DNA of 55,048 nt from Klebsiella pneumoniae. Lineage in GTDB: Bacteria > Pseudomonadota > Gammaproteobacteria > Eutrophobiales > Eutrophobiaceae. The notes under the pieces were generated by a model. The model saw only the letters and a list, made by a program, of their open reading frames with translations, was not told the DNA's origin and made no database searches. A program made the position numbers and the translations under genes. Below are positions 1-55,048 of this stretch, in pieces; position 1 is the first letter of the stretch, and every line of letters starts with the position of its first letter. The stretch spans positions 1-55,048 of the forward strand of contig CAMBTO010000004.1 in assembly GCA_945870865.1 (NCBI GenBank), read 5' to 3'.

Positions 1-2
1 CG

Positions 3-371
<369 letters not shown>

Positions 372-394
372 AAGCAGTAAACAGAAGTAATAAA

Positions 395-428
395 CGGCGG
401 CGTTTAAAAAACGCCGCCGATTTTTTTA
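395..428 (+). terminator. Rho-independent terminator after katG
   Basis: CGGCGGCGTTT-AAA-AAACGCCGCCG hairpin followed by a T run. Confidence 0.8.
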
Positions 429-479
429 TCAGAGGATAACTCTTATGAGTTACCCGGGTGCAGGCGGGGATATTATCGA

Positions 480-800
480 TTAATACTGTGCAGCCGGTAC
501 CCGTACGACCAGACCATTCAGTGCATCAGTAACCGGTATCTGACAGCTCAGGCGGCCGGTTTCAGCAGGCTCTGCCGCAAATTCGAGCATGTCTTTTTCC
601 AGTTGGGCGGCCGGGGTCAGTTTGAGGTACCAGTTCTTGTCGACGATCACGTGGCAGGTGGCGCAGCTACAGGCGCCGCCGCATTCAGCGACGATACCCT
701 TAATACCGTTATTCACGGCCGCCATCATCAGGCTGACGCCATTTTCGGCATTGATTACGGTTTCGGTGCCATCCGCTGAGATGAAGGTGATTTTTGCCAT
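480..800 (-). CDS. 2Fe-2S ferredoxin (putidaredoxin/adrenodoxin type)
   Basis: ECGGACSCATCHV ... RLSCQI cysteine pattern, 106 aa. Confidence 0.93.
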   Translation of the reverse strand: MAKITFISADGTETVINAENGVSLMMAAVNNGIKGIVAECGGACSCATCHVIVDKNWYLKLTPAAQLEKDMLEFAAEPAETGRLSCQIPVTDALNGLVVRVPAAQY

Positions 801-914
801 GATTACAATATCCTCTTTCCTGAAATTCGTTCCGGGCCAGCGAGATGTCAGTCCCGCAAAAACCGCGAATTATACGGAACTATCGGGCAGATTAAAGCAG
901 TTTTTGCCGGTTGG

Positions 915-1892
915 CTATGTGGTCAGCACGATCTTGCCGATATGGGCGCTCGATTCCATCAATCGGTGTGCTTCTGCCGCCTCTGTCAGAGGAAAATGCT
1001 TGTAGATCAACGGCCTTATCTGTCCACTGGCCAGCAGTGGCCAGACCTGTTGCAACAGTTTTGTAGCTATCCTGCGTTTGAACGCCACGGGCCGCGCACG
1101 CAGTGTTGAGCCGGTCACGATAAGGCGTTTACGCATGATCCCGAGCAGGTCGGCCTCGACCTTGTAGCCCTTCAGCGCGGCGATGATGACAATCCGGCCT
1201 TCCTCAGCAGCGATACGGATGTTGCGGTTAAAATAATCGCCCCCGACCATATCGAGGATCAGATTGATACCACGCTTGCCAGTCGCCTGCTGGCAGTATT
1301 CAACAAAGTCCTGCTCGCGGTAGTTGATCACATGGTCTGCCCCGAGCGTGAGACAGGCCCGACGTTTGTCCTCATTGCCCACCGTCGTATAAACGGTCGC
1401 GCCGAACGCATGGGCCAGCTGTATGGCCGTGGTACCGATGCCACTGCTGCCGCCGTGGACGAGGAAAGACTCACCCGATTTCAAGCCGCCACGGTCGAAT
1501 ACATTGCTCCACACAGTGAAAAAGGATTCAGGGAGACCGGCTGCCTCTATGTCAGACAGACCGGCCGGTATCGGCAGATAGGTCCCTGCATCGGCCAGCG
1601 TATATTCGGCATAACCCCCACCAGTCAGCAGTGCACAGACCCGGTCACCGACTTTTAGATGGTCAATCTTCCCCTTCATCTTCACGACCTCCCCGGCAAC
1701 TTCTACGCCAGGGATGTCCGAGGCACCGGCCGGGGGAGGGTAAGCACCCATACGCTGCAATATATCCAGCCGGTTTACACCGGCGGCCGCCACCTTAATC
1801 AGGACCTGCCCGGCACGTGGTTCCGGTATGGCGGTCTCGCGCAGTTCGAGTTTTTCAGGCCCGCCCGCTGCGGCTATGTGAATATATTTCAT
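915..1892 (-). CDS. NAD(P)H-quinone oxidoreductase, PIG3/zeta-crystallin (MDR) family
   Basis: AAGVNRLD, LVHGGSSGIGT, GSTLRAR and HIGKIVL motifs; start moved to ATG 1892 (MKYIHI), which follows a GAGGAG RBS. Confidence 0.9.
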   Translation of the reverse strand: MKYIHIAAAGGPEKLELRETAIPEPRAGQVLIKVAAAGVNRLDILQRMGAYPPPAGASDIPGVEVAGEVVKMKGKIDHLKVGDRVCALLTGGGYAEYTLADAGTYLPIPAGLSDIEAAGLPESFFTVWSNVFDRGGLKSGESFLVHGGSSGIGTTAIQLAHAFGATVYTTVGNEDKRRACLTLGADHVINYREQDFVEYCQQATGKRGINLILDMVGGDYFNRNIRIAAEEGRIVIIAALKGYKVEADLLGIMRKRLIVTGSTLRARPVAFKRRIATKLLQQVWPLLASGQIRPLIYKHFPLTEAAEAHRLMESSAHIGKIVLTT

Positions 1893-2007
1893 TACGTCTC
1901 CTCGACATGATGCACAGGATAAAACAAACGGCGGTGTATTGGTCATGCGTTTCAAACAGTAGTAGCATGGTCGGACTATCTGACAGCTGAATCATACTAT
2001 AAGCCCC

Positions 2008-3303
2008 GTGTCTGAACGACCCTCCAAATTCCAGGACCTGCTAGAGCGCGACCGCCGTGTGGTGTGGCATCCTTATGCCACGATGATCGATCCGCCACCG
2101 GTATATCCCGTCGTCTCCGCCTCCGGTGTGCGTTTGCGTCTGGCTGATGGCAGGGAAATGATCGATGGCATGTCCTCATGGTGGTGTGCGATACACGGGT
2201 ATAACCACCCGGTACTGAATGCGGCAGTGACTACCCAGTTAGCGTCGATGGCCCATGTGATGTTTGGTGGATTGACGCATGAACCAGCGATCCGTCTGGC
2301 AGAACAATTACTCGCGATTGTACCGGCCGGGTTGGCCCATGTGTTTTTCGCCGATTCCGGGTCGGTCGCGGTCGAGGTCGCGCTGAAGATGGCGGTGCAG
2401 TACTGGTATGCACAGGGCAAACCCGCGAAGCAGAAATTCCTGACTATCAGCAAGGGTTATCATGGCGATACGATCGGTGCGATGTCGGTATGTGACCCGG
2501 TCACCGGAATGCACAGCCTGTTCAGTCAGATGCTGGCGCAACAGTATTTTGCCGATCGTCCCCGGGTGCGGTTTGGCGCGGACTGGGAGCCGGACGCTAT
2601 CAACGGTTTTGCGGCCTTGATCGAACAGCATCATTCACAGTTGGCCGCAGTGATCCTTGAGCCCGTCGTACAGGGCGCGGGCGGCATGTGGTTTTACCAT
2701 CCCGAGTACCTGCGCGAGGTAGGGCGTTTGTGTGACCAGTACGGTGTGTTACTGATCCTGGATGAAATTGCGATCGGGTTTGGGCGTACCGGTAAATTAT
2801 TTGCCAGTGAATATGCCGAGGTCACGCCGGATATCCTGTGTGTGGGCAAGGCCCTGACCGGCGGTTATATGACACTGGCGGCAACTCTGTCCACACGACA
2901 GATTGCTGAAACGATCTCCGCTCATGGCAGCGGTGCGTTTATGCACGGGCCTACCTTCATGGCGAACCCGCTCGCCTGTGCGGTGGCCGGTGCGAATATT
3001 ACGCTATTGCAGTCCTGGGATTGGCAGCAGCGAGTCAGACAGATCGAACAGCAGATGCGAGAGCAATTGACACCCTGCCTGCAAAATCCCGCCGTGGCGG
3101 ATGTGCGTGTGCTTGGGGCCATCGCTGTGGTCGAATTAAAAACTCCGGTCGATATGCGTACCATCACTGCCGCGTTTGTCCATCGTGGCGTCTGGGTCAG
3201 GCCATTCGGCAAGCTGGTCTACATCATGCCGCCATACATTATCAGCGATGCGGATCTCGCCACATTGACGCAGGCGATGTGCGAGGTGGTCAACGACGCT
3301 TAA
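2008..3303 (+). CDS. bioA: Adenosylmethionine-8-amino-7-oxononanoate aminotransferase
   Basis: [38 protein letters not shown] and [13 protein letters not shown] motifs. Confidence 0.95.
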
Positions 3304-3312
3304 TCTGATTGG

Positions 3313-3465
3313 ATTCCGGATAACCGCTGAAGCGGTTTCCGGAATGACGGGGTGAGATTGGGTGTGTCGCTGGCACGTGATTGTGGCAGATAGTTTCCGG
3401 AATGATATGGAGAGGTTGGGTATGTCGCGGGCATCGAGTTGTGGCAGTTAGTTTCCGCAATGATC
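3313..3465. repeat. REP-like hairpin plus degenerate 58-bp tandem repeat
   Basis: Hairpin ATTCCGGA-TAACCGC-TGAA-GCGGTT-TCCGGAAT at 3313-3345; GTTTCCG(G/C)AATGA recurs at 3335, 3393 and 3451. Confidence 0.75.
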
Positions 3466-3569
3466 TGTTGGAAGTACGTTATCTCGTTAACCGGCAGTTA
3501 CGAATGGAACACTCTCTGTGTAATAATGCCGTTATTCTCAGTTCAAATTTCAGTCAAGGAGCCAGATAA

Positions 3570-4793
3570 ATGAGTCAGACCTGCGTAGTTATTGGAGCCA
3601 GTCATGCCGCTGCCGCGTTTGTTACGGGCCTGCGTCAGGACGGATGGGAAGGCAGGATCCAGGTGATCGGTGATGAGCCGTACATACCCTACCATCGCCC
3701 GCCCTTGTCGAAGGCCTTGCTGGCCGGTGAAAAGACACTGGAAGAGATATACATCCGCCCGCAGGATATCTATACCAAGGCTAATATCGAGTTCATGCTT
3801 GGTGTGCGTGCCGCCCGGATTGATCGTGCAAACAAAAAGGTCATGCTCGAAAACGGTGTCGGGGTCCGTTATGACAAGCTCGCCTTGATGGTGGGGTCAC
3901 GGGTACGCAAGGTGACCGTGCCGGGTCATGATCTCGACGGTATTCATTATCTGCGCGACTTCGGGGATGTGTCCTGTATCAAGACACATGTAAAACCGGG
4001 TGGCAATGCTGTCATCGTCGGTGGTGGTTATATTGGACTTGAAGCGGCAGCGGTATTAAAAAAGCTTGGTATGAAGGTGACCGTGCTGGAGATGATGGAC
4101 CGTGTGTTACAGCGGGTGACGGCGCCGGAGATCTCCGAATTTTATACCCGTATCCATACCGAAGAGGGTGTGACCATCCGTTGCAAGGTCGGTGCGACCG
4201 GCTTTGAAGGTACGGGCAAGGTCGAACGGGTTATCTGTAATGACGGTACCACCCATGCTGCTGACCTGGTCATTATCGGTATCGGTATTATTCCGAATAT
4301 GGAAATTGCCCAGCATGCGGGATTAAAAACCGAAAATGGTATCGTGGTGGATGAGCATGCGCGTACCAGCGACCCGGACATCGTCGCCGCCGGGGATTGC
4401 GCCTGGCATTACAATGCGATTTATGACCGCTGGCTCCGGCTCGAATCAGTCCAGAATGCAAACGATCAGGCCCGTATTGCGGCCTCTACTGTTGCCGGAC
4501 TGGATAAGGCCTACAGTGCGTTGCCGTGGTTCTGGTCAGACCAGTATGATCTGAAATTGCAGATTGCCGGTCTGAACCAGGGATACGAGCAGGTGATCGT
4601 GCGTGGTGACCGTGCCGGTGGTCGCAGCTTTGCGGCCTTTTATGTGAAGAAAAATAACGTTATTGCGGTTGATTCCGTCAACCGCCCGGCTGAGTTCATG
4701 GTTGGCAAACGACTGATCACCGAGAAGGTGGTGATTGACAGCGCCAGGCTCGCCGACGAGTCCGTCAGCATGAAGGACATGATCGTCAAATAG
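3570..4793 (+). CDS. FAD-dependent ferredoxin reductase (putidaredoxin-reductase type)
   Basis: VVIGASHAA, PYHRPPLSK, VGGGYIGLE, AAGDCA, RLESVQNA and PWFWSDQYDLKLQIAG motifs. Confidence 0.92.
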   Translation: MSQTCVVIGASHAAAAFVTGLRQDGWEGRIQVIGDEPYIPYHRPPLSKALLAGEKTLEEIYIRPQDIYTKANIEFMLGVRAARIDRANKKVMLENGVGVRYDKLALMVGSRVRKVTVPGHDLDGIHYLRDFGDVSCIKTHVKPGGNAVIVGGGYIGLEAAAVLKKLGMKVTVLEMMDRVLQRVTAPEISEFYTRIHTEEGVTIRCKVGATGFEGTGKVERVICNDGTTHAADLVIIGIGIIPNMEIAQHAGLKTENGIVVDEHARTSDPDIVAAGDCAWHYNAIYDRWLRLESVQNANDQARIAASTVAGLDKAYSALPWFWSDQYDLKLQIAGLNQGYEQVIVRGDRAGGRSFAAFYVKKNNVIAVDSVNRPAEFMVGKRLITEKVVIDSARLADESVSMKDMIVK

Positions 4794-4805
4794 CGGTTTG
4801 CGCTA

Positions 4806-5513
4806 TCAGGGAGACTTCAGGAAGCGACCGATCTGACCGGCCATGTTGCTGCATGCATTCGACTGGACCCGGGCCAGTAATGGAATCGGCAGGATGACGG
4901 CGGGCATATAAGAAGTGCCCGTGGATTCCGTGCTGATCTTGCCCTCAAGATTCAGTTCCTCAAAATCCCAGATCGTGGCCTCATAATTGGCCTCGTCGTC
5001 CCAGGTCGCAAATCCGAAACAGCCACCACCACCTGGACCCACAGTACACGACATTAGACCGGCCTTGTCGGTGGTCTGGGTATACCCATCGATCCACACA
5101 AAATAACGGATCCGGAATTCTGCCAGCTTGCTTGCAACCTCCGGTGTCTGGACCAGTCGATCCAGATTTTGCACATCCATCGGCGCGGTGCTGGACTCAA
5201 AATAGGGGTACATGCTGTCGAGGAATTCACGTTCGGGAATGATATTGACGCCGTGGAGTCGCCCCTTTAATGATTGCCCGACGCAATCGATAAAATCAAA
5301 TTCGGTTTCGTAACTGGCGTTGTTACGACGTCCGAGCACAACTATCGACTCACCTTCGATAAGGCTGGTGGATAGATTTTCCCGGTATTCATCCACGATG
5401 GTCGAACTTTTGCAGCCGCTGAGGATCAGCAGCACCAACAGTAACGCCAGAGGGAAGTACAGGCCTAGCACAGATGCTTGTATTCTGTGCAGTTGATCTT
5501 GCCGGACAACCAT
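4806..5513 (-). CDS. Uncharacterised lipoprotein (last gene of the 12-gene operon)
   Basis: Hydrophobic stretch ending in lipobox LILSG-C; SCTVGPGGGGCFG loop; overlaps the upstream gene. Confidence 0.7.
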   Translation of the reverse strand: MVVRQDQLHRIQASVLGLYFPLALLLVLLILSGCKSSTIVDEYRENLSTSLIEGESIVVLGRRNNASYETEFDFIDCVGQSLKGRLHGVNIIPEREFLDSMYPYFESSTAPMDVQNLDRLVQTPEVASKLAEFRIRYFVWIDGYTQTTDKAGLMSCTVGPGGGGCFGFATWDDEANYEATIWDFEELNLEGKISTESTGTSYMPAVILPIPLLARVQSNACSNMAGQIGRFLKSP

Positions 5514-6112
5514 TCCCGCATGCCCGGTGCCTTGCGAAAGTCCAGTACGAACCGCGCACCGATATCACGCAGTGCCAGATTGATGGCCTCGTTCAGGCCT
5601 TCCTCTTTGCTGGTAAACATCGCGGTCGGACTCTTGCCATAACCGGTCAGTTGCCATTCGCTGATGATTTTTCCGCCGGGCTCATACAGTTTGATACCGT
5701 ATTTAATCCAGGCCTCATACATGTCCGAGTGGGTCTCCTGCGGCAGCGCAAACTGGGTGTCCATCACCTCAGGCTCCAGCACCAGATCGGCCACGGTACC
5801 CTCCTTGCTGACAGGGGCAACAGCCTGAAACATCGACGGTAATATCTGTTCGAACAAGGCCATGCGCGGTTGCCGGTAATCTATCGACCAACTTTTACGG
5901 GACTTGCTGTCTTCCTTATAGATGTATTCGCGGAAACTATCCGGGTAATTCACGGCCAGCGTCAGGGGAAAGCGGGTGGCGAGCGGTGTGGGTAGTTTGC
6001 CTTCAACCTGCAGATTGATCCCGGACGCGCAGCCACCCGCCAGTATCAGCATAAAATAGAGCAGCACTCGAGGTGTTGGTCGGCAGATTATAAACATGCT
6101 GTTCGATCTCAC
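5465..6112 (-). CDS. Uncharacterised lipoprotein
   Basis: Lipobox ILAGG-C after a hydrophobic segment; alpha/beta-looking body. Confidence 0.7.
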   Translation of the reverse strand: MRSNSMFIICRPTPRVLLYFMLILAGGCASGINLQVEGKLPTPLATRFPLTLAVNYPDSFREYIYKEDSKSRKSWSIDYRQPRMALFEQILPSMFQAVAPVSKEGTVADLVLEPEVMDTQFALPQETHSDMYEAWIKYGIKLYEPGGKIISEWQLTGYGKSPTAMFTSKEEGLNEAINLALRDIGARFVLDFRKAPGMREWLSGKINCTEYKHLC

Positions 6113-6134
6113 ATCCGTGGATGAGATAGACAGA

Positions 6135-7133
6135 TTATCTGAATGTATTCAATCCTACAAATGCCCCGCCATTGCGTCGGGTCAGTTCGCGCATCAGGTT
6201 GGCAAAGCGTAGCCCGCCCATCTGCAAGGCGCGGGGATTGGCAAAAAGTACCGGAAATCCAATCGCATGCACACGTACCAGCGCATTTCCCTGCGCGTCC
6301 TTGGGATTAAGCCGGTCCACCGTGTCTATTACTTCCTCGATGGAGCGACCGGTAAAGTCGTCTCCGAATACGTACAGGCTGATTTTTTTATCAGCACTGT
6401 AAAATGTTGAAATTGCGGTAGTTATTCCCTCAACCGGGCTGCTGTTGCTGAACGGGTTCCAGGTACGCAGGCGGCTGACGATCGCCTTGCGTCTGGCCGG
6501 GGTGTCCGGTATCCATTTACCACGGTATTCCGAGTACATGTAACCGCCCTCGTCATCCATGATCTGCAGGCCTTTGACCTGAGGGTAGACATCCAGCGTA
6601 TTGATAATCTGCTCAGTCACCTTGTCCCAGGCGTACTGGAACATACTGCCGGAGGTATCGACGATAAAAATAATATATTCACTATCGATGGGAATGCCGC
6701 CTACTAGATCACTTTTTTGATCAACCTGACTACCGAGCAATCTTTCCATTTCATCGGAAAGGTCCTGCAGCGCGAGCTCCAGTTCACCCTTTATCACCGT
6801 GTTGACAGCGGCCCGTTCGCTGATGCTGGAAATATTCTGTTTGGTGTCGCCCAGTTCCTGGCTCAGACGGGCGACACGGATGTCCCATTCAGACAGTTGT
6901 TCCCGTTTTGCTGTCAGATCACGATTCAGGATTTGTGACTCGCCGCGCAGGGTGAATAGTTCCTCCTGCAATGCACGGATGATCCCTTCGTCCGGCACAG
7001 GAGACGGTTCCAGATTAACAGGGACACCGCTTCTCGAAATGACCAGTAGCAGAATAATCGCGCCAAACCCGCAGGTAATAACATCCAGAAAGGACAGGCT
7101 GATGATTTCAACGGAATCACGCCGTGATTTCAT
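6135..7133 (-). CDS. ExbD/TolR-like TM anchor + coiled coil + vWA domain protein (paralog 2)
   Basis: N-terminal SLSFLDVITCGFGAIILLLVI; heptad region; MIDAS-like IFIVDTSGSM and YVFGDD. Confidence 0.85.
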   Translation of the reverse strand: MKSRRDSVEIISLSFLDVITCGFGAIILLLVISRSGVPVNLEPSPVPDEGIIRALQEELFTLRGESQILNRDLTAKREQLSEWDIRVARLSQELGDTKQNISSISERAAVNTVIKGELELALQDLSDEMERLLGSQVDQKSDLVGGIPIDSEYIIFIVDTSGSMFQYAWDKVTEQIINTLDVYPQVKGLQIMDDEGGYMYSEYRGKWIPDTPARRKAIVSRLRTWNPFSNSSPVEGITTAISTFYSADKKISLYVFGDDFTGRSIEEVIDTVDRLNPKDAQGNALVRVHAIGFPVLFANPRALQMGGLRFANLMRELTRRNGGAFVGLNTFR

Positions 7134-8215
7134 GGCCAGTCCCGGGAGGGGCTCATAAATGAACCGTTGCTCAGCTGGGCGAGTTGCCAGTAGGCACCTG
7201 CGGCCATCGGATCACCTTCCATCGGTAACAGGATAATGTTTACCGGAATGTTCTTTGGAAGCTGATTGACCGCATCTTCAAACAACTCAAGCCTGTTTCG
7301 ACCGGAGATGATAGCCTCACGCGGCGCGTTTCTGCCCTGGGTAGGCAGGCCATCGGTAATAAGATAAATGTTATCCGGGGCCGGGTTCATACGGCCAATC
7401 TCGGCAAACGCATTGACCAGGCTGGTGCCCCCCTCCGGCACTATCTTGTCGAGTTCTGATATCGCCAGATTCAACTGTTTCTTGTCGCTGACCGCTAACC
7501 ATTGTCCACGGGTCCCGGAAATCACCGAATCGGTGGTCGTGTTAAACGGAAAAATCTGATACTGGCTTGAGACCGGGAAGCGGGTGCTGAGCCAGCGCAC
7601 CATTTCCAGTGCCTGTTTCCATTTCTCTGACGTCCGCCGTGACTGCTCCGACATGTTGCGACGCCGAATCACATTCACAATGGTGTCATCCATCATGCTG
7701 GCCGACTTGTCAATCAGCACCAGTATACGTTTACCACCGAGTTTCAGACCGGTTAGATACTGGCGATTGCCTTCACCCGTAAAGCTGCGGGTGTCCTGAC
7801 CAGTTTTATCTGTTTCGGCCTCCAGCTGTTGACGTTCAAGTTCGAGGTCTTTCAGTTGCTTTTTAAGCTGTTCAATCTCCGCATCCTCTGCGGCCGAGGC
7901 AAGCGTCTGCTCCTTGCCCGATGTGTCATTCAGTTCATCAGTAATCCTTCTCGCCAGTCCCTGGGCAGTGACAACCCGGTTGTCTATTTCGGCTATGGTA
8001 TTACGTAGCTCGGCAAGGTTTTCCCTGCCTTCAAGGATTTCACGTTCCAGTAACGATACCTCTGACTGTTGATCAACGGTAGGTGTTGCTGTGGCGAGAT
8101 TTGAATTAGCATTATGTTTCATGATCAGGAACAGCAAAATCACAGCACCCAGACCACAGGACATCACGTCCAGAAAAGACAGACTCATGCCACCGATGGG
8201 CGTGCGGTTGGCCAT
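7130..8215 (-). CDS. ExbD/TolR-like TM anchor + coiled coil + vWA domain protein (paralog 1)
   Basis: N-terminal SLSFLDVMSCGLGAVILLFLI; coiled coil; MIDAS VLIDKSASM, GGTSL and YLITDGLP. Confidence 0.85.
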   Translation of the reverse strand: MANRTPIGGMSLSFLDVMSCGLGAVILLFLIMKHNANSNLATATPTVDQQSEVSLLEREILEGRENLAELRNTIAEIDNRVVTAQGLARRITDELNDTSGKEQTLASAAEDAEIEQLKKQLKDLELERQQLEAETDKTGQDTRSFTGEGNRQYLTGLKLGGKRILVLIDKSASMMDDTIVNVIRRRNMSEQSRRTSEKWKQALEMVRWLSTRFPVSSQYQIFPFNTTTDSVISGTRGQWLAVSDKKQLNLAISELDKIVPEGGTSLVNAFAEIGRMNPAPDNIYLITDGLPTQGRNAPREAIISGRNRLELFEDAVNQLPKNIPVNIILLPMEGDPMAAGAYWQLAQLSNGSFMSPSRDWP

Positions 8216-9534
8216 TAATCCGGTGCGACTTCAATCAGGCGTACGACCGTGTCCGCACCGGCGAAACTGACCGTGTCGCCGGTAGTGCCGATCTTCATCG
8301 CCAATAGCCGGTTGCCATTCACAAATACGGTCAGTTCGCTTTCCGGTTTGATCTCTATGCCTGCTGCGGTCCGGCGGAACGAGCAATGTTTGTTGTCGAC
8401 CGCGGAGTCTGACACGATCACACCGCTGGCCGATACATACACGGCGGAGGGGCCAAGTGCGTAGGCACGATGATTGATCAACAGGTGTGTGGCAGCGGCG
8501 GCAACCGGTGCCATTCTGTCAATCTGATGACTTGTGCCCATGCCACTGTTAACAGTTGGTGATTTGCTGGCAGGCAGTCTGGTAATGAAGCTGAGTGACG
8601 TGCCGGCGGTACGGAGATTCATCAGGTTGGTGTTGCAACCCTGGAACACGGCCTGTTCATCCAGCGCAATGGCATTTCCCAGTTGGCCGGAAAATCCAGG
8701 CAGGCCATGCAGGCGGTCGCTGATCAACGGCACGGACGTCCCCGTCAGTTCGCGGTAGATATTTTCGTAATGTGCCTTCAGCTTTTCCAGCAGTGGTTCA
8801 CTGAATATCCGTGCCTGATAACGGTTGTTTTTGAAATTGATCTCCAGCGTCAGTTCACCGCCGGCGCGCAGCGTGCGTAATGCCCCGGGTATCAGGTTAT
8901 AGAGTTCCTGCTCGGTCTGTGCATGGTGCAGCGGATCAAACCGTGACTGATCGATGAACGCATCGGCAAAACTGGCCACACAGATATCGTGTATGTCAGC
9001 GAGCCCGGTATCATTGATAACCTTGACCGAGGTGCGCGATACATGGTCTGTCACCTCCAGCGTGGACACCAGTGCATAATGCAGGTGGATATCCACATGG
9101 TTGTATATGCCTTGTTCCGCAATCGCCGCGACACAGGCGGTGGCCGTATCGACCAGACCCACGGCGGTGAACGGACACGCCTCGACAATACCGAGTAACA
9201 GCGCCAGTTGTTCCCTGGAATAGTTGCCGGGGACGGCGAACACAACTTCCTCCGGTTTGCCGGCCTGCTCATGTATCGCCAGCAGCTGGGCGTAGGCGAG
9301 GTCGGCATGGTGTCTGGCGAGACGGGAAGGCACTAACAGTGAGTCCTGGTTTAGCTGACTCCAGTAGCGGTGATAGGTCTGGCGTGGATTACTGCGTGCC
9401 ATCGCATAGGCCTGCTTGCCGGTCGTAATCCCGGTGTCTGCAAGCACGGCATAACCCGGCTGACGCAGCACGATGTTATCGCCCGTGCCCAGACGGATTT
9501 CACTGTCATTTAATTCAATGATAGCGGTCGACAT
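8215..9534 (-). CDS. Cytoplasmic protein: degenerate actin/Hsp70-like fold plus C-terminal FHA-like domain
   Basis: IIELNDSEI, VVFAVPGNYSREQ, GLVDTATACVAA and HVDIHLH parallel Hsp70/MreB motifs; C-terminal HCSF...VFVNG...GDTVSF resembles FHA; no signal peptide. Confidence 0.6.
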   Translation of the reverse strand: MSTAIIELNDSEIRLGTGDNIVLRQPGYAVLADTGITTGKQAYAMARSNPRQTYHRYWSQLNQDSLLVPSRLARHHADLAYAQLLAIHEQAGKPEEVVFAVPGNYSREQLALLLGIVEACPFTAVGLVDTATACVAAIAEQGIYNHVDIHLHYALVSTLEVTDHVSRTSVKVINDTGLADIHDICVASFADAFIDQSRFDPLHHAQTEQELYNLIPGALRTLRAGGELTLEINFKNNRYQARIFSEPLLEKLKAHYENIYRELTGTSVPLISDRLHGLPGFSGQLGNAIALDEQAVFQGCNTNLMNLRTAGTSLSFITRLPASKSPTVNSGMGTSHQIDRMAPVAAAATHLLINHRAYALGPSAVYVSASGVIVSDSAVDNKHCSFRRTAAGIEIKPESELTVFVNGNRLLAMKIGTTGDTVSFAGADTVVRLIEVAPD

Positions 9535-9537
9535 GGT

Positions 9538-10335
9538 CTAGCGTACCTGCATATAACGGATCAGGTTGCTATCACAATAGGTACGAGTGTCGAGCACCAG
9601 TCGGTCCTGCATCAGCTGCAGTTGGTGGGTCAGGAACATGATCAGGATACTGATAAGCAGGGCAATCAATGTCGAGTTGAAGGCGACACCGAGGCTGGCG
9701 GTCACGCCGGTGATATCGCCCTGTACCGCGGCCTGGGCCTGGCTCAAGGCATCACCGATACCACGCACCGTGCCGATAAAGCCGAAGGAGGGAATGGCCC
9801 AGAGGATATAACGCACCATCGACAGCTCCGAATCCTGACGGTTGGACTCTTCTTCGCACACTTCCTTGACCGCATTGGCCACGTCCTGCACGTTGCGCGT
9901 CGAGCCGAAGCGCTGCAAGGCGGTTAGCAAGGCACGTGGCAGCAGGAAGTTTTGTTCCTGTGGCAGCGCAGATTGCAAGGTACGTACGAACTGGCGGACA
10001 TCTTCCGGCAGGATACTGGTCCCCTCCGGTATATCAAGCAGCGATCTGTTCAGCAAGCGGCGTTCGTGTAGCGCGAGGCGGATCTTCAGGCCGATGATGG
10101 CAATGACCCACAGACCCATAATGACGCAGATTTCCTGCTCCGGGTCTTTCAGGATGATGTAGGCAGACTTGGGCATCTCCGCATCTTCACCGGCCGCCAT
10201 TTTTTCCTGTTGTTGTTGAAACAGGGCGTCCGCATTCGGTCTGATAACGGTGACATAAATGGCGTGGACAATGATGATGGAAAATATCAGTGCAAACAGC
10301 TGATAGATAAACTCGGAAACCTGCGTATGTTTCAT
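9538..10335 (-). CDS. MotA/TolQ/ExbB proton-channel family protein
   Basis: WAIPSFGFIGTVRGI and LGVAFNSTLIALLISI TM pair with the conserved Thr residues; two extra N-terminal hydrophobic segments. Confidence 0.9.
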   Translation of the reverse strand: MKHTQVSEFIYQLFALIFSIIIVHAIYVTVIRPNADALFQQQQEKMAAGEDAEMPKSAYIILKDPEQEICVIMGLWVIAIIGLKIRLALHERRLLNRSLLDIPEGTSILPEDVRQFVRTLQSALPQEQNFLLPRALLTALQRFGSTRNVQDVANAVKEVCEEESNRQDSELSMVRYILWAIPSFGFIGTVRGIGDALSQAQAAVQGDITGVTASLGVAFNSTLIALLISILIMFLTHQLQLMQDRLVLDTRTYCDSNLIRYMQVR

Positions 10336-10359
10336 GTTGATTCCTTCATGGAGTATTCC

Positions 10360-10596
10360 CTAGATGTCTACCGGAAACGGGACCGACAGGTCTTCGGAGA
10401 TGGTTTCGCTCGGCACAAACTGCTCGGCGGGCGGTGTGGATTTTCCCGCTGCCGGTTTTTCTGTTGCGGCGGGTTGCTGCTGCGCTGATGGTTCAGGATT
10501 GGCGGAGGTGGTAGGCGGCACCTGCTGGGCGATCACACCCGGTGGCGTCAGCATCAGTAATAACAGAATAAGACCTGATTTAATAAGTATACTCAT
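10360..10596 (-). CDS. Small secreted protein with P/Q/A-rich linker and C-terminal FVPSETISEDLSVPFPVDI motif
   Basis: Signal peptide (VIA-QQ); ATGA overlap with the upstream gene; fills an operon slot. Confidence 0.7.
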   Translation of the reverse strand: MSILIKSGLILLLLMLTPPGVIAQQVPPTTSANPEPSAQQQPAATEKPAAGKSTPPAEQFVPSETISEDLSVPFPVDI

Positions 10597-12686
10597 TCGA
10601 GATAACGTGCAATCCTGAAACCGACATCGTTACGTTTGTCCTTGCCATAATCACGAAACGACAGACGCAGTTCAGTGACCGAACCATGACTCCAGCTGGC
10701 ACCGCGGATCACATGGTGTTCGCCACTGTCCGCACCCAGCGAGTCCAGCGAGGTTGATCCTTCTTCTGCCATATTGATATCATAAAAGTCGTGCGTCCAT
10801 TCAGCCACATTTCCACCGATATCGTACAGCCCTTTCTGGTTCGGTGTAAAACTGGCTACCGGGGCGGTGACGATCGACCCGTCGGTATATTCCGCCTGGA
10901 TAATCGCGAGGATCGGGGCGGCAGACACATCGGCGTAGTTGCCCGATTTCGGTGCGGGTGGAAGCGCATCACCCCACGCAAACTTCAGGTTGATCGTATT
11001 GCCCTGATCGCGCGCTGCCCATTCCCACTCAGCCTCGGTAGGCAGACGATAACCGTTGGCGGCCGGGTTGAAACCGGTCACCTTGTTATCTTTCACCAGA
11101 TAGAACGGTGTTAACGTGGCCTTTTCGCTGAGCCAGTTGCAATACAGTGCCACCTGTTCCCATGTGATATTGACGACCGGTTGTTTGTCGCCGTTCAGAT
11201 CATGGCCCTGGACCTCGCTAGAGGTGTGCTGGCTGTCAAACTGACGAAACTCGGCATTGGTCACCTCGGTCAGTGACAGGTAAAACGGCCGTGTGAACTG
11301 CACATTGCGGATCGTTTCATTGGCGCGTCGTCCCGGTTCACGTCGCGAGGCGCCCATCGTAATGGCAACCGCCTCGAACAGTTTCAGCTTTTGTCCGCCT
11401 GGCGAGCTAATCTCGGTCCGGACGGCGTCCCGTTTAGCCTGTTCAATCGACTTCAAGCGTGCCGAGACTTGCTGCGCAATACCGGGCCGCGGTGTGATCG
11501 TCGTTTTGTAATCGAGATAACCGGCCTTGCGGATCTCGACCGTATGTGGCGTGGTTGACAGTTCCACGGTCTGATCGGCCAGCCCCTGTGGCTTGCCGTC
11601 GATATAGACCTCGGCATCGGCCGGATCGGCCAGGATACGTACCTCTGCGATTTCCTGTTGCAATTCGATGTTGAGTGTTCGGCTGTCACCGGACTTCGCA
11701 TTGATCTTCTGTACTGATTGTGCATAACCCTGACTGAACAGACGGATGGTTGCTGCCTTGCCGGGCGTCAACGCGATCTCCAGTGGTGAGATGCCCTTGT
11801 ATTCGCCGTCCACTGTCACACTGGCGCCTGCCGGCCGGGTATTGATCTGGACGACCGCATCGGCCTGTTCCAGCTGGATGGCGGTCAGTTGCTGAGCCTC
11901 TCCGGCGGTAACACGCACGGCCTTGCGCCAGTCCTTGTAACCGGCCAGCTTGATACGCAGGTTGTGTTCACCCTGCAGGATTTCTGCGGTCAGTGGGGTT
12001 TGTCCGGCGAGTTGATCATCCACATACACATCGGCACCGACGGGCAGTGTCTCCAGCCGGACATCGCCCCAGGCGGCCTTCAATTCAGCGGTCAGGGATT
12101 GTTGCTGGTCCTTGCCTTCGATCGTCACCGCCGTCTCGTAGGGCAGATAGCGATCGGCCAGCACCTCAATAGTGTAGGTTCCGGGTTCGAGCGGTGTGAG
12201 CGTGGTCGGTGTCTGTCCGCGGACAGTATTATCAATCCGGATTTCGGCGGCGATCACCGGGACGGTATCTATTTGCAGATGACCGGGTAAGGGGCGCAGC
12301 GTGTACGCATATTGCTGGTTTTGTTTCTCATTGACAGTCAGTATCTGGTGTAGAGGATGATAGCCCGGGGCAGTTGCCTGCAACTGGTAATCGCCCTCGC
12401 GCAACAGGAAACGGTCGGCCAGTTTTAACTGCCAGCCACCGCTGATTTCGATCTGTGCGTCAGCCGGGTCAGTGCTGAGATACACCGCCTTGCCGGTGAC
12501 GATATACCCGGCCAGTAGTGCACAGACCAGTAGCGCCGCCGAGATGAGCAGTGTACGCGGACGTGCGCGGAACAGTTTACGGCCGCGCTGTAGCTGGAAT
12601 GGTTCAAACCTGACCGGTTCTATCGTCGGGCCCGGGGTAAAACCGGCTGGCGTAAGCGGGAACTCACCTTCAGTTTGATCTTTCAT
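10593..12686 (-). CDS. Membrane-anchored PEGA-repeat protein with C-terminal FGE-sulfatase (SUMF1-like) domain
   Basis: One TM; repeated T.P.GA.V.VDG...G.TP units; FGE motifs TEVTNAEF, PVVNITW, YRLPTEAEWEWAAR, GLYDIGGNVAEW and VGFRIAR. Confidence 0.88.
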   Translation of the reverse strand: MKDQTEGEFPLTPAGFTPGPTIEPVRFEPFQLQRGRKLFRARPRTLLISAALLVCALLAGYIVTGKAVYLSTDPADAQIEISGGWQLKLADRFLLREGDYQLQATAPGYHPLHQILTVNEKQNQQYAYTLRPLPGHLQIDTVPVIAAEIRIDNTVRGQTPTTLTPLEPGTYTIEVLADRYLPYETAVTIEGKDQQQSLTAELKAAWGDVRLETLPVGADVYVDDQLAGQTPLTAEILQGEHNLRIKLAGYKDWRKAVRVTAGEAQQLTAIQLEQADAVVQINTRPAGASVTVDGEYKGISPLEIALTPGKAATIRLFSQGYAQSVQKINAKSGDSRTLNIELQQEIAEVRILADPADAEVYIDGKPQGLADQTVELSTTPHTVEIRKAGYLDYKTTITPRPGIAQQVSARLKSIEQAKRDAVRTEISSPGGQKLKLFEAVAITMGASRREPGRRANETIRNVQFTRPFYLSLTEVTNAEFRQFDSQHTSSEVQGHDLNGDKQPVVNITWEQVALYCNWLSEKATLTPFYLVKDNKVTGFNPAANGYRLPTEAEWEWAARDQGNTINLKFAWGDALPPAPKSGNYADVSAAPILAIIQAEYTDGSIVTAPVASFTPNQKGLYDIGGNVAEWTHDFYDINMAEEGSTSLDSLGADSGEHHVIRGASWSHGSVTELRLSFRDYGKDKRNDVGFRIARYLE

Positions 12687-12701
12687 TCAGGCGCCCACGT
12701 A

Positions 12702-14261
12702 CTACCTAGCAGCGATCTTTTCGACAGCAGAGATAACAACAACCTGTGCAGGCACCTCGGCAGTGACGGTAAACTCAACCCGCACATCACGGTATCCCGG
12801 ACGCGTACCCACAGCGGTATAGTTGCCCGGTACCAGCGCCATACTTTTTTCGCTGAACTTGCCAAGTGCACCGACCCTGACCAACGAGACCTCGGTCAGT
12901 GTGTCCGAGCGAAACAGGATATCGAGTGGAACCGTCGCAATGGCGAGCAGTTTTTCCACCTTTTGCAGCTGGACTGCCAGTCGTGGCTCTGCCGGGTTGA
13001 TTTGACGTGCCTGCTCAAATATCGAACTTGCTTCTGCATGCACCGCGGTATCAGCCAGGCGTTCCGGTTTGGCAATGATCTGTTCGAGCCTGGCATCCAG
13101 CTGGACACGGCTGCTTGCATACTGTTTACCTTCCTGCGCCTGGGCGAGATTCGTATCCAGTGCAAGTGCCTTGTCATAAGCGGCCACTGCCTCACCCCAT
13201 TTCTCTTGCGACTCCAGTGTCGTGGCAGTTTGCAGCAAGGTGGAGATTTCGTCATTGAGCAGGCGTGTATCAATTTGTGCAATCGCCGAGCCTGCCTCTG
13301 CGGCACCGGGTTTCATGCGTCTGGCTTGTTCAAATGTGGCTTTTGCCCGGGTCAGATCATTGTTCTGCAGATGTGCATAACCGGCAGACATCTGCCGGGT
13401 AAATTCCGCCTCACCCAGTCGGGCGTTGACAGCGGCCAGTTGTTGCTTCGCGGTCACCGATTGTTTGTCCAGCGCAAGTGCCTGTTCATAGACGGCCTTT
13501 GCCTGTTTGAGGTCGCCATTCAGTTGCAGATCATTGCCTTCGGTGATCAGCTTCAGCACCTGATCCAGCGATTGCGCACGCATCAGGCCTGCTTTGGCGG
13601 AGCTATCATCTGCTTTCATCACCAGCGCACGTTCAAATGCCTGGCGGGCGGCGATGGCATCTCCGTTATCAATGGCCGTGTTGCCCGCATCGACCGTTGC
13701 TGTAAAGAGAGTATCCATATTATCGAGCAGAGCCGACATGGCTTCCGCTGCATTGTTATAGAGTGTTGCCGAGGTGTTGAAATCCTGCGCCTGATAAGCG
13801 GAATCCCCGTCGGTCGCCAGTTTTAGTATGTTTGCATATTCGTCAGCGGCCCAGGCCTGTACATTTTTTTGTTCAAGCTGGTCCTGCAGTTCCAGCATAT
13901 GCGCCAACAACTCCTGGCTTTTGCTGCGTTGCCTCGCGAGCTGTGCGGTTTGCCAGGGCGCGGCCTCTTTCGGTGCCGTGCTGGCGGCTGTGGCCGTAGT
14001 GTTATTGTCAACACCGGCAGGCATGTCGGTCGCCGCTGTCAGTACCGGTGGCGTAACATACTGTGGCAGCACAATGATCACGCCAGCGGCAATAACGACC
14101 AGCGTGAACAGGGCCAGCCAGATCCATTGCATGGCGGAGGGGGCGGCACGGCCGGCCGGTTTGCCAGGTTCATTGGCCAGCGTGCGGGTCAGTACGATCT
14201 CGGCCGGTCTGATGGCGTTATCGCCGGCGCTGGTGCGTCCATTTTCAGTATTGTCAGTCAT
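12702..14261 (-). CDS. Membrane-anchored TPR-repeat protein with a C-terminal beta (PEGA-like) domain
   Basis: TM WIWLALFTLVVIAAGVIIVLP; repeated A..(F/Y)E.AL.(L/M) TPR helices; end LVPGNYTAVGTRPGYRDV. Confidence 0.75.
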   Translation of the reverse strand: MTDNTENGRTSAGDNAIRPAEIVLTRTLANEPGKPAGRAAPSAMQWIWLALFTLVVIAAGVIIVLPQYVTPPVLTAATDMPAGVDNNTTATAASTAPKEAAPWQTAQLARQRSKSQELLAHMLELQDQLEQKNVQAWAADEYANILKLATDGDSAYQAQDFNTSATLYNNAAEAMSALLDNMDTLFTATVDAGNTAIDNGDAIAARQAFERALVMKADDSSAKAGLMRAQSLDQVLKLITEGNDLQLNGDLKQAKAVYEQALALDKQSVTAKQQLAAVNARLGEAEFTRQMSAGYAHLQNNDLTRAKATFEQARRMKPGAAEAGSAIAQIDTRLLNDEISTLLQTATTLESQEKWGEAVAAYDKALALDTNLAQAQEGKQYASSRVQLDARLEQIIAKPERLADTAVHAEASSIFEQARQINPAEPRLAVQLQKVEKLLAIATVPLDILFRSDTLTEVSLVRVGALGKFSEKSMALVPGNYTAVGTRPGYRDVRVEFTVTAEVPAQVVVISAVEKIAAR

Positions 14262-14351
14262 TATGCAGTCAGTGTTGAATTAGTTTTACAGCGGGAACGG
14301 TGCGGGATAAACCGCTGTCTGGCGCTGTTCCGGATTCGGATTACCCGGAGG

Positions 14352-15563
14352 TCAGTCCGGATCTGCCGGTACCGTCCCGGGCGGTGTGACCTGCCCCGTC
14401 TCTGTCATATATATCTGTTTGAGAATGGCACGCCACTGATCATACTGCTGATTTACCGTACCGGACAGTGTCACCGTATTATTGTCGAGTTCTATCGTGC
14501 GTGGTTCCAGTTCTGCATTTAGCGAAGTGCCAAGCTCTTCCAGTGCCTGCACATGAATCTTTGCCTCTTCGCGTCGGTCGAGACCTTCCTTTACCAGATA
14601 GGCCCCTGCGCCTATACCAACGATACCGGCGGTATTAATCACTCTGCTGTTACTACCCTGGGCCAGGATGCCGCCGATGACCGCTACCGCGCCGCCAAGT
14701 AATTTTCCCGCTGCATCATTGCGTATTTGTCTGAGGGCAACAGTTTCTTCATAACTCATCCGGCGCCATTCACGGTAGGGTTGTTCCATGCTGGTTTCAA
14801 ACGAGGTGTAATAGTCCTGTAGTGTGTCCACGAACATATTGTCACGCTGGCGTATCTTGCGGATGCGTTCCAGTGTCGGGTCATTTTCGGCGGGCAGTCT
14901 TTTAACGGAGTAGATACCCCGGTTATTGGCCTCAATATGATCGTTAAACGCCTCCGGTGAAAACTGTCTGGCAAACTTCAGCTCGGTAATCGTATTGATA
15001 TTGGCGACATCGGCCGGTTTCAGCTTTTGCATGTAGGCAAGCAGGTCGTTGGCAATGTCGTTATATATTCCCTGGAACGGTTCTTCGCCCCGGCTGCGGA
15101 TACTGTTGTCGTAGGCATACTTGCTCGCCGTACTGTCATAGTCTTTTGCATACCAGGTCTTGCCGGTGGAATCCTGCACCCGGATCCGCAATCCCAGCTT
15201 TTCTCCATCTGACTTGAGGATCTGCCCATCGATCCAGATATCCATTTCACTCTGCCGCCCGGGTACCAGCCTGACCACACCCCAGTTACCGCTGTCTTGC
15301 AGCGTTTTGCCGATCTTCATCGGGAAGAACCGGGATTCGGCATTGCGCACCTGCAGATAGATACCTTCCTTCTCGGCCGTAGCAGGATCCGCTCCCGGAT
15401 TGAACAGATCGATACCCACATCGAGCAGGTCCTGCTCTGCAACGGGTGCGGTATTACGCACGATGGCGTTGTGTTGTGTCGACTTGACCGTGGTCGAGCT
15501 GCATCCTGTGAGCAGTGAGCTGATCATTAACAACAGGACAGCGAGTTTGTTACCGGTGTTCAT
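14352..15563 (-). CDS. Uncharacterised lipoprotein with glycine-zipper-like hairpin
   Basis: Lipobox LLTG-C; LLGGAVAVIGGILAQG...AGIVGIGAGAYLV followed by a helical segment. Confidence 0.75.
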   Translation of the reverse strand: MNTGNKLAVLLLMISSLLTGCSSTTVKSTQHNAIVRNTAPVAEQDLLDVGIDLFNPGADPATAEKEGIYLQVRNAESRFFPMKIGKTLQDSGNWGVVRLVPGRQSEMDIWIDGQILKSDGEKLGLRIRVQDSTGKTWYAKDYDSTASKYAYDNSIRSRGEEPFQGIYNDIANDLLAYMQKLKPADVANINTITELKFARQFSPEAFNDHIEANNRGIYSVKRLPAENDPTLERIRKIRQRDNMFVDTLQDYYTSFETSMEQPYREWRRMSYEETVALRQIRNDAAGKLLGGAVAVIGGILAQGSNSRVINTAGIVGIGAGAYLVKEGLDRREEAKIHVQALEELGTSLNAELEPRTIELDNNTVTLSGTVNQQYDQWRAILKQIYMTETGQVTPPGTVPADPD

Positions 15564-16768
15564 TTTTTTACCTGTACTCCTTGTTTGTACTTGCGGTATT
15601 CATCCCAGAGTTTTTCCCGGAGTGCCGGGTCTTTTTCCTGTATTGCTGCCTCGCGTAACTGGCGGGCGACAATATCATCATCCGTGCCATCAGAGATATC
15701 GGCCGGAATGTTTGGATTCCCCGCCCCCTGGTTCTTGTATTCACCCGGGCGATTATCAGACTGCGCATTGGGTAGTTGTCCTGCGGTCTGGTTATTGTTC
15801 GGGTCGCCTGCACCGTTACCGGCCGTCAGTAACGGCGGGGCCGAGCTGCCGCTGTCTCCACTGCTGCCATCACCACCGCCATTGCCGACTACAGTTTGGC
15901 CGGCACCTGTCTCATTTGTTCTGGCGATGGCCTCCTGGCGACGGCTGAGGATCACGCCATCAAACACGCCCATGCTGTTGTTCAGGTCCCGATCCAGCGT
16001 CTCCACCCGTTCCTGTCCGGTGACAACGGCCGGGCTACCATCGATGACAACGACCCGGCGTCCAGCTCCACCATTCGTTGTACCGCCACCTGCGCTTGTT
16101 GCTGTGCCGCCCGCGCTTGTGCCCTGACCCGTAGCACTACCTGTCCTGGCAGTGTTGGTGCCCGCCGGAGTACCCGTACCTTGCTGCCCGGAACTATTGT
16201 CACTGTTGCCTGTTCCGGTAGTACCACCGCTGCCCTGACGGGTACCGGATGCGGTGTTGTCCAGGACGCTTGGGGATTGTTGCGTGCCAGCATTGCCACT
16301 GGTGGAAGTGCCGGATTGTACTGATTTGTTAAATACCTCGATGGCGCCGGACAGCACCTCGTCCTCGGTCTGCACGCCACCGGTGGTCATACCTCCCTGT
16401 TGGGAGGAAGAACCTGTAGCCGCAGGGCTGCCTGTCCCCGTTGTTGTCGACCCGCTGTTTGCCTGGGTTGTCCCTGTCTTACCCTGACTCGACTGGCTGG
16501 TAGAGGGACTGCCCGCTTGGGATGATGATGGCTGCGGAAAATTGGCACCCATCGTCGGTTGCGAATTCCCGGTGCTGGAGGAAGTCGAGCTGGATGACGA
16601 TGGGCTGGAAGGTGATGAACTCGAGGACTGGCTGCCAGAGGACGAGGAACTGGACGACGAACTTGAGCTGGAGCTGCTGGATTGTTGCGATTCCGGCGTT
16701 TTACAGCCGGCGATCAGCGACAGCAGTGATGCAACAAGCAAAAGCCCTGAAATTGTTTTTATTGACAT
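15560..16768 (-). CDS. Ser/Gly/Thr-rich low-complexity lipoprotein with small helical C-terminal domain
   Basis: Lipobox LIAG-C; poly-Ser; C-terminal DDDIVARQLREAAIQEKDPALREKLWDEYRKYK; ATGA overlap with the next gene. Confidence 0.75.
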   Translation of the reverse strand: MSIKTISGLLLVASLLSLIAGCKTPESQQSSSSSSSSSSSSSSSGSQSSSSSPSSPSSSSSTSSSTGNSQPTMGANFPQPSSSQAGSPSTSQSSQGKTGTTQANSGSTTTGTGSPAATGSSSQQGGMTTGGVQTEDEVLSGAIEVFNKSVQSGTSTSGNAGTQQSPSVLDNTASGTRQGSGGTTGTGNSDNSSGQQGTGTPAGTNTARTGSATGQGTSAGGTATSAGGGTTNGGAGRRVVVIDGSPAVVTGQERVETLDRDLNNSMGVFDGVILSRRQEAIARTNETGAGQTVVGNGGGDGSSGDSGSSAPPLLTAGNGAGDPNNNQTAGQLPNAQSDNRPGEYKNQGAGNPNIPADISDGTDDDIVARQLREAAIQEKDPALREKLWDEYRKYKQGVQVKK

Positions 16769-16782
16769 AAGGTAACCCCGGA

Positions 16783-18309
16783 CTATTCCTGAAATGTATA
16801 CACCATTTTAACGTCTTCTGTGGCAATTGGTTGACCGTTTTCCAGACGCGGGCGAAAAGGAGTGATGTTTATCCTCTCCCTGGCCATGCGCCGGAGCCTG
16901 GAATCATCCTCCGGATTTGTCATTATAAACTCAAGATTGCGTACAATTCCGGATGAAGTTACATCAAATTGAACCACTACATAGGCGGTATCCTCCAGTT
17001 CTGCTGTCACCAGTTCCTGCAGGTCTATATCGGTTTTTTCTGACATGTCGATACCCTCAATCGCCCTGGATGGGTCTGTATCCAGTGAGGGGGTGGACAG
17101 ACTGGCAGCCATCATTCTGGGTACATTGAGCGCATCCAGCGAGATCGGCTTTCCAAACAGTTCATCAAGCTCAGTTGACTCTGCCCCTGCACCGGTCAGT
17201 AAGGTATAGGCCTCCTGGTAATAATGGGTAGAGGCATCACGCTTGCTGAAACGCTGGAACCAGTCACCTGTCTGTGTCAGTGCATAGGCATAGGACCGAC
17301 GTGTCAGGTCCGGATGTTTAACGTGGATATCCACTATCTTTTCCAGTGCCGCCCGACCACTGCGGTAGCTGTTCTGGATCAGACTGAGCGAGTCCTTTTC
17401 CACATCAAGCACACGCGCCAGGTAATCACCTCCGTAATTCTGCTGCAGAAAGGTACTACGAAACTCATCGTTGCTGCCGTTCTGGGTGAAGTTACTGGGT
17501 AATAGCAGCATCCCACTAGCACCGATGATCATGTCTATGCCTTCGATGTAGCCGTAAGGTTCTATCAATTTGAAATTGGCATTCACGATGCCATACAGTA
17601 GTCGTATCATGTCAGGATGGTCATCGCCCTTGACCAGTTTGATAATTTCCAGCGATTCGTTATAGAGGTTCGCCGCGACAACCAGATGTCCGAGTGACTC
17701 CGGCATCAGTGTCTTATTGAACGCATCCAGATGCCATTCAGCGATGCGGTCCAGCACGGGCAACATGCGCAGGTCATTCTCCGGGAAATTGCGTTTATAG
17801 ACCCAGAGCATGTAACTGTAATTGTTATTCAACTGGTTATAATCATTCAGCGCGGTATTCGCCTCGATCACACGTTCGAGTATCGGAATCTGCTCGAGAC
17901 TGTGCAGACCATGATTGACCCGGTTGATATGCAAGGCACGCTGATAGACTTTCAGTGCCTCGGCATGTTTTTCGGCATCACTGTAGGCCAGTCCGAGTCC
18001 AATCAGTTGCTCTACCAGGTCGTTGTTATAAGCGCCACTCTCACTTTCAAGATGCTGAACTTCACTGGCGTAAAGTTTTATGGTCTGCTCGATTTGTGGA
18101 TCTATTTCTGACGCGGGTGTATCGGCCACACTGGCCGGATCTGCCATATCGTCTCCGGATTCCGTTGCGGTTTCCCCGGACGATGGGGCGGGTTCATCAG
18201 TGGGGGATGTCAGCGGTGCCAGGTCTGTCTGTTGTGCGGTCACGATGAGCGGCGCGCCGGCAACCAGCGGCAGTAGAATCAGTAGTTGAAGCGGATACAG
18301 GTTTTTCAT
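16783..18309 (-). CDS. Exported TPR protein with C-terminal TonB-C-like domain
   Basis: Signal peptide from MKNLYPLQ; TPR-like helices; C-terminal YVVVQFDVTSSGIVRN...PFRPRLENGQPIATEDV is a TonB_C pattern. Track start 18345 is the alternative. Confidence 0.75.
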   Translation of the reverse strand: MKNLYPLQLLILLPLVAGAPLIVTAQQTDLAPLTSPTDEPAPSSGETATESGDDMADPASVADTPASEIDPQIEQTIKLYASEVQHLESESGAYNNDLVEQLIGLGLAYSDAEKHAEALKVYQRALHINRVNHGLHSLEQIPILERVIEANTALNDYNQLNNNYSYMLWVYKRNFPENDLRMLPVLDRIAEWHLDAFNKTLMPESLGHLVVAANLYNESLEIIKLVKGDDHPDMIRLLYGIVNANFKLIEPYGYIEGIDMIIGASGMLLLPSNFTQNGSNDEFRSTFLQQNYGGDYLARVLDVEKDSLSLIQNSYRSGRAALEKIVDIHVKHPDLTRRSYAYALTQTGDWFQRFSKRDASTHYYQEAYTLLTGAGAESTELDELFGKPISLDALNVPRMMAASLSTPSLDTDPSRAIEGIDMSEKTDIDLQELVTAELEDTAYVVVQFDVTSSGIVRNLEFIMTNPEDDSRLRRMARERINITPFRPRLENGQPIATEDVKMVYTFQE

Positions 18310-18599
18310 ACGCTCTGGATCGTCCTTTCCGGTATATAGCACCACAAAAAAATCAGCATTCCATCTTAACTAGGATAACGCGGCATTGGTACCTTTCAGT
18401 ATACTTTTTTTCGCACAAATTGTTACAGACTTAAATAGGAATTACGACTAAAAGTTGATAATGTAGGATACAGGTTAGGCACAAATTTGGTGCAGAAAAA
18501 AGTTGATAGTTTTTATGTAGTTAACAGATTCTGTTTTATGCTGTAGAGCAGGGTCTGCTGAGCAAACCAGCAGTGGAAATCTTACGATAGGAGATCGTC

Positions 18600-19322
18600 A
18601 TGGGTAGAATAGCACTGGTAACCGGTGGCACGCGTGGAATAGGTGAGGCAATATCACTGACTCTGAAACGGGCAGGTTTTTCTGTTGTTGCCAACTATCA
18701 CGGCAATGACGATGCGGCGAAAGATTTTCATCAGAAAACCGGTATCCCGGTCTACAAGTTTGATGTGGGTAATTTTCAGGATTGTCAGGCGGCGGTAAAG
18801 AAGATTGAGGCCGAGGTCGGTCCGATAGATGTGTTGATCAACAACGCCGGTATTACCCGCGATTCAACCATACACAAAATGTCCTATGAGCAGTGGAACG
18901 AGGTCATCCAGACCAACCTGACCTCCTGTTTCAACATGTGCCGTGCTGTGATCGACGGTATGCGCGAGCGAGTCTATGGTCGTATCGTCAATATTGGTTC
19001 TATTAATGGTCAGGCCGGTCAGTACGGTCAGGTCAATTATGCAGCGGCCAAGTCGGGTATCCATGGCTTTACCAAGGCGTTGGCACAGGAAGGCGCGGCC
19101 AAGGGTATTACCGTCAATGCGATTGCGCCGGGTTATATCGCAACGGAAATGGTACTTGCGGTGCCTCCGCATATCCTGGACAAGATCGTCGCCAAAATTC
19201 CGGTGGGTCGTCTGGGTGAGGCCTCCGAGATTGCGCGTGGCGTGGTTTTTCTGTCCAGCGATGATGCGGGATTTATTACCGGTTCTACGTTGAGTATTAA
19301 TGGCGGACAACATATGTATTGA
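18600..19322 (+). CDS. phbB: Acetoacetyl-CoA reductase (SDR)
   Basis: ALVTGGTRGIG, NNAGITRD, SINGQAGQYGQVNYAAAKSG and LSINGGQHMY. Confidence 0.9.
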   Translation: MGRIALVTGGTRGIGEAISLTLKRAGFSVVANYHGNDDAAKDFHQKTGIPVYKFDVGNFQDCQAAVKKIEAEVGPIDVLINNAGITRDSTIHKMSYEQWNEVIQTNLTSCFNMCRAVIDGMRERVYGRIVNIGSINGQAGQYGQVNYAAAKSGIHGFTKALAQEGAAKGITVNAIAPGYIATEMVLAVPPHILDKIVAKIPVGRLGEASEIARGVVFLSSDDAGFITGSTLSINGGQHMY

Positions 19323-19396
19323 TGTTACTCTGCTTAACGATCACAGACTCCCGATCAAGTCATTATCATGGCTCATGAATATAGAGAGGTGATGTT

Positions 19397-21832
19397 ATGA
19401 CGTGTTTGACCTCCATCCTGATTTATCTGGCCGGTGCAGTACTGCTGGCCTTATTCCGCGCCCCCCTGAAAACGGCGGCAATAGCGAACGGTGTCATGCT
19501 GGTTTTTTACCCTGTCATTGGCAATGGTTCCTGGCTGATGTTCCTGTTCTTGCTACTCTCGTTTGTCTTGTTGTTGCTACTGTCTACCGATGATTTTCGT
19601 ATACGTCGAATTACCTCGCCGTTGCTGGCCTGGTATCGCAAGGTATTGCCACCGGTATCACCGACCGAACGGGTCGCGATTGATGCCGGGACGGTGTCGT
19701 GGGAAGGAGAGATCTTCAGGGGCAATCCTGACTGGCAGAAGTTACATGATGCGGGCCAGCCTGCGCTTACGCCGGAAGAACAGGCGTTTCTTGACGGGCC
19801 GGTTGAGCAGTTATGCCAGAAGGTGAATAGCTGGGATATCAATTTCCGCCTGGCAGATATCCCGGATGATCTGGTCGAGTTTATCAAGCAGAACCGGTTT
19901 CTTGGCATGATCATCCCCCGGGAATATGGCGGATTGGAGTTATCCGCGGTCGCCCAGGTGCAGGTGTTGATGCGTATATTCAGTACCGGCAGTGTGGTGG
20001 GTAATTTTATCAGTGTCCCTAATTCACTGGGACCGGGTGAGCTGCTGGTCAGGTATGGCACGGAAGAACAGAAGCAGCATTATCTGCCGCGTCTGGCTGT
20101 TGGAGCAGAGTTGCCCTGTTTTGCACTGACGGCGCCCCTGGCCGGTTCGGATGCGACATCCATACCCGACACTGGGACGGTGTGCCGCGGAGAATGGCAG
20201 GGCCAGCAGATCATCGGCATGCGACTGAATATCAATAAACGTTATATTACGCTCGCGCCGGTGGCGACGCTGATAGGCCTGGCGTTTCGTCTGCAAGACC
20301 CGGAACATCTGATCGGTGAGGTCGATGATTACGGTATTACCTGTGCGTTGATACCGAGAGAGACCGCCGGGCTCGAGATCGGCAGACGCCATTATCCGAT
20401 AGGTGACCCGTTCCTGAACGGCCCAATCCGTGGCAAGGACATCTTTGTCCCGCTCGAATTTATCATCGGCGGCAAGGCAATGGCAGGTCAGGGCTGGCGT
20501 ATGCTGGTCGAATGTCTGTCTACCGGACGAGCGATCAGTTTGCCGACGATTTCAAACGCGATCTCCCGCAACACGCTGGCAGCGACCGGAGCCTATGCAC
20601 GCATACGCCGCCAGTTCGGTTTACCCATCGCCGAATTTGAAGGCGTCCAGAAACCGCTCGCACGCATGGCCGGTTTCAGCTACATCATTAACGCCGCGAC
20701 GTTGCAAACTGCACATGCAATTGTACAAGGCGCACGGCCCGCCGTTGCCGCCTCGATCCTGAAATACCACTGCACGGAGATGGCCAGAGTCGTCATCAAT
20801 GACGGTATGGATATTCAGGGTGGCAAGGCGATCATGAAGGGACCAAAGAACATGTTGTCTGCCGCCTATGAGTCGGTACCGGTCGCGATCACGGTCGAAG
20901 GGGCGAATATCCTCACACGCAGTTTGATGATCTTCGGCCAGGGGGCCATCCGCTGTCATCCGTATGTATTGAAAGAGATGGAAGTGGCCGGCAAGCCGGA
21001 GTCTGCTGCTGTGGTGGCGGAATTTGATAAACTGTTGTTTGAACATGCGGGGAACAGTTGCCATAACGCCGCGCTCGCTCTGACAAGCGCGCTGACCGGC
21101 GCGCAGTTCGTCCAGGGCAAGTTCGCACCGGGTGTTGCACAGTATTACCGGCAGATAACCCGGCTGAGTGCCGCCTTTGCTGTGGTCGCCGATGTGGCGA
21201 TGCTGACGATGCAGGCCGCGCTGAAAAAACGCGAAATGTTATCGGCCCGTCTCGGGGACCTGCTGAGTACGTTGTATCTGGCCAGTATGGTACTGAAGCA
21301 ATACCAGGATCAGGGTAGTCCCGAGAGTATTCGACCGGTCGTCGACTGGTCATGCCAGTATCTGTTGCATCAGTACCAGCAGGCGATGCGCGAACTGTTG
21401 CAGAATCTGCCCAACCGCCCGGCGGCCTGGGCATTGCGTGCATTGACCTTCCCGCTGGGCGGTCATTTTGCGATGCCTGAGGACACACTGGAAAAACAAA
21501 TCGCCGGTTTGATCACCCATGACACCGCCGCACGCAAACTACTGATCGAAGGCGCCTGGCTGACCTCAACCGAACATAATCCGGTGGGCAAGCTTGATGA
21601 GGCACTGGTGATGGCCGATCAGGTAGAGCCATTGATAGCCAGTCTGCGCAAGGCCGTGAAAGAGAAACGCATTCCGGACTTGATTGGCATCGAGCTGATC
21701 AACGCCGCCGAGACAGCCGGTGTGCTGAATCCGGCGTCGGCCGAACGCCTGCGTGTATTTGATGCGGCCATCATGGATATCATCCATGTTGACGATTTTG
21801 ATTTTGACGCGTTCAGTCGTCCGCTAGCGTAA
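19397..21832 (+). CDS. fadE: Acyl-CoA dehydrogenase, large FadE type
   Basis: 811 aa, N-terminal TMs; VPNSLGPGELL, CFALTAPLAGSDA, KRYITLAPVAT and ITVEGANILTRSL. Confidence 0.92.
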   Translation: MTCLTSILIYLAGAVLLALFRAPLKTAAIANGVMLVFYPVIGNGSWLMFLFLLLSFVLLLLLSTDDFRIRRITSPLLAWYRKVLPPVSPTERVAIDAGTVSWEGEIFRGNPDWQKLHDAGQPALTPEEQAFLDGPVEQLCQKVNSWDINFRLADIPDDLVEFIKQNRFLGMIIPREYGGLELSAVAQVQVLMRIFSTGSVVGNFISVPNSLGPGELLVRYGTEEQKQHYLPRLAVGAELPCFALTAPLAGSDATSIPDTGTVCRGEWQGQQIIGMRLNINKRYITLAPVATLIGLAFRLQDPEHLIGEVDDYGITCALIPRETAGLEIGRRHYPIGDPFLNGPIRGKDIFVPLEFIIGGKAMAGQGWRMLVECLSTGRAISLPTISNAISRNTLAATGAYARIRRQFGLPIAEFEGVQKPLARMAGFSYIINAATLQTAHAIVQGARPAVAASILKYHCTEMARVVINDGMDIQGGKAIMKGPKNMLSAAYESVPVAITVEGANILTRSLMIFGQGAIRCHPYVLKEMEVAGKPESAAVVAEFDKLLFEHAGNSCHNAALALTSALTGAQFVQGKFAPGVAQYYRQITRLSAAFAVVADVAMLTMQAALKKREMLSARLGDLLSTLYLASMVLKQYQDQGSPESIRPVVDWSCQYLLHQYQQAMRELLQNLPNRPAAWALRALTFPLGGHFAMPEDTLEKQIAGLITHDTAARKLLIEGAWLTSTEHNPVGKLDEALVMADQVEPLIASLRKAVKEKRIPDLIGIELINAAETAGVLNPASAERLRVFDAAIMDIIHVDDFDFDAFSRPLA

Positions 21833-21883
21833 TGTCAGGTATAGTGAATCAACAAAACCGGCATAAACAGATATAACGAGAAC

Positions 21884-22675
21884 ATGCGTAAAGATCAGTC
21901 CCAGCAACAGTTGATGGAGTTCGCCGTTAAAATTGCGATAGCCTCCGGCAATATCGCCCGTAAATATTTTCGCACACCGGTCAGCGTCGATTCGAAGTCA
22001 AAGCAACAGTTTGACCCGGTCACCGTAGCTGACCGTGAGATAGAACAGTTCCTGCGTAATAAAATCCGCAAGCACTATCCCTATCATGGCATTATCGGTG
22101 AGGAACAGGGCGTAACCGTCGGCAACAGCTCAATCTGGGTAATCGATCCGATTGATGGCACCCGTGGCTTCATCTCCGGCACACCGATGTGGGGAACACT
22201 GCTTGGACTACTCAACAATGGCAAGCCGGCACTCGGTTTGATGCATCAGCCCTTCGTACGCGAGACCTTTTATGCCGATCGAAACGCCGCATGGTTACGT
22301 CAGGGCACGACCGTTAGACAATTGAGTACCCGGCCCACCCGTAAACTGGGCGAGGCAATACTATTTTGCACCCATCCGTCCATGTTCGACCAGGCAGCCG
22401 ACCGCAACGCGTTTGCCCGAATCGAGTCCGTCTGTCGCTACTCCCGTTTCGGCAGCGATTGTTACGGCTACTGCCTGCTCGCCTCCGGATTTGTGGACTT
22501 GGTCGTCGAGGCCGATCTCAAGCCGTACGACATCATCCCGCTGATCCCGTTGATAGAATCTGCCGGAGGCGTTGTCACCGACTGGCAAGGCAAGACACCG
22601 ATGAATGGCGGCCGCATTATCGCCGCCGCCAACCGCCGCCTGCACCGTGCCGCACTTGAATTATTAAACGAGTAA
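21884..22675 (+). CDS. hisN: Histidinol-phosphatase, inositol monophosphatase family
   Basis: FDPVTVADR, GEEQG, WVIDPIDGTRGF, DCYGY and LKPYDI. Confidence 0.75.
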   Translation: MRKDQSQQQLMEFAVKIAIASGNIARKYFRTPVSVDSKSKQQFDPVTVADREIEQFLRNKIRKHYPYHGIIGEEQGVTVGNSSIWVIDPIDGTRGFISGTPMWGTLLGLLNNGKPALGLMHQPFVRETFYADRNAAWLRQGTTVRQLSTRPTRKLGEAILFCTHPSMFDQAADRNAFARIESVCRYSRFGSDCYGYCLLASGFVDLVVEADLKPYDIIPLIPLIESAGGVVTDWQGKTPMNGGRIIAAANRRLHRAALELLNE

Positions 22676-22704
22676 CTCCCAAACCAGATCAGGAGCATGA
22701 ATAA

Positions 22705-22944
22705 ATGGACAAACCCGAAATAGCACAAAAATCACCGATCGCCATCGACGTAGTCAAAGGTGAAAAATACGCCTGGTGTGCGTGTGGAAAGAGCAAAAAA
22801 CAACCGTTCTGTGACGGCTCACACAAGGGCGGCCCGTTCAGCCCGCTGATCTACGAAGCCACCGAATCCACCAAGAAGTTTTTCTGTTGCTGTAAACAGA
22901 GCATTACCAAACCGTTCTGTGACGGCACCCACAAAACGCTGTGA
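22705..22944 (+). CDS. CDGSH iron-sulfur domain protein (two motifs)
   Basis: WCACGKSKKQPFCDGSH and FCCCKQSITKPFCDGTH. Confidence 0.92.
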   Translation: MDKPEIAQKSPIAIDVVKGEKYAWCACGKSKKQPFCDGSHKGGPFSPLIYEATESTKKFFCCCKQSITKPFCDGTHKTL

Positions 22945-23078
22945 GCAGATATGTATAGATAAAACGGAATTACTGCGCCCCGAATGTTGAATAACGTTAT
23001 GTACCGTCTTGCGCAGGGGACACCCGCCCTCGATAAAAAAATTTGTAGAAGGCAGAGCCATAATCCTGATAATTTGAA

Positions 23079-23184
23079 CGAGTAGCCAGTTCGGTTGTGA
23101 AAGACCGTGTGCCGCATGGATGCGGCACCCGAGGCTACATGGACGTATTTACGGCGTGTCTTGAACGACCGAACTGGCTACTCG
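23079..23184. repeat. Dispersed palindromic element, copy 1 (degenerate partial copy follows at about 23215-23262)
   Basis: 17-bp terminal inverted repeat CGAGTAGCCAGTTCGGT/ACCGAACTGGCTACTCG around a core shared with 29209-29307. Confidence 0.85.
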
Positions 23185-23343
23185 ACAATCCTCACGGAAC
23201 AGCACCAATCAATCATCGGCGTATTCACGGCATGTCTTCAACGACCAGGACCGGTTACTCGAAGAACCCTGACGAAGCCAAATCAAAAATGCCTGGCTGA
23301 ACCGATATCCTGAGTGAACCTGGATATCAGAAGTTCAGTATTC

Positions 23344-24534
23344 TTACAAAACAGCCAGCACCGAATCCGTCAGATAATCAATATTGTTTTCATTGATGCC
23401 CGCAATATTCACCCGACTACTGTTGACCATATACACACTGTAGTCCTTCTTCAGCCGCTGCACCTGATCCACCGACAGACCCAGCATCGAAAACATTCCG
23501 TACTGTGAACTGACAAAACTGAAATCCTGCTTCGAACCCTTCGCCGCCATCTTGTCCGTAAACAGCTTGCGCATACTGTTGATACGCTGGCACATACCTT
23601 CCAGCTCGGTTGACCAGCTCTGCCTTAGCGCCGCATCAGCCAGGATCATACCAACCACAATCGCACCGTGTGCCGGCGGAACCGAATATAAACGGCGGGC
23701 AACCGACTTCATGTGCGACATAACCGCTGTCGTAGTTGCCGCATTTTTTGTCACGATCTGCAACGCGCCTACGCGATCACGATACAAACCAAAATTCTTC
23801 GAGCAGGAATAGGCAATAATAATCTCGGGCACGGCCTCGGCCAGATAACGCAGGCCCTCGGCATCTGCATTCAATCCACGACCCAGGCCCTGATAGGCCG
23901 CATCAACAAACGGCGTAAAGCCGTTCTTCTGTGCCAGCCGGGTGATTTCCTTCCAGTGGTCCATGTTCAGGTCCGCACCAGTCGGGTTATGACAGCACGA
24001 ATGTATTAACAACACATCATTGCTGCCCAGTTTTGCAATCTGATCCATCATCTCGCCGGTACGGATGCTGTGGCCCTGATTGTCATAATAAGGATATTCC
24101 TTCATCGTCAGACCGGCAGTGCCGATCAACGGGATATGGTTCGGCCAGCTCGGATTGCTGACCCAGACATTCGCGCCTGGCTTCCAGGCATTGATTACCT
24201 CGGCGGCAACACGTAGCGAGCCTGAGCCTCCCGGACCGACAATGGTGCAGGAACGGCCATCACGCAGTGACGGATGATTCTCACCCAGAATCAGCTTCTG
24301 GATCTGTTCGTTGAAAACCGGGTCACCTTCAATGCCAGTGTAGGTCTTCGATTTTTCCTGTTCCAGCTTGAGTGTCTCGGCCTTTTTGACGGCGGCGAAT
24401 ACGGGCGTCCTGCCCTGCGGGTCACGGTAGACACCGACGCCGAGGTCAACTTTCTTCGGATTGCTGTCGGCCTGAAAGGCGGCAGTTAGACCAAGGATCG
24501 GATCATCAGGTAATTTTTCAAATGCTTCGAACAT
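23344..24534 (-). CDS. Aspartate/aromatic amino acid aminotransferase (AspC/TyrB family)
   Basis: DPILGL, KVDLGVGVY, HSCCHNPTG, DAAYQG, SCSKNFGLYRDRVG and RVNIAG. Confidence 0.93.
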   Translation of the reverse strand: MFEAFEKLPDDPILGLTAAFQADSNPKKVDLGVGVYRDPQGRTPVFAAVKKAETLKLEQEKSKTYTGIEGDPVFNEQIQKLILGENHPSLRDGRSCTIVGPGGSGSLRVAAEVINAWKPGANVWVSNPSWPNHIPLIGTAGLTMKEYPYYDNQGHSIRTGEMMDQIAKLGSNDVLLIHSCCHNPTGADLNMDHWKEITRLAQKNGFTPFVDAAYQGLGRGLNADAEGLRYLAEAVPEIIIAYSCSKNFGLYRDRVGALQIVTKNAATTTAVMSHMKSVARRLYSVPPAHGAIVVGMILADAALRQSWSTELEGMCQRINSMRKLFTDKMAAKGSKQDFSFVSSQYGMFSMLGLSVDQVQRLKKDYSVYMVNSSRVNIAGINENNIDYLTDSVLAVL

Positions 24535-24696
24535 GGAGGCTCCAGAATACGGTGTTAATATGTCAGTTTTAAACAGAACCAGTCTGCATTAACGGCGCGC
24601 AATAATACACCATATTGGGCGATTATTGTCAGTGGAGATTTCCTCGACAGGCCTTGATAACGCTATAATTAGGGCCAACCCGGCAACCCCGTAACC

Positions 24697-26082
24697 ATGG
24701 ATAGAGACATGAATCAATTACTGGACAAGATCGCGGCAGCTACAGGCCGATCCCTTATTCTGGAAGGCGCAGACATCAGTGAGCGTTATGCCGTGGACTG
24801 GAGTCGGGAAAACCCATGTAAACCTGCCGTCGTCTTACGACCGGTAAACACCCTTCAGGTCAGTACAATCCTGCGTCTATGTAATGAGGCCCGCCAGCCA
24901 CTGGTAACCCAGGGTGGTATGACTGGTCTGGCAGGCGGGGCCACGCCGCAGCCGGGAGAATGGGTACTCAGTCTGGAGAAAATGAACGGCATTGTAGAGC
25001 TGGACGCCGATTCGATGACGTTGACAGCGAAAGCTGGCACGCCACTGGAAACCTTGCAAAATGCGGCACGTGAGGCCGGCCTGATGTTGCCTCTTGACCT
25101 CGGTGCCCGCGGATCCTGCACCATTGGTGGCAATATCGCCACCAATGCCGGCGGTAACCAGGTCATCCAGTACGGTATGACCCGTTCACTGGTTCTGGGG
25201 CTGGAAGCGGTCATGGCTGATGGTACGATCATTTCCTCACGCAACAAACTGTTGAAGAACAATACCGGGTTTGACCTTAAACACATATTTATCGGCAGCG
25301 AAGGTTCGCTCGGTATCGTGACCGAGGCGATATTGCGGCTGTTCCCGGCGACCTCGTCGCGGCAATCGGCCTTGTGCGGGATGGAACAATTCAGCGATGT
25401 GGTGGCACTGTTAAAGATGATGAAACGCAAGTTGCCGGTCATCAGTGCATTCGAGGCGATGTGGGCCAGCTATTTCCGGTATGCGGTTGATGTCATCAAA
25501 TGCAGACGTGACCCGTTTGAGAATCCTTACAACTATTATGTATTACTGGAATCCGAAGGCAATGACCTGGACATGGACGAGGAGCGTTTCCAGTCGGCCC
25601 TGTTTGAAGAACTCGAATCCGGCCTGATAACTGACGCAGTGATATCACGATCGACCCAGGACCGTCAGGACTTCTGGGCAATCCGGGACTCGGTTGGCGA
25701 GATCCTGCACTCACTCCGGCATGAGGCCAATTTTGATATCGGTATACCACTGAGCGAGACCGAGGGCTGTATACGCGAGATTGATACGGAGCTGAACCGG
25801 GTGTTCCCCGGTTTATTCCTGCTGATATTCGGTCATGTCGGTGACGGTAACCTGCATCTGATAGCCACCACGGGCAAACCGGAGGACACCCGCACCATCT
25901 ACGATATCGTCTATCGAATCACCGGGGCGCATCAGGGCGGTATAGCCGCCGAGCATGGTATCGGCATGCTGAAAAAACCGTGGTTGCATCTGTCGCGCAG
26001 TCAGGAAGAGATTGCATTGATGCGCACCTTGAAGGCCGCGTTTGATCCAAACAATATCCTGAACCCCGGACGTGTTATCTAA
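24697..26082 (+). CDS. FAD-linked oxidase, D-2-hydroxyacid dehydrogenase-like
   Basis: QGGMTGLAGG, GGNIATNAGG, KNNTGFDLK, FGHVGDGNLH, AEHGIG and DPNNILNPG. Confidence 0.88.
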   Translation: MDRDMNQLLDKIAAATGRSLILEGADISERYAVDWSRENPCKPAVVLRPVNTLQVSTILRLCNEARQPLVTQGGMTGLAGGATPQPGEWVLSLEKMNGIVELDADSMTLTAKAGTPLETLQNAAREAGLMLPLDLGARGSCTIGGNIATNAGGNQVIQYGMTRSLVLGLEAVMADGTIISSRNKLLKNNTGFDLKHIFIGSEGSLGIVTEAILRLFPATSSRQSALCGMEQFSDVVALLKMMKRKLPVISAFEAMWASYFRYAVDVIKCRRDPFENPYNYYVLLESEGNDLDMDEERFQSALFEELESGLITDAVISRSTQDRQDFWAIRDSVGEILHSLRHEANFDIGIPLSETEGCIREIDTELNRVFPGLFLLIFGHVGDGNLHLIATTGKPEDTRTIYDIVYRITGAHQGGIAAEHGIGMLKKPWLHLSRSQEEIALMRTLKAAFDPNNILNPGRVI

Positions 26083-26129
26083 ATAGCTGTTCCGATATGC
26101 GGGTGGAATCAGGATATCGGATGAGTTAT

Positions 26130-27044
26130 TTATCCGGCGTTCAGGTGGGGTCCGTATTTTTCGACAAATCTGTCACAACGTTGCAGGAACTCTCTGGTGC
26201 TTATCGGCATCGGGATTCGCGTATTCGCATGGATGATAATCAATGAGGCGCCGTCACGTATCAGCTGTATACCTCTCTCTCCCAGTGCGTATTGTTTCTT
26301 GATACTACCTTCAGGCAGAATTGCATTGGTGGCTGAAATTCGGTCGGATGCGCCGACAAAACGTGGCCAAATCTCGATTATACGTGCATCGGTCCGCATC
26401 GTTTCCGCGGCGAGTTTTGCGCTGTCACCCATTTCCCGGATCGTCGGAACCATGTGAGAGAACATCGGTGACTGGGCAAACATGGAAGAGAGTTTGCTGG
26501 AAATGGCATCGATTTCGTGCATCGTCTGGGCAATCTTGATATAGCGTGAGGCGAGGAATTGTTTGACCGGCATGGTAAATACCTTGAACGGTTCACCCCA
26601 GAGTTCATCCAGCCCTTCCCGGCCCGTCGCTGGCCGGATGTATTTACCGTATTCGAGCGCACCCATAAAACAGCGACCGCATTCCTTGATCAGCTCATTG
26701 TCCGGACTGACCCTGACGCCCATCTCTTCGAGTTCCACCATGTGAGTCAATATGTCAGAACCCCGGTTCAGCATCGCCCCGGCCAGCATGGCAGCGAGTA
26801 CCCGTTTGCGGTACGGATCCTCTTCAGCCTCGTACGCGGTGCGTACCTCGTTCAGGCGATCACTCGGGGTGTTTATTCCCGGTTCGGTATGGTGGAAGAC
26901 GCGGCGGGTAAGCTGGTCGATTAACTGTTTTTTATAGCTGAGGCTGTCAGGCATATCGTAGTAGCGGATCCAGTAGCCATCGTAATACACCCGGTCTTCA
27001 CCATCCATCTTCCTGACCGTACCATTCGCAATTTCTTCAACCAT
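26130..27044 (-). CDS. Hypothetical cytoplasmic protein
   Basis: 304-aa ORF with protein-like composition; no family recognised. Confidence 0.7.
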   Translation of the reverse strand: MVEEIANGTVRKMDGEDRVYYDGYWIRYYDMPDSLSYKKQLIDQLTRRVFHHTEPGINTPSDRLNEVRTAYEAEEDPYRKRVLAAMLAGAMLNRGSDILTHMVELEEMGVRVSPDNELIKECGRCFMGALEYGKYIRPATGREGLDELWGEPFKVFTMPVKQFLASRYIKIAQTMHEIDAISSKLSSMFAQSPMFSHMVPTIREMGDSAKLAAETMRTDARIIEIWPRFVGASDRISATNAILPEGSIKKQYALGERGIQLIRDGASLIIIHANTRIPMPISTREFLQRCDRFVEKYGPHLNAG

Positions 27045-27199
27045 GTTTAAACCGGCGCATCCTTAAAATTTTGCGGATCATACTCCAGCATTCGGGCTAT
27101 TTCGACAGGATAATCCGGTTTTGGGTCAATTCGTGGGCAGAGGAGCCATCTGGGGTATACTTGTTTTCATTAAAGACAGTTACCCCGGAGGTAATTGTC

Positions 27200-27478
27200 A
27201 TGCTGCGATTGATGGTTCGGACATTGTTTTTACTGGTATTCCCGCTGATTGTGCTCGCGCAGGAGTCACCGACTTTCAACCAGGTACATCTCGACGCCCA
27301 GGTGGAGCGTGAGGTAGACAATGATCAGCTGGAAGTGGTACTGATGGTACAGGAGGAGGGTGTCAATCCGGATGAAATCGCCACGCGCGTGAATGAAACG
27401 ATGCAGTGGGCGTTAAAGGTGGCGGATGGAAACAAGGATAAGGTTACAGTGTTTTCATCACCGTACGTGCTGCATTGA
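27200..27478 (+). pseudogene. Truncated SIMPL/DUF541-like periplasmic protein
   Basis: GGAGG RBS; signal peptide; NQVHLDAQVEREVDNDQLEVVL...VNETMQWAL; after about 81 aa the ORF runs into the hemL stop codon. Confidence 0.7.
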
Positions 27479-28712
27479 TCGTTGCCTGGATGTGTTCATT
27501 CGTATGGGCTGAGGACACAAAACCGGCCTCGTAGGCGGAAGGTGCGAGATAGATGCCTTGATCGAGCATGCCGTGGAAGAAGTGTTTGAATCGCGGGACA
27601 TTGCAGGCCATTACCTGATCAAACCGGCTGATCGTTTCCTCTTCGGTAAAGAACAATCCAAACATGCCGCCTGATTGTGTCGTCGTAAACGGGATGCCGT
27701 TTTCACGCGCTACATTGCGCAGGCCGTCGAGCAGGCGGCGGGTGGATTGTTCGAGTGCTTCAAAAAATCCCGGTTGGGCGATTGCGTTTAAGGTGGTCAT
27801 GCCGGCGGCCATCGCGACCGGATTGCCAGACAGTGTTCCGGCCTGGTAGACCGGGCCGTCGGGGGCGAGGTGGTTCATGATGTCGGCACGCCCGCCAAAG
27901 GCACCGACCGGCATGCCGCCGCCGATGACCTTGCCGAGGATGGTAATGTCCGGTTTGATCTTGTAAATCGACTGTGCGCCGCCGAGTGCGACACGGAATC
28001 CGGTCATTACCTCGTCGAAGATCAACAGGCTGCCATACTCTGTGCATAACGCGCGCATGCAGTCATGGAACGATTGTGTGGCCGGGACGCAGTTCATGTT
28101 GCCGGCGACCGGTTCGACGATGATGCAGGCGATCTCTGTGCCGATTTGTGTAAACAATTCGCGCAACTGGTCGGTGTTGTTATATGACAGTGTAATCGTG
28201 TGTCTGGCGGAATCGGCGGGTACGCCGGGTGAGGTGGGGACGCCCAGTGTCAATGCACCGGAGCCGGCCTTGACCAGAAGTGAATCGGCATGGCCGTGAT
28301 AACAACCTTCGAATTTCACGATCTTGTCGCGGCCGGTATAACCACGGGCGAGGCGGATCGCGCTCATCGCCGCCTCGGTGCCGGAGTTGACCATGCGTAC
28401 CTTTTCGATGGTCGGCATCAACCGGCAGATCAGTTCGGCCATTTCAATCTCGGCGATTGTAGGTGCGCCAAAACTGAGTCCGTTCGCGGCGGCCTCGGTT
28501 ACCTTGCGTATCACCTCGGGATAAGCATGGCCGAGGATCATCGGGCCCCAGGAGCCGACATAGTCAATATACTGTTTGCTGTTGGTATCAAACACCAGCG
28601 CACCTTGCGCCCGCGCAAAAAATACCGGATCGCCACCGACGCCCTTGAATGCACGCACCGGTGAATTGACGCCGCCGGGGATGACTTGTTGTGCCCGTTT
28701 GAACAGATTCAT
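27444..28712 (-). CDS. hemL: Glutamate-1-semialdehyde 2,1-aminomutase
   Basis: [39 protein letters not shown] and [10 protein letters not shown]. Confidence 0.97.
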
Positions 28713-28716
28713 ATGT

Positions 28717-28917
28717 TTATGTCTTCGTCATTAGTTGATTGAATGTATGGATGACCGTCGTGCCGGTGTTTTGTGCGGTCAGCGCGGTCAGTACCGACAC
28801 ACACCGGGCGCCATTCCGGTTGATACTCTCAATATCGGCCTGGATACCAGCTGCACCGGACGGATCATGCGCGGAAAACGCGAGTACGATAGGAGGGTGC
28901 GCGTTAAAGGTTTTCAT
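28717..28917 (-). pseudogene. thiD: 5' fragment of HMP/phosphomethylpyrimidine kinase (ThiD family)
   Basis: VLAFSAHDPSGAAGIQADI...LTALTAQNT is the ThiD N-terminus; ORF ends at 66 aa. Confidence 0.8.
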
Positions 28918-28973
28918 TGCAATCTATTCTACATGGTTAATAATCACGCGGAAAAAAAATAGGAGATCGTGAC

Positions 28974-29141
28974 GTGAAAAAGTATATGTGTGTTATCTGC
29001 GGATATATCTACGATGAGTCACTCGGCTGGCCGGCCGATGGCATCGCCGCCGGCACACGCTGGGACGACGTACCGATCAACTGGAGTTGTCCGGACTGTG
29101 GGGCACGCAAGGAAGATTTTGATATGGTGGAGATGGATTGA
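28974..29141 (+). CDS. Rubredoxin (55 aa; absent from the ORF track)
   Basis: GTG start after AGGAG; [55 protein letters not shown] with two CxxCG motifs. Confidence 0.95.
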
Positions 29142-29208
29142 TCCGGGGCTTCAGGAGGAGGGTTTCCGCATGTTGGGTGGGTTTATCACTGGCTTCGAGG
29201 GGCGTTCC

Positions 29209-29307
29209 GCAGCCACCCGGCATGCTCGTTCAAGACACGCCGTAAATACATCCATGTAGGCTCGGGTGCCGCATCCATGCGGTTTCACAAGCATGCCGGG
29301 TGGCTGC
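29209..29307. repeat. Dispersed palindromic element, copy 2 (inverted relative to copy 1)
   Basis: 18-bp terminal inverted repeat GCAGCCACCCGGCATGCT/AGCATGCCGGGTGGCTGC; core is the near-exact reverse complement of about 23112-23167. Confidence 0.85.
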
Positions 29308-29463
29308 TCCAGGCTGAGAGGATAGTGCCTTGGTTAAAAAGCGGATATTCAGAATGAGTTAATGGCAAGTCCGGAACTACTTTGATTGCCTACCGGGTGG
29401 CTGGGGAACTTTCCCGAAGCCCGATCAGACGAAATGCACAGCTGCCAAAATCATGTAAGACAT

Positions 29464-29889
29464 CTAAAATGGCCTGACTACCGCCAGCAGGATAATTGCA
29501 ATCAGGATCAAAACCGGGGCTTCATTAAACCAGCGATACCAGACGTGGCTGTGTTTGTTACGGTCGTGTTTGAAGTCGAGTAGCAGTTTGCCGCAGTAAA
29601 TGTGGTAGATCAGCAGCAGCAGTACCAGTCCCAGCTTCAGGTGTAGCCAGTAAGTGCCGGCATAGGCGGCCCAGCCCATCTGGCCGAGTGTGAGCAGGCC
29701 GAACAGGATGGTCAGTACACCACCCGGTGTGGTGATCCCATAGAACAGTTTGCGTTCCATGATCTTGAAGCGGTCGATACTGGTCTTGTCCTCGCTCATC
29801 GCGTGGTAGACATACAGGCGCGGCAGGTAGAACAGGCCTGCAAACCAGGTGACCATGAAGATCAGATGCAGTGCCTTTAACCAGAGCAT
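29464..29889 (-). CDS. hemJ: Protoporphyrinogen oxidase HemJ
   Basis: WLKALHLIFMVTWFAGLFYLPRLYVYH, MERKL and YRWFNEAP. Confidence 0.93.
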   Translation of the reverse strand: MLWLKALHLIFMVTWFAGLFYLPRLYVYHAMSEDKTSIDRFKIMERKLFYGITTPGGVLTILFGLLTLGQMGWAAYAGTYWLHLKLGLVLLLLIYHIYCGKLLLDFKHDRNKHSHVWYRWFNEAPVLILIAIILLAVVRPF

Positions 29890-30497
29890 GCGGGTAAATC
29901 TGTATTGGCCGGGCGGGACGGTACGTGTTTAAGTGTCCCGGTGTTTGTACAGTGAGTTAACGCCTTGTCGTTGGCGGATACTCGTGTGGTCTCCGCCAGC
30001 ATTTGTTTTATCCGCGTGCGCAGTTGACCGAAGTCGAGCACGCCGGTGTGTTGCATCGCAATGCTGCCGTCCGGGGTAATCAGGAACGAGGCGGGAGTGC
30101 CCGGTATGTCGCCGAATGCGCTGACGGCCGCGCCGTTGATATCGAGTGCTATCGGGTAAGGTATCTGCATGTCACGGCTGGTCTCCAGTACCCGGTTGGG
30201 TGGATCGTAGGGCATGGCGACGGCGATGATCTCGAATCCACTGCCAGACAATTCCTGGTAGAGGGCGATCATCTCTGGCATCTCCTTGCGACATTCCACA
30301 CAGGAGGTGGCCCAGAAGGTCACCAGTACCGGTTTGCCGGCCAGGCTGGACAGGGCGAGCTGACGACCGTCGAGCAGGGGGAATGTGATATTCGGGGCGC
30401 GTTGGCGCAGCATACTGTCGGGTACGGCCATATAGATGAGCAGGGCGGCCCACACCACCAGGCCCACACCAGCCAGTCCTTTAATCGCTTTCTGCAT
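29877..30497 (-). CDS. TlpA-family thiol-disulfide oxidoreductase
   Basis: N-terminal TM; GKPVLVTFWATSCVECRKEMP; AVAMPYDPP. Confidence 0.88.
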   Translation of the reverse strand: MQKAIKGLAGVGLVVWAALLIYMAVPDSMLRQRAPNITFPLLDGRQLALSSLAGKPVLVTFWATSCVECRKEMPEMIALYQELSGSGFEIIAVAMPYDPPNRVLETSRDMQIPYPIALDINGAAVSAFGDIPGTPASFLITPDGSIAMQHTGVLDFGQLRTRIKQMLAETTRVSANDKALTHCTNTGTLKHVPSRPANTDLPACSG

Positions 30498-30608
30498 CTC
30501 CCAATTATAGCGTTATTATCGCTGTAAAGGCACAAATGACCGATTTTATGGCAGGTTCTTCTTTTCCTTGCCGGGATCAGCTCGTATCATACCCGCCACA
30601 CTGGAAGG

Positions 30609-31649
30609 ATGGCTTATATGATCAAGACTGGAATTGTTGGCGCAACCGGGTATACCGGCGTGGAATTGATGCGCCTGCTTGCACAACACCCACAGGTACA
30701 GCTAGAGGTCGTGACCTCCCGGACCGAGGCGGGCAAGTCTGTCAGCGATTTTTTTCCCTCTCTGCGCGGCATTATTGATCGGGTCTATGTTGAGCCGGAC
30801 GTCAAGGCGTTGGCCACCTGTGATGTGGTCTTTTTTGCCACCCCGAACGGTACGGCGATGCAGAGTGCCCCGGCATTACTGGAGCAGGGTACCCGGATCA
30901 TCGATTTGTCGGCCGATTTCCGTCTGAAAGACGTCGCTGAATGGGAAAAATGGTATGGCCAGAAACATGACTGCCCGCCACTGGTCGCCGAGGCTGTGTA
31001 TGGACTGCCGGAGCTGAATCGTGAATTGATCGGCAAGGCGCGGCTGGTGGCGAATCCCGGTTGTTATCCAACCGCTGTGCAGCTCGGATTTTTACCCTTG
31101 CTGGAGCAGAAACTGGTGCATCCCGGTTCTCTGATTGCCGATGCGAAGTCCGGCGTCAGTGGTGCAGGCCGCAAGATGTCGTTGATGTATCACTATTGTG
31201 AGGCGGCAGATTCGTTCATGGCCTATGCTGCCAGGGGACACCGGCACCTGCCGGAGATCAAACAGGGCTTGCAAGCAGTGACTGACGAGCCGGTCGGTCT
31301 TGTCTTTGTGCCGCACCTGTTACCGATGATACGCGGTATCCATGCCACCCTGTATGCCACGCTGCTCGACCCCTCGGTGGACCTGCAACGCGTGTATGAA
31401 GAACGTTACCGGAATGAGCCGTTTGTTGATGTGATGCCGGCGGGCAGCCATCCTAATACCAGCTCGGTCAGGGGCACCAATATGTGCCGGATCTCGTGTC
31501 ATAAACCGCAAAATGGTAATACAGCTGTCATCCTCGCGGTAGAGGATAATCTGGTCAAGGGCGCTGCTGGTCAGGCGATCCAGAACATGAATATCATGTT
31601 TGGTTTACCCGAGACCACCGGTTTGCTGGCTGCGGCCTGTTATCCTTGA
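30609..31649 (+). CDS. argC: N-acetyl-gamma-glutamyl-phosphate reductase
   Basis: [28 protein letters not shown] and [16 protein letters not shown]; start may be ATG 30618. Confidence 0.97.
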
Positions 31650-31674
31650 TGTTGTTCAAAGCCGGACAGTTCTG

Positions 31675-32376
31675 ATGCCGCGCCTGATAATCAAAAGTCA
31701 CCGGCCCTGGCAGGGTATTATTTCGGTTACTGCGCTCAGTGTGGTCATCGCCCTGGTCACCTGGCAGATGTTGGATACCAGTTACTGGCGCATTATCAGC
31801 TCGATGACGGGCAGGAATAATGATGAACGCACGCTGATAGACGCAAATCGTCAGCTGCTTGATCAAAATCAGGACCTGAACAGCCGCCTGTTGATGTTGG
31901 AGCAAACTACCAAGGTCGACAAGAATACGGCAGTGATGTTGCAGAAGGAAATGATCGCGCTGCAGGATCAGATCTACAAACTGAAACGTGAGCTGGAGTT
32001 TTACCAGGGTGCGATGGATTCTGCACGTAAAACTGTTGGCATGGACATCCATGGGGTCTATATTGAACCGGCCGGTAGCAGCAACCGATACCTGCTCAAA
32101 CTCGTATTCACCCATGTTGCAAAAAATGATACTGTTATGAAGGGTCGTCTGGCTGTTACCATTGTAGGAACGCAAAACGGTGAACAGCGGCGGCTGGAAT
32201 TGGGCAGCCTGCTGGAAGAAAAGACTGACTTTGGATTCGAGATCAAGAGTTTCAAACGGCTGGAGTATGAATTTGGCTTGGACGAGGACTTTGTCGCAAA
32301 ACAGGTGATAGTCAGGGTCAATCCCACGATCGGGGGCGAACCCCCGCTCAGCAAGACCTATGATTGGCCTATCTAA
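31675..32376 (+). CDS. TM + coiled-coil periplasmic protein (DUF6776-like)
   Basis: TM, coiled coil ending ELEFYQ, beta-rich C-terminus; typical position between argC and bactofilin. Confidence 0.65.
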   Translation: MPRLIIKSHRPWQGIISVTALSVVIALVTWQMLDTSYWRIISSMTGRNNDERTLIDANRQLLDQNQDLNSRLLMLEQTTKVDKNTAVMLQKEMIALQDQIYKLKRELEFYQGAMDSARKTVGMDIHGVYIEPAGSSNRYLLKLVFTHVAKNDTVMKGRLAVTIVGTQNGEQRRLELGSLLEEKTDFGFEIKSFKRLEYEFGLDEDFVAKQVIVRVNPTIGGEPPLSKTYDWPI

Positions 32377-32398
32377 TTTAATATCGGGAGCCTGAAAC

Positions 32399-32827
32399 AT
32401 GTGGGGCAAGAAGAAAAAACGTAAAACCACCAGGATAGACACGCTGGTAGGCCAGCATACCGTTATCCAGGGAGATATGAAGTTTACCGGTGGACTGCAT
32501 GTCGAAGGCATGATCATGGGTAATGTCTTTGCGGTAGATGACGATGGCAGCTCCATGTTGCAGCTGAGTCATCATGGCCGTATAGAGGGCGAGGTCAATG
32601 TCCCTTATGTTGTACTGAATGGTGAGGTCCGGGGTGATGTCCATAGCAGTGCGCATGTGGAGCTATTGTCAAAGTCCCAGGTCACCGGGAATGTTCATTA
32701 TAACCTGATAGAAATGGCCATCGGTGCCGAGGTTAATGGCAAGCTGGTGCACATCGCCCAACCTGAGCCGCGCAAAGGCGCCCCGCGTACTGATGATGTG
32801 TTTGATATCCCCGAACAAGATACTTGA
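32399..32827 (+). CDS. Bactofilin (polymer-forming cytoskeletal protein)
   Basis: TLVG..TVIQGDMKFTGGLHVEG, IEGEV, VTGNVHY and IEMAIGAEVNG beta-helix repeats. Confidence 0.9.
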   Translation: MWGKKKKRKTTRIDTLVGQHTVIQGDMKFTGGLHVEGMIMGNVFAVDDDGSSMLQLSHHGRIEGEVNVPYVVLNGEVRGDVHSSAHVELLSKSQVTGNVHYNLIEMAIGAEVNGKLVHIAQPEPRKGAPRTDDVFDIPEQDT

Positions 32828-32895
32828 GCAAATCACTTGGTTTTTGGTTACACTGGCCATATCTACAGTAATAACCGTTTCAGGGCAGAAGACAT

Positions 32896-33261
32896 ATGCA
32901 AAGCACTTTTGAAGAAGGCGCCGGTTACGTACCGGATCCGCTTAATTTTACCGATTCAGCCGTCTCCAAGGTCAGGGAACTGATTGAGGACGAGGGTAAT
33001 GCCGGGCTGATGTTGAGGGTTTATATCAGTGGTGGTGGCTGCTCCGGCTTCCAGTACGGTTTTACCTTTGATGAAAAGACTACTGACGGCGATACAGTCA
33101 TCGAACGCGAGGGCGTCAGGTTACTGGTAGACCCGATGAGTATCCAGTATCTTGCCGGCGCTGAAATCGACTATTCCGAAGGACTGGAAGGCGCGCAGTT
33201 TGTCATTCGCAATCCAAATGCCCGCACTACCTGCGGATGTGGGTCGTCCTTTTCTGTCTGA
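32896..33261 (+). CDS. erpA: Iron-sulfur cluster insertion protein ErpA
   Basis: [17 protein letters not shown] and [14 protein letters not shown]. Confidence 0.95.
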
Positions 33262-33279
33262 CCTGGGTTGACGGTCTTG

Positions 33280-33307
33280 AAAAAAAAGCGCCGAGGCGCT
33301 TTTTTTT
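33280..33307. terminator. Intrinsic terminator, potentially bidirectional
   Basis: A8-GCGC-CGAG-GCGC-T8. Confidence 0.8.
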
Positions 33308-33460
33308 GGTCAGCAGGGCAGCGTTACAGGCCTTAGTTTTTTGTTGCTGTTGATAAAATAGGGGAATATCATCGCTGACGGCAAGTCGGGTGGGCAGATT
33401 TTGTCCGTCACCGACAGTATATAATACAGAACAGGCACTTATTTCAGGGGAGGGGAAAAT

Positions 33461-33934
33461 ATGAAGATGTTCAGGACAATCGCAGTCTCAATAATCGTTT
33501 CCATATTGGGGCTAACGCTGGTAACGGCGCAGGACGCAGAGAAAAAAGAACCCACAAAGGAAGAGAAGGCCGTGAAGGGCCGTCAGGAGTTAATGCATGT
33601 GATAGCGGCCCAGCGCGCTGTCATGCGTGACATGGCCGATGGCAAGCGTCCTACCGATGTGGTTGCGTTTACCCATGCCGCCCATGCGCTGTCCGCACTG
33701 GGCATGGTCATACCTGAGGCATTTACCTTGAATGCGATTGTGGGCGATTCAACTGCCAAGCCGGACGTGTGGACGAATGCGTCTGACTTTGCCGCCAAGT
33801 CGAAGGCCCTGACAGACAAGGGTGCTGCGATTGCTGCACTGGCCGCGACTGATATCGAAGGCGCCAAGGCGATGGCAAAAGACATGAAGGAATGTGGGAG
33901 CTGTCACGACCAGTATCGGGTAGAAGACAAGTAA
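33461..33934 (+). CDS. Class II cytochrome c (c'/c556)
   Basis: Signal peptide; RQELM; AKPDVWTNASDF; C-terminal CGSCHDQYR. Confidence 0.9.
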   Translation: MKMFRTIAVSIIVSILGLTLVTAQDAEKKEPTKEEKAVKGRQELMHVIAAQRAVMRDMADGKRPTDVVAFTHAAHALSALGMVIPEAFTLNAIVGDSTAKPDVWTNASDFAAKSKALTDKGAAIAALAATDIEGAKAMAKDMKECGSCHDQYRVEDK

Positions 33935-33949
33935 TATTTGTGTGATTCG

Positions 33950-33987
33950 GGGCGGCAGGTGAGGTTACACCTGTCGCCCTTTATTTT
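33950..33987 (+). terminator. Intrinsic terminator
   Basis: GGGCGGCAGGTG-loop-CACCTGTCGCCC followed by TTTATTTT. Confidence 0.7.
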
Positions 33988-33996
33988 GTCCAGCCA

Positions 33997-35097
33997 TCAG
34001 GAACAATAAATCGCCCCGAGTATGACCTGTCGACTTGCCCCGGTGACCGCCGGGATATTGGCAGGTAGCTGCTCCAGCCTGCATTTTGCCAGCCAGGCAA
34101 ACGTAACCGCTTCAACTGCATCCGCACTCACCCCGTAATGATCGGTAGGTACGATGGTTCGGTCCGGCATGTATTCTTTCAATCTTTGTAACAGCGCACG
34201 GTTATGCACGCCACCGCCACAAACGAGTACTTCCGTCGTTTCGGCGGCGTTCTGTGCGATTGCTGTGCTGATGGAACGCGCCGTCAGTTCCAGCAGGGTA
34301 GCCTGGACATTGGCAGGCTCAATTTGACGCCCCGTCATGTTCAGTTTGGAGGCGAGCCAGCCCGTATTAAAATCGTCCTTACCCGTGCTTTTCGGCGGAC
34401 GTTTACTGAAGTAGGAATCCGCCAGCATCAGTCCGAGTAATTGCAGGTCGACTTTGCCCGAGGCGGCCCAGGCACCGTCAGTATCAAAGTCACATTGCTG
34501 ATGTAACTGGATCCAGCCATCCATCAGGGCATTGCCAGGACCGGTATCAAACCCGGTGATTTCACGGTCTGACCTTGCAGGTAACACGGTAATGTTTGCC
34601 ATGCCGCCCAGATTCAGCACCACGCGATCCCGCTCTGCAGAGCGAAATCGCCAAGCATGGAAGGCACAGGCCAGTGGCGCGCCCTGACCACCCGCAGCAA
34701 TATCGTTACGGCGAAAGTCGGCCACGGTCGTGATCCCTGTTTTGACAGCAATCCGGGCCGGGTCACCGATCTGTAGTGTGCGGGGGTAAGTGCCGGTGGG
34801 CAGATGCATTACCGTCTGCCCATGACTGCCTGTGGCAGTAATCGCTGCCGGGGTCAGTCCGGAGAGTGCCAGTATGGCACTGACTGCATTAGCAAACAGT
34901 TCACCCAGGATGACGTCAAGTTCGGTTATCTGCTCCAGTGATGTCTGAACAGTGACCTTGCGCACGGCGGTCTGGACGGCGGACGGGATCGGATATTGTC
35001 GATACTGGAGGACGACCAGATTATTGTCGTTAATTTCTACCAGCGCAGTATCAATGGCGTCCATGCTGGTTCCGGACATGAGGCCAATATAATACAC
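33997..35097 (-). CDS. anmK: Anhydro-N-acetylmuramic acid kinase
   Basis: IGLMSGTSMDAID, GSHGQT, DFRRNDIAAGGQGAPL, FDTGPGN and KSTG. Confidence 0.95.
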   Translation of the reverse strand: MYYIGLMSGTSMDAIDTALVEINDNNLVVLQYRQYPIPSAVQTAVRKVTVQTSLEQITELDVILGELFANAVSAILALSGLTPAAITATGSHGQTVMHLPTGTYPRTLQIGDPARIAVKTGITTVADFRRNDIAAGGQGAPLACAFHAWRFRSAERDRVVLNLGGMANITVLPARSDREITGFDTGPGNALMDGWIQLHQQCDFDTDGAWAASGKVDLQLLGLMLADSYFSKRPPKSTGKDDFNTGWLASKLNMTGRQIEPANVQATLLELTARSISTAIAQNAAETTEVLVCGGGVHNRALLQRLKEYMPDRTIVPTDHYGVSADAVEAVTFAWLAKCRLEQLPANIPAVTGASRQVILGAIYCS

Positions 35098-35099
35098 AG

Positions 35100-36602
35100 T
35101 TATTGCTGGAGCGGATCCACTACAGCCGGTGGTGAGTCCAGCAGATCAGGTTCCTTGAGCGCAATCATAACCGGCGTGGAATGGATCGTCTGTTTGTCAA
35201 GTTGGGAGAGCAGGGGCGCTGTGGACTTTTTGAAGTCGGCCATTAATGCTGAGGGGATCGATTCGGCTTTCGGGAACGGCAGGGTGAGTGGATTACGGTG
35301 CACACCTTTCACGCGGAATTCATAATGCAGATGCGGGCCGGTGGCGAGACCGGACTGGCCGACATACCCTATCGTCTGTCCCTGTTTTATGCGCATGCCC
35401 TTTTTCAGGCCTTTTGCAAATTTCGACAGATGGGCGTAAAGCGTACTGTATTCACTGCCATGCTGGATAACGACGGTCCTGCCATAACCACCGTTTGTCC
35501 CTGCCGAGACGATGGTACCGTTTCCGGCCGAATTGACCGGCGTGCCGGTAGGCGCGGCATAATCCACGCCCTTATGTGCCCGTATCCTGTTCAGTACCGG
35601 GTGTTTGCGGCTCAGACTGAAGCCGGAGCTGATACGGGTAAAGTTCAGCGGAGTACGCAGGAACGCCTTGCGCATACTGTCGCCCGTATCCGCGAAATAT
35701 TCTGTGGTCCCGTCCGGCATCTTGAATCTGACTGAACGGAATTTCTTGCCCTGGTTGATAAATTCTGCCGCCAGTATCGGCCCCTCACCGACCTTTTGAC
35801 CTTCCTTGTACTGTTCTTCGTAGATCAGTTTGAAACGATCATCCTTGCGTATGTCCAGTGCAAAATCGATGTCCCAGCCGTAGATAGCCACCAGCTGCAT
35901 AATCAGGTTGTCTGACAGTCCGGCCTTCTGGCCGGCAATAAACAGTGAGCTATCAATGGTGGCGCTGGTCTCCAGTACCTTTATATCGAGGTCAATCTTG
36001 ATAAGCTTGCTGGTATAGGCGCCGTTTTCATGGTTGATTTGCAGCGTAGTGAGCATGTCCTGATCATATTCGAGCGCCTGTAACCGGCCGTCTTTCATCC
36101 TGAACCGGAGTTCCTGCCCGGGTAACAGGAACTTCAGTGCACGGGTGTCCTGCCCGGATGTCATGATGGTGTAAAGTACCGCTGGTGAAATCTTCATGCG
36201 GTCGAAGATAATCGACAGGCTGTCACCCGAGACGACCCTGATTTTCTGCCACTGATCCGACTCGGGAACATCTGCCTGGGCGCGTTTCGTGTTGAAGGGT
36301 TGGCCTACGGGCCGACGCTGCTTGTTGATGTGGATATAATTAAGGTTGGCAGCGATGATCTGTTCAGGATAGAGGCTGTACAGGGCAGAATCCAGATCCG
36401 GGTTGTTAGTCCATTCGGTCGATGGCACCATGGATGATATGATGGCCGCCGTCGCCGATACAAAAAAACCGGTGCAGGCCCAGATAAAACCACGTGTCCT
36501 CAGATACCAAGGACGGTCTGGAATCCAGCGGACAACCGGTTTATAGTCAGATTTTACATAAATTTTGTAAGGCACGATTATTACTGGACAATATTTAGGC
36601 AA
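35100..36602 (-). CDS. M23-family peptidoglycan DD-endopeptidase (MepM/OapA-like)
   Basis: RAHKGVDYAA, LYAHLS and TGPHLHYE; start position uncertain. Confidence 0.9.
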   Translation of the reverse strand: MPKYCPVIIVPYKIYVKSDYKPVVRWIPDRPWYLRTRGFIWACTGFFVSATAAIISSMVPSTEWTNNPDLDSALYSLYPEQIIAANLNYIHINKQRRPVGQPFNTKRAQADVPESDQWQKIRVVSGDSLSIIFDRMKISPAVLYTIMTSGQDTRALKFLLPGQELRFRMKDGRLQALEYDQDMLTTLQINHENGAYTSKLIKIDLDIKVLETSATIDSSLFIAGQKAGLSDNLIMQLVAIYGWDIDFALDIRKDDRFKLIYEEQYKEGQKVGEGPILAAEFINQGKKFRSVRFKMPDGTTEYFADTGDSMRKAFLRTPLNFTRISSGFSLSRKHPVLNRIRAHKGVDYAAPTGTPVNSAGNGTIVSAGTNGGYGRTVVIQHGSEYSTLYAHLSKFAKGLKKGMRIKQGQTIGYVGQSGLATGPHLHYEFRVKGVHRNPLTLPFPKAESIPSALMADFKKSTAPLLSQLDKQTIHSTPVMIALKEPDLLDSPPAVVDPLQQ

Positions 36603-36705
36603 ACCATAGCGCCTATGGGCAAATTCGTCAATGCAGGAATGAATAAATAATGCTTTTAAATCAAACTATTTCGACCCCTTCACATCATGCCGGAATGTTA
36701 TCCCC

Positions 36706-37911
36706 ATGAGTAATACAAATGAGGCCATAACACTGCTGAAGCGTGGCACAGACGAGATCATCCACGAGCAGGAATTGATAACCCGGCTGGAGCGTGGCAA
36801 ACCACTGCGGATCAAGGCCGGTTTTGATCCGACAGCACCGGATCTGCACCTCGGTCATACCGTGCTAATCAACAAGCTGCGTCATTTCCAGCAACTCGGC
36901 CACCATATCATGTTTCTGATCGGTGATTTCACGGGGTTGATAGGTGATCCGACCGGGCGCAATGTGACACGCAAGCCGCTGACGCGCGATGAGATCAGGG
37001 CGAATGCACAGACCTATCAGGACCAGGTATTCAAGATCCTGGATCCGGATCGGACCGAGGTCTGTTTCAATTCTACCTGGGGTGAGCAACTCGGTTCCGC
37101 CGGGATGATCAAGCTAGCGGCCCGATCAACGGTAGCGCGCATGCTTGAGCGTGATGATTTCAAGAAACGGTATGCGGCGAACCTGCCTATCTCCATACAT
37201 GAATTTCTCTACCCGCTGATGCAGGGTTACGACTCCGTGGTGATGAAGGCAGATGTAGAGCTCGGTGGAACGGATCAGAAATTCAACCTGCTGGTCGGAC
37301 GTGACCTGCAGCGTGAGGAAGGTCAGGAACCGCAGGTCATCATGACAGTGCCTATCCTCGAAGGCCTTGATGGCGTGCAGAAGATGTCAAAATCACTTGA
37401 TAATTACATCGCTATCAACGAACCGCCAGAGCAGATGTTTGGCAAGGTCATGTCGGTCTCCGATGAGTTGATGTGGCGGTATTATGACCTGCTCAGTTTT
37501 CGTATGACGGGGGATATCGCCGGGCTGAAGCAATCGGTCACTGAGGGCACCAATCCGCGTGATATCAAGATCCTGCTGGCGGAGGAACTGGTGGCCCGTT
37601 TCCACAGCCATCAGGCCGCCGATGCCGCCCGCGAGGACTTTATCAATCGCTTCCGCCATGGACAGATCCCTGACGAAATGCCTGAACACAGATTCACCAG
37701 TGAGGTCGGGAGCAGCGGTATAGCCCTGGTCTTCGTGTTAAAACAGGCCGACCTGACCGCCAGTACCTCTGAAGCCATACGCATGATTAGCCAGGGCGCG
37801 GTGCGGGTGGACGGGGAAAAGGTCAGTGATCGTGATGTCAGACTGTTGCCCGGAAACAGCTATGTGATCCAGATCGGCAAGCGCAAGTTTGCGCGGGTAA
37901 CCGTAACCTGA
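36706..37911 (+). CDS. tyrS: Tyrosine-tRNA ligase
   Basis: [18 protein letters not shown] and C-terminal S4 domain (QIGKRKF). Confidence 0.97.
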
Positions 37912-38029
37912 AAGCACAACTCTGGTGCAGGAGAACTGTCTTAATTGTTAATGCGTCACTTATTCTTTCATTGTGAATGGCGTGTCAGCCATATAAAATT
38001 GCGCCTGTCCTATTAGGTAGATTATCTCC

Positions 38030-39157
38030 ATGTTAAAAAGACTCTTATGGGTATTGGGTGGCCTGTTGATTGCTTTACCGATCGTTTTCAGTCTGGTCGG
38101 AATCAAGTTAATGCAGTTCAAAGCGATGGGCGATGCCTCCGCACAAATGGTCATGCCACCCGAGACGGTCAACGTTGAAACGGTCCGCGAACACCCATTG
38201 GGAAACAGTATCTCTTCCGTGGGTTCAGTGGTGGCGGTACAGGGGATTGTTGTCAAAAATGAGATGGAAGGCATCGTTCGCAAGATCAGTTTCGAGGCGG
38301 GCACGATGGTGAATGCCGGAGATGTGCTGGTTGAGTTGGATATGGATATTGAACAATCACAGTTGCGTCTGGCGGAGGCGACAGCAGAAGGTGCGGCACG
38401 TATCTTCAAACGGGCACAGGATATATATGCTCGCAAGGGTATCTCCGAGGCAGATTACTCCTCGGCAGACACGAATCTGAAGGAAGCAAATGCACGGCTG
38501 GAAAACATTCGTGCAATGATGGCGAAAAAGGTTATCCGTGCACCGTTTGCCGGCAAGCTCGGCATACGCCGTATCAGTATTGGTCAGTTCCTTGACAAGG
38601 CCAGTGCTGTCGTATCATTACAAAAGGTATCACCGGTCTATGTCGAATTTACCCTGCCACAACAACAGCTGGGTTCGCTGGCAAATGGTCTGAAGATTAT
38701 TGTGACATCCGATTCGTATCAGGGTGAGCAGTTTGCAGGTGAAATAACCGCAATTGAACCGGATGTGGATGTCACGACCCGCAATGTGACGGTCCAGGCC
38801 ACACTGGAAAATGAAGACGGTCGGCTGATACCCGGTATGTTTGTTTCAGTAGAGGTAATGCTGGCAAAAGCGAGTACCGGTCAGTTCATCCCGGCCACGG
38901 GCGTGCAGTATGATCCGTCCGGCAATCTGGTCTATGTTGTTGAAGATGCCGCCAATAATGGCCAGTTGACGGTCCAGCCCCGTCCGGTGACGTTGGGTGT
39001 GGCCCGGGGTGATTTTGTGCAGGTGGTTGAGGGCGTCTCTGCCGGTGAGCGTATCGTCTCAACCGGATTGTTCAAACTGCGTCCAGGCATGAGTGTCGTA
39101 ATTGATACCGCGCTGGCACCGGAGTTTTCGTTTACCCCGACACCGGATAACACCTGA
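38030..39157 (+). CDS. RND efflux periplasmic adaptor (MFP)
   Basis: N-terminal TM; IRAPFAGKLG, LIPGMFV and GERIV. Confidence 0.92.
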   Translation: MLKRLLWVLGGLLIALPIVFSLVGIKLMQFKAMGDASAQMVMPPETVNVETVREHPLGNSISSVGSVVAVQGIVVKNEMEGIVRKISFEAGTMVNAGDVLVELDMDIEQSQLRLAEATAEGAARIFKRAQDIYARKGISEADYSSADTNLKEANARLENIRAMMAKKVIRAPFAGKLGIRRISIGQFLDKASAVVSLQKVSPVYVEFTLPQQQLGSLANGLKIIVTSDSYQGEQFAGEITAIEPDVDVTTRNVTVQATLENEDGRLIPGMFVSVEVMLAKASTGQFIPATGVQYDPSGNLVYVVEDAANNGQLTVQPRPVTLGVARGDFVQVVEGVSAGERIVSTGLFKLRPGMSVVIDTALAPEFSFTPTPDNT

Positions 39158-39193
39158 TATCACTTTTATGATCCAGCAGCGTAGCCACATCGC

Positions 39194-42100
39194 ATGAAGG
39201 CCTTTACCGATATTTTTGTTACCCGACCGGTACTGGCGATAGTCGTCAATCTGATGATCATCATCGCCGGGTTACAGGCGTGGAACTCGCTCAGTGTGCG
39301 CCAGTATCCACGCAGTGAAAATGCCTCGGTCACGGTGGCGACTGTTTATGTCGGTGCCAGCGCAGAGGTCGTGCGCGGGTTTATTTCAACCGCGATCGAA
39401 CGCGCCATATCTTCCGTTGACGGTATTGATTACGTTGAATCAAAAAGTCTGCTCGGTCTGTCGCTGGTCACCGCACGGCTGAAGCTGAACTATGACCCGA
39501 CCAAGGCGCTGACCGACATTACCGCCAAGGTTAACCAGGTCCGCAATGAATTACCGGCCGAGTCACAGGTGCCGTCAATAAGTTTACAGTCTGCCGATTC
39601 CGAGTTTGCCTCTGCCTACCTGAGCTTTTCCTCCGAGGCGATGTCGCAGAGCGAGATCACCGATTATCTGGTACGCACGGTACAACCACGTCTGGCCGCC
39701 GTAACCGGCGTCCAGAATGCAGAAATACTCGGTGCGCGTACATTTGCGATGCGGGTCTGGTTGAAGCCGCTGGAAATGGCCGCGTTGAATGTCAGTCCCT
39801 CGCAGGTGTATGGGGCGCTGGCGTCAAACAACTACCTTGCAGCGGTGGGCAGCACCAAGGGCGCGTTTGTCCAGGTCAACCTGACGGCAAATACCGACCT
39901 GCATACGGTCGATGAATTCAAAAATCTGGTCATACGCGAACAGAACGGAACCATTATTCATCTGGCAGATGTCGCTGACGTGGAACTCGGCGCAGAAGAT
40001 TATGATACCGAGGTGCGATTCAACGACCAGACCGCCGTGTTCATGGGTATCTTCCCGTTACCGAATGCAAATACCATCGATGTGGTGGCGCGTATACGCG
40101 TTGAGCTGGAGGCTATCAAGAAGGGGCTGCCCCCGGGTCTTGAGGCCTCTATCGGTTATGACGCCTCCGAGTACATCAGTAATGCGATCCACGAGGTTGT
40201 GTTCACCTTGATAGACACGTTGCTGATCGTCATCGTCGTCATCTTCCTGTTCCTCGGCAGTTTCCGCTCGGTGCTGGTGCCGGTGGTTGCCATCCCGGTA
40301 TCACTGATAGGCGGTGTGTTCCTGATGCAGTCATTTGGCTTTACGCTGAATCTGCTGACGCTGCTCGCGATTGTGCTGTCGGTCGGGCTGGTGGTCGACG
40401 ATGCAATTGTTATTGTAGAGAACGTGGATCGACGCATGCGTGAGGGCCAGACGGCATTACAGGCAGCACTCGCTGGCGCACGTGAGCTGATAGGTCCGGT
40501 GATTGCCATGACCATCACGCTGGCGGCGGTTTATACCCCGATAGGTTTACAGGGTGGATTGACCGGTACCTTGTTCCGCGAGTTTGCACTGACGCTGGCA
40601 GGTGCTGTTACGATATCCGGTATCGTCGCACTAACGCTGTCACCGATGATGTCGGCAAAATTATTGCGTGTGTCGGAGAAGGAAGAAGGGTTTTCCTGGT
40701 GGGTCAATTCGCATTTTAATCGTCTGCGTGATTCCTACGCGCACGGACTTGATCGGACATTACATGCACGTCCCGCCGTCTATACCGTGTGGGCGGTCCT
40801 CAGCCTGATGGCGATCCCGATGTATATGTTTTCCCCGACTGAGCTGGCGCCGTTGGAGGACCAGGGTTTTATGTTTGGTATTATCAATAATGCCGCCAAT
40901 GCGACTGCCGATCAGAAGAGCCACTACGGTCGTGCGGTTGAGAATGCCTTTCTGGTCACACCCGAGCGTGACCTGACATTCCAGTTGTTACTGTCGCCAT
41001 CAGATCCGTTTGCGGCAGGCCTCGGTGTCGGTGGGTTCAGCGGTATGGTGGTGAAACCGTGGGACCAGCGTGAACGTTCGATGAAAGAGATCCTGCATGA
41101 AGTACAGGGACGGATGGCACAGATACCCGGATTGCAAATATTTGTGGGTATGCCACCTGCGTTACCCGGTGGCAGTAACTTCCCGATAGAATTCGTCATC
41201 ACCTCGACCGATGCGCCGGAGAAGATGCTGGAGGTCGCACGCCAATTGCAGACGAAGGCGATGGAGAGCGGGATATTCTATTTCCCGCCGGAAATAGATC
41301 TGAAGTTTGATCAGCCGCAGGCCGAGATTGTGATTGATCATAAAAAGGTGGCCGACCTCGGACTCAGCAATGCCCAGGTGGGATCGGATCTCGCCGCCGC
41401 GCTCGGTGGTAACTACGTCAATCGTTTCAATATTGACGGACGCGCCTACAAGGTCATCCCACAGCTGGCCCGCAGTGAACGGCTCAATCCAGAACAGCTC
41501 GGCAACATATACGTGACCGGCCCGAACAACCAGTTGGTACCGCTCAGTACGTTTGCCACGATCAAGAACACCACCGTACCGCGCTCGCTGAACCGTTTCC
41601 AGCAGTTAAATGCGATCAAGTTGTCCGGCATGACCGCCCAGCTGGACGCCGGATTAAAGGTGCTCGAACAGGCCTCTGCCGAGATCCTGCCACCAGGATA
41701 CAGTATTGACTACACTGGCGAATCACGACAGTTACGTACCGAAGGTGGTAAATTCCTTCCAGCGCTCGGTCTTGCTGTATTGCTGATCTTCCTCGTGCTC
41801 GCCGTGCAGTTCAATTCGTTCCGCGAGCCGTTTGTGATCCTGCTCGGTTCGGTACCGCTGGCGATGTTCGGTGCATTGATATTCACCGTGCTGAAATTGC
41901 CGAATCCCGACATGCCTTACTGGACAGATGGCTGGACCACCACGATGAATATCTACGCCCAGGTTGGTCTGGTCACGCTGGTCGGACTGATCGCGAAAAA
42001 CGGTATCCTCATTGTTGAGTTTGCCAACAAGTTACAGGAAAGCGGTCATGACAAGTTTGCGGCGATTCGTGAAGCCGCCATCACCCGTTTCCGTCCGGTA

Positions 42101-42292
42101 CTGATGACCTCGGTGGCGACGATAGCCGGACATTTCCCGTTGACGCTGGTGGAAGGCCCCGGTGCGGCGGCGCGTAATTCGATCGGTCTGGTGCTGGTCG
42201 GTGGTATGGCGGTGGGGACGATCTTCACGTTGTTTGTTGTGCCCTCACTGTATATGCTGATTGCCAGACAGCATGAGAAGGTGACAGCCTGA
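39194..42292 (+). CDS. RND efflux permease (HAE1, MexW-like)
   Basis: RPVLA, GLVVDDAIVIVEN, KNGILIVEF and RFRPVLMTS; 1032 aa. Confidence 0.95.
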   Translation: MKAFTDIFVTRPVLAIVVNLMIIIAGLQAWNSLSVRQYPRSENASVTVATVYVGASAEVVRGFISTAIERAISSVDGIDYVESKSLLGLSLVTARLKLNYDPTKALTDITAKVNQVRNELPAESQVPSISLQSADSEFASAYLSFSSEAMSQSEITDYLVRTVQPRLAAVTGVQNAEILGARTFAMRVWLKPLEMAALNVSPSQVYGALASNNYLAAVGSTKGAFVQVNLTANTDLHTVDEFKNLVIREQNGTIIHLADVADVELGAEDYDTEVRFNDQTAVFMGIFPLPNANTIDVVARIRVELEAIKKGLPPGLEASIGYDASEYISNAIHEVVFTLIDTLLIVIVVIFLFLGSFRSVLVPVVAIPVSLIGGVFLMQSFGFTLNLLTLLAIVLSVGLVVDDAIVIVENVDRRMREGQTALQAALAGARELIGPVIAMTITLAAVYTPIGLQGGLTGTLFREFALTLAGAVTISGIVALTLSPMMSAKLLRVSEKEEGFSWWVNSHFNRLRDSYAHGLDRTLHARPAVYTVWAVLSLMAIPMYMFSPTELAPLEDQGFMFGIINNAANATADQKSHYGRAVENAFLVTPERDLTFQLLLSPSDPFAAGLGVGGFSGMVVKPWDQRERSMKEILHEVQGRMAQIPGLQIFVGMPPALPGGSNFPIEFVITSTDAPEKMLEVARQLQTKAMESGIFYFPPEIDLKFDQPQAEIVIDHKKVADLGLSNAQVGSDLAAALGGNYVNRFNIDGRAYKVIPQLARSERLNPEQLGNIYVTGPNNQLVPLSTFATIKNTTVPRSLNRFQQLNAIKLSGMTAQLDAGLKVLEQASAEILPPGYSIDYTGESRQLRTEGGKFLPALGLAVLLIFLVLAVQFNSFREPFVILLGSVPLAMFGALIFTVLKLPNPDMPYWTDGWTTTMNIYAQVGLVTLVGLIAKNGILIVEFANKLQESGHDKFAAIREAAITRFRPVLMTSVATIAGHFPLTLVEGPGAAARNSIGLVLVGGMAVGTIFTLFVVPSLYMLIARQHEKVTA

Positions 42293-42295
42293 CAG

Positions 42296-43372
42296 TCAAC
42301 TCTTCTGGCGGGTCAACCATGCAACCAGCATACGGATTTGCAGATCATTCAGGCGTCCGGCAAACACCGGCATGACGCCGTTGCGGCCATTGCGTATCGT
42401 TTCAGTCAGTGCAGCATCATCATTACCGTATAACCAGACAGCATCGCTCAGGTTCGGTGCGCCTAGCATTGGATTACCCTTGCCTTCTGCGCCGTGGCAG
42501 CCGACACAGAACTGGTTGTATATCGTTTTGCCGACATCATCCGTCGCACCATCTCCACCTGCACCCAGCGCACGTAGATAGCCAATGACCTGCGCGATCT
42601 TCTGGTCATCCAGACTCGCGCCCCAGGCCGGCATGTTCGCCTTGCGACCCTGACGCAGTGTCTGTTCGATTTGCTCGGCCGAACCACCCCATTGCCAGTC
42701 CGCGTCCATCAGGTTCGGGAAGCGGTTCGCCATGCCGCCACCATCTGGTCCATGACAACCAGCACAGTTGTGGTCAAAGATTCGGCTGGCACTGTTCATA
42801 ACAAACTCATCTTGCTGCATTTCGGCGACAGACAGGGTGAGCGCACTCTCGCGGATGGCATCAAAATTCTCGTGATAATGTTTGTAGCTTTCTTCAATCT
42901 GATGACCTTGCGACCACTTCAGCGCACCGCTGAAGCTGCCAAGGCCCGGGTACAGGATCAGATAAATGACGGTGAATATCATCGCGGAGAAGATTAGCCA
43001 GAACCACCACAGTGGGGCAGGATGGGTGCCTTCATTCAACGTCTCGTCCCAGACCACCGCGCCGTAGGTCGTTGCCATCCACTGTGACACCAGCGCGGTA
43101 CTGACATAGCCAAACAGCAGCGTTACGTAATAGGCAATGCTGATACCAATCAGCGTGCCAGCAGGCAGATAAATCGGCTCAACCGCGCCAAACCGCCAGC
43201 CAAACATACTGGCTCCCAGATAGGCAAACAGCGGCGGAATCAGACCCAGCCAGACCGCCAGCCTGAAAAAAACCGTCGGCGCTGAAATCTCGCGGTCAGC
43301 TACACCGCGCAATACCGCCATCGGATTAAACAGGATCTGGAAGATAAAAAATGGGTGGATGTTAAGGGTCAT
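42296..43372 (-). CDS. ccoP: Chimeric ORF: Yip1/DUF1282-like N-terminus fused in frame to cbb3 oxidase subunit III (CcoP)
   Basis: aa 1-105 Yip1-like (LIPPLFAYLG..FGW, WMATTYGA); then VWDETLNE..PAPLWW, LYPGLG, CAGCH, CVGCH and GAPNLSD. Confidence 0.8.
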   Translation of the reverse strand: MTLNIHPFFIFQILFNPMAVLRGVADREISAPTVFFRLAVWLGLIPPLFAYLGASMFGWRFGAVEPIYLPAGTLIGISIAYYVTLLFGYVSTALVSQWMATTYGAVVWDETLNEGTHPAPLWWFWLIFSAMIFTVIYLILYPGLGSFSGALKWSQGHQIEESYKHYHENFDAIRESALTLSVAEMQQDEFVMNSASRIFDHNCAGCHGPDGGGMANRFPNLMDADWQWGGSAEQIEQTLRQGRKANMPAWGASLDDQKIAQVIGYLRALGAGGDGATDDVGKTIYNQFCVGCHGAEGKGNPMLGAPNLSDAVWLYGNDDAALTETIRNGRNGVMPVFAGRLNDLQIRMLVAWLTRQKS

Positions 43373-43453
43373 GATCTGATTCAGTACACAGAAGAACGCT
43401 ATCCCGCATCGTTATACATGGCAGGCAGCATATCTGTTTGAATACAGGATGGT

Positions 43454-43467
43454 TTGATCCAGATCAA
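43454..43467. promoter_or_regulatory. FNR/ANR box
   Basis: Perfect TTGAT-CCAG-ATCAA; minus-strand -10-like TATGCT near 43427-43432 fits class II spacing; lies upstream of the CcoP-containing ORF. Confidence 0.8.
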
Positions 43468-43571
43468 GAGCTGACGCACATAAGGTAAACACTTGGTTTC
43501 CAGTCGGTAACATACCGGAAACATGAGGGTCATCAGGTAAATCGACTGCCCGGTGATGCAGAAGGAACAGT

Positions 43572-44660
43572 TTACGTATTGCGTTTGTCCTTCTTGGCCG
43601 ACTTGATACTTCGACCAAAGCCCTGATCCTTCTTTCGTTTGTCGGCATAGGACAGGTTGTTGGACCCGGATTCTTCCTTGAGTTTACGAAAATTATCCAG
43701 AGAGTCCTTGCTGACTTCGCCAGTCTGCACGGCTGCGAGGACGGCACAGTCTGGCTCACCAGTATGGCTACAGTCCTGATAGCGGCAGCCAGACGCGAGC
43801 CCGGAGATGACGGCATAGTTACTTGTTATACCGCTTTCCGCGCCGAGGATGCTGAATTCACGCATTCCGGGATTGTCGATGACCAATGCACCGCCTTCGA
43901 GACATATCAGTTCACGACGAACGGTCGTGTGCCGCCCTTCGCCGGATCCGCTGACAGATCTCGTTTCCATCCGATCTCGGCCGATCAACTGATTGATGAG
44001 CGTGCTTTTCCCCACTCCTGACGACCCAACGAAGCAATAGGTCATACCTGGAAGCAGCCGCTGTTTGACTGCATTCAGGCCGTCACCCGTCACATTACTC
44101 AAAGGCACTATCGGTGCGGTAATTCCGATAGACCGGATTTCAGCCAATTGTGCAGCCAGGATAACTGGACTAACCAGGTCTGTCTTGGTCAGCAGAATGC
44201 AGGGCTCGGCACCACCTTCCAACACCATGATGAGATAACGTTCCAGACGCTTCAGATTGAAATCAAAGTGGCAAGATTGCACGACCAGCACATAGTCCAC
44301 ATTCGCCGCAATCATCTGGAACTCTATCTCGTTACCGGCCAACTTTCTGCACAGTGAAGTCCGGCGCTCCAGCAACGTATGTATCACTCCGAATTTATCG
44401 CCGGGCTGCTTCTCCACACAAACCCAGTCGCCCACGCATGGCAACTCCTGGTTCAGGTGATGCTGGTGTAGATAGCGCCCCGACAATTTTGCCCGAAACG
44501 TGCCGCCTTGATCCATCAGTAACATCTGATCACGATCAACCACCGCAACGCGGGCCAGAGTTTCCGTTGGTTTGCAATTGGCCCGCTGCGCAAACCAGTC
44601 ATTCCAGCCGAGTTCATTCAATGCACTGTATTGATTGACCATTTTTATTTCATCAACCAA
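43572..44660 (-). CDS. rsgA: Ribosome small subunit-dependent GTPase A
   Basis: VGDWV, AANVD, TKTD, GSSGVGKST, GRHTT, DNPG and CRYQDCSHTGEPDC; start may be ATG 44642. Confidence 0.93.
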   Translation of the reverse strand: MVDEIKMVNQYSALNELGWNDWFAQRANCKPTETLARVAVVDRDQMLLMDQGGTFRAKLSGRYLHQHHLNQELPCVGDWVCVEKQPGDKFGVIHTLLERRTSLCRKLAGNEIEFQMIAANVDYVLVVQSCHFDFNLKRLERYLIMVLEGGAEPCILLTKTDLVSPVILAAQLAEIRSIGITAPIVPLSNVTGDGLNAVKQRLLPGMTYCFVGSSGVGKSTLINQLIGRDRMETRSVSGSGEGRHTTVRRELICLEGGALVIDNPGMREFSILGAESGITSNYAVISGLASGCRYQDCSHTGEPDCAVLAAVQTGEVSKDSLDNFRKLKEESGSNNLSYADKRKKDQGFGRSIKSAKKDKRNT

Positions 44661-44776
44661 TGCATGTACCTGAAACGGGGAATGATCGGGTAATAATTCT
44701 AGTGAGTGGTTGCAAGTTGATGTTGTCTCTTCCCTGGTGGTTTCTACACAGACAGCAGCCAGATTACTTGATTACA

Positions 44777-44833
44777 GGTTTACGATAGAGTGGATGTGCG
44801 CGTTGTTGGCGCCCATCCAACGTCTGGTAATGT
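44777..44833 (-). mobile_element. attC-like site downstream of brnA (57 bp)
   Basis: Minus strand ACATTAC-5nt-GTTGGATG...CATCCAC-6nt-GTAAACC; the L boxes pair with one extrahelical base. Confidence 0.6.
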
Positions 44834-44837
44834 CTAA

Positions 44838-45104
44838 TCATTTTCTGTGTGCTTCCATATATATTCGCAACACGGCATTCATCCTGGTTTGATATCCACC
44901 ACCTTGCTTTCGGAACCACTCCAGTACATCAGCATCGAGGCGCACGGTGATACTCGATTTGCCTGTCGGCATGCGCAACACCGCTGATTTAAAGAAATCC
45001 GGATCGAGAGGTGGAATATCCGAAGTGTCTATATCGGTATCGGATTGAGCCTTGATTTTATGCCAATCGGTCTTTGATCGTTTTTTTGAAGATTTTGCGT
45101 TCAT
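44838..45104 (-). CDS. brnA: BrnA antitoxin family protein
   Basis: TDW, IDTSDIPPL and ITVRLDADVLEWFR..G.GYQTRMNAVLR. Confidence 0.9.
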   Translation of the reverse strand: MNAKSSKKRSKTDWHKIKAQSDTDIDTSDIPPLDPDFFKSAVLRMPTGKSSITVRLDADVLEWFRKQGGGYQTRMNAVLRIYMEAHRK

Positions 45105-45348
45105 GAGTAAGAGCTTTTCTTAAAGAGATGATTCGGGTATTTTTTCCATTGTAACGTTCGGTGAATGCAATGACTGCACAGTCAGTTTCGATAATTCTGA
45201 TACCAATCCAACGCGATTCTTCATATTCAGCTCGTGTATCAAGGTGAACTAACATTGGTCCTTTAAACAGAATCGGGGCATCACGAAAATCAAGTCCGTG
45301 TTTACGAAGATTCTCCTTTCTCTTCTTTTCGTCCCATTCAAAATCCAT
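45058..45348 (-). CDS. brnT: BrnT family toxin
   Basis: MDFEWDEKK..NLRKHGLDF and RIISLRKA..ER; overlaps brnA. Confidence 0.9.
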   Translation of the reverse strand: MDFEWDEKKRKENLRKHGLDFRDAPILFKGPMLVHLDTRAEYEESRWIGIRIIETDCAVIAFTERYNGKNTRIISLRKALTHERKIFKKTIKDRLA

Positions 45349-45356
45349 ATGAATTT

Positions 45357-45385
45357 ATTGTAGTTACATTATGTAACTACCACAA
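45357..45385 (-). promoter_or_regulatory. brnTA sigma70 promoter with palindromic operator
   Basis: TTGTGG-17nt-TACAAT; the spacer carries the perfect palindrome GTAGTTACAT-T-ATGTAACTAC (45360-45380). Confidence 0.75.
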
Positions 45386-45401
45386 GACTAATTGTGATTA
45401 A

Positions 45402-45488
45402 ACATAACGATTTAGCTGATCCGCGCCGCCACAGTGCTTAGCAAGAACAAACTTGCTTTCCTGCGTCGGATTGAGTGCATTTTTAGAC
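45402..45488 (-). mobile_element. attC-like site (87 bp) upstream of brnT
   Basis: Minus strand GTCTAAA-AATGC-ACTCAATC-CGACGC...GCGCG-GATCAGC-TAAATC-GTTATGT. Confidence 0.7.
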
Positions 45489-45496
45489 GCCGAACT

Positions 45497-45736
45497 ACTA
45501 CATGGAATCAAGGTACTTCTCCAGCGCCACTACGCTGTGGTCCTTCTTGCTTCGAATCACCAGTTGAATATTTCGTCCAGTTCCTGCGTGAGAGCGAACG
45601 TGGCTCTCAAACTCCTCTAAGGGAGGCGACAACGGCGAGATGCTGATTACCTTAGGCGATGTGAAGGTCTTTAACCCAGTGCGTATCTCCCAAAGGGCTC
45701 GTTCTATAGAATCCGTTTCGCCAAAATCTAGTCATT
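45497..45736 (-). pseudogene. Decayed gene-cassette ORF
   Basis: ATG 45736 after GAGG gives MTRFWRNGFYRTSPLGDTHWVKDLHIA*; another frame ends ...VVALEKYLDSM** just before the attC. Confidence 0.4.
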
Positions 45737-45757
45737 GTGGCCTCGACATTCTTGTAC

Positions 45758-45775
45758 TTCTAACAATATGCTAAC
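45758..45775 (-). mobile_element. Putative attI-like simple site at the head of the cassette array
   Basis: Minus strand GTTAGCA-TATT-GTTAGAA just before the first cassette ORF; TATAAT at 45805-45810 upstream; no intI nearby. Confidence 0.4.
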
Positions 45776-46034
45776 CAGACCCTGGCAGGTCTCGTTAATT
45801 CTTTATTATAGTAAGCCAGATGGACGCGGTTATTAGCAGAATATCTGGATAACCGCGCAAAGTATAAAAGCGCACGTCACCGAGCGTGTGTTAATAAGCA
45901 TCGTATTCCCCCCCGGGATATTCACCTTACCTGCAGGGTGGTACTAGGCAGGGAAGATAATGACATTAATATATCAAGTGTAGTGTCCGACAGGCGGTGG
46001 CGTCAATGTAAAGCCGGTTTGTTTTACGGGGGAC

Positions 46035-47630
46035 TCAGCGCAAAGTGTTGAGCAGATGTGGGGTCAATTCGTACATCTCGCTGATCGGGTTGGGCGACGG
46101 GGTGAGGCCTTCAACAAAGCCGATCTTTAGCAATTCCTCGATGATCTCGTCATTTGCGGTGATTATATGAACCGGGGCGTCCCAGCGGGCGCCTTCGCCG
46201 CTGACACTGGCCGTCGGCTGGTGGTCACCTATGACGATCCAGAACATGTCACGGTCCGCCTGTTGCCGCAGAAACCCGGCGAGATACTGGAGGGTATACA
46301 CCAGCGTACCCGCATAGGACGGTTGCATGTTTGTCCATTCCGGCAGCAACGCCATCGAGGCGGCCACCTCGGCTGCATCATACGGATTCGTATCAAGAGC
46401 CCGCGACCAGTCCGGTTGGTAAGGTGGTGTTGGCCGGAACGGCATATGCGAGCTGATTGCAGTGAACATCAGAAACAGCGGTTTGCGATTCGGCTTGTTC
46501 AATTCCAGCTCTGCGAAACGGGAGATTGAATACTGGTCCGGGATACGCCACCAGCCGAACTCCGGACCGCGATAGTCTATTTCCCTGGAGCCATAGATAT
46601 GCTCGAAGTGGTAGAACACACCTTCCGGCCATTCACTACGCAGACCCGGCATTAGTGCCAGTGATCGGTAACCCAGTGCGGCAAAGCGGGTCGACAGGGT
46701 AGGTTGATTACGTGTCAGTAGTAGGTTATAGGTGCCGTTGTTATCAATATCAAGCGCGGACATGAAGCTGGAGTGGGCGAGCCAGGAACCACCGCCAAAT
46801 GTGGGAGACACCACAAATGCGGAGACAACGCGGCGATGGGTTGCCTTGATCGCCTCGGCCAGTTCAATCCGGCTCGGCTCCAGCGTCGCTGCGATCCCGG
46901 GTGAATCAAACGCAATCGCGCCATACGACTCGACAAAGTGTACGATCACGTCGGCACCCTGCAATTTGGGCAGGGCAAAATTATCGAGCGGGTTCTTTTT
47001 GACCAACGCAGCAAGTTGTTCGTCAGACCCGAGAGCAACCAGGATAAACTCGGCCTGTCCTAATACCATGTGGCTGACCGGTATGGAATAGAGCCGCATC
47101 TTATTGATTGGAATACCGGCAAACCCGCTGAGATAAACAATGAGCAGTAGCGCCGCCAGTCCTCCGACTACACGTTGCTCGTCACGGCGGGTGCAGGCCG
47201 TTGCGACCCGTAACACCGCGAGTCGTAACATCGAATACAACCCACCGAACGCGAGCATGATACCGGCCAGCAGCCCGAGTACCAGCAATGGATGGGCTGC
47301 CTCGATAAGCATCTCGGCGACGTGGGGCAGATATTGCGCGTCCCAGTAAATATTCACCGGGCGGCCGTACAGTGCCGGTGAGGTAACCTCGGCGTACCGG
47401 CCGACAGTCATGATGGTAAGTACAACGGCCAGCACGGATACCAGTCGGGTTGACACAGTTGTACGCCGGCGTAACCACAGCGCGAGCAGTACGAGCAGTG
47501 TGGCTATTTCAATCGACACTTCATGCTGCGTGGTGATCCACAGGGTCGGCCAGACATTATGAAACGTAAGTGCAAAGTTGAGTAAATACAGCGCCAGCGC
47601 AAGTCCACCCCACTGACGTAGTGTTGTCAT
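46035..47630 (-). CDS. Multi-TM protein with alkaline-phosphatase/sulfatase-superfamily domain
   Basis: Several N-terminal TMs; FVESYG, SPTFGGGSWLAH, SSHMPF and IGDHQP metal-binding motifs; track start 47711 possible. Confidence 0.75.
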   Translation of the reverse strand: MTTLRQWGGLALALYLLNFALTFHNVWPTLWITTQHEVSIEIATLLVLLALWLRRRTTVSTRLVSVLAVVLTIMTVGRYAEVTSPALYGRPVNIYWDAQYLPHVAEMLIEAAHPLLVLGLLAGIMLAFGGLYSMLRLAVLRVATACTRRDEQRVVGGLAALLLIVYLSGFAGIPINKMRLYSIPVSHMVLGQAEFILVALGSDEQLAALVKKNPLDNFALPKLQGADVIVHFVESYGAIAFDSPGIAATLEPSRIELAEAIKATHRRVVSAFVVSPTFGGGSWLAHSSFMSALDIDNNGTYNLLLTRNQPTLSTRFAALGYRSLALMPGLRSEWPEGVFYHFEHIYGSREIDYRGPEFGWWRIPDQYSISRFAELELNKPNRKPLFLMFTAISSHMPFRPTPPYQPDWSRALDTNPYDAAEVAASMALLPEWTNMQPSYAGTLVYTLQYLAGFLRQQADRDMFWIVIGDHQPTASVSGEGARWDAPVHIITANDEIIEELLKIGFVEGLTPSPNPISEMYELTPHLLNTLR

Positions 47631-47874
47631 TTTAATCTGGCCAGGGGCGAACATGGTCATCACATCAAATGACGGGCAGACAACAGGGACAGTCGCCGTG
47701 GCGGTATGCAATGCGGGAATTTCACGATTATTCAGATCAATCCGGAATGTGAGATTTGGCAGTATAACAAGTGTAACGGTAAACTGCTAAATCGCTCCGG
47801 GCAGGTAATTTCACCTGTTGTTCACATGGCTGCATACAGAATAAATGTTTATTACGACAACAGGAATCAAGGTC

Positions 47875-48570
47875 ATGCATGCCCCGCGTGTTTTACTTAC
47901 AAGCCTGATCGGTCTATTGACGGGTCTGATACTGATGACAGTATCGATCGCCGTATTGGCACAGTCCGGTTCGAGCTGGCGTTTTAATGTCTTGTTGGAC
48001 GGGAAACCCGTCGGAGAACACCTGTTTACCGTGACCCCGCAGGGCGGTCTGATACAGGTGCAAAGCGAGGCGAACATGCAGGTAAATATCCTGTTCTTCA
48101 ACGCCTACAGCTATCAGCACCAGGCGCGTGAATTGTGGCAGGCAGGTTGTCTGCTCAGCATTGATGCTGCCACGAACAGTAATAATAAACAGATCGAGGT
48201 GAAGGGCAGGCTGGACGAGGGCAACTTTCTGGTCAGTGCCAGCAGTACTCCCGGTGATACCGCAATGCCGGCCTGTGTGAAATCATTTGCCTATTGGGAC
48301 AGCACATTTCTGAAGGAGAACAGCTTGCTGGACCCGCAGACGGGCAAACTGGTTGCGATTAAGGTCGAGCCTGGCGCCTGGGAGACGATAGACGTTGCCG
48401 GACGTGAGTGGCTGGCACAGCGGTTTACGCTGACCGGCGAGAAGTTGCACATCGACCTGTGGTATGGTCCGGCAGGTGAATGGCTGCGATTAAGTTCACA
48501 ACTGCCCAGCGGCCGCCAGGTCGATTATGAACTGATCGAAGGCGTTGGCTGGAACTCGTTACAGGGTTAA
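47875..48570 (+). CDS. Exported beta-rich protein (DUF6134-like)
   Basis: Signal peptide; FNVLLDGKPVGEH, AYSYQH..ELW..GCL, LLDPQTG and IDLWY. Confidence 0.7.
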   Translation: MHAPRVLLTSLIGLLTGLILMTVSIAVLAQSGSSWRFNVLLDGKPVGEHLFTVTPQGGLIQVQSEANMQVNILFFNAYSYQHQARELWQAGCLLSIDAATNSNNKQIEVKGRLDEGNFLVSASSTPGDTAMPACVKSFAYWDSTFLKENSLLDPQTGKLVAIKVEPGAWETIDVAGREWLAQRFTLTGEKLHIDLWYGPAGEWLRLSSQLPSGRQVDYELIEGVGWNSLQG

Positions 48571-48600
48571 TTCATCCCGCAAGTTTTTGCTGTTTATTAA

Positions 48601-49323
48601 TTACCAGCTGGTCTTGATCTCGAAACCGGCACCGATGTTGGTATTGTCGGAACGCCGATAATCATTGATACGATATTCCACCACAGCGTACAGCTGGCGA
48701 TACAGACGTACGCCAATCTGGGTCTCGCTGATCACATTGTCACGGGTAAAGCCGGGGTGAGAGCTCTCATCTATATTGTGATCAAGGAATCCGCCGAGAT
48801 AGAGCCGGTCGGAGATATACGGGAATGTCATCTGGTAGGTATGGGATAGCTGCCAGCCACCGACATCGCGTTGATCGATGCGGGTCGGGAAAATCTGTAA
48901 CGAATAGTTCAGGTTAATTGCCTTCAGAAACCCGGCCAACATCGGCGTGCTATTCAGGCGCCAGCGTACACCGAGATGGATCGTGTCATTGTTATGGCCA
49001 CGACGGATGATGTCCTGGGCTACCAGATCCAGCGGCAGTTTTTCCGATACATTCCAGATCAGGTTCTGTTCGGTCAACAGGAAGTCAGGGTCACCTGACG
49101 ACAGTGTGTCGCCAAAGTTGACGAATCCGAAATACGAAAACCGCGCAGGCAAGGGCATCAGCATAGTGATGGTGAGATCAGTATCTGTCTTTACATCAGA
49201 CAGGTAGGGATACAGATTGAATGCAATCTGGGCGGGTCGGCGTTTTTCCTGCGCGTGGGTGTTAAACGGCAACAACAGGCACAGTGAAAGTATAACCAGC
49301 AACCGGGAAATGCGTGAGCTCAT
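48601..49323 (-). CDS. Putative small outer-membrane beta-barrel protein (Tsx-like)
   Basis: Signal peptide; alternating beta-strand pattern (FSYFGFVNF, ISETQIGVRL); C-terminal aromatic residue (GFEIKTSW). Confidence 0.6.
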   Translation of the reverse strand: MSSRISRLLVILSLCLLLPFNTHAQEKRRPAQIAFNLYPYLSDVKTDTDLTITMLMPLPARFSYFGFVNFGDTLSSGDPDFLLTEQNLIWNVSEKLPLDLVAQDIIRRGHNNDTIHLGVRWRLNSTPMLAGFLKAINLNYSLQIFPTRIDQRDVGGWQLSHTYQMTFPYISDRLYLGGFLDHNIDESSHPGFTRDNVISETQIGVRLYRQLYAVVEYRINDYRRSDNTNIGAGFEIKTSW

Positions 49324-49505
49324 GAGATACCTTTATATCCAGCAGTTAAGGGGGATCGGATCTTTGCAAACAGAGGGTTGCCCGGTGGATGATAAAGACT
49401 GGATGGAGACTCTACAAGCCCCGATTTGATCGAACCACGAATGCCATCTATTCACACCAGGACGGGTGGTCGCAGGGCCTTGGCGTGTCTATTGTTGCAA
49501 TTCGC

Positions 49506-49534
49506 TTGACAAGATCAGACTTTTTATTTAGTAA
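49506..49534 (+). promoter_or_regulatory. Possible sigma70 promoter of the TonB-dependent receptor
   Basis: TTGACA-17nt-AGTAAT in an AT-rich intergenic region. Confidence 0.35.
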
Positions 49535-49660
49535 TGAACATTCAGCAGCCAGAACCGGGTTGCCAGTTTTGATAACACTTATAAATAACTAAAGGGTTTT
49601 TCTATACGAATTAGCAGTTTTGATTTATTTGTCGTTTTACACTGTAAAGGGGGGGTAAGA

Positions 49661-52600
49661 ATGATTTCGAACAAGAAGTCCAGTAAACCGGCATTACCAA
49701 AACTTCTGGTAATCGCCACTGCCATCGGGAGTTTGTATCCCACCACATCATTGTTCGCACAAGCGCTTGAAGAAATAGTGGTTACCGCGCAGCGTCGCGA
49801 ACAGTCGCTGCAAGAGGTCCCGATCTCGATTGAGACATATAGCGGTGTGGATTTGAAGATGCAGGGTTATCGTAATCTCGATGACATGTCGAAATTTACA
49901 CCGTCGGTCGTGATTAGCAACGGCGTCCAGGAACAGAATGTTTCCATACGCAGTTTCTCCACCCGAGGTAATTCATTGACGCTGGAATCAGCGGCCCCGG
50001 TTTTTCTGGATGGTGTGTACTTTGGTCGTATGTCGATGGTTAAGACGGCGTTTCTGGACGTAGGCAGCATTGAAGTATTGAAAGGACCCCAACCGCTGTA
50101 CTTCGGTATGAATGCGACGGCCGGTGCATTCAATATACGGAGTGCGCGTCCCACGGAAGAGTGGGAAGGATCCGTCTCTGCTGAACTTGGCAATGACGCA
50201 CAAACAGAGGTTAATGGCTCGGTGGGTGGTCCTCTGACCGATACGATCGGTATACGCATTGCCGGTATCTATGAGGGTAGCGATGGCATCGCCATGAATC
50301 GCTATAATCCAGGTGAAAAATTGCCGAAGTTTGACCATAAAGGTGGTCGCATTGCGCTGGAGTGGAAACCCACTGACCGATTGACTGTATTTAATAAGCT
50401 GGATTATTCAAGGCAGCGCAATGGCAGTGAAATCACGCTCGGCTGTCTGACTGGCGCGCCGATTTCCGGGTGGGGCAACACGCCACTGACCGGTGAGACG
50501 GAGTCATTACAGGGCCAGTTTGGTAATGAGCGCTCTATTTTTGCCGCACCCCCGATAGGCGTGGGCGACTCCACCGGCATAATCCAGCCGGAGGTCGCAA
50601 CCGATCCAAAAGACTGTTTCAAGGGTAATCTGGCCTTCGGTCGCGGCGGACCCTACAGGGCGCCACCGGCAAACGTCAATTCGAGCCAGAACAGTAATAC
50701 ATTGACACACGGGTCCGTCGATGGTCGTGGTGTTTTTCAGGCCTTTTATACGACAGACGGCGGGCATGAAGGTATCGGTGGTATCGATATGGGCGGTATT
50801 GAGGGCAAGGATGATATTAATGCCTGGAACAGTGTGCTTGATGTCAAGTATGAGCTCGCGGGTGGTTCCATGCTGACCTCACAGACCGGCTGGGTCAAGA
50901 TGGACAGACAGGCCGCCAGAGATTTTATCCTGAGTCCCTATTTAATGGGTCATCAGCCAAAGTTTGAGGACTATGACCAATGGAGCCAGATGTTCCAGCT
51001 CGACTCGCCTGAAGAGGGCTATGATATGGGTGCCGGTGGAATCAACGTCGGCTACATGGCGCAGTTATTCCATCAGCGTGGCAGCATTGATTTTCACAAC
51101 GGTAACGGCGAAAACGGCTCAATCCGTCGGGCCATGCGTTTTAATACCGGTTGGGAAGATTCAGAATGGTCATCGGCCTCCTGGAACCTGATGTTCAACG
51201 GTATGGATAAACAACTTTCATTAACGGTAGGTGGACGCTACACCGACGTCAAGAAGGACGTTTATGTAAGGGGTTGGGGCGCGCAGTATATCTTTGATGA
51301 AATACCGTGTGATTCTCAGGGTACCGACTCGAATACGGCAACTTGTACGGTTGATCCGAATTTCAAGCGCGTTATCCCGAGTCTCGCGGCCTATACCACG
51401 ATAGATCCAATAACCGGCAGGGGTGGATCAACCAGTCCGGGATTCCGTGCAGACAGACTGGTACGGGTGGACAGTCCGCAATTGCTGCTTCCTAATGCTG
51501 ACATCAACAATCTGTGGACGACCAACTTCTGGAATGACTCCGGAGGTAACCGTACCAGTGTGCCGTTGAATTACCGGGGTGGACTGGTGCCGGCGGTGGG
51601 TCTGACTGCACCGGTATTTGAAAACCAGAGCGGGCCGTGGGCAACCGAGCAACAGGCGGACAATTATTCCAGTCAGGTGGTGCTCAGCTTTACGCCAAAT
51701 GCGCTGGATGGGGACCACACCTTCTACGCCAAGTTTGTTGAGTCGTTCAAGGGCCCCGTCACCGATACCGCGCAAGGAACACTGCCGGAGTCATTGGATG
51801 AAATGACATTTGAACCCGAATATGTTGAGGGTTGGGAAACAGGCGCCAAGGGTATGCTGTACGACAGCCGGATCCGTTACGATGTGACCGCATTCCGCAA
51901 TACCTTCAGCGATTTACAAACGATAGGTGCAGCTCCGGTATTGAACGAGGCTGGTCAGACCTCTGTCAGTCTGAATGCGGGTAAACAACAGGTGGATGGA
52001 CTGGAGTTCAGCTTGCAGGCGGCTGCAACCGAGCAACTGACGCTGAACTTTGCCGGTACCTTACTCGACGGTGTGTTCAAATACTTCGAGGGTGATGGTT
52101 GTTCGGCAAACATCCTTACGGCGGCGGCGATTGATGCAACGACATCAAGTGCACGAGGTGGATCGATGGAAAGCCGGTCAGCAGCGGAAGTCACCGCGGC
52201 CAATACCCATCTGGGCTCGCTGGGTGCGGTTCGTCGCGCTGGTCTGCCGGCACGATCCGAACTACCGGAAGAGTTTTTCCTGGCGGGTGGATGCAGGCTG
52301 GTTCCAGGCGCGGCCCCGGATGGTGCCTTGTATGGTGCGAACACCGTGTCCCGTACCGGCGTTGAACCACCCGATACCCCGAGCTGGAAGTTTGTCGTGG
52401 GTGCGAGCTACAACCGTCCGATCATGGATACCTATTCCTGGTTTGTTGATGTCAGGGGCTTTATCGCCGATGAAAGCAGGAGTGGTCGTTCGAATGACCC
52501 TGCCTCAACGGTTAAATGGGCCAAGGGTCACGGTGATATGAACGTCTCGGCAGGCTTCGGACCGCAGGATGAGCGTTGGAAGCTGGTTGGCTTCGTGCGC

Positions 52601-52729
52601 AATGTCCTGCAGGACAGGGAGACCTACTATCCGGAATACGATCTGATCGATACCGGTCTGGTCACAACAACGGTCAGCGCTTCCAGCTTCAGATCCTATG
52701 GAATACGTGTGGAGTACAACTTCCAATAG
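49661..52729 (+). CDS. TonB-dependent receptor
   Basis: Signal peptide; TonB box LEEIVVTAQRREQSLQEVP; IEVLKGPQ; C-terminal RSYGIRVEYNF. Confidence 0.93.
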   Translation: MISNKKSSKPALPKLLVIATAIGSLYPTTSLFAQALEEIVVTAQRREQSLQEVPISIETYSGVDLKMQGYRNLDDMSKFTPSVVISNGVQEQNVSIRSFSTRGNSLTLESAAPVFLDGVYFGRMSMVKTAFLDVGSIEVLKGPQPLYFGMNATAGAFNIRSARPTEEWEGSVSAELGNDAQTEVNGSVGGPLTDTIGIRIAGIYEGSDGIAMNRYNPGEKLPKFDHKGGRIALEWKPTDRLTVFNKLDYSRQRNGSEITLGCLTGAPISGWGNTPLTGETESLQGQFGNERSIFAAPPIGVGDSTGIIQPEVATDPKDCFKGNLAFGRGGPYRAPPANVNSSQNSNTLTHGSVDGRGVFQAFYTTDGGHEGIGGIDMGGIEGKDDINAWNSVLDVKYELAGGSMLTSQTGWVKMDRQAARDFILSPYLMGHQPKFEDYDQWSQMFQLDSPEEGYDMGAGGINVGYMAQLFHQRGSIDFHNGNGENGSIRRAMRFNTGWEDSEWSSASWNLMFNGMDKQLSLTVGGRYTDVKKDVYVRGWGAQYIFDEIPCDSQGTDSNTATCTVDPNFKRVIPSLAAYTTIDPITGRGGSTSPGFRADRLVRVDSPQLLLPNADINNLWTTNFWNDSGGNRTSVPLNYRGGLVPAVGLTAPVFENQSGPWATEQQADNYSSQVVLSFTPNALDGDHTFYAKFVESFKGPVTDTAQGTLPESLDEMTFEPEYVEGWETGAKGMLYDSRIRYDVTAFRNTFSDLQTIGAAPVLNEAGQTSVSLNAGKQQVDGLEFSLQAAATEQLTLNFAGTLLDGVFKYFEGDGCSANILTAAAIDATTSSARGGSMESRSAAEVTAANTHLGSLGAVRRAGLPARSELPEEFFLAGGCRLVPGAAPDGALYGANTVSRTGVEPPDTPSWKFVVGASYNRPIMDTYSWFVDVRGFIADESRSGRSNDPASTVKWAKGHGDMNVSAGFGPQDERWKLVGFVRNVLQDRETYYPEYDLIDTGLVTTTVSASSFRSYGIRVEYNFQ

Positions 52730-52746
52730 TCTGAACCTCTACCCTC

Positions 52747-52790
52747 TGCACCCTGTTGTGTCATCTGACACAACAGGGTGCAATTTTTTT
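52747..52790 (+). terminator. Strong intrinsic terminator
   Basis: TGCACCCTGTTGTGTCA-TC-TGACACAACAGGGTGCA followed by T7. Confidence 0.85.
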
Positions 52791-52895
52791 CCTGCATATC
52801 AAATCCTGTTTTAACTACACTTTGCTAATGGCAATTCTTGCTGAATAATGCTGTAATCCTGCATTAGAATACGTTAGCTACGGGGGGGTTCGCTG

Positions 52896-55048
52896 ATGTA
52901 CAACGTTGTAAGGATTGCTACCGTTTTTTTCATACTGGCCTGTGCCAGTCAGTCCGGACTGGCGCAACAAAGAGCAAGCCAGACCGGCCCCGCTGCGGAA
53001 CACCGCACCACGATCAACAGTTATTGTATCTCCTGCCATAACGATGCCCTGAAAACAGCCGGTCTGACGCTCGAACATGCGGATATTGAAAAGGTTGGTG
53101 TTGATGGTGCCATCTGGGAAAAAGTACTGCGTAAACTGAAGGCGAAGACAATGCCACCGTCAGGTATGCCACGCCCGGACGACGCTACCTACAGCCGGTT
53201 TGCGGGCTATCTGGAAACCAGTCTGGACAGTTACGCAAGCGAGTTCCCCCATCCTGGCGAACCGGAACTGCGGCGTCTGAACCGGACCGAATATGTGAAC
53301 GCCGTACGTGATCTGCTCGCTGTGGATATCAAGGCAGACGCATTGTTGCCGGCGGACAATGCCCTGTCCGGCTTTGATAATATGGGTGCGGTGCTCACGA
53401 TATCACCGTTGCTGGTCGAGCAGTATGTGGCCGCCGCCCGCAAGGTCAGGATCCAGGCGATCGGTGACCCGGACATGCATCCCGGCTTTGAATATTACTC
53501 CGTATCAAATGAGCTGATGCAGGAAGACCGTATGGGTGAGGAGCTGCCGTTCGGTTCGCGCGGTGGTCTGGCATTTGAACATCATTTTCCGATGGATGGC
53601 GAATATGTCATCAAGGTTGATCTGCTGAAGAACTATCGTGACTATATCCGCGGGCTGGTCAACAAACCGCACCAGCTGGATGTGCGCCTTGACGGTGAAC
53701 GTCTCGGCCTGTTTACCATTGGTGGTGAAAAACACGGCAAGACCGCGCAGCTATTTTCTACCGCGGCGCAGGGAGAGTTTGAGCAGGAGGAATACGAGCG
53801 CTTTGCCGACAAGGCACTGGAGGTGCGTTTCCCGGCGAAGGCTGGCAAGCGACTGGTGACCGTGACCTTTCTGAAAGAGACCACGCTGCCGGAGGATCCG
53901 TTGTATCCAAAGCATACCGTCTATGACTATTCCCAGTACAAGGGTGGTGAGCCGGGTGTGCGCACGGTCGCCATTGGTGGTCCGTTTAAAGCGCAAGGCC
54001 TCGGCACGACGGCGAGCCGCGACCGGGTATTCATCTGCCAGCCGGTGGCCGATGCTGATGAACCGTGTGCGCGCAAGATACTGTCGACACTGGCACACCG
54101 GGCCTACCGCCGTCTGCCCAGCGCTGAGGAACTCGAAGAACTGGTCGGATTTTATCAGCAGGGCCAGCGCGAAAAGGGTTTTGAGAACGGGATCGGTACG
54201 GCGCTAGAACGTATGTTGGCTGGCCCTGAGTTCCTGTTTGTGGCCGAGCGTGTGCCCACAGATACGAAAGCGGACGCGGTGTTCCGTATCTCGGACATGG
54301 AGCTGGCGACACGGCTGTCGCTGTTCCTGTGGAGCAGTATCCCGGATGATGAACTGCTGGCGCTGGCCGAGGCGGGTAAGTTGGGTCAACCTGATGTGCT
54401 CGACGCACAGGTACAGCGCATGCTGGACGACCCTCGCTCGAATGCCATGATCGACAACTTCGCCGCCCAATGGTTAAACCTCGGCAAGCTGAATGTCGTC
54501 GACCCGGACATTGAACTGTTCCCCTATTTTGAGGACAACCTGAGGCAGGCGTTCCAGACCGAGACGAAGCTGTTTTTTGAACATATCTTCCGCAACAACA
54601 GACCGTTGCTGGAGCTGCTCAGTGCCGACTATACCTTTGTGAATGAGCGACTGGCTAAACACTATGGAATACCGGATGTGTACGGCAATCATTTCCGCAA
54701 GGTGTCGCTGCAAAACCTGCCGCGAGGCGGGTTGCTGGGTCAGGGCAGTATCCTGACGGTGACCTCGTATGCAAACCGTACTGCGCCGACCATCCGCGGC
54801 AAGTGGGTACTGGAAAATATCCTCAGTGCACCACCGCCGCCACCGCCAGCGAATGTGCCCGGCCTGCGTGACCGCAATGATGATGGCAGGGTGTTGAACA
54901 TGCGTGAGCGTATGGAACAGCATCGTGCCAATCCGGTCTGTGCCAGTTGTCACAAGGTGATGGACCCGCTCGGGTTCGCGCTGGAGAATTTTGATGCGAT
55001 TGGGAAATGGCGCACGACCGACTCCTCCTCGCGATCAACCATCGATGC
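52896..55048 (+). CDS. DUF1592/DUF1588-type (planctomycete cytochrome c-like) diheme protein, runs off the window end
   Basis: Read manually: signal peptide, YCISCHN, WEKVLRKL..MPP, LRRLNRTEY, ELATRLSLFLWSSIPD, RGKWVLENIL and HRANPVCASCHKVMDPLGFALENFD; missing from the ORF track because it has no stop. Confidence 0.88.
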   Translation, partial: MYNVVRIATVFFILACASQSGLAQQRASQTGPAAEHRTTINSYCISCHNDALKTAGLTLEHADIEKVGVDGAIWEKVLRKLKAKTMPPSGMPRPDDATYSRFAGYLETSLDSYASEFPHPGEPELRRLNRTEYVNAVRDLLAVDIKADALLPADNALSGFDNMGAVLTISPLLVEQYVAAARKVRIQAIGDPDMHPGFEYYSVSNELMQEDRMGEELPFGSRGGLAFEHHFPMDGEYVIKVDLLKNYRDYIRGLVNKPHQLDVRLDGERLGLFTIGGEKHGKTAQLFSTAAQGEFEQEEYERFADKALEVRFPAKAGKRLVTVTFLKETTLPEDPLYPKHTVYDYSQYKGGEPGVRTVAIGGPFKAQGLGTTASRDRVFICQPVADADEPCARKILSTLAHRAYRRLPSAEELEELVGFYQQGQREKGFENGIGTALERMLAGPEFLFVAERVPTDTKADAVFRISDMELATRLSLFLWSSIPDDELLALAEAGKLGQPDVLDAQVQRMLDDPRSNAMIDNFAAQWLNLGKLNVVDPDIELFPYFEDNLRQAFQTETKLFFEHIFRNNRPLLELLSADYTFVNERLAKHYGIPDVYGNHFRKVSLQNLPRGGLLGQGSILTVTSYANRTAPTIRGKWVLENILSAPPPPPPANVPGLRDRNDDGRVLNMRERMEQHRANPVCASCHKVMDPLGFALENFDAIGKWRTTDSSSRSTID

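Follow-up and report, generated by a model that had tools for sequence, protein, structure and literature searches.

The 55,048-nt stretch of DNA analysed here (the window) encodes on its minus strand two adjacent proteins, vWA1 and vWA2, that raise the question of whether a pair of membrane-tethered vWA proteins can act as the inner subunits of an ion-driven motor. Motors with a 5:2 arrangement power flagella, TonB-dependent import, Tol-Pal envelope maintenance, gliding and type IX secretion, and Zorya phage defence. We consider it likely that vWA1 and vWA2 are the dimeric inner ('B-type') subunits of such a 5:2-type ion-driven membrane motor and that the channel protein P0004, encoded close by, is its pentameric outer subunit. 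The sequence-only reading of the two proteins as stator subunits is supported by an invariant Asp, predicted periplasmic heads, a TolQ-like channel with its threonines, and a heterodimer model. Pairs of this kind beside tolQ-like genes, named 'TPH-vWA', have already been predicted computationally (Mol Biol Evol 2025, msaf138, PMC12204202). The features of the motor genes are as follows.

7130–8215, minus strand: vWA1 (P0002, 361 aa), by its translation a basic N-tail, an Asp-bearing trans-pore helix, a coiled-coil stalk and a vWA head with a full MIDAS motif
6135–7133, minus strand: vWA2 (P0001, 332 aa), a vWA1 paralogue of the same architecture with a more divergent vWA head
8120–8188, minus strand: predicted trans-pore helix of vWA1, residues 10–32, MSLSFLDVMSCGLGAVILLFLIM
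7035–7103, minus strand: predicted trans-pore helix of vWA2, residues 11–33, ISLSFLDVITCGFGAIILLLVIS
7811–8071, minus strand: coiled-coil stalk of vWA1, residues 49–135 (complex model)
6735–6992, minus strand: coiled-coil stalk of vWA2, residues 48–133 (complex model)
7697–7711, minus strand: MIDAS motif DKSAS of vWA1 (D169–S173)
6645–6659, minus strand: MIDAS motif DTSGS of vWA2 (D159–S163)
9538–10335, minus strand: TolQ/ExbB/MotA-family channel subunit (P0004, 265 aa; PF01618)

Architecture and conservation of the vWA pair

The reading frames of vWA1 and vWA2 overlap by 4 nt, and their N-termini are MANRTPIGGMSLSFLDVMSCGLGAVILLFLIM and MKSRRDSVEIISLSFLDVITCGFGAIILLLVIS, respectively. Both translations agree with the earlier description: a basic tail and the start SLSFLDV(M/I)(S/T)CG(L/F)GA come first, then a stalk of heptads and, beyond it, a vWA head with DxSxS. 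In each, a heptad region of ~85 residues precedes the MIDAS-type motif. Asp16 of vWA1 (codon 8168–8170) and Asp17 of vWA2 (codon 7083–7085) are each the seventh residue of their helix. Conservation was assessed in orthologues from 80 loci of other species and from 12 more divergent loci at 28–45% identity; locus L022 ends before vWA2, hence 79 vWA2 orthologues as against 80 of vWA1. The motif [SA]FLD was present within the first 40 residues of 80/80 vWA1 and 79/79 vWA2 orthologues and in all 24 helices of the 12 divergent loci. The membrane Asp to which the sequence-only reading had drawn attention is thus conserved in 183/183 orthologous helices from 92 other genomes, as well as in both window copies. 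DxSxS is likewise kept in 80/80 vWA1 and 79/79 vWA2 orthologues, and this retention, together with that of [SA]FLD in the orthologues and the 24 divergent helices, indicates that the [SA]FLD/DxSxS pattern is not due to chance. Over the first 48 residues of 60 sequences from both paralogues, F14, L15, D16, C20, G23 and L27 are invariant at a mean column identity of 48%.

The spacing between the membrane Asp and the MIDAS motif has a median of 153 residues in vWA1 (range 149–156, with one outlier of 88, probably owing to a chance D.S.S match) and of 142 in vWA2 (range 138–144), and the length of the stalk is therefore tightly conserved in both proteins. In the heads, the vWA1 metal ligands D169, S171, S173 and D288 are invariant across the orthologue alignments, as is D16, and T264 is invariant in one alignment and conserved to at least 90% in another; the invariant residues of the vWA2 alignment are F15, L16, D17, C21, D159–S163, G257 and D258. 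The window copy of vWA1 falls below the Pfam cutoff (VWA_2, 22.2 bits vs 27) and that of vWA2 gives a weak VWA match (E 0.12). Their assignment as vWA proteins is based on the VWA_2 matches of 79/81 vWA1 orthologues and the VWA matches of 15/75 vWA2 orthologues, all at E ≤ 0.01, and on the match between the two family profiles (hhalign 99.4%, E 5e-21). By these sequence comparisons, both heads are predicted vWA domains with a MIDAS metal site. When the full vWA1 and vWA2 alignment profiles were searched against PDB sequences, no vWA structure was found, and the vWA1 profile gave only two matches, both to the coiled-coil region (E 0.002–0.005).

The charge distribution across the helix bears on which side of the membrane the heads occupy. 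Among the orthologues, the mean net charge of the N-tail is +3.35 for vWA1 and +1.73 for vWA2, compared to −1.4 for the 15 residues after the helix. This charge bias and the position of the Asp mark both proteins as having a single, N-in transmembrane (TM) helix with a buried Asp near its cytoplasmic end, and the heads are predicted, in agreement with the sequence-only reading, to be periplasmic. The pairing of vWA1 with vWA2, also proposed earlier, was supported by complex prediction, where the best control had an ipSAE of 0.00 and the pair one of 0.81 (0.80–0.82 in three runs), a mark reached by 58 of the 80 solved complexes but by just 2 of the 110 mismatched pairs; this test does not separate a heterodimer from a homodimer, since close cousins of a true partner pass too and vWA1 and vWA2 are paralogues. 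At least 71% of contacts are shared between the runs, the partner pLDDT is at least 75, and the confident contacts recur with a periodicity of 3–4 residues, placing vWA1 49–135 in register with vWA2 48–133. The model supports a parallel coiled-coil heterodimer of vWA1 and vWA2.

The channel subunit and the relation to ExbD and TolR

The product of the neighbouring channel gene, P0004, matches the MotA_ExbB family PF01618 at 51.8 bits (cutoff 22.9). Its pore threonines, T189 (9769–9771, in GFIGTVRGI) and T222 (9670–9672, in AFNSTLIAL), are invariant in 75/75 aligned channel sequences, and both motifs occur in 12/12 divergent loci and are collinear with two motifs, GTV and A-T, in the TolQ of this genome. 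When the AF2 model of P0004 (pLDDT 86.3) was compared to the PDB with Foldseek, the best matches were the TolQ chains of TolQRA and TolQR (E 6.5e-4 to 3e-3, TM 0.5–0.66), followed by ExbB and then by PomA/MotA. P0004 has a fourth hydrophobic segment, residues 69–83, that is missing from TolQ, and its topology may therefore be MotA-like rather than TolQ-like. The channel gene was found in 76 of the 80 loci, always upstream of vWA1–vWA2, the four misses being contig ends, and in all 12 divergent loci. The vWA pair itself was present in 79/80 loci, the exception lying at a contig end, and in 12/12 divergent ones.

That no canonical exbD is present, as had been stated, is true of the locus, where contig C4 has 0 PF02472 matches, but not of the genome, since a PF02472 search of the whole 2.17-Mb assembly found four ExbD genes elsewhere, on contigs C1, C24 and C49 (two). 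Each of the four adjoins another MotA_ExbB gene, and on C49 the two ExbD genes lie beside three MotA_ExbB genes. At the 80 orthologous and 12 divergent loci, no ExbD-type gene was seen beside the vWA pair and channel. Neither P0001 nor P0002 matched PF02472 at E ≤ 1. A profile of the helix (N-terminal 48 residues), a short segment, aligned with the genome's four ExbD/TolR proteins over only seven columns (lSFLDVm / vPyIDvm) at an hhalign probability of 1.2%, and ExbD, TolR and MotB were absent from a profile search of PDB sequences with the similarly short N-terminal segment at E ≤ 10. The description of the pair as ExbD/TolR-like therefore stands as a functional analogy and a short shared motif, whereas homology of the helix is not demonstrable; the pair is best described as working like ExbD/TolR and not as a demonstrable member of that family.

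The likeness to TolQ-TolR and ExbB-ExbD nevertheless extends to both partners. The channel P0004 belongs to the same Pfam family, best matches TolQ chains and keeps the two pore threonines, and the vWA proteins, like ExbD and TolR, have a short basic N-tail and a single TM helix with an Asp within its N-terminal third; the Asp context x-[FLI]-[LI]-D-[VF] is common to the vWA helices and the ExbD/TolR proteins of the same genome. They differ in that the vWA proteins are without the PF02472 domain, the predicted periplasmic part being a coiled coil and a vWA head, and in that the inner subunit is a homodimer in the known systems, whereas here there are two different inner subunits. The residues that follow the Asp are small (S/T-C-G-x-G-A), as opposed to an aliphatic run in the same genome's ExbD/TolR proteins, and packing in the pore may therefore differ from that of ExbD/TolR.

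The failure of sequence searches to link the helix to ExbD, TolR or MotB counts for a rival reading in which the vWA proteins would be ordinary membrane-anchored periplasmic scaffolds of the same envelope complex that lie outside the channel, with the TolQ-like pentamer acting alone or with a partner encoded elsewhere. Such scaffolds would resemble the anchored vWA proteins of the BatA/BatB type, and spare ExbD-type genes do exist in the genome, two of them beside the three MotA_ExbB genes on C49. However, the genome's ExbD genes each already have an ExbB/TolQ neighbour of their own, and a plain anchor has no reason to keep an invariant Asp and D-x3-C-x2-G in 183/183 helices whose remaining positions vary. 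The channel also keeps its threonine pair, which contacts the Asp in known motors, and it adjoins the vWA pair in 76/80 and 12/12 loci where no ExbD-type gene was seen. We consider a scaffold outside the channel to be improbable.

For the motor reading, the following arrangement is proposed. Each vWA protein would have a short basic cytoplasmic tail and one TM helix with the buried invariant Asp, behind which lies the invariant small-residue face D-x3-C-x2-G. vWA1 and vWA2 would pair into a single heterodimeric rod, with a coiled coil of ~13 nm and two heads that touch. By analogy with TolQR, ExbBD, MotAB and GldLM, the two helices would sit in the pore of the pentamer, a placement suggested by this analogy and by the AF3 models of the family in the accessible portions of PMC12204202. 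The Asp pair may be alternately protonated via the conserved threonine ring of T189 and T222, and ion flow would then turn the pentamer and rod relative to each other; a 5:1:1 stoichiometry and the use of protons rather than sodium are presumed. The vWA heads would replace the periplasmic domain of ExbD, TolR or MotB as the output or anchor end, where the MIDAS metal presumably binds a partner in the periplasm or outer membrane through an acidic residue of that partner. In this pair, a rigid stalk with metal-dependent, integrin-like heads would thus stand where the inner subunit usually has its periplasmic domain. Should the prediction hold, it would represent a new route by which proton-motive force reaches the outer envelope, as well as a tractable system for studying how such motors couple to loads.

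The envelope gene cluster

The vWA motor genes sit in a conserved 11-gene envelope cluster, whose order is kept, independent of position, across 92 species. It has a seven-gene core that comprises an acidic-tailed lipoprotein, a second lipoprotein, a TM-TPR protein, a TM-PEGA-FGE-fold protein, the channel and the two vWA proteins. The remaining genes of the cluster in the window are as follows.

16783–18345, minus strand: P0131 (520 aa), a secreted TPR protein with a weak TonB_C-like C-terminus, a peripheral member
15560–16768, minus strand: P0130 (402 aa), a Ser/Gly/Thr-rich lipoprotein, lipobox LIAGC
14352–15563, minus strand: P0129 (403 aa), a lipoprotein, lipobox LLTGC, with a glycine-rich hydrophobic segment near the C-terminus
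12702–14261, minus strand: P0128 (519 aa), a single-pass membrane TPR protein (TPR families)
10593–12686, minus strand: P0005 (697 aa), single-pass with an N-terminal TM, five PEGA domains (1.7e-58) and an FGE-sulfatase-fold domain (2.4e-41)
8215–9534, minus strand: P0003 (439 aa), a cytoplasmic accessory protein with an Hsp70-NBD-like fold (~1–330) and an FHA-like domain (~350–434)
5465–6112, minus strand: lipoprotein A (P0006, 215 aa), lipobox LAGGC, directly downstream of vWA2
4806–5513, minus strand: lipoprotein B (P0007, 235 aa), lipobox LLILSGC, the last cluster gene

The core proteins P0005 (74/80 loci), P0128 (69/80) and P0129 (66/80; no Pfam family) were each found in 12/12 divergent loci. 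P0130 was found in 57/80 loci and in 10/12 divergent ones, where only query residues ~338–402 were matched; in distant clusters, only its acidic C-terminal ~50 residues are conserved. The genes for P0131 (52/80), P0006 (74/80; no Pfam family) and P0007 (71/80) were found in 0/12 divergent loci. P0131 matches TPR_12 (7.5e-10) and, below the cutoff of 24.6 bits, TonB_C (E 0.0037, 18.1 bits), and in an Atlas search P0007 matched only unnamed or DUF4136-named lipoprotein clusters. Scans of the 55,048-nt window for tRNA genes and Rfam families returned nothing. The signal peptides, lipoboxes or N-terminal TMs of the other cluster products were counted in favour of the topology predicted for the vWA proteins. 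Lake-water metagenomes contain this genome's DNA, and RNA-library contigs of such samples cover the cluster with gaps, for example at 8874–9325 in three of four runs, which are not evidence of anything; a joint 6661/11133 in a single RNA-library contig was disregarded, as its shorter side is just 23 letters.

The end of the channel gene lies 3 nt short of the Hsp70-FHA gene (P0003), whose stop in turn overlaps the start of vWA1 by 1 nt; with the 4-nt overlap of vWA1 and vWA2, these overlapping and near-abutting ends suggest that the motor genes are co-translated. No signal peptide or TM was found in P0003, and its model (pLDDT 92.7) matches Hsp110, BiP and DnaK structures (E ~2e-16). The FHA assignment (PF00498) is at 20.8 bits against a cutoff of 20.7, and the C-terminal domain is beta-rich in the model. 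Gly-Pro stands in place of the Gly-Arg pair that we take to be the pThr-binding residues of FHA, and the pair is not conserved in the alignment consensus. Ser or Thr is frequent 7–8 residues before the Asp in vWA1 orthologues, at a place occupied by Glu in vWA2. Regulation of the vWA1 N-tail by phosphorylation, by way of the FHA domain, was considered and set aside, as the window copy of vWA1 is without that Ser/Thr and the pThr-binding Arg appears lost. The P0003 gene was present in 74/80 loci; it is lacking in 4 of the 78 close loci that are informative and in 9 of the 12 divergent loci, the counterpart in divergent clusters being absent or NBD-only. The Hsp70-NBD/FHA protein is a facultative member of the cluster.

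A cytoplasmic FHA-domain protein encoded inside a motor gene set would also fit a Zorya-like or other conflict or sensing system, in which the motor would use the heads and the FGE-fold protein to sense an envelope event, for example phage attack, and the Hsp70-NBD/FHA protein to signal to the cytoplasm, without performing mechanical work on the envelope. Domains of the vWA, FHA and FGE-sulfatase types recur in predicted conflict systems, and P0004 has a weak match to the NCBIfam model antiphage_ZorA_4 (E 0.038). This match is far under the 500-bit cutoff, though, and PADLOC gave no match for the channel, the FHA protein, the PEGA-FGE protein or the lipoproteins; its LmuB/JetC matches to the vWA proteins are confined to the coiled coil and were rejected as noise. 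Domain searches found no nuclease or other effector in the cluster, and gene order is kept across 92 species with many structural envelope proteins. Since it is missing from 4/78 close and 9/12 divergent loci, the Hsp70-FHA protein cannot be an essential output. A conflict or sensing role seems decidedly improbable.

The same gene, of an actin/Hsp70 fold and immediately upstream of vWA1 with its 1-nt overlap, brings to mind a static alignment scaffold similar to PilN/PilO or GspL/M, held by the actin-fold Hsp70-like protein as PilM holds PilN, with the TolQ-like protein as a separate energiser. A short N-tail, single TM, coiled coil and periplasmic globular domain in two pairing paralogues would suit such a scaffold. 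Against this, the actin-fold gene is dispensable in many clusters, PilN/PilO-type anchors are not known to require a buried Asp, and it would be left unexplained why the channel lacks any B-type partner. We regard a static scaffold of this kind as extremely unlikely.

Returning to an ion-driven motor, a bolder extension is that the whole conserved cluster forms an undescribed trans-envelope rotary machine, with the vWA-tipped rod as a spinning shaft, comparable to GldM in type IX secretion, and the Hsp70-like/FHA protein as a clutch, which we put forward as doubtful. In such a machine, the partner of the MIDAS heads beneath the outer membrane would be either the Ser-rich lipoprotein, bound at its conserved acidic C-terminus, or the PEGA/FGE-fold protein, and through this contact an outer-membrane or surface structure would be moved or remodelled. 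The nucleotide-binding Hsp70-like/FHA protein might serve as a clutch or brake on the pentamer in one large subclade.

Comparison with known ion-driven motors

In GldL-GldM and PorL-PorM, a 5:2 motor, a long periplasmic shaft on the dimeric inner subunit reaches towards a complex associated with the outer membrane, and GldK/PorK is an FGE-sulfatase-fold protein of the type IX secretion and gliding system. The vWA system is similar in outline, and an FGE-fold protein (P0005) occurs in both; the P0005 FGE domain matches the GldK model (E 1.3e-33) with 117 bits where the cutoff is 350, a match due to the common FGE fold and to nothing more. No sequence relation was found between GldM and the vWA proteins, whose shaft is a predicted coiled coil with vWA heads, no other type IX components were seen here, and the hosts of the vWA locus are Gammaproteobacteria. 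MotA-MotB and PomA-PomB, in which the buried Asp of the inner subunit is the ion-binding site, have a channel of the same superfamily, and the fourth hydrophobic segment of P0004 may give it a MotA-like 4-TM topology. The vWA proteins differ in being without a recognised OmpA-like peptidoglycan-binding domain or plug helix, and the locus has no flagellar gene context.

The closest description is that of TPH-vWA, the second vWA family in 'Origin and Evolution of Bacterial Periplasmic Force Transducers' (PMC12204202), which is the only literature found on this architecture and itself a computational paper; a search on the cluster genes gave nothing relevant, the annotation names leading only to Treponema proteomics papers. 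In its accessible portions, the paper describes TM-tethered, heterologous vWA pairs, mainly in Proteobacteria, with a tightly linked tolQ-like gene and no tolR or exbD, a conserved Asp in a TolR/ExbD-like trans-pore helix, and a channel threonine ring (PMC12204202). AF3 models of Idiomarina exemplars place the helices inside the pentamer and the Asp pair inside the threonine ring (PMC12204202). The present locus shares with that description the heterologous pair, the tolQ-like linkage without tolR, exbD or motB, the Asp and the threonine ring, and is a further TPH-vWA member as matched by these features, not by direct comparison with the Idiomarina exemplars. A SHLS helix of the TolA/TonB type, a motif taken from the accessible text of PMC12204202, was not seen in the cluster.

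The 2025 paper predicts the motor core only, and the locus adds no new principle beyond PMC12204202 as far as its accessible portions go; its value is as one more well-conserved, compact example, from a 2.17-Mb genome. Those portions make no mention of a coiled-coil stalk or its length, or of Hsp70-NBD/FHA, PEGA-FGE, TPR or lipoprotein genes. Added here are the 11-gene cluster with its seven-gene core, the facultative Hsp70-NBD/FHA protein and the conserved stalk length. The vWA form of the motor was found in 36 of 400 sampled genomes of the class, ~1 in 11, and a pattern-limited scan matched it in at least 508 species genomes.

Two vWA proteins with an aspartate in the membrane helix

Eleven open-reading frames on the minus strand run from 18345 down to 4806, separated by intergenic gaps of -49 to 90 nt with one exception of 257 nt. 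Two of them encode the vWA pair:

7130-8215, minus strand, vWA1 (P0002, 361 aa), translation starting MANRTPIGGMSLSFLDVMSCGLGAVILLFLIM
6135-7133, minus strand, vWA2 (P0001, 332 aa), translation starting MKSRRDSVEIISLSFLDVITCGFGAIILLLVIS

Checking the translations confirmed the N-terminal sequences, transmembrane Asp, and DxSxS motifs of both ORFs as given in an earlier, sequence-only reading. Asp16 of vWA1 and Asp17 of vWA2 are each residue 7 of the respective hydrophobic helix, and the MIDAS motifs, DKSAS at residues 169-173 of vWA1 and DTSGS at 159-163 of vWA2, follow after about 150 residues. The two proteins are paralogues across helix, stalk, and head (hhalign probability 99.4%, E 5e-21, 266 columns).

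Scanning a single genome for each species, limited to two peptide patterns, showed relatives to be encoded in at least 508 genomes, with cultivable strains of Microbulbifer, Pseudoalteromonas, Colwellia, Thalassomonas, and Marinibactrum among the carriers. The best 80 of these at least 508 loci, with 48-82% identity to vWA1, were used as the close set. The motif [SA]FLD was present inside the first 40 residues of 80/80 vWA1 and 79/79 vWA2 orthologues, the missing vWA2 being lost to a contig end. When the first 48 residues of both paralogues were aligned jointly (60 of 154 distinct N-termini), F14, L15, D16, C20, G23, and L27 were invariant, with a mean column identity of 48%. When the class was sampled evenly, 36 of 400 genomes (33 of the 348 of good quality) had a match at E ≤ 1e-20; one positive, G039, is flagged as unpublished, and no other result depends on it. 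In the 12 most divergent loci of this sample (28-45% identity), the motif including the Asp was kept in all 24 helices. The aspartate is thus conserved among homologues, and together with the D-x3-C-x2-G face on one side of the helix it is a signature of the family.

The spacing from the Asp to the MIDAS motif was 138-144 residues in vWA2 and 149-156 in vWA1, apart from a single vWA1 outlier of 88, where D.S.S probably matched by chance. Stalk length is therefore almost constant, consistent with a rod whose chains have to pair in register and bridge a fixed distance.

The mean net charge of the N-terminal tail was +3.35 for vWA1 and +1.73 for vWA2, while the 15 residues past the helix are acidic, at about -1.4. 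By the positive-inside rule, the tails are predicted to be cytoplasmic and the stalks and vWA heads periplasmic, as in ExbD, TolR, and MotB; this charge bias speaks against cytoplasmic heads. Apart from P0003, the product of 8215-9534, the other cluster products are envelope proteins as well: four are lipoproteins with lipoboxes, one is a secreted TPR protein, and two have a single transmembrane segment at the N-terminus.

Full-length vWA1 and vWA2 were folded together with their own alignments and with three controls. The pair reached an ipSAE of 0.81 (three runs, 0.80-0.82) compared to 0.00 for the best of the controls; 58 of 80 solved complexes attained the mark applied to this score, as did 2 of 110 mismatched pairs. 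At least 71% of contacts were shared between the runs, with a partner pLDDT of at least 75. Confident contacts joined residues 49-135 of vWA1 to residues 48-133 of vWA2 in a 3-4 residue rhythm, indicating that the modeled stalks form a parallel, in-register coiled coil of about 85 residues, or about 13 nm as calculated at 0.15 nm per residue, and predicted contacts extend between the C-terminal segments of both heads. The fold thus supports vWA1-vWA2 binding and is also compatible with homodimers, which it cannot separate because the two proteins are paralogues. That the two genes strictly co-occur and overlap by 4 nt speaks for the heterodimer. The heterodimeric shaft proposed from the sequence finds support in the model.

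The probable partner channel and the likeness to ExbD and TolR

The candidate channel for this pair is encoded in the same cluster:

9538-10335, minus strand, channel (P0004, 265 aa)

The protein matches MotA_ExbB (PF01618) with 51.8 bits, compared to a cutoff of 22.9, and its AF2 model, built from 75 orthologues, has a pLDDT of 86.3. The best solved-structure matches of the model were the TolQ chains of E. coli TolQRA and TolQR (E 6.5e-4 to 3e-3), followed by ExbB and then PomA/MotA. T189 (GFIGTVRGI) and T222 (AFNSTLIAL) were invariant in the 75 sequences, and both motifs were present in 12/12 divergent loci and collinear with the GTV and A-T motifs of the TolQ of the same genome. Residues 69-83 of P0004 form a fourth hydrophobic segment, ICVIMGLWVIAIIGL, flanked by an acidic 37-residue loop on its N-terminal side and a basic stretch on its C-terminal side; this placement suggests a MotA-like topology of four predicted transmembrane segments with the N-terminus inside, rather than the three of TolQ. 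His24 and Gln12 in the first of these segments were also invariant.

The assembly (2.17 Mb, 97 contigs) contains six MotA_ExbB genes and four ExbD genes. Each ExbD adjoins another MotA_ExbB gene, on contigs C1, C24, and C49, and a search of the whole assembly located none on the contig of the window. The channel is therefore without an adjacent conventional partner gene, and the earlier observation that the locus lacks a canonical exbD holds for the entire contig. The sixth MotA_ExbB gene, C49:847-1224, is likewise without an ExbD immediately adjacent in the stretch examined. Contig C49 (L083, L084, L087-L089) carries three MotA_ExbB genes, of which two are long forms (463-502 aa) extended at the N-terminus, together with two ExbD genes and a TonB_C-like ORF, and looks like an ordinary multi-ExbB Ton cluster.

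The sequence-only reading had called the vWA proteins ExbD/TolR-like stator subunits. Neither vWA1 nor vWA2 matched PF02472 at E ≤ 1, and a profile search of 177,635 PDB sequences with the vWA N-termini returned no ExbD, TolR, or MotB at E ≤ 10. Against the four ExbD/TolR proteins of the genome, the N-terminal profile gave an hhalign probability of 1.2% over a short segment of only 7 columns; these are the right columns, with lSFLDVm placed over vPyIDvm. The helix after the Asp also differs, being made of small residues in the vWA pair in contrast to the aliphatic run of ExbD/TolR. Since no test shows homology to ExbD, the likeness is retained as a functional one, and the evidence supports a pair that works like ExbD/TolR and is filed outside that family.

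A proposed rotary machine

In MotAB, ExbBD, TolQR, and GldLM, two inner helices lie inside a pentamer, and protonation of the Asp drives relative rotation. By analogy, the helices of vWA1 and vWA2 would sit inside a pentamer of the channel as a 5:1:1 complex, with Asp protonation driving relative rotation, and the vWA rod would either be spun, as in GldM, or held while the pentamer turns, as in MotB. An acidic ligand, carried by a partner close to the outer membrane, may be what the MIDAS sites bind; the lipoproteins of the cluster and the PEGA-FGE protein are candidate partners. This motor reading is supported by the pair of Asp-bearing helices, a TolQ-like channel with matching threonines and no other partner, the periplasmic heads predicted from charge, and the paired, rigid stalk of the model.

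This type of pair has been described in 'Origin and Evolution of Bacterial Periplasmic Force Transducers' (Mol Biol Evol 2025, msaf138; PMC12204202). In the available text of that paper, the vWA proteins are found mostly in heterologous pairs, are tightly associated with tolQ homologues in the absence of tolR/exbD, and possess a TolR/ExbD-like trans-pore helix with a conserved Asp, which AF3 models put inside the threonine ring of the pentamer (PMC12204202). The same text presents the pair family as a prediction by computation, giving no experimental data, and notes that for its first vWA-transducer family a deletion phenotype has yet to be reported (PMC12204202). As far as that text goes, the motor interpretation of the sequence-only reading is the same as this prediction, and a machine of this kind has already been published computationally. 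Full-text literature searches found no other paper on the vWA-pair architecture or on the envelope cluster. The interest of the vWA-pair machine lies in its being widespread and experimentally untouched.

The surrounding cluster and its accessory genes

Eleven proteins of the window were searched with tblastn against the 80 close loci, where gene order in the cluster was identical. Most of the misses fall at contig ends or beyond the fetched 10-kb flank.

Table. Close loci with a tblastn match to each cluster protein
TPR/TonB_C-like protein (P0131): 52/80
Ser-rich lipoprotein (P0130): 57/80
403-aa lipoprotein (P0129): 66/80
TM-TPR protein (P0128): 69/80
TM-PEGA x5-FGE-sulfatase fold protein (P0005): 74/80
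Channel (P0004): 76/80
Hsp70/FHA protein (P0003): 74/80
vWA1: 80/80
vWA2: 80/80
Lipoprotein A (P0006): 74/80
Lipoprotein B (P0007): 71/80

A seven-gene core persists in the 12 divergent loci: the 403-aa lipoprotein, TM-TPR, PEGA-FGE, channel, vWA1, and vWA2 were each found in 12/12 and the conserved acidic C-terminus of the Ser-rich lipoprotein in 10/12, while the TPR/TonB_C-like gene, lipoproteins A and B, and the FHA protein had no tblastn match there. Family searches of the accessory proteins gave no informative family besides TPR, PEGA, and the FGE fold. The FGE domain matches the T9SS ring protein GldK at E 1.3e-33 with 117 bits, compared to a cutoff of 350, and this match is one of shared fold only. 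P0131 (16783-18345, minus strand), the secreted TPR protein that heads the cluster, ends in a weak TonB_C-like segment at residues 453-510 (E 0.0037; 18.1 bits, compared to a cutoff of 24.6). Between the PEGA-FGE and channel genes lies a 257-nt gap (10336-10592), the one intergenic region of any size in the cluster, and it may therefore house a separate promoter for the motor genes.

P0003 (8215-9534, minus strand) has neither a signal peptide nor a transmembrane segment. Its AF2 model, built from 73 orthologues (pLDDT 92.7), has two parts. The N-terminal domain matches the nucleotide-binding domains of the Hsp70 family (Hsp110, BiP, and DnaK; E about 2e-16), with target-normalised TM scores of 0.64-0.67 against isolated NBDs, and the C-terminal domain is beta-rich and matches FHA at 20.8 bits, barely over the cutoff of 20.7. 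The Asp at position 10 is invariant in the alignment, and the Gly-Thr-rich phosphate loop of Hsp70 is absent, so that ATP binding is no more than possible. The Gly-Arg that contacts pThr in FHA domains is Gly-Pro in P0003, and the pThr-binding Arg seems to be missing. The gene, which lies inside the motor gene set, is full length in 74/80 close loci. It is absent in four close loci (L058, L067, L070, and L072), where the channel gene directly adjoins vWA1, and in 9/12 divergent loci; the other three (L091-L093) encode a 308-aa NBD-only form without FHA, which in L091 lies at L091:8136-9059 (hhalign 97.5%, E 6e-12). Being facultative, P0003 is accessory and outside the minimal machine, and is perhaps regulatory.

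Two metagenome bins labelled Klebsiella pneumoniae, L001 and L069, are among the closest loci, and the organism labels look unreliable; L001 carries the entire cluster at 82-96% protein identity to the window. G+C drops to 0.469 at 44001-46000, compared to 0.50-0.57 in the rest of the window.

The stretch occurs in metagenomes of lake water and freshwater from several studies, and contigs from four RNA libraries (four studies) covered 26, 26, 27, and 16 of 30 bins of the operon at ≥ 95% identity. This cover is compatible with transcription in nature and is weak evidence of it, as DNA can be present in such libraries. Within the Ser-rich lipoprotein gene (15560-16768), the RNA-library contigs differ in length in the serine-rich low-complexity region at 15970-16172, where one run skips 45 nt at 16126-16172 and two runs have GTT inserted behind 16076, probably strain-level variation in repeat length.
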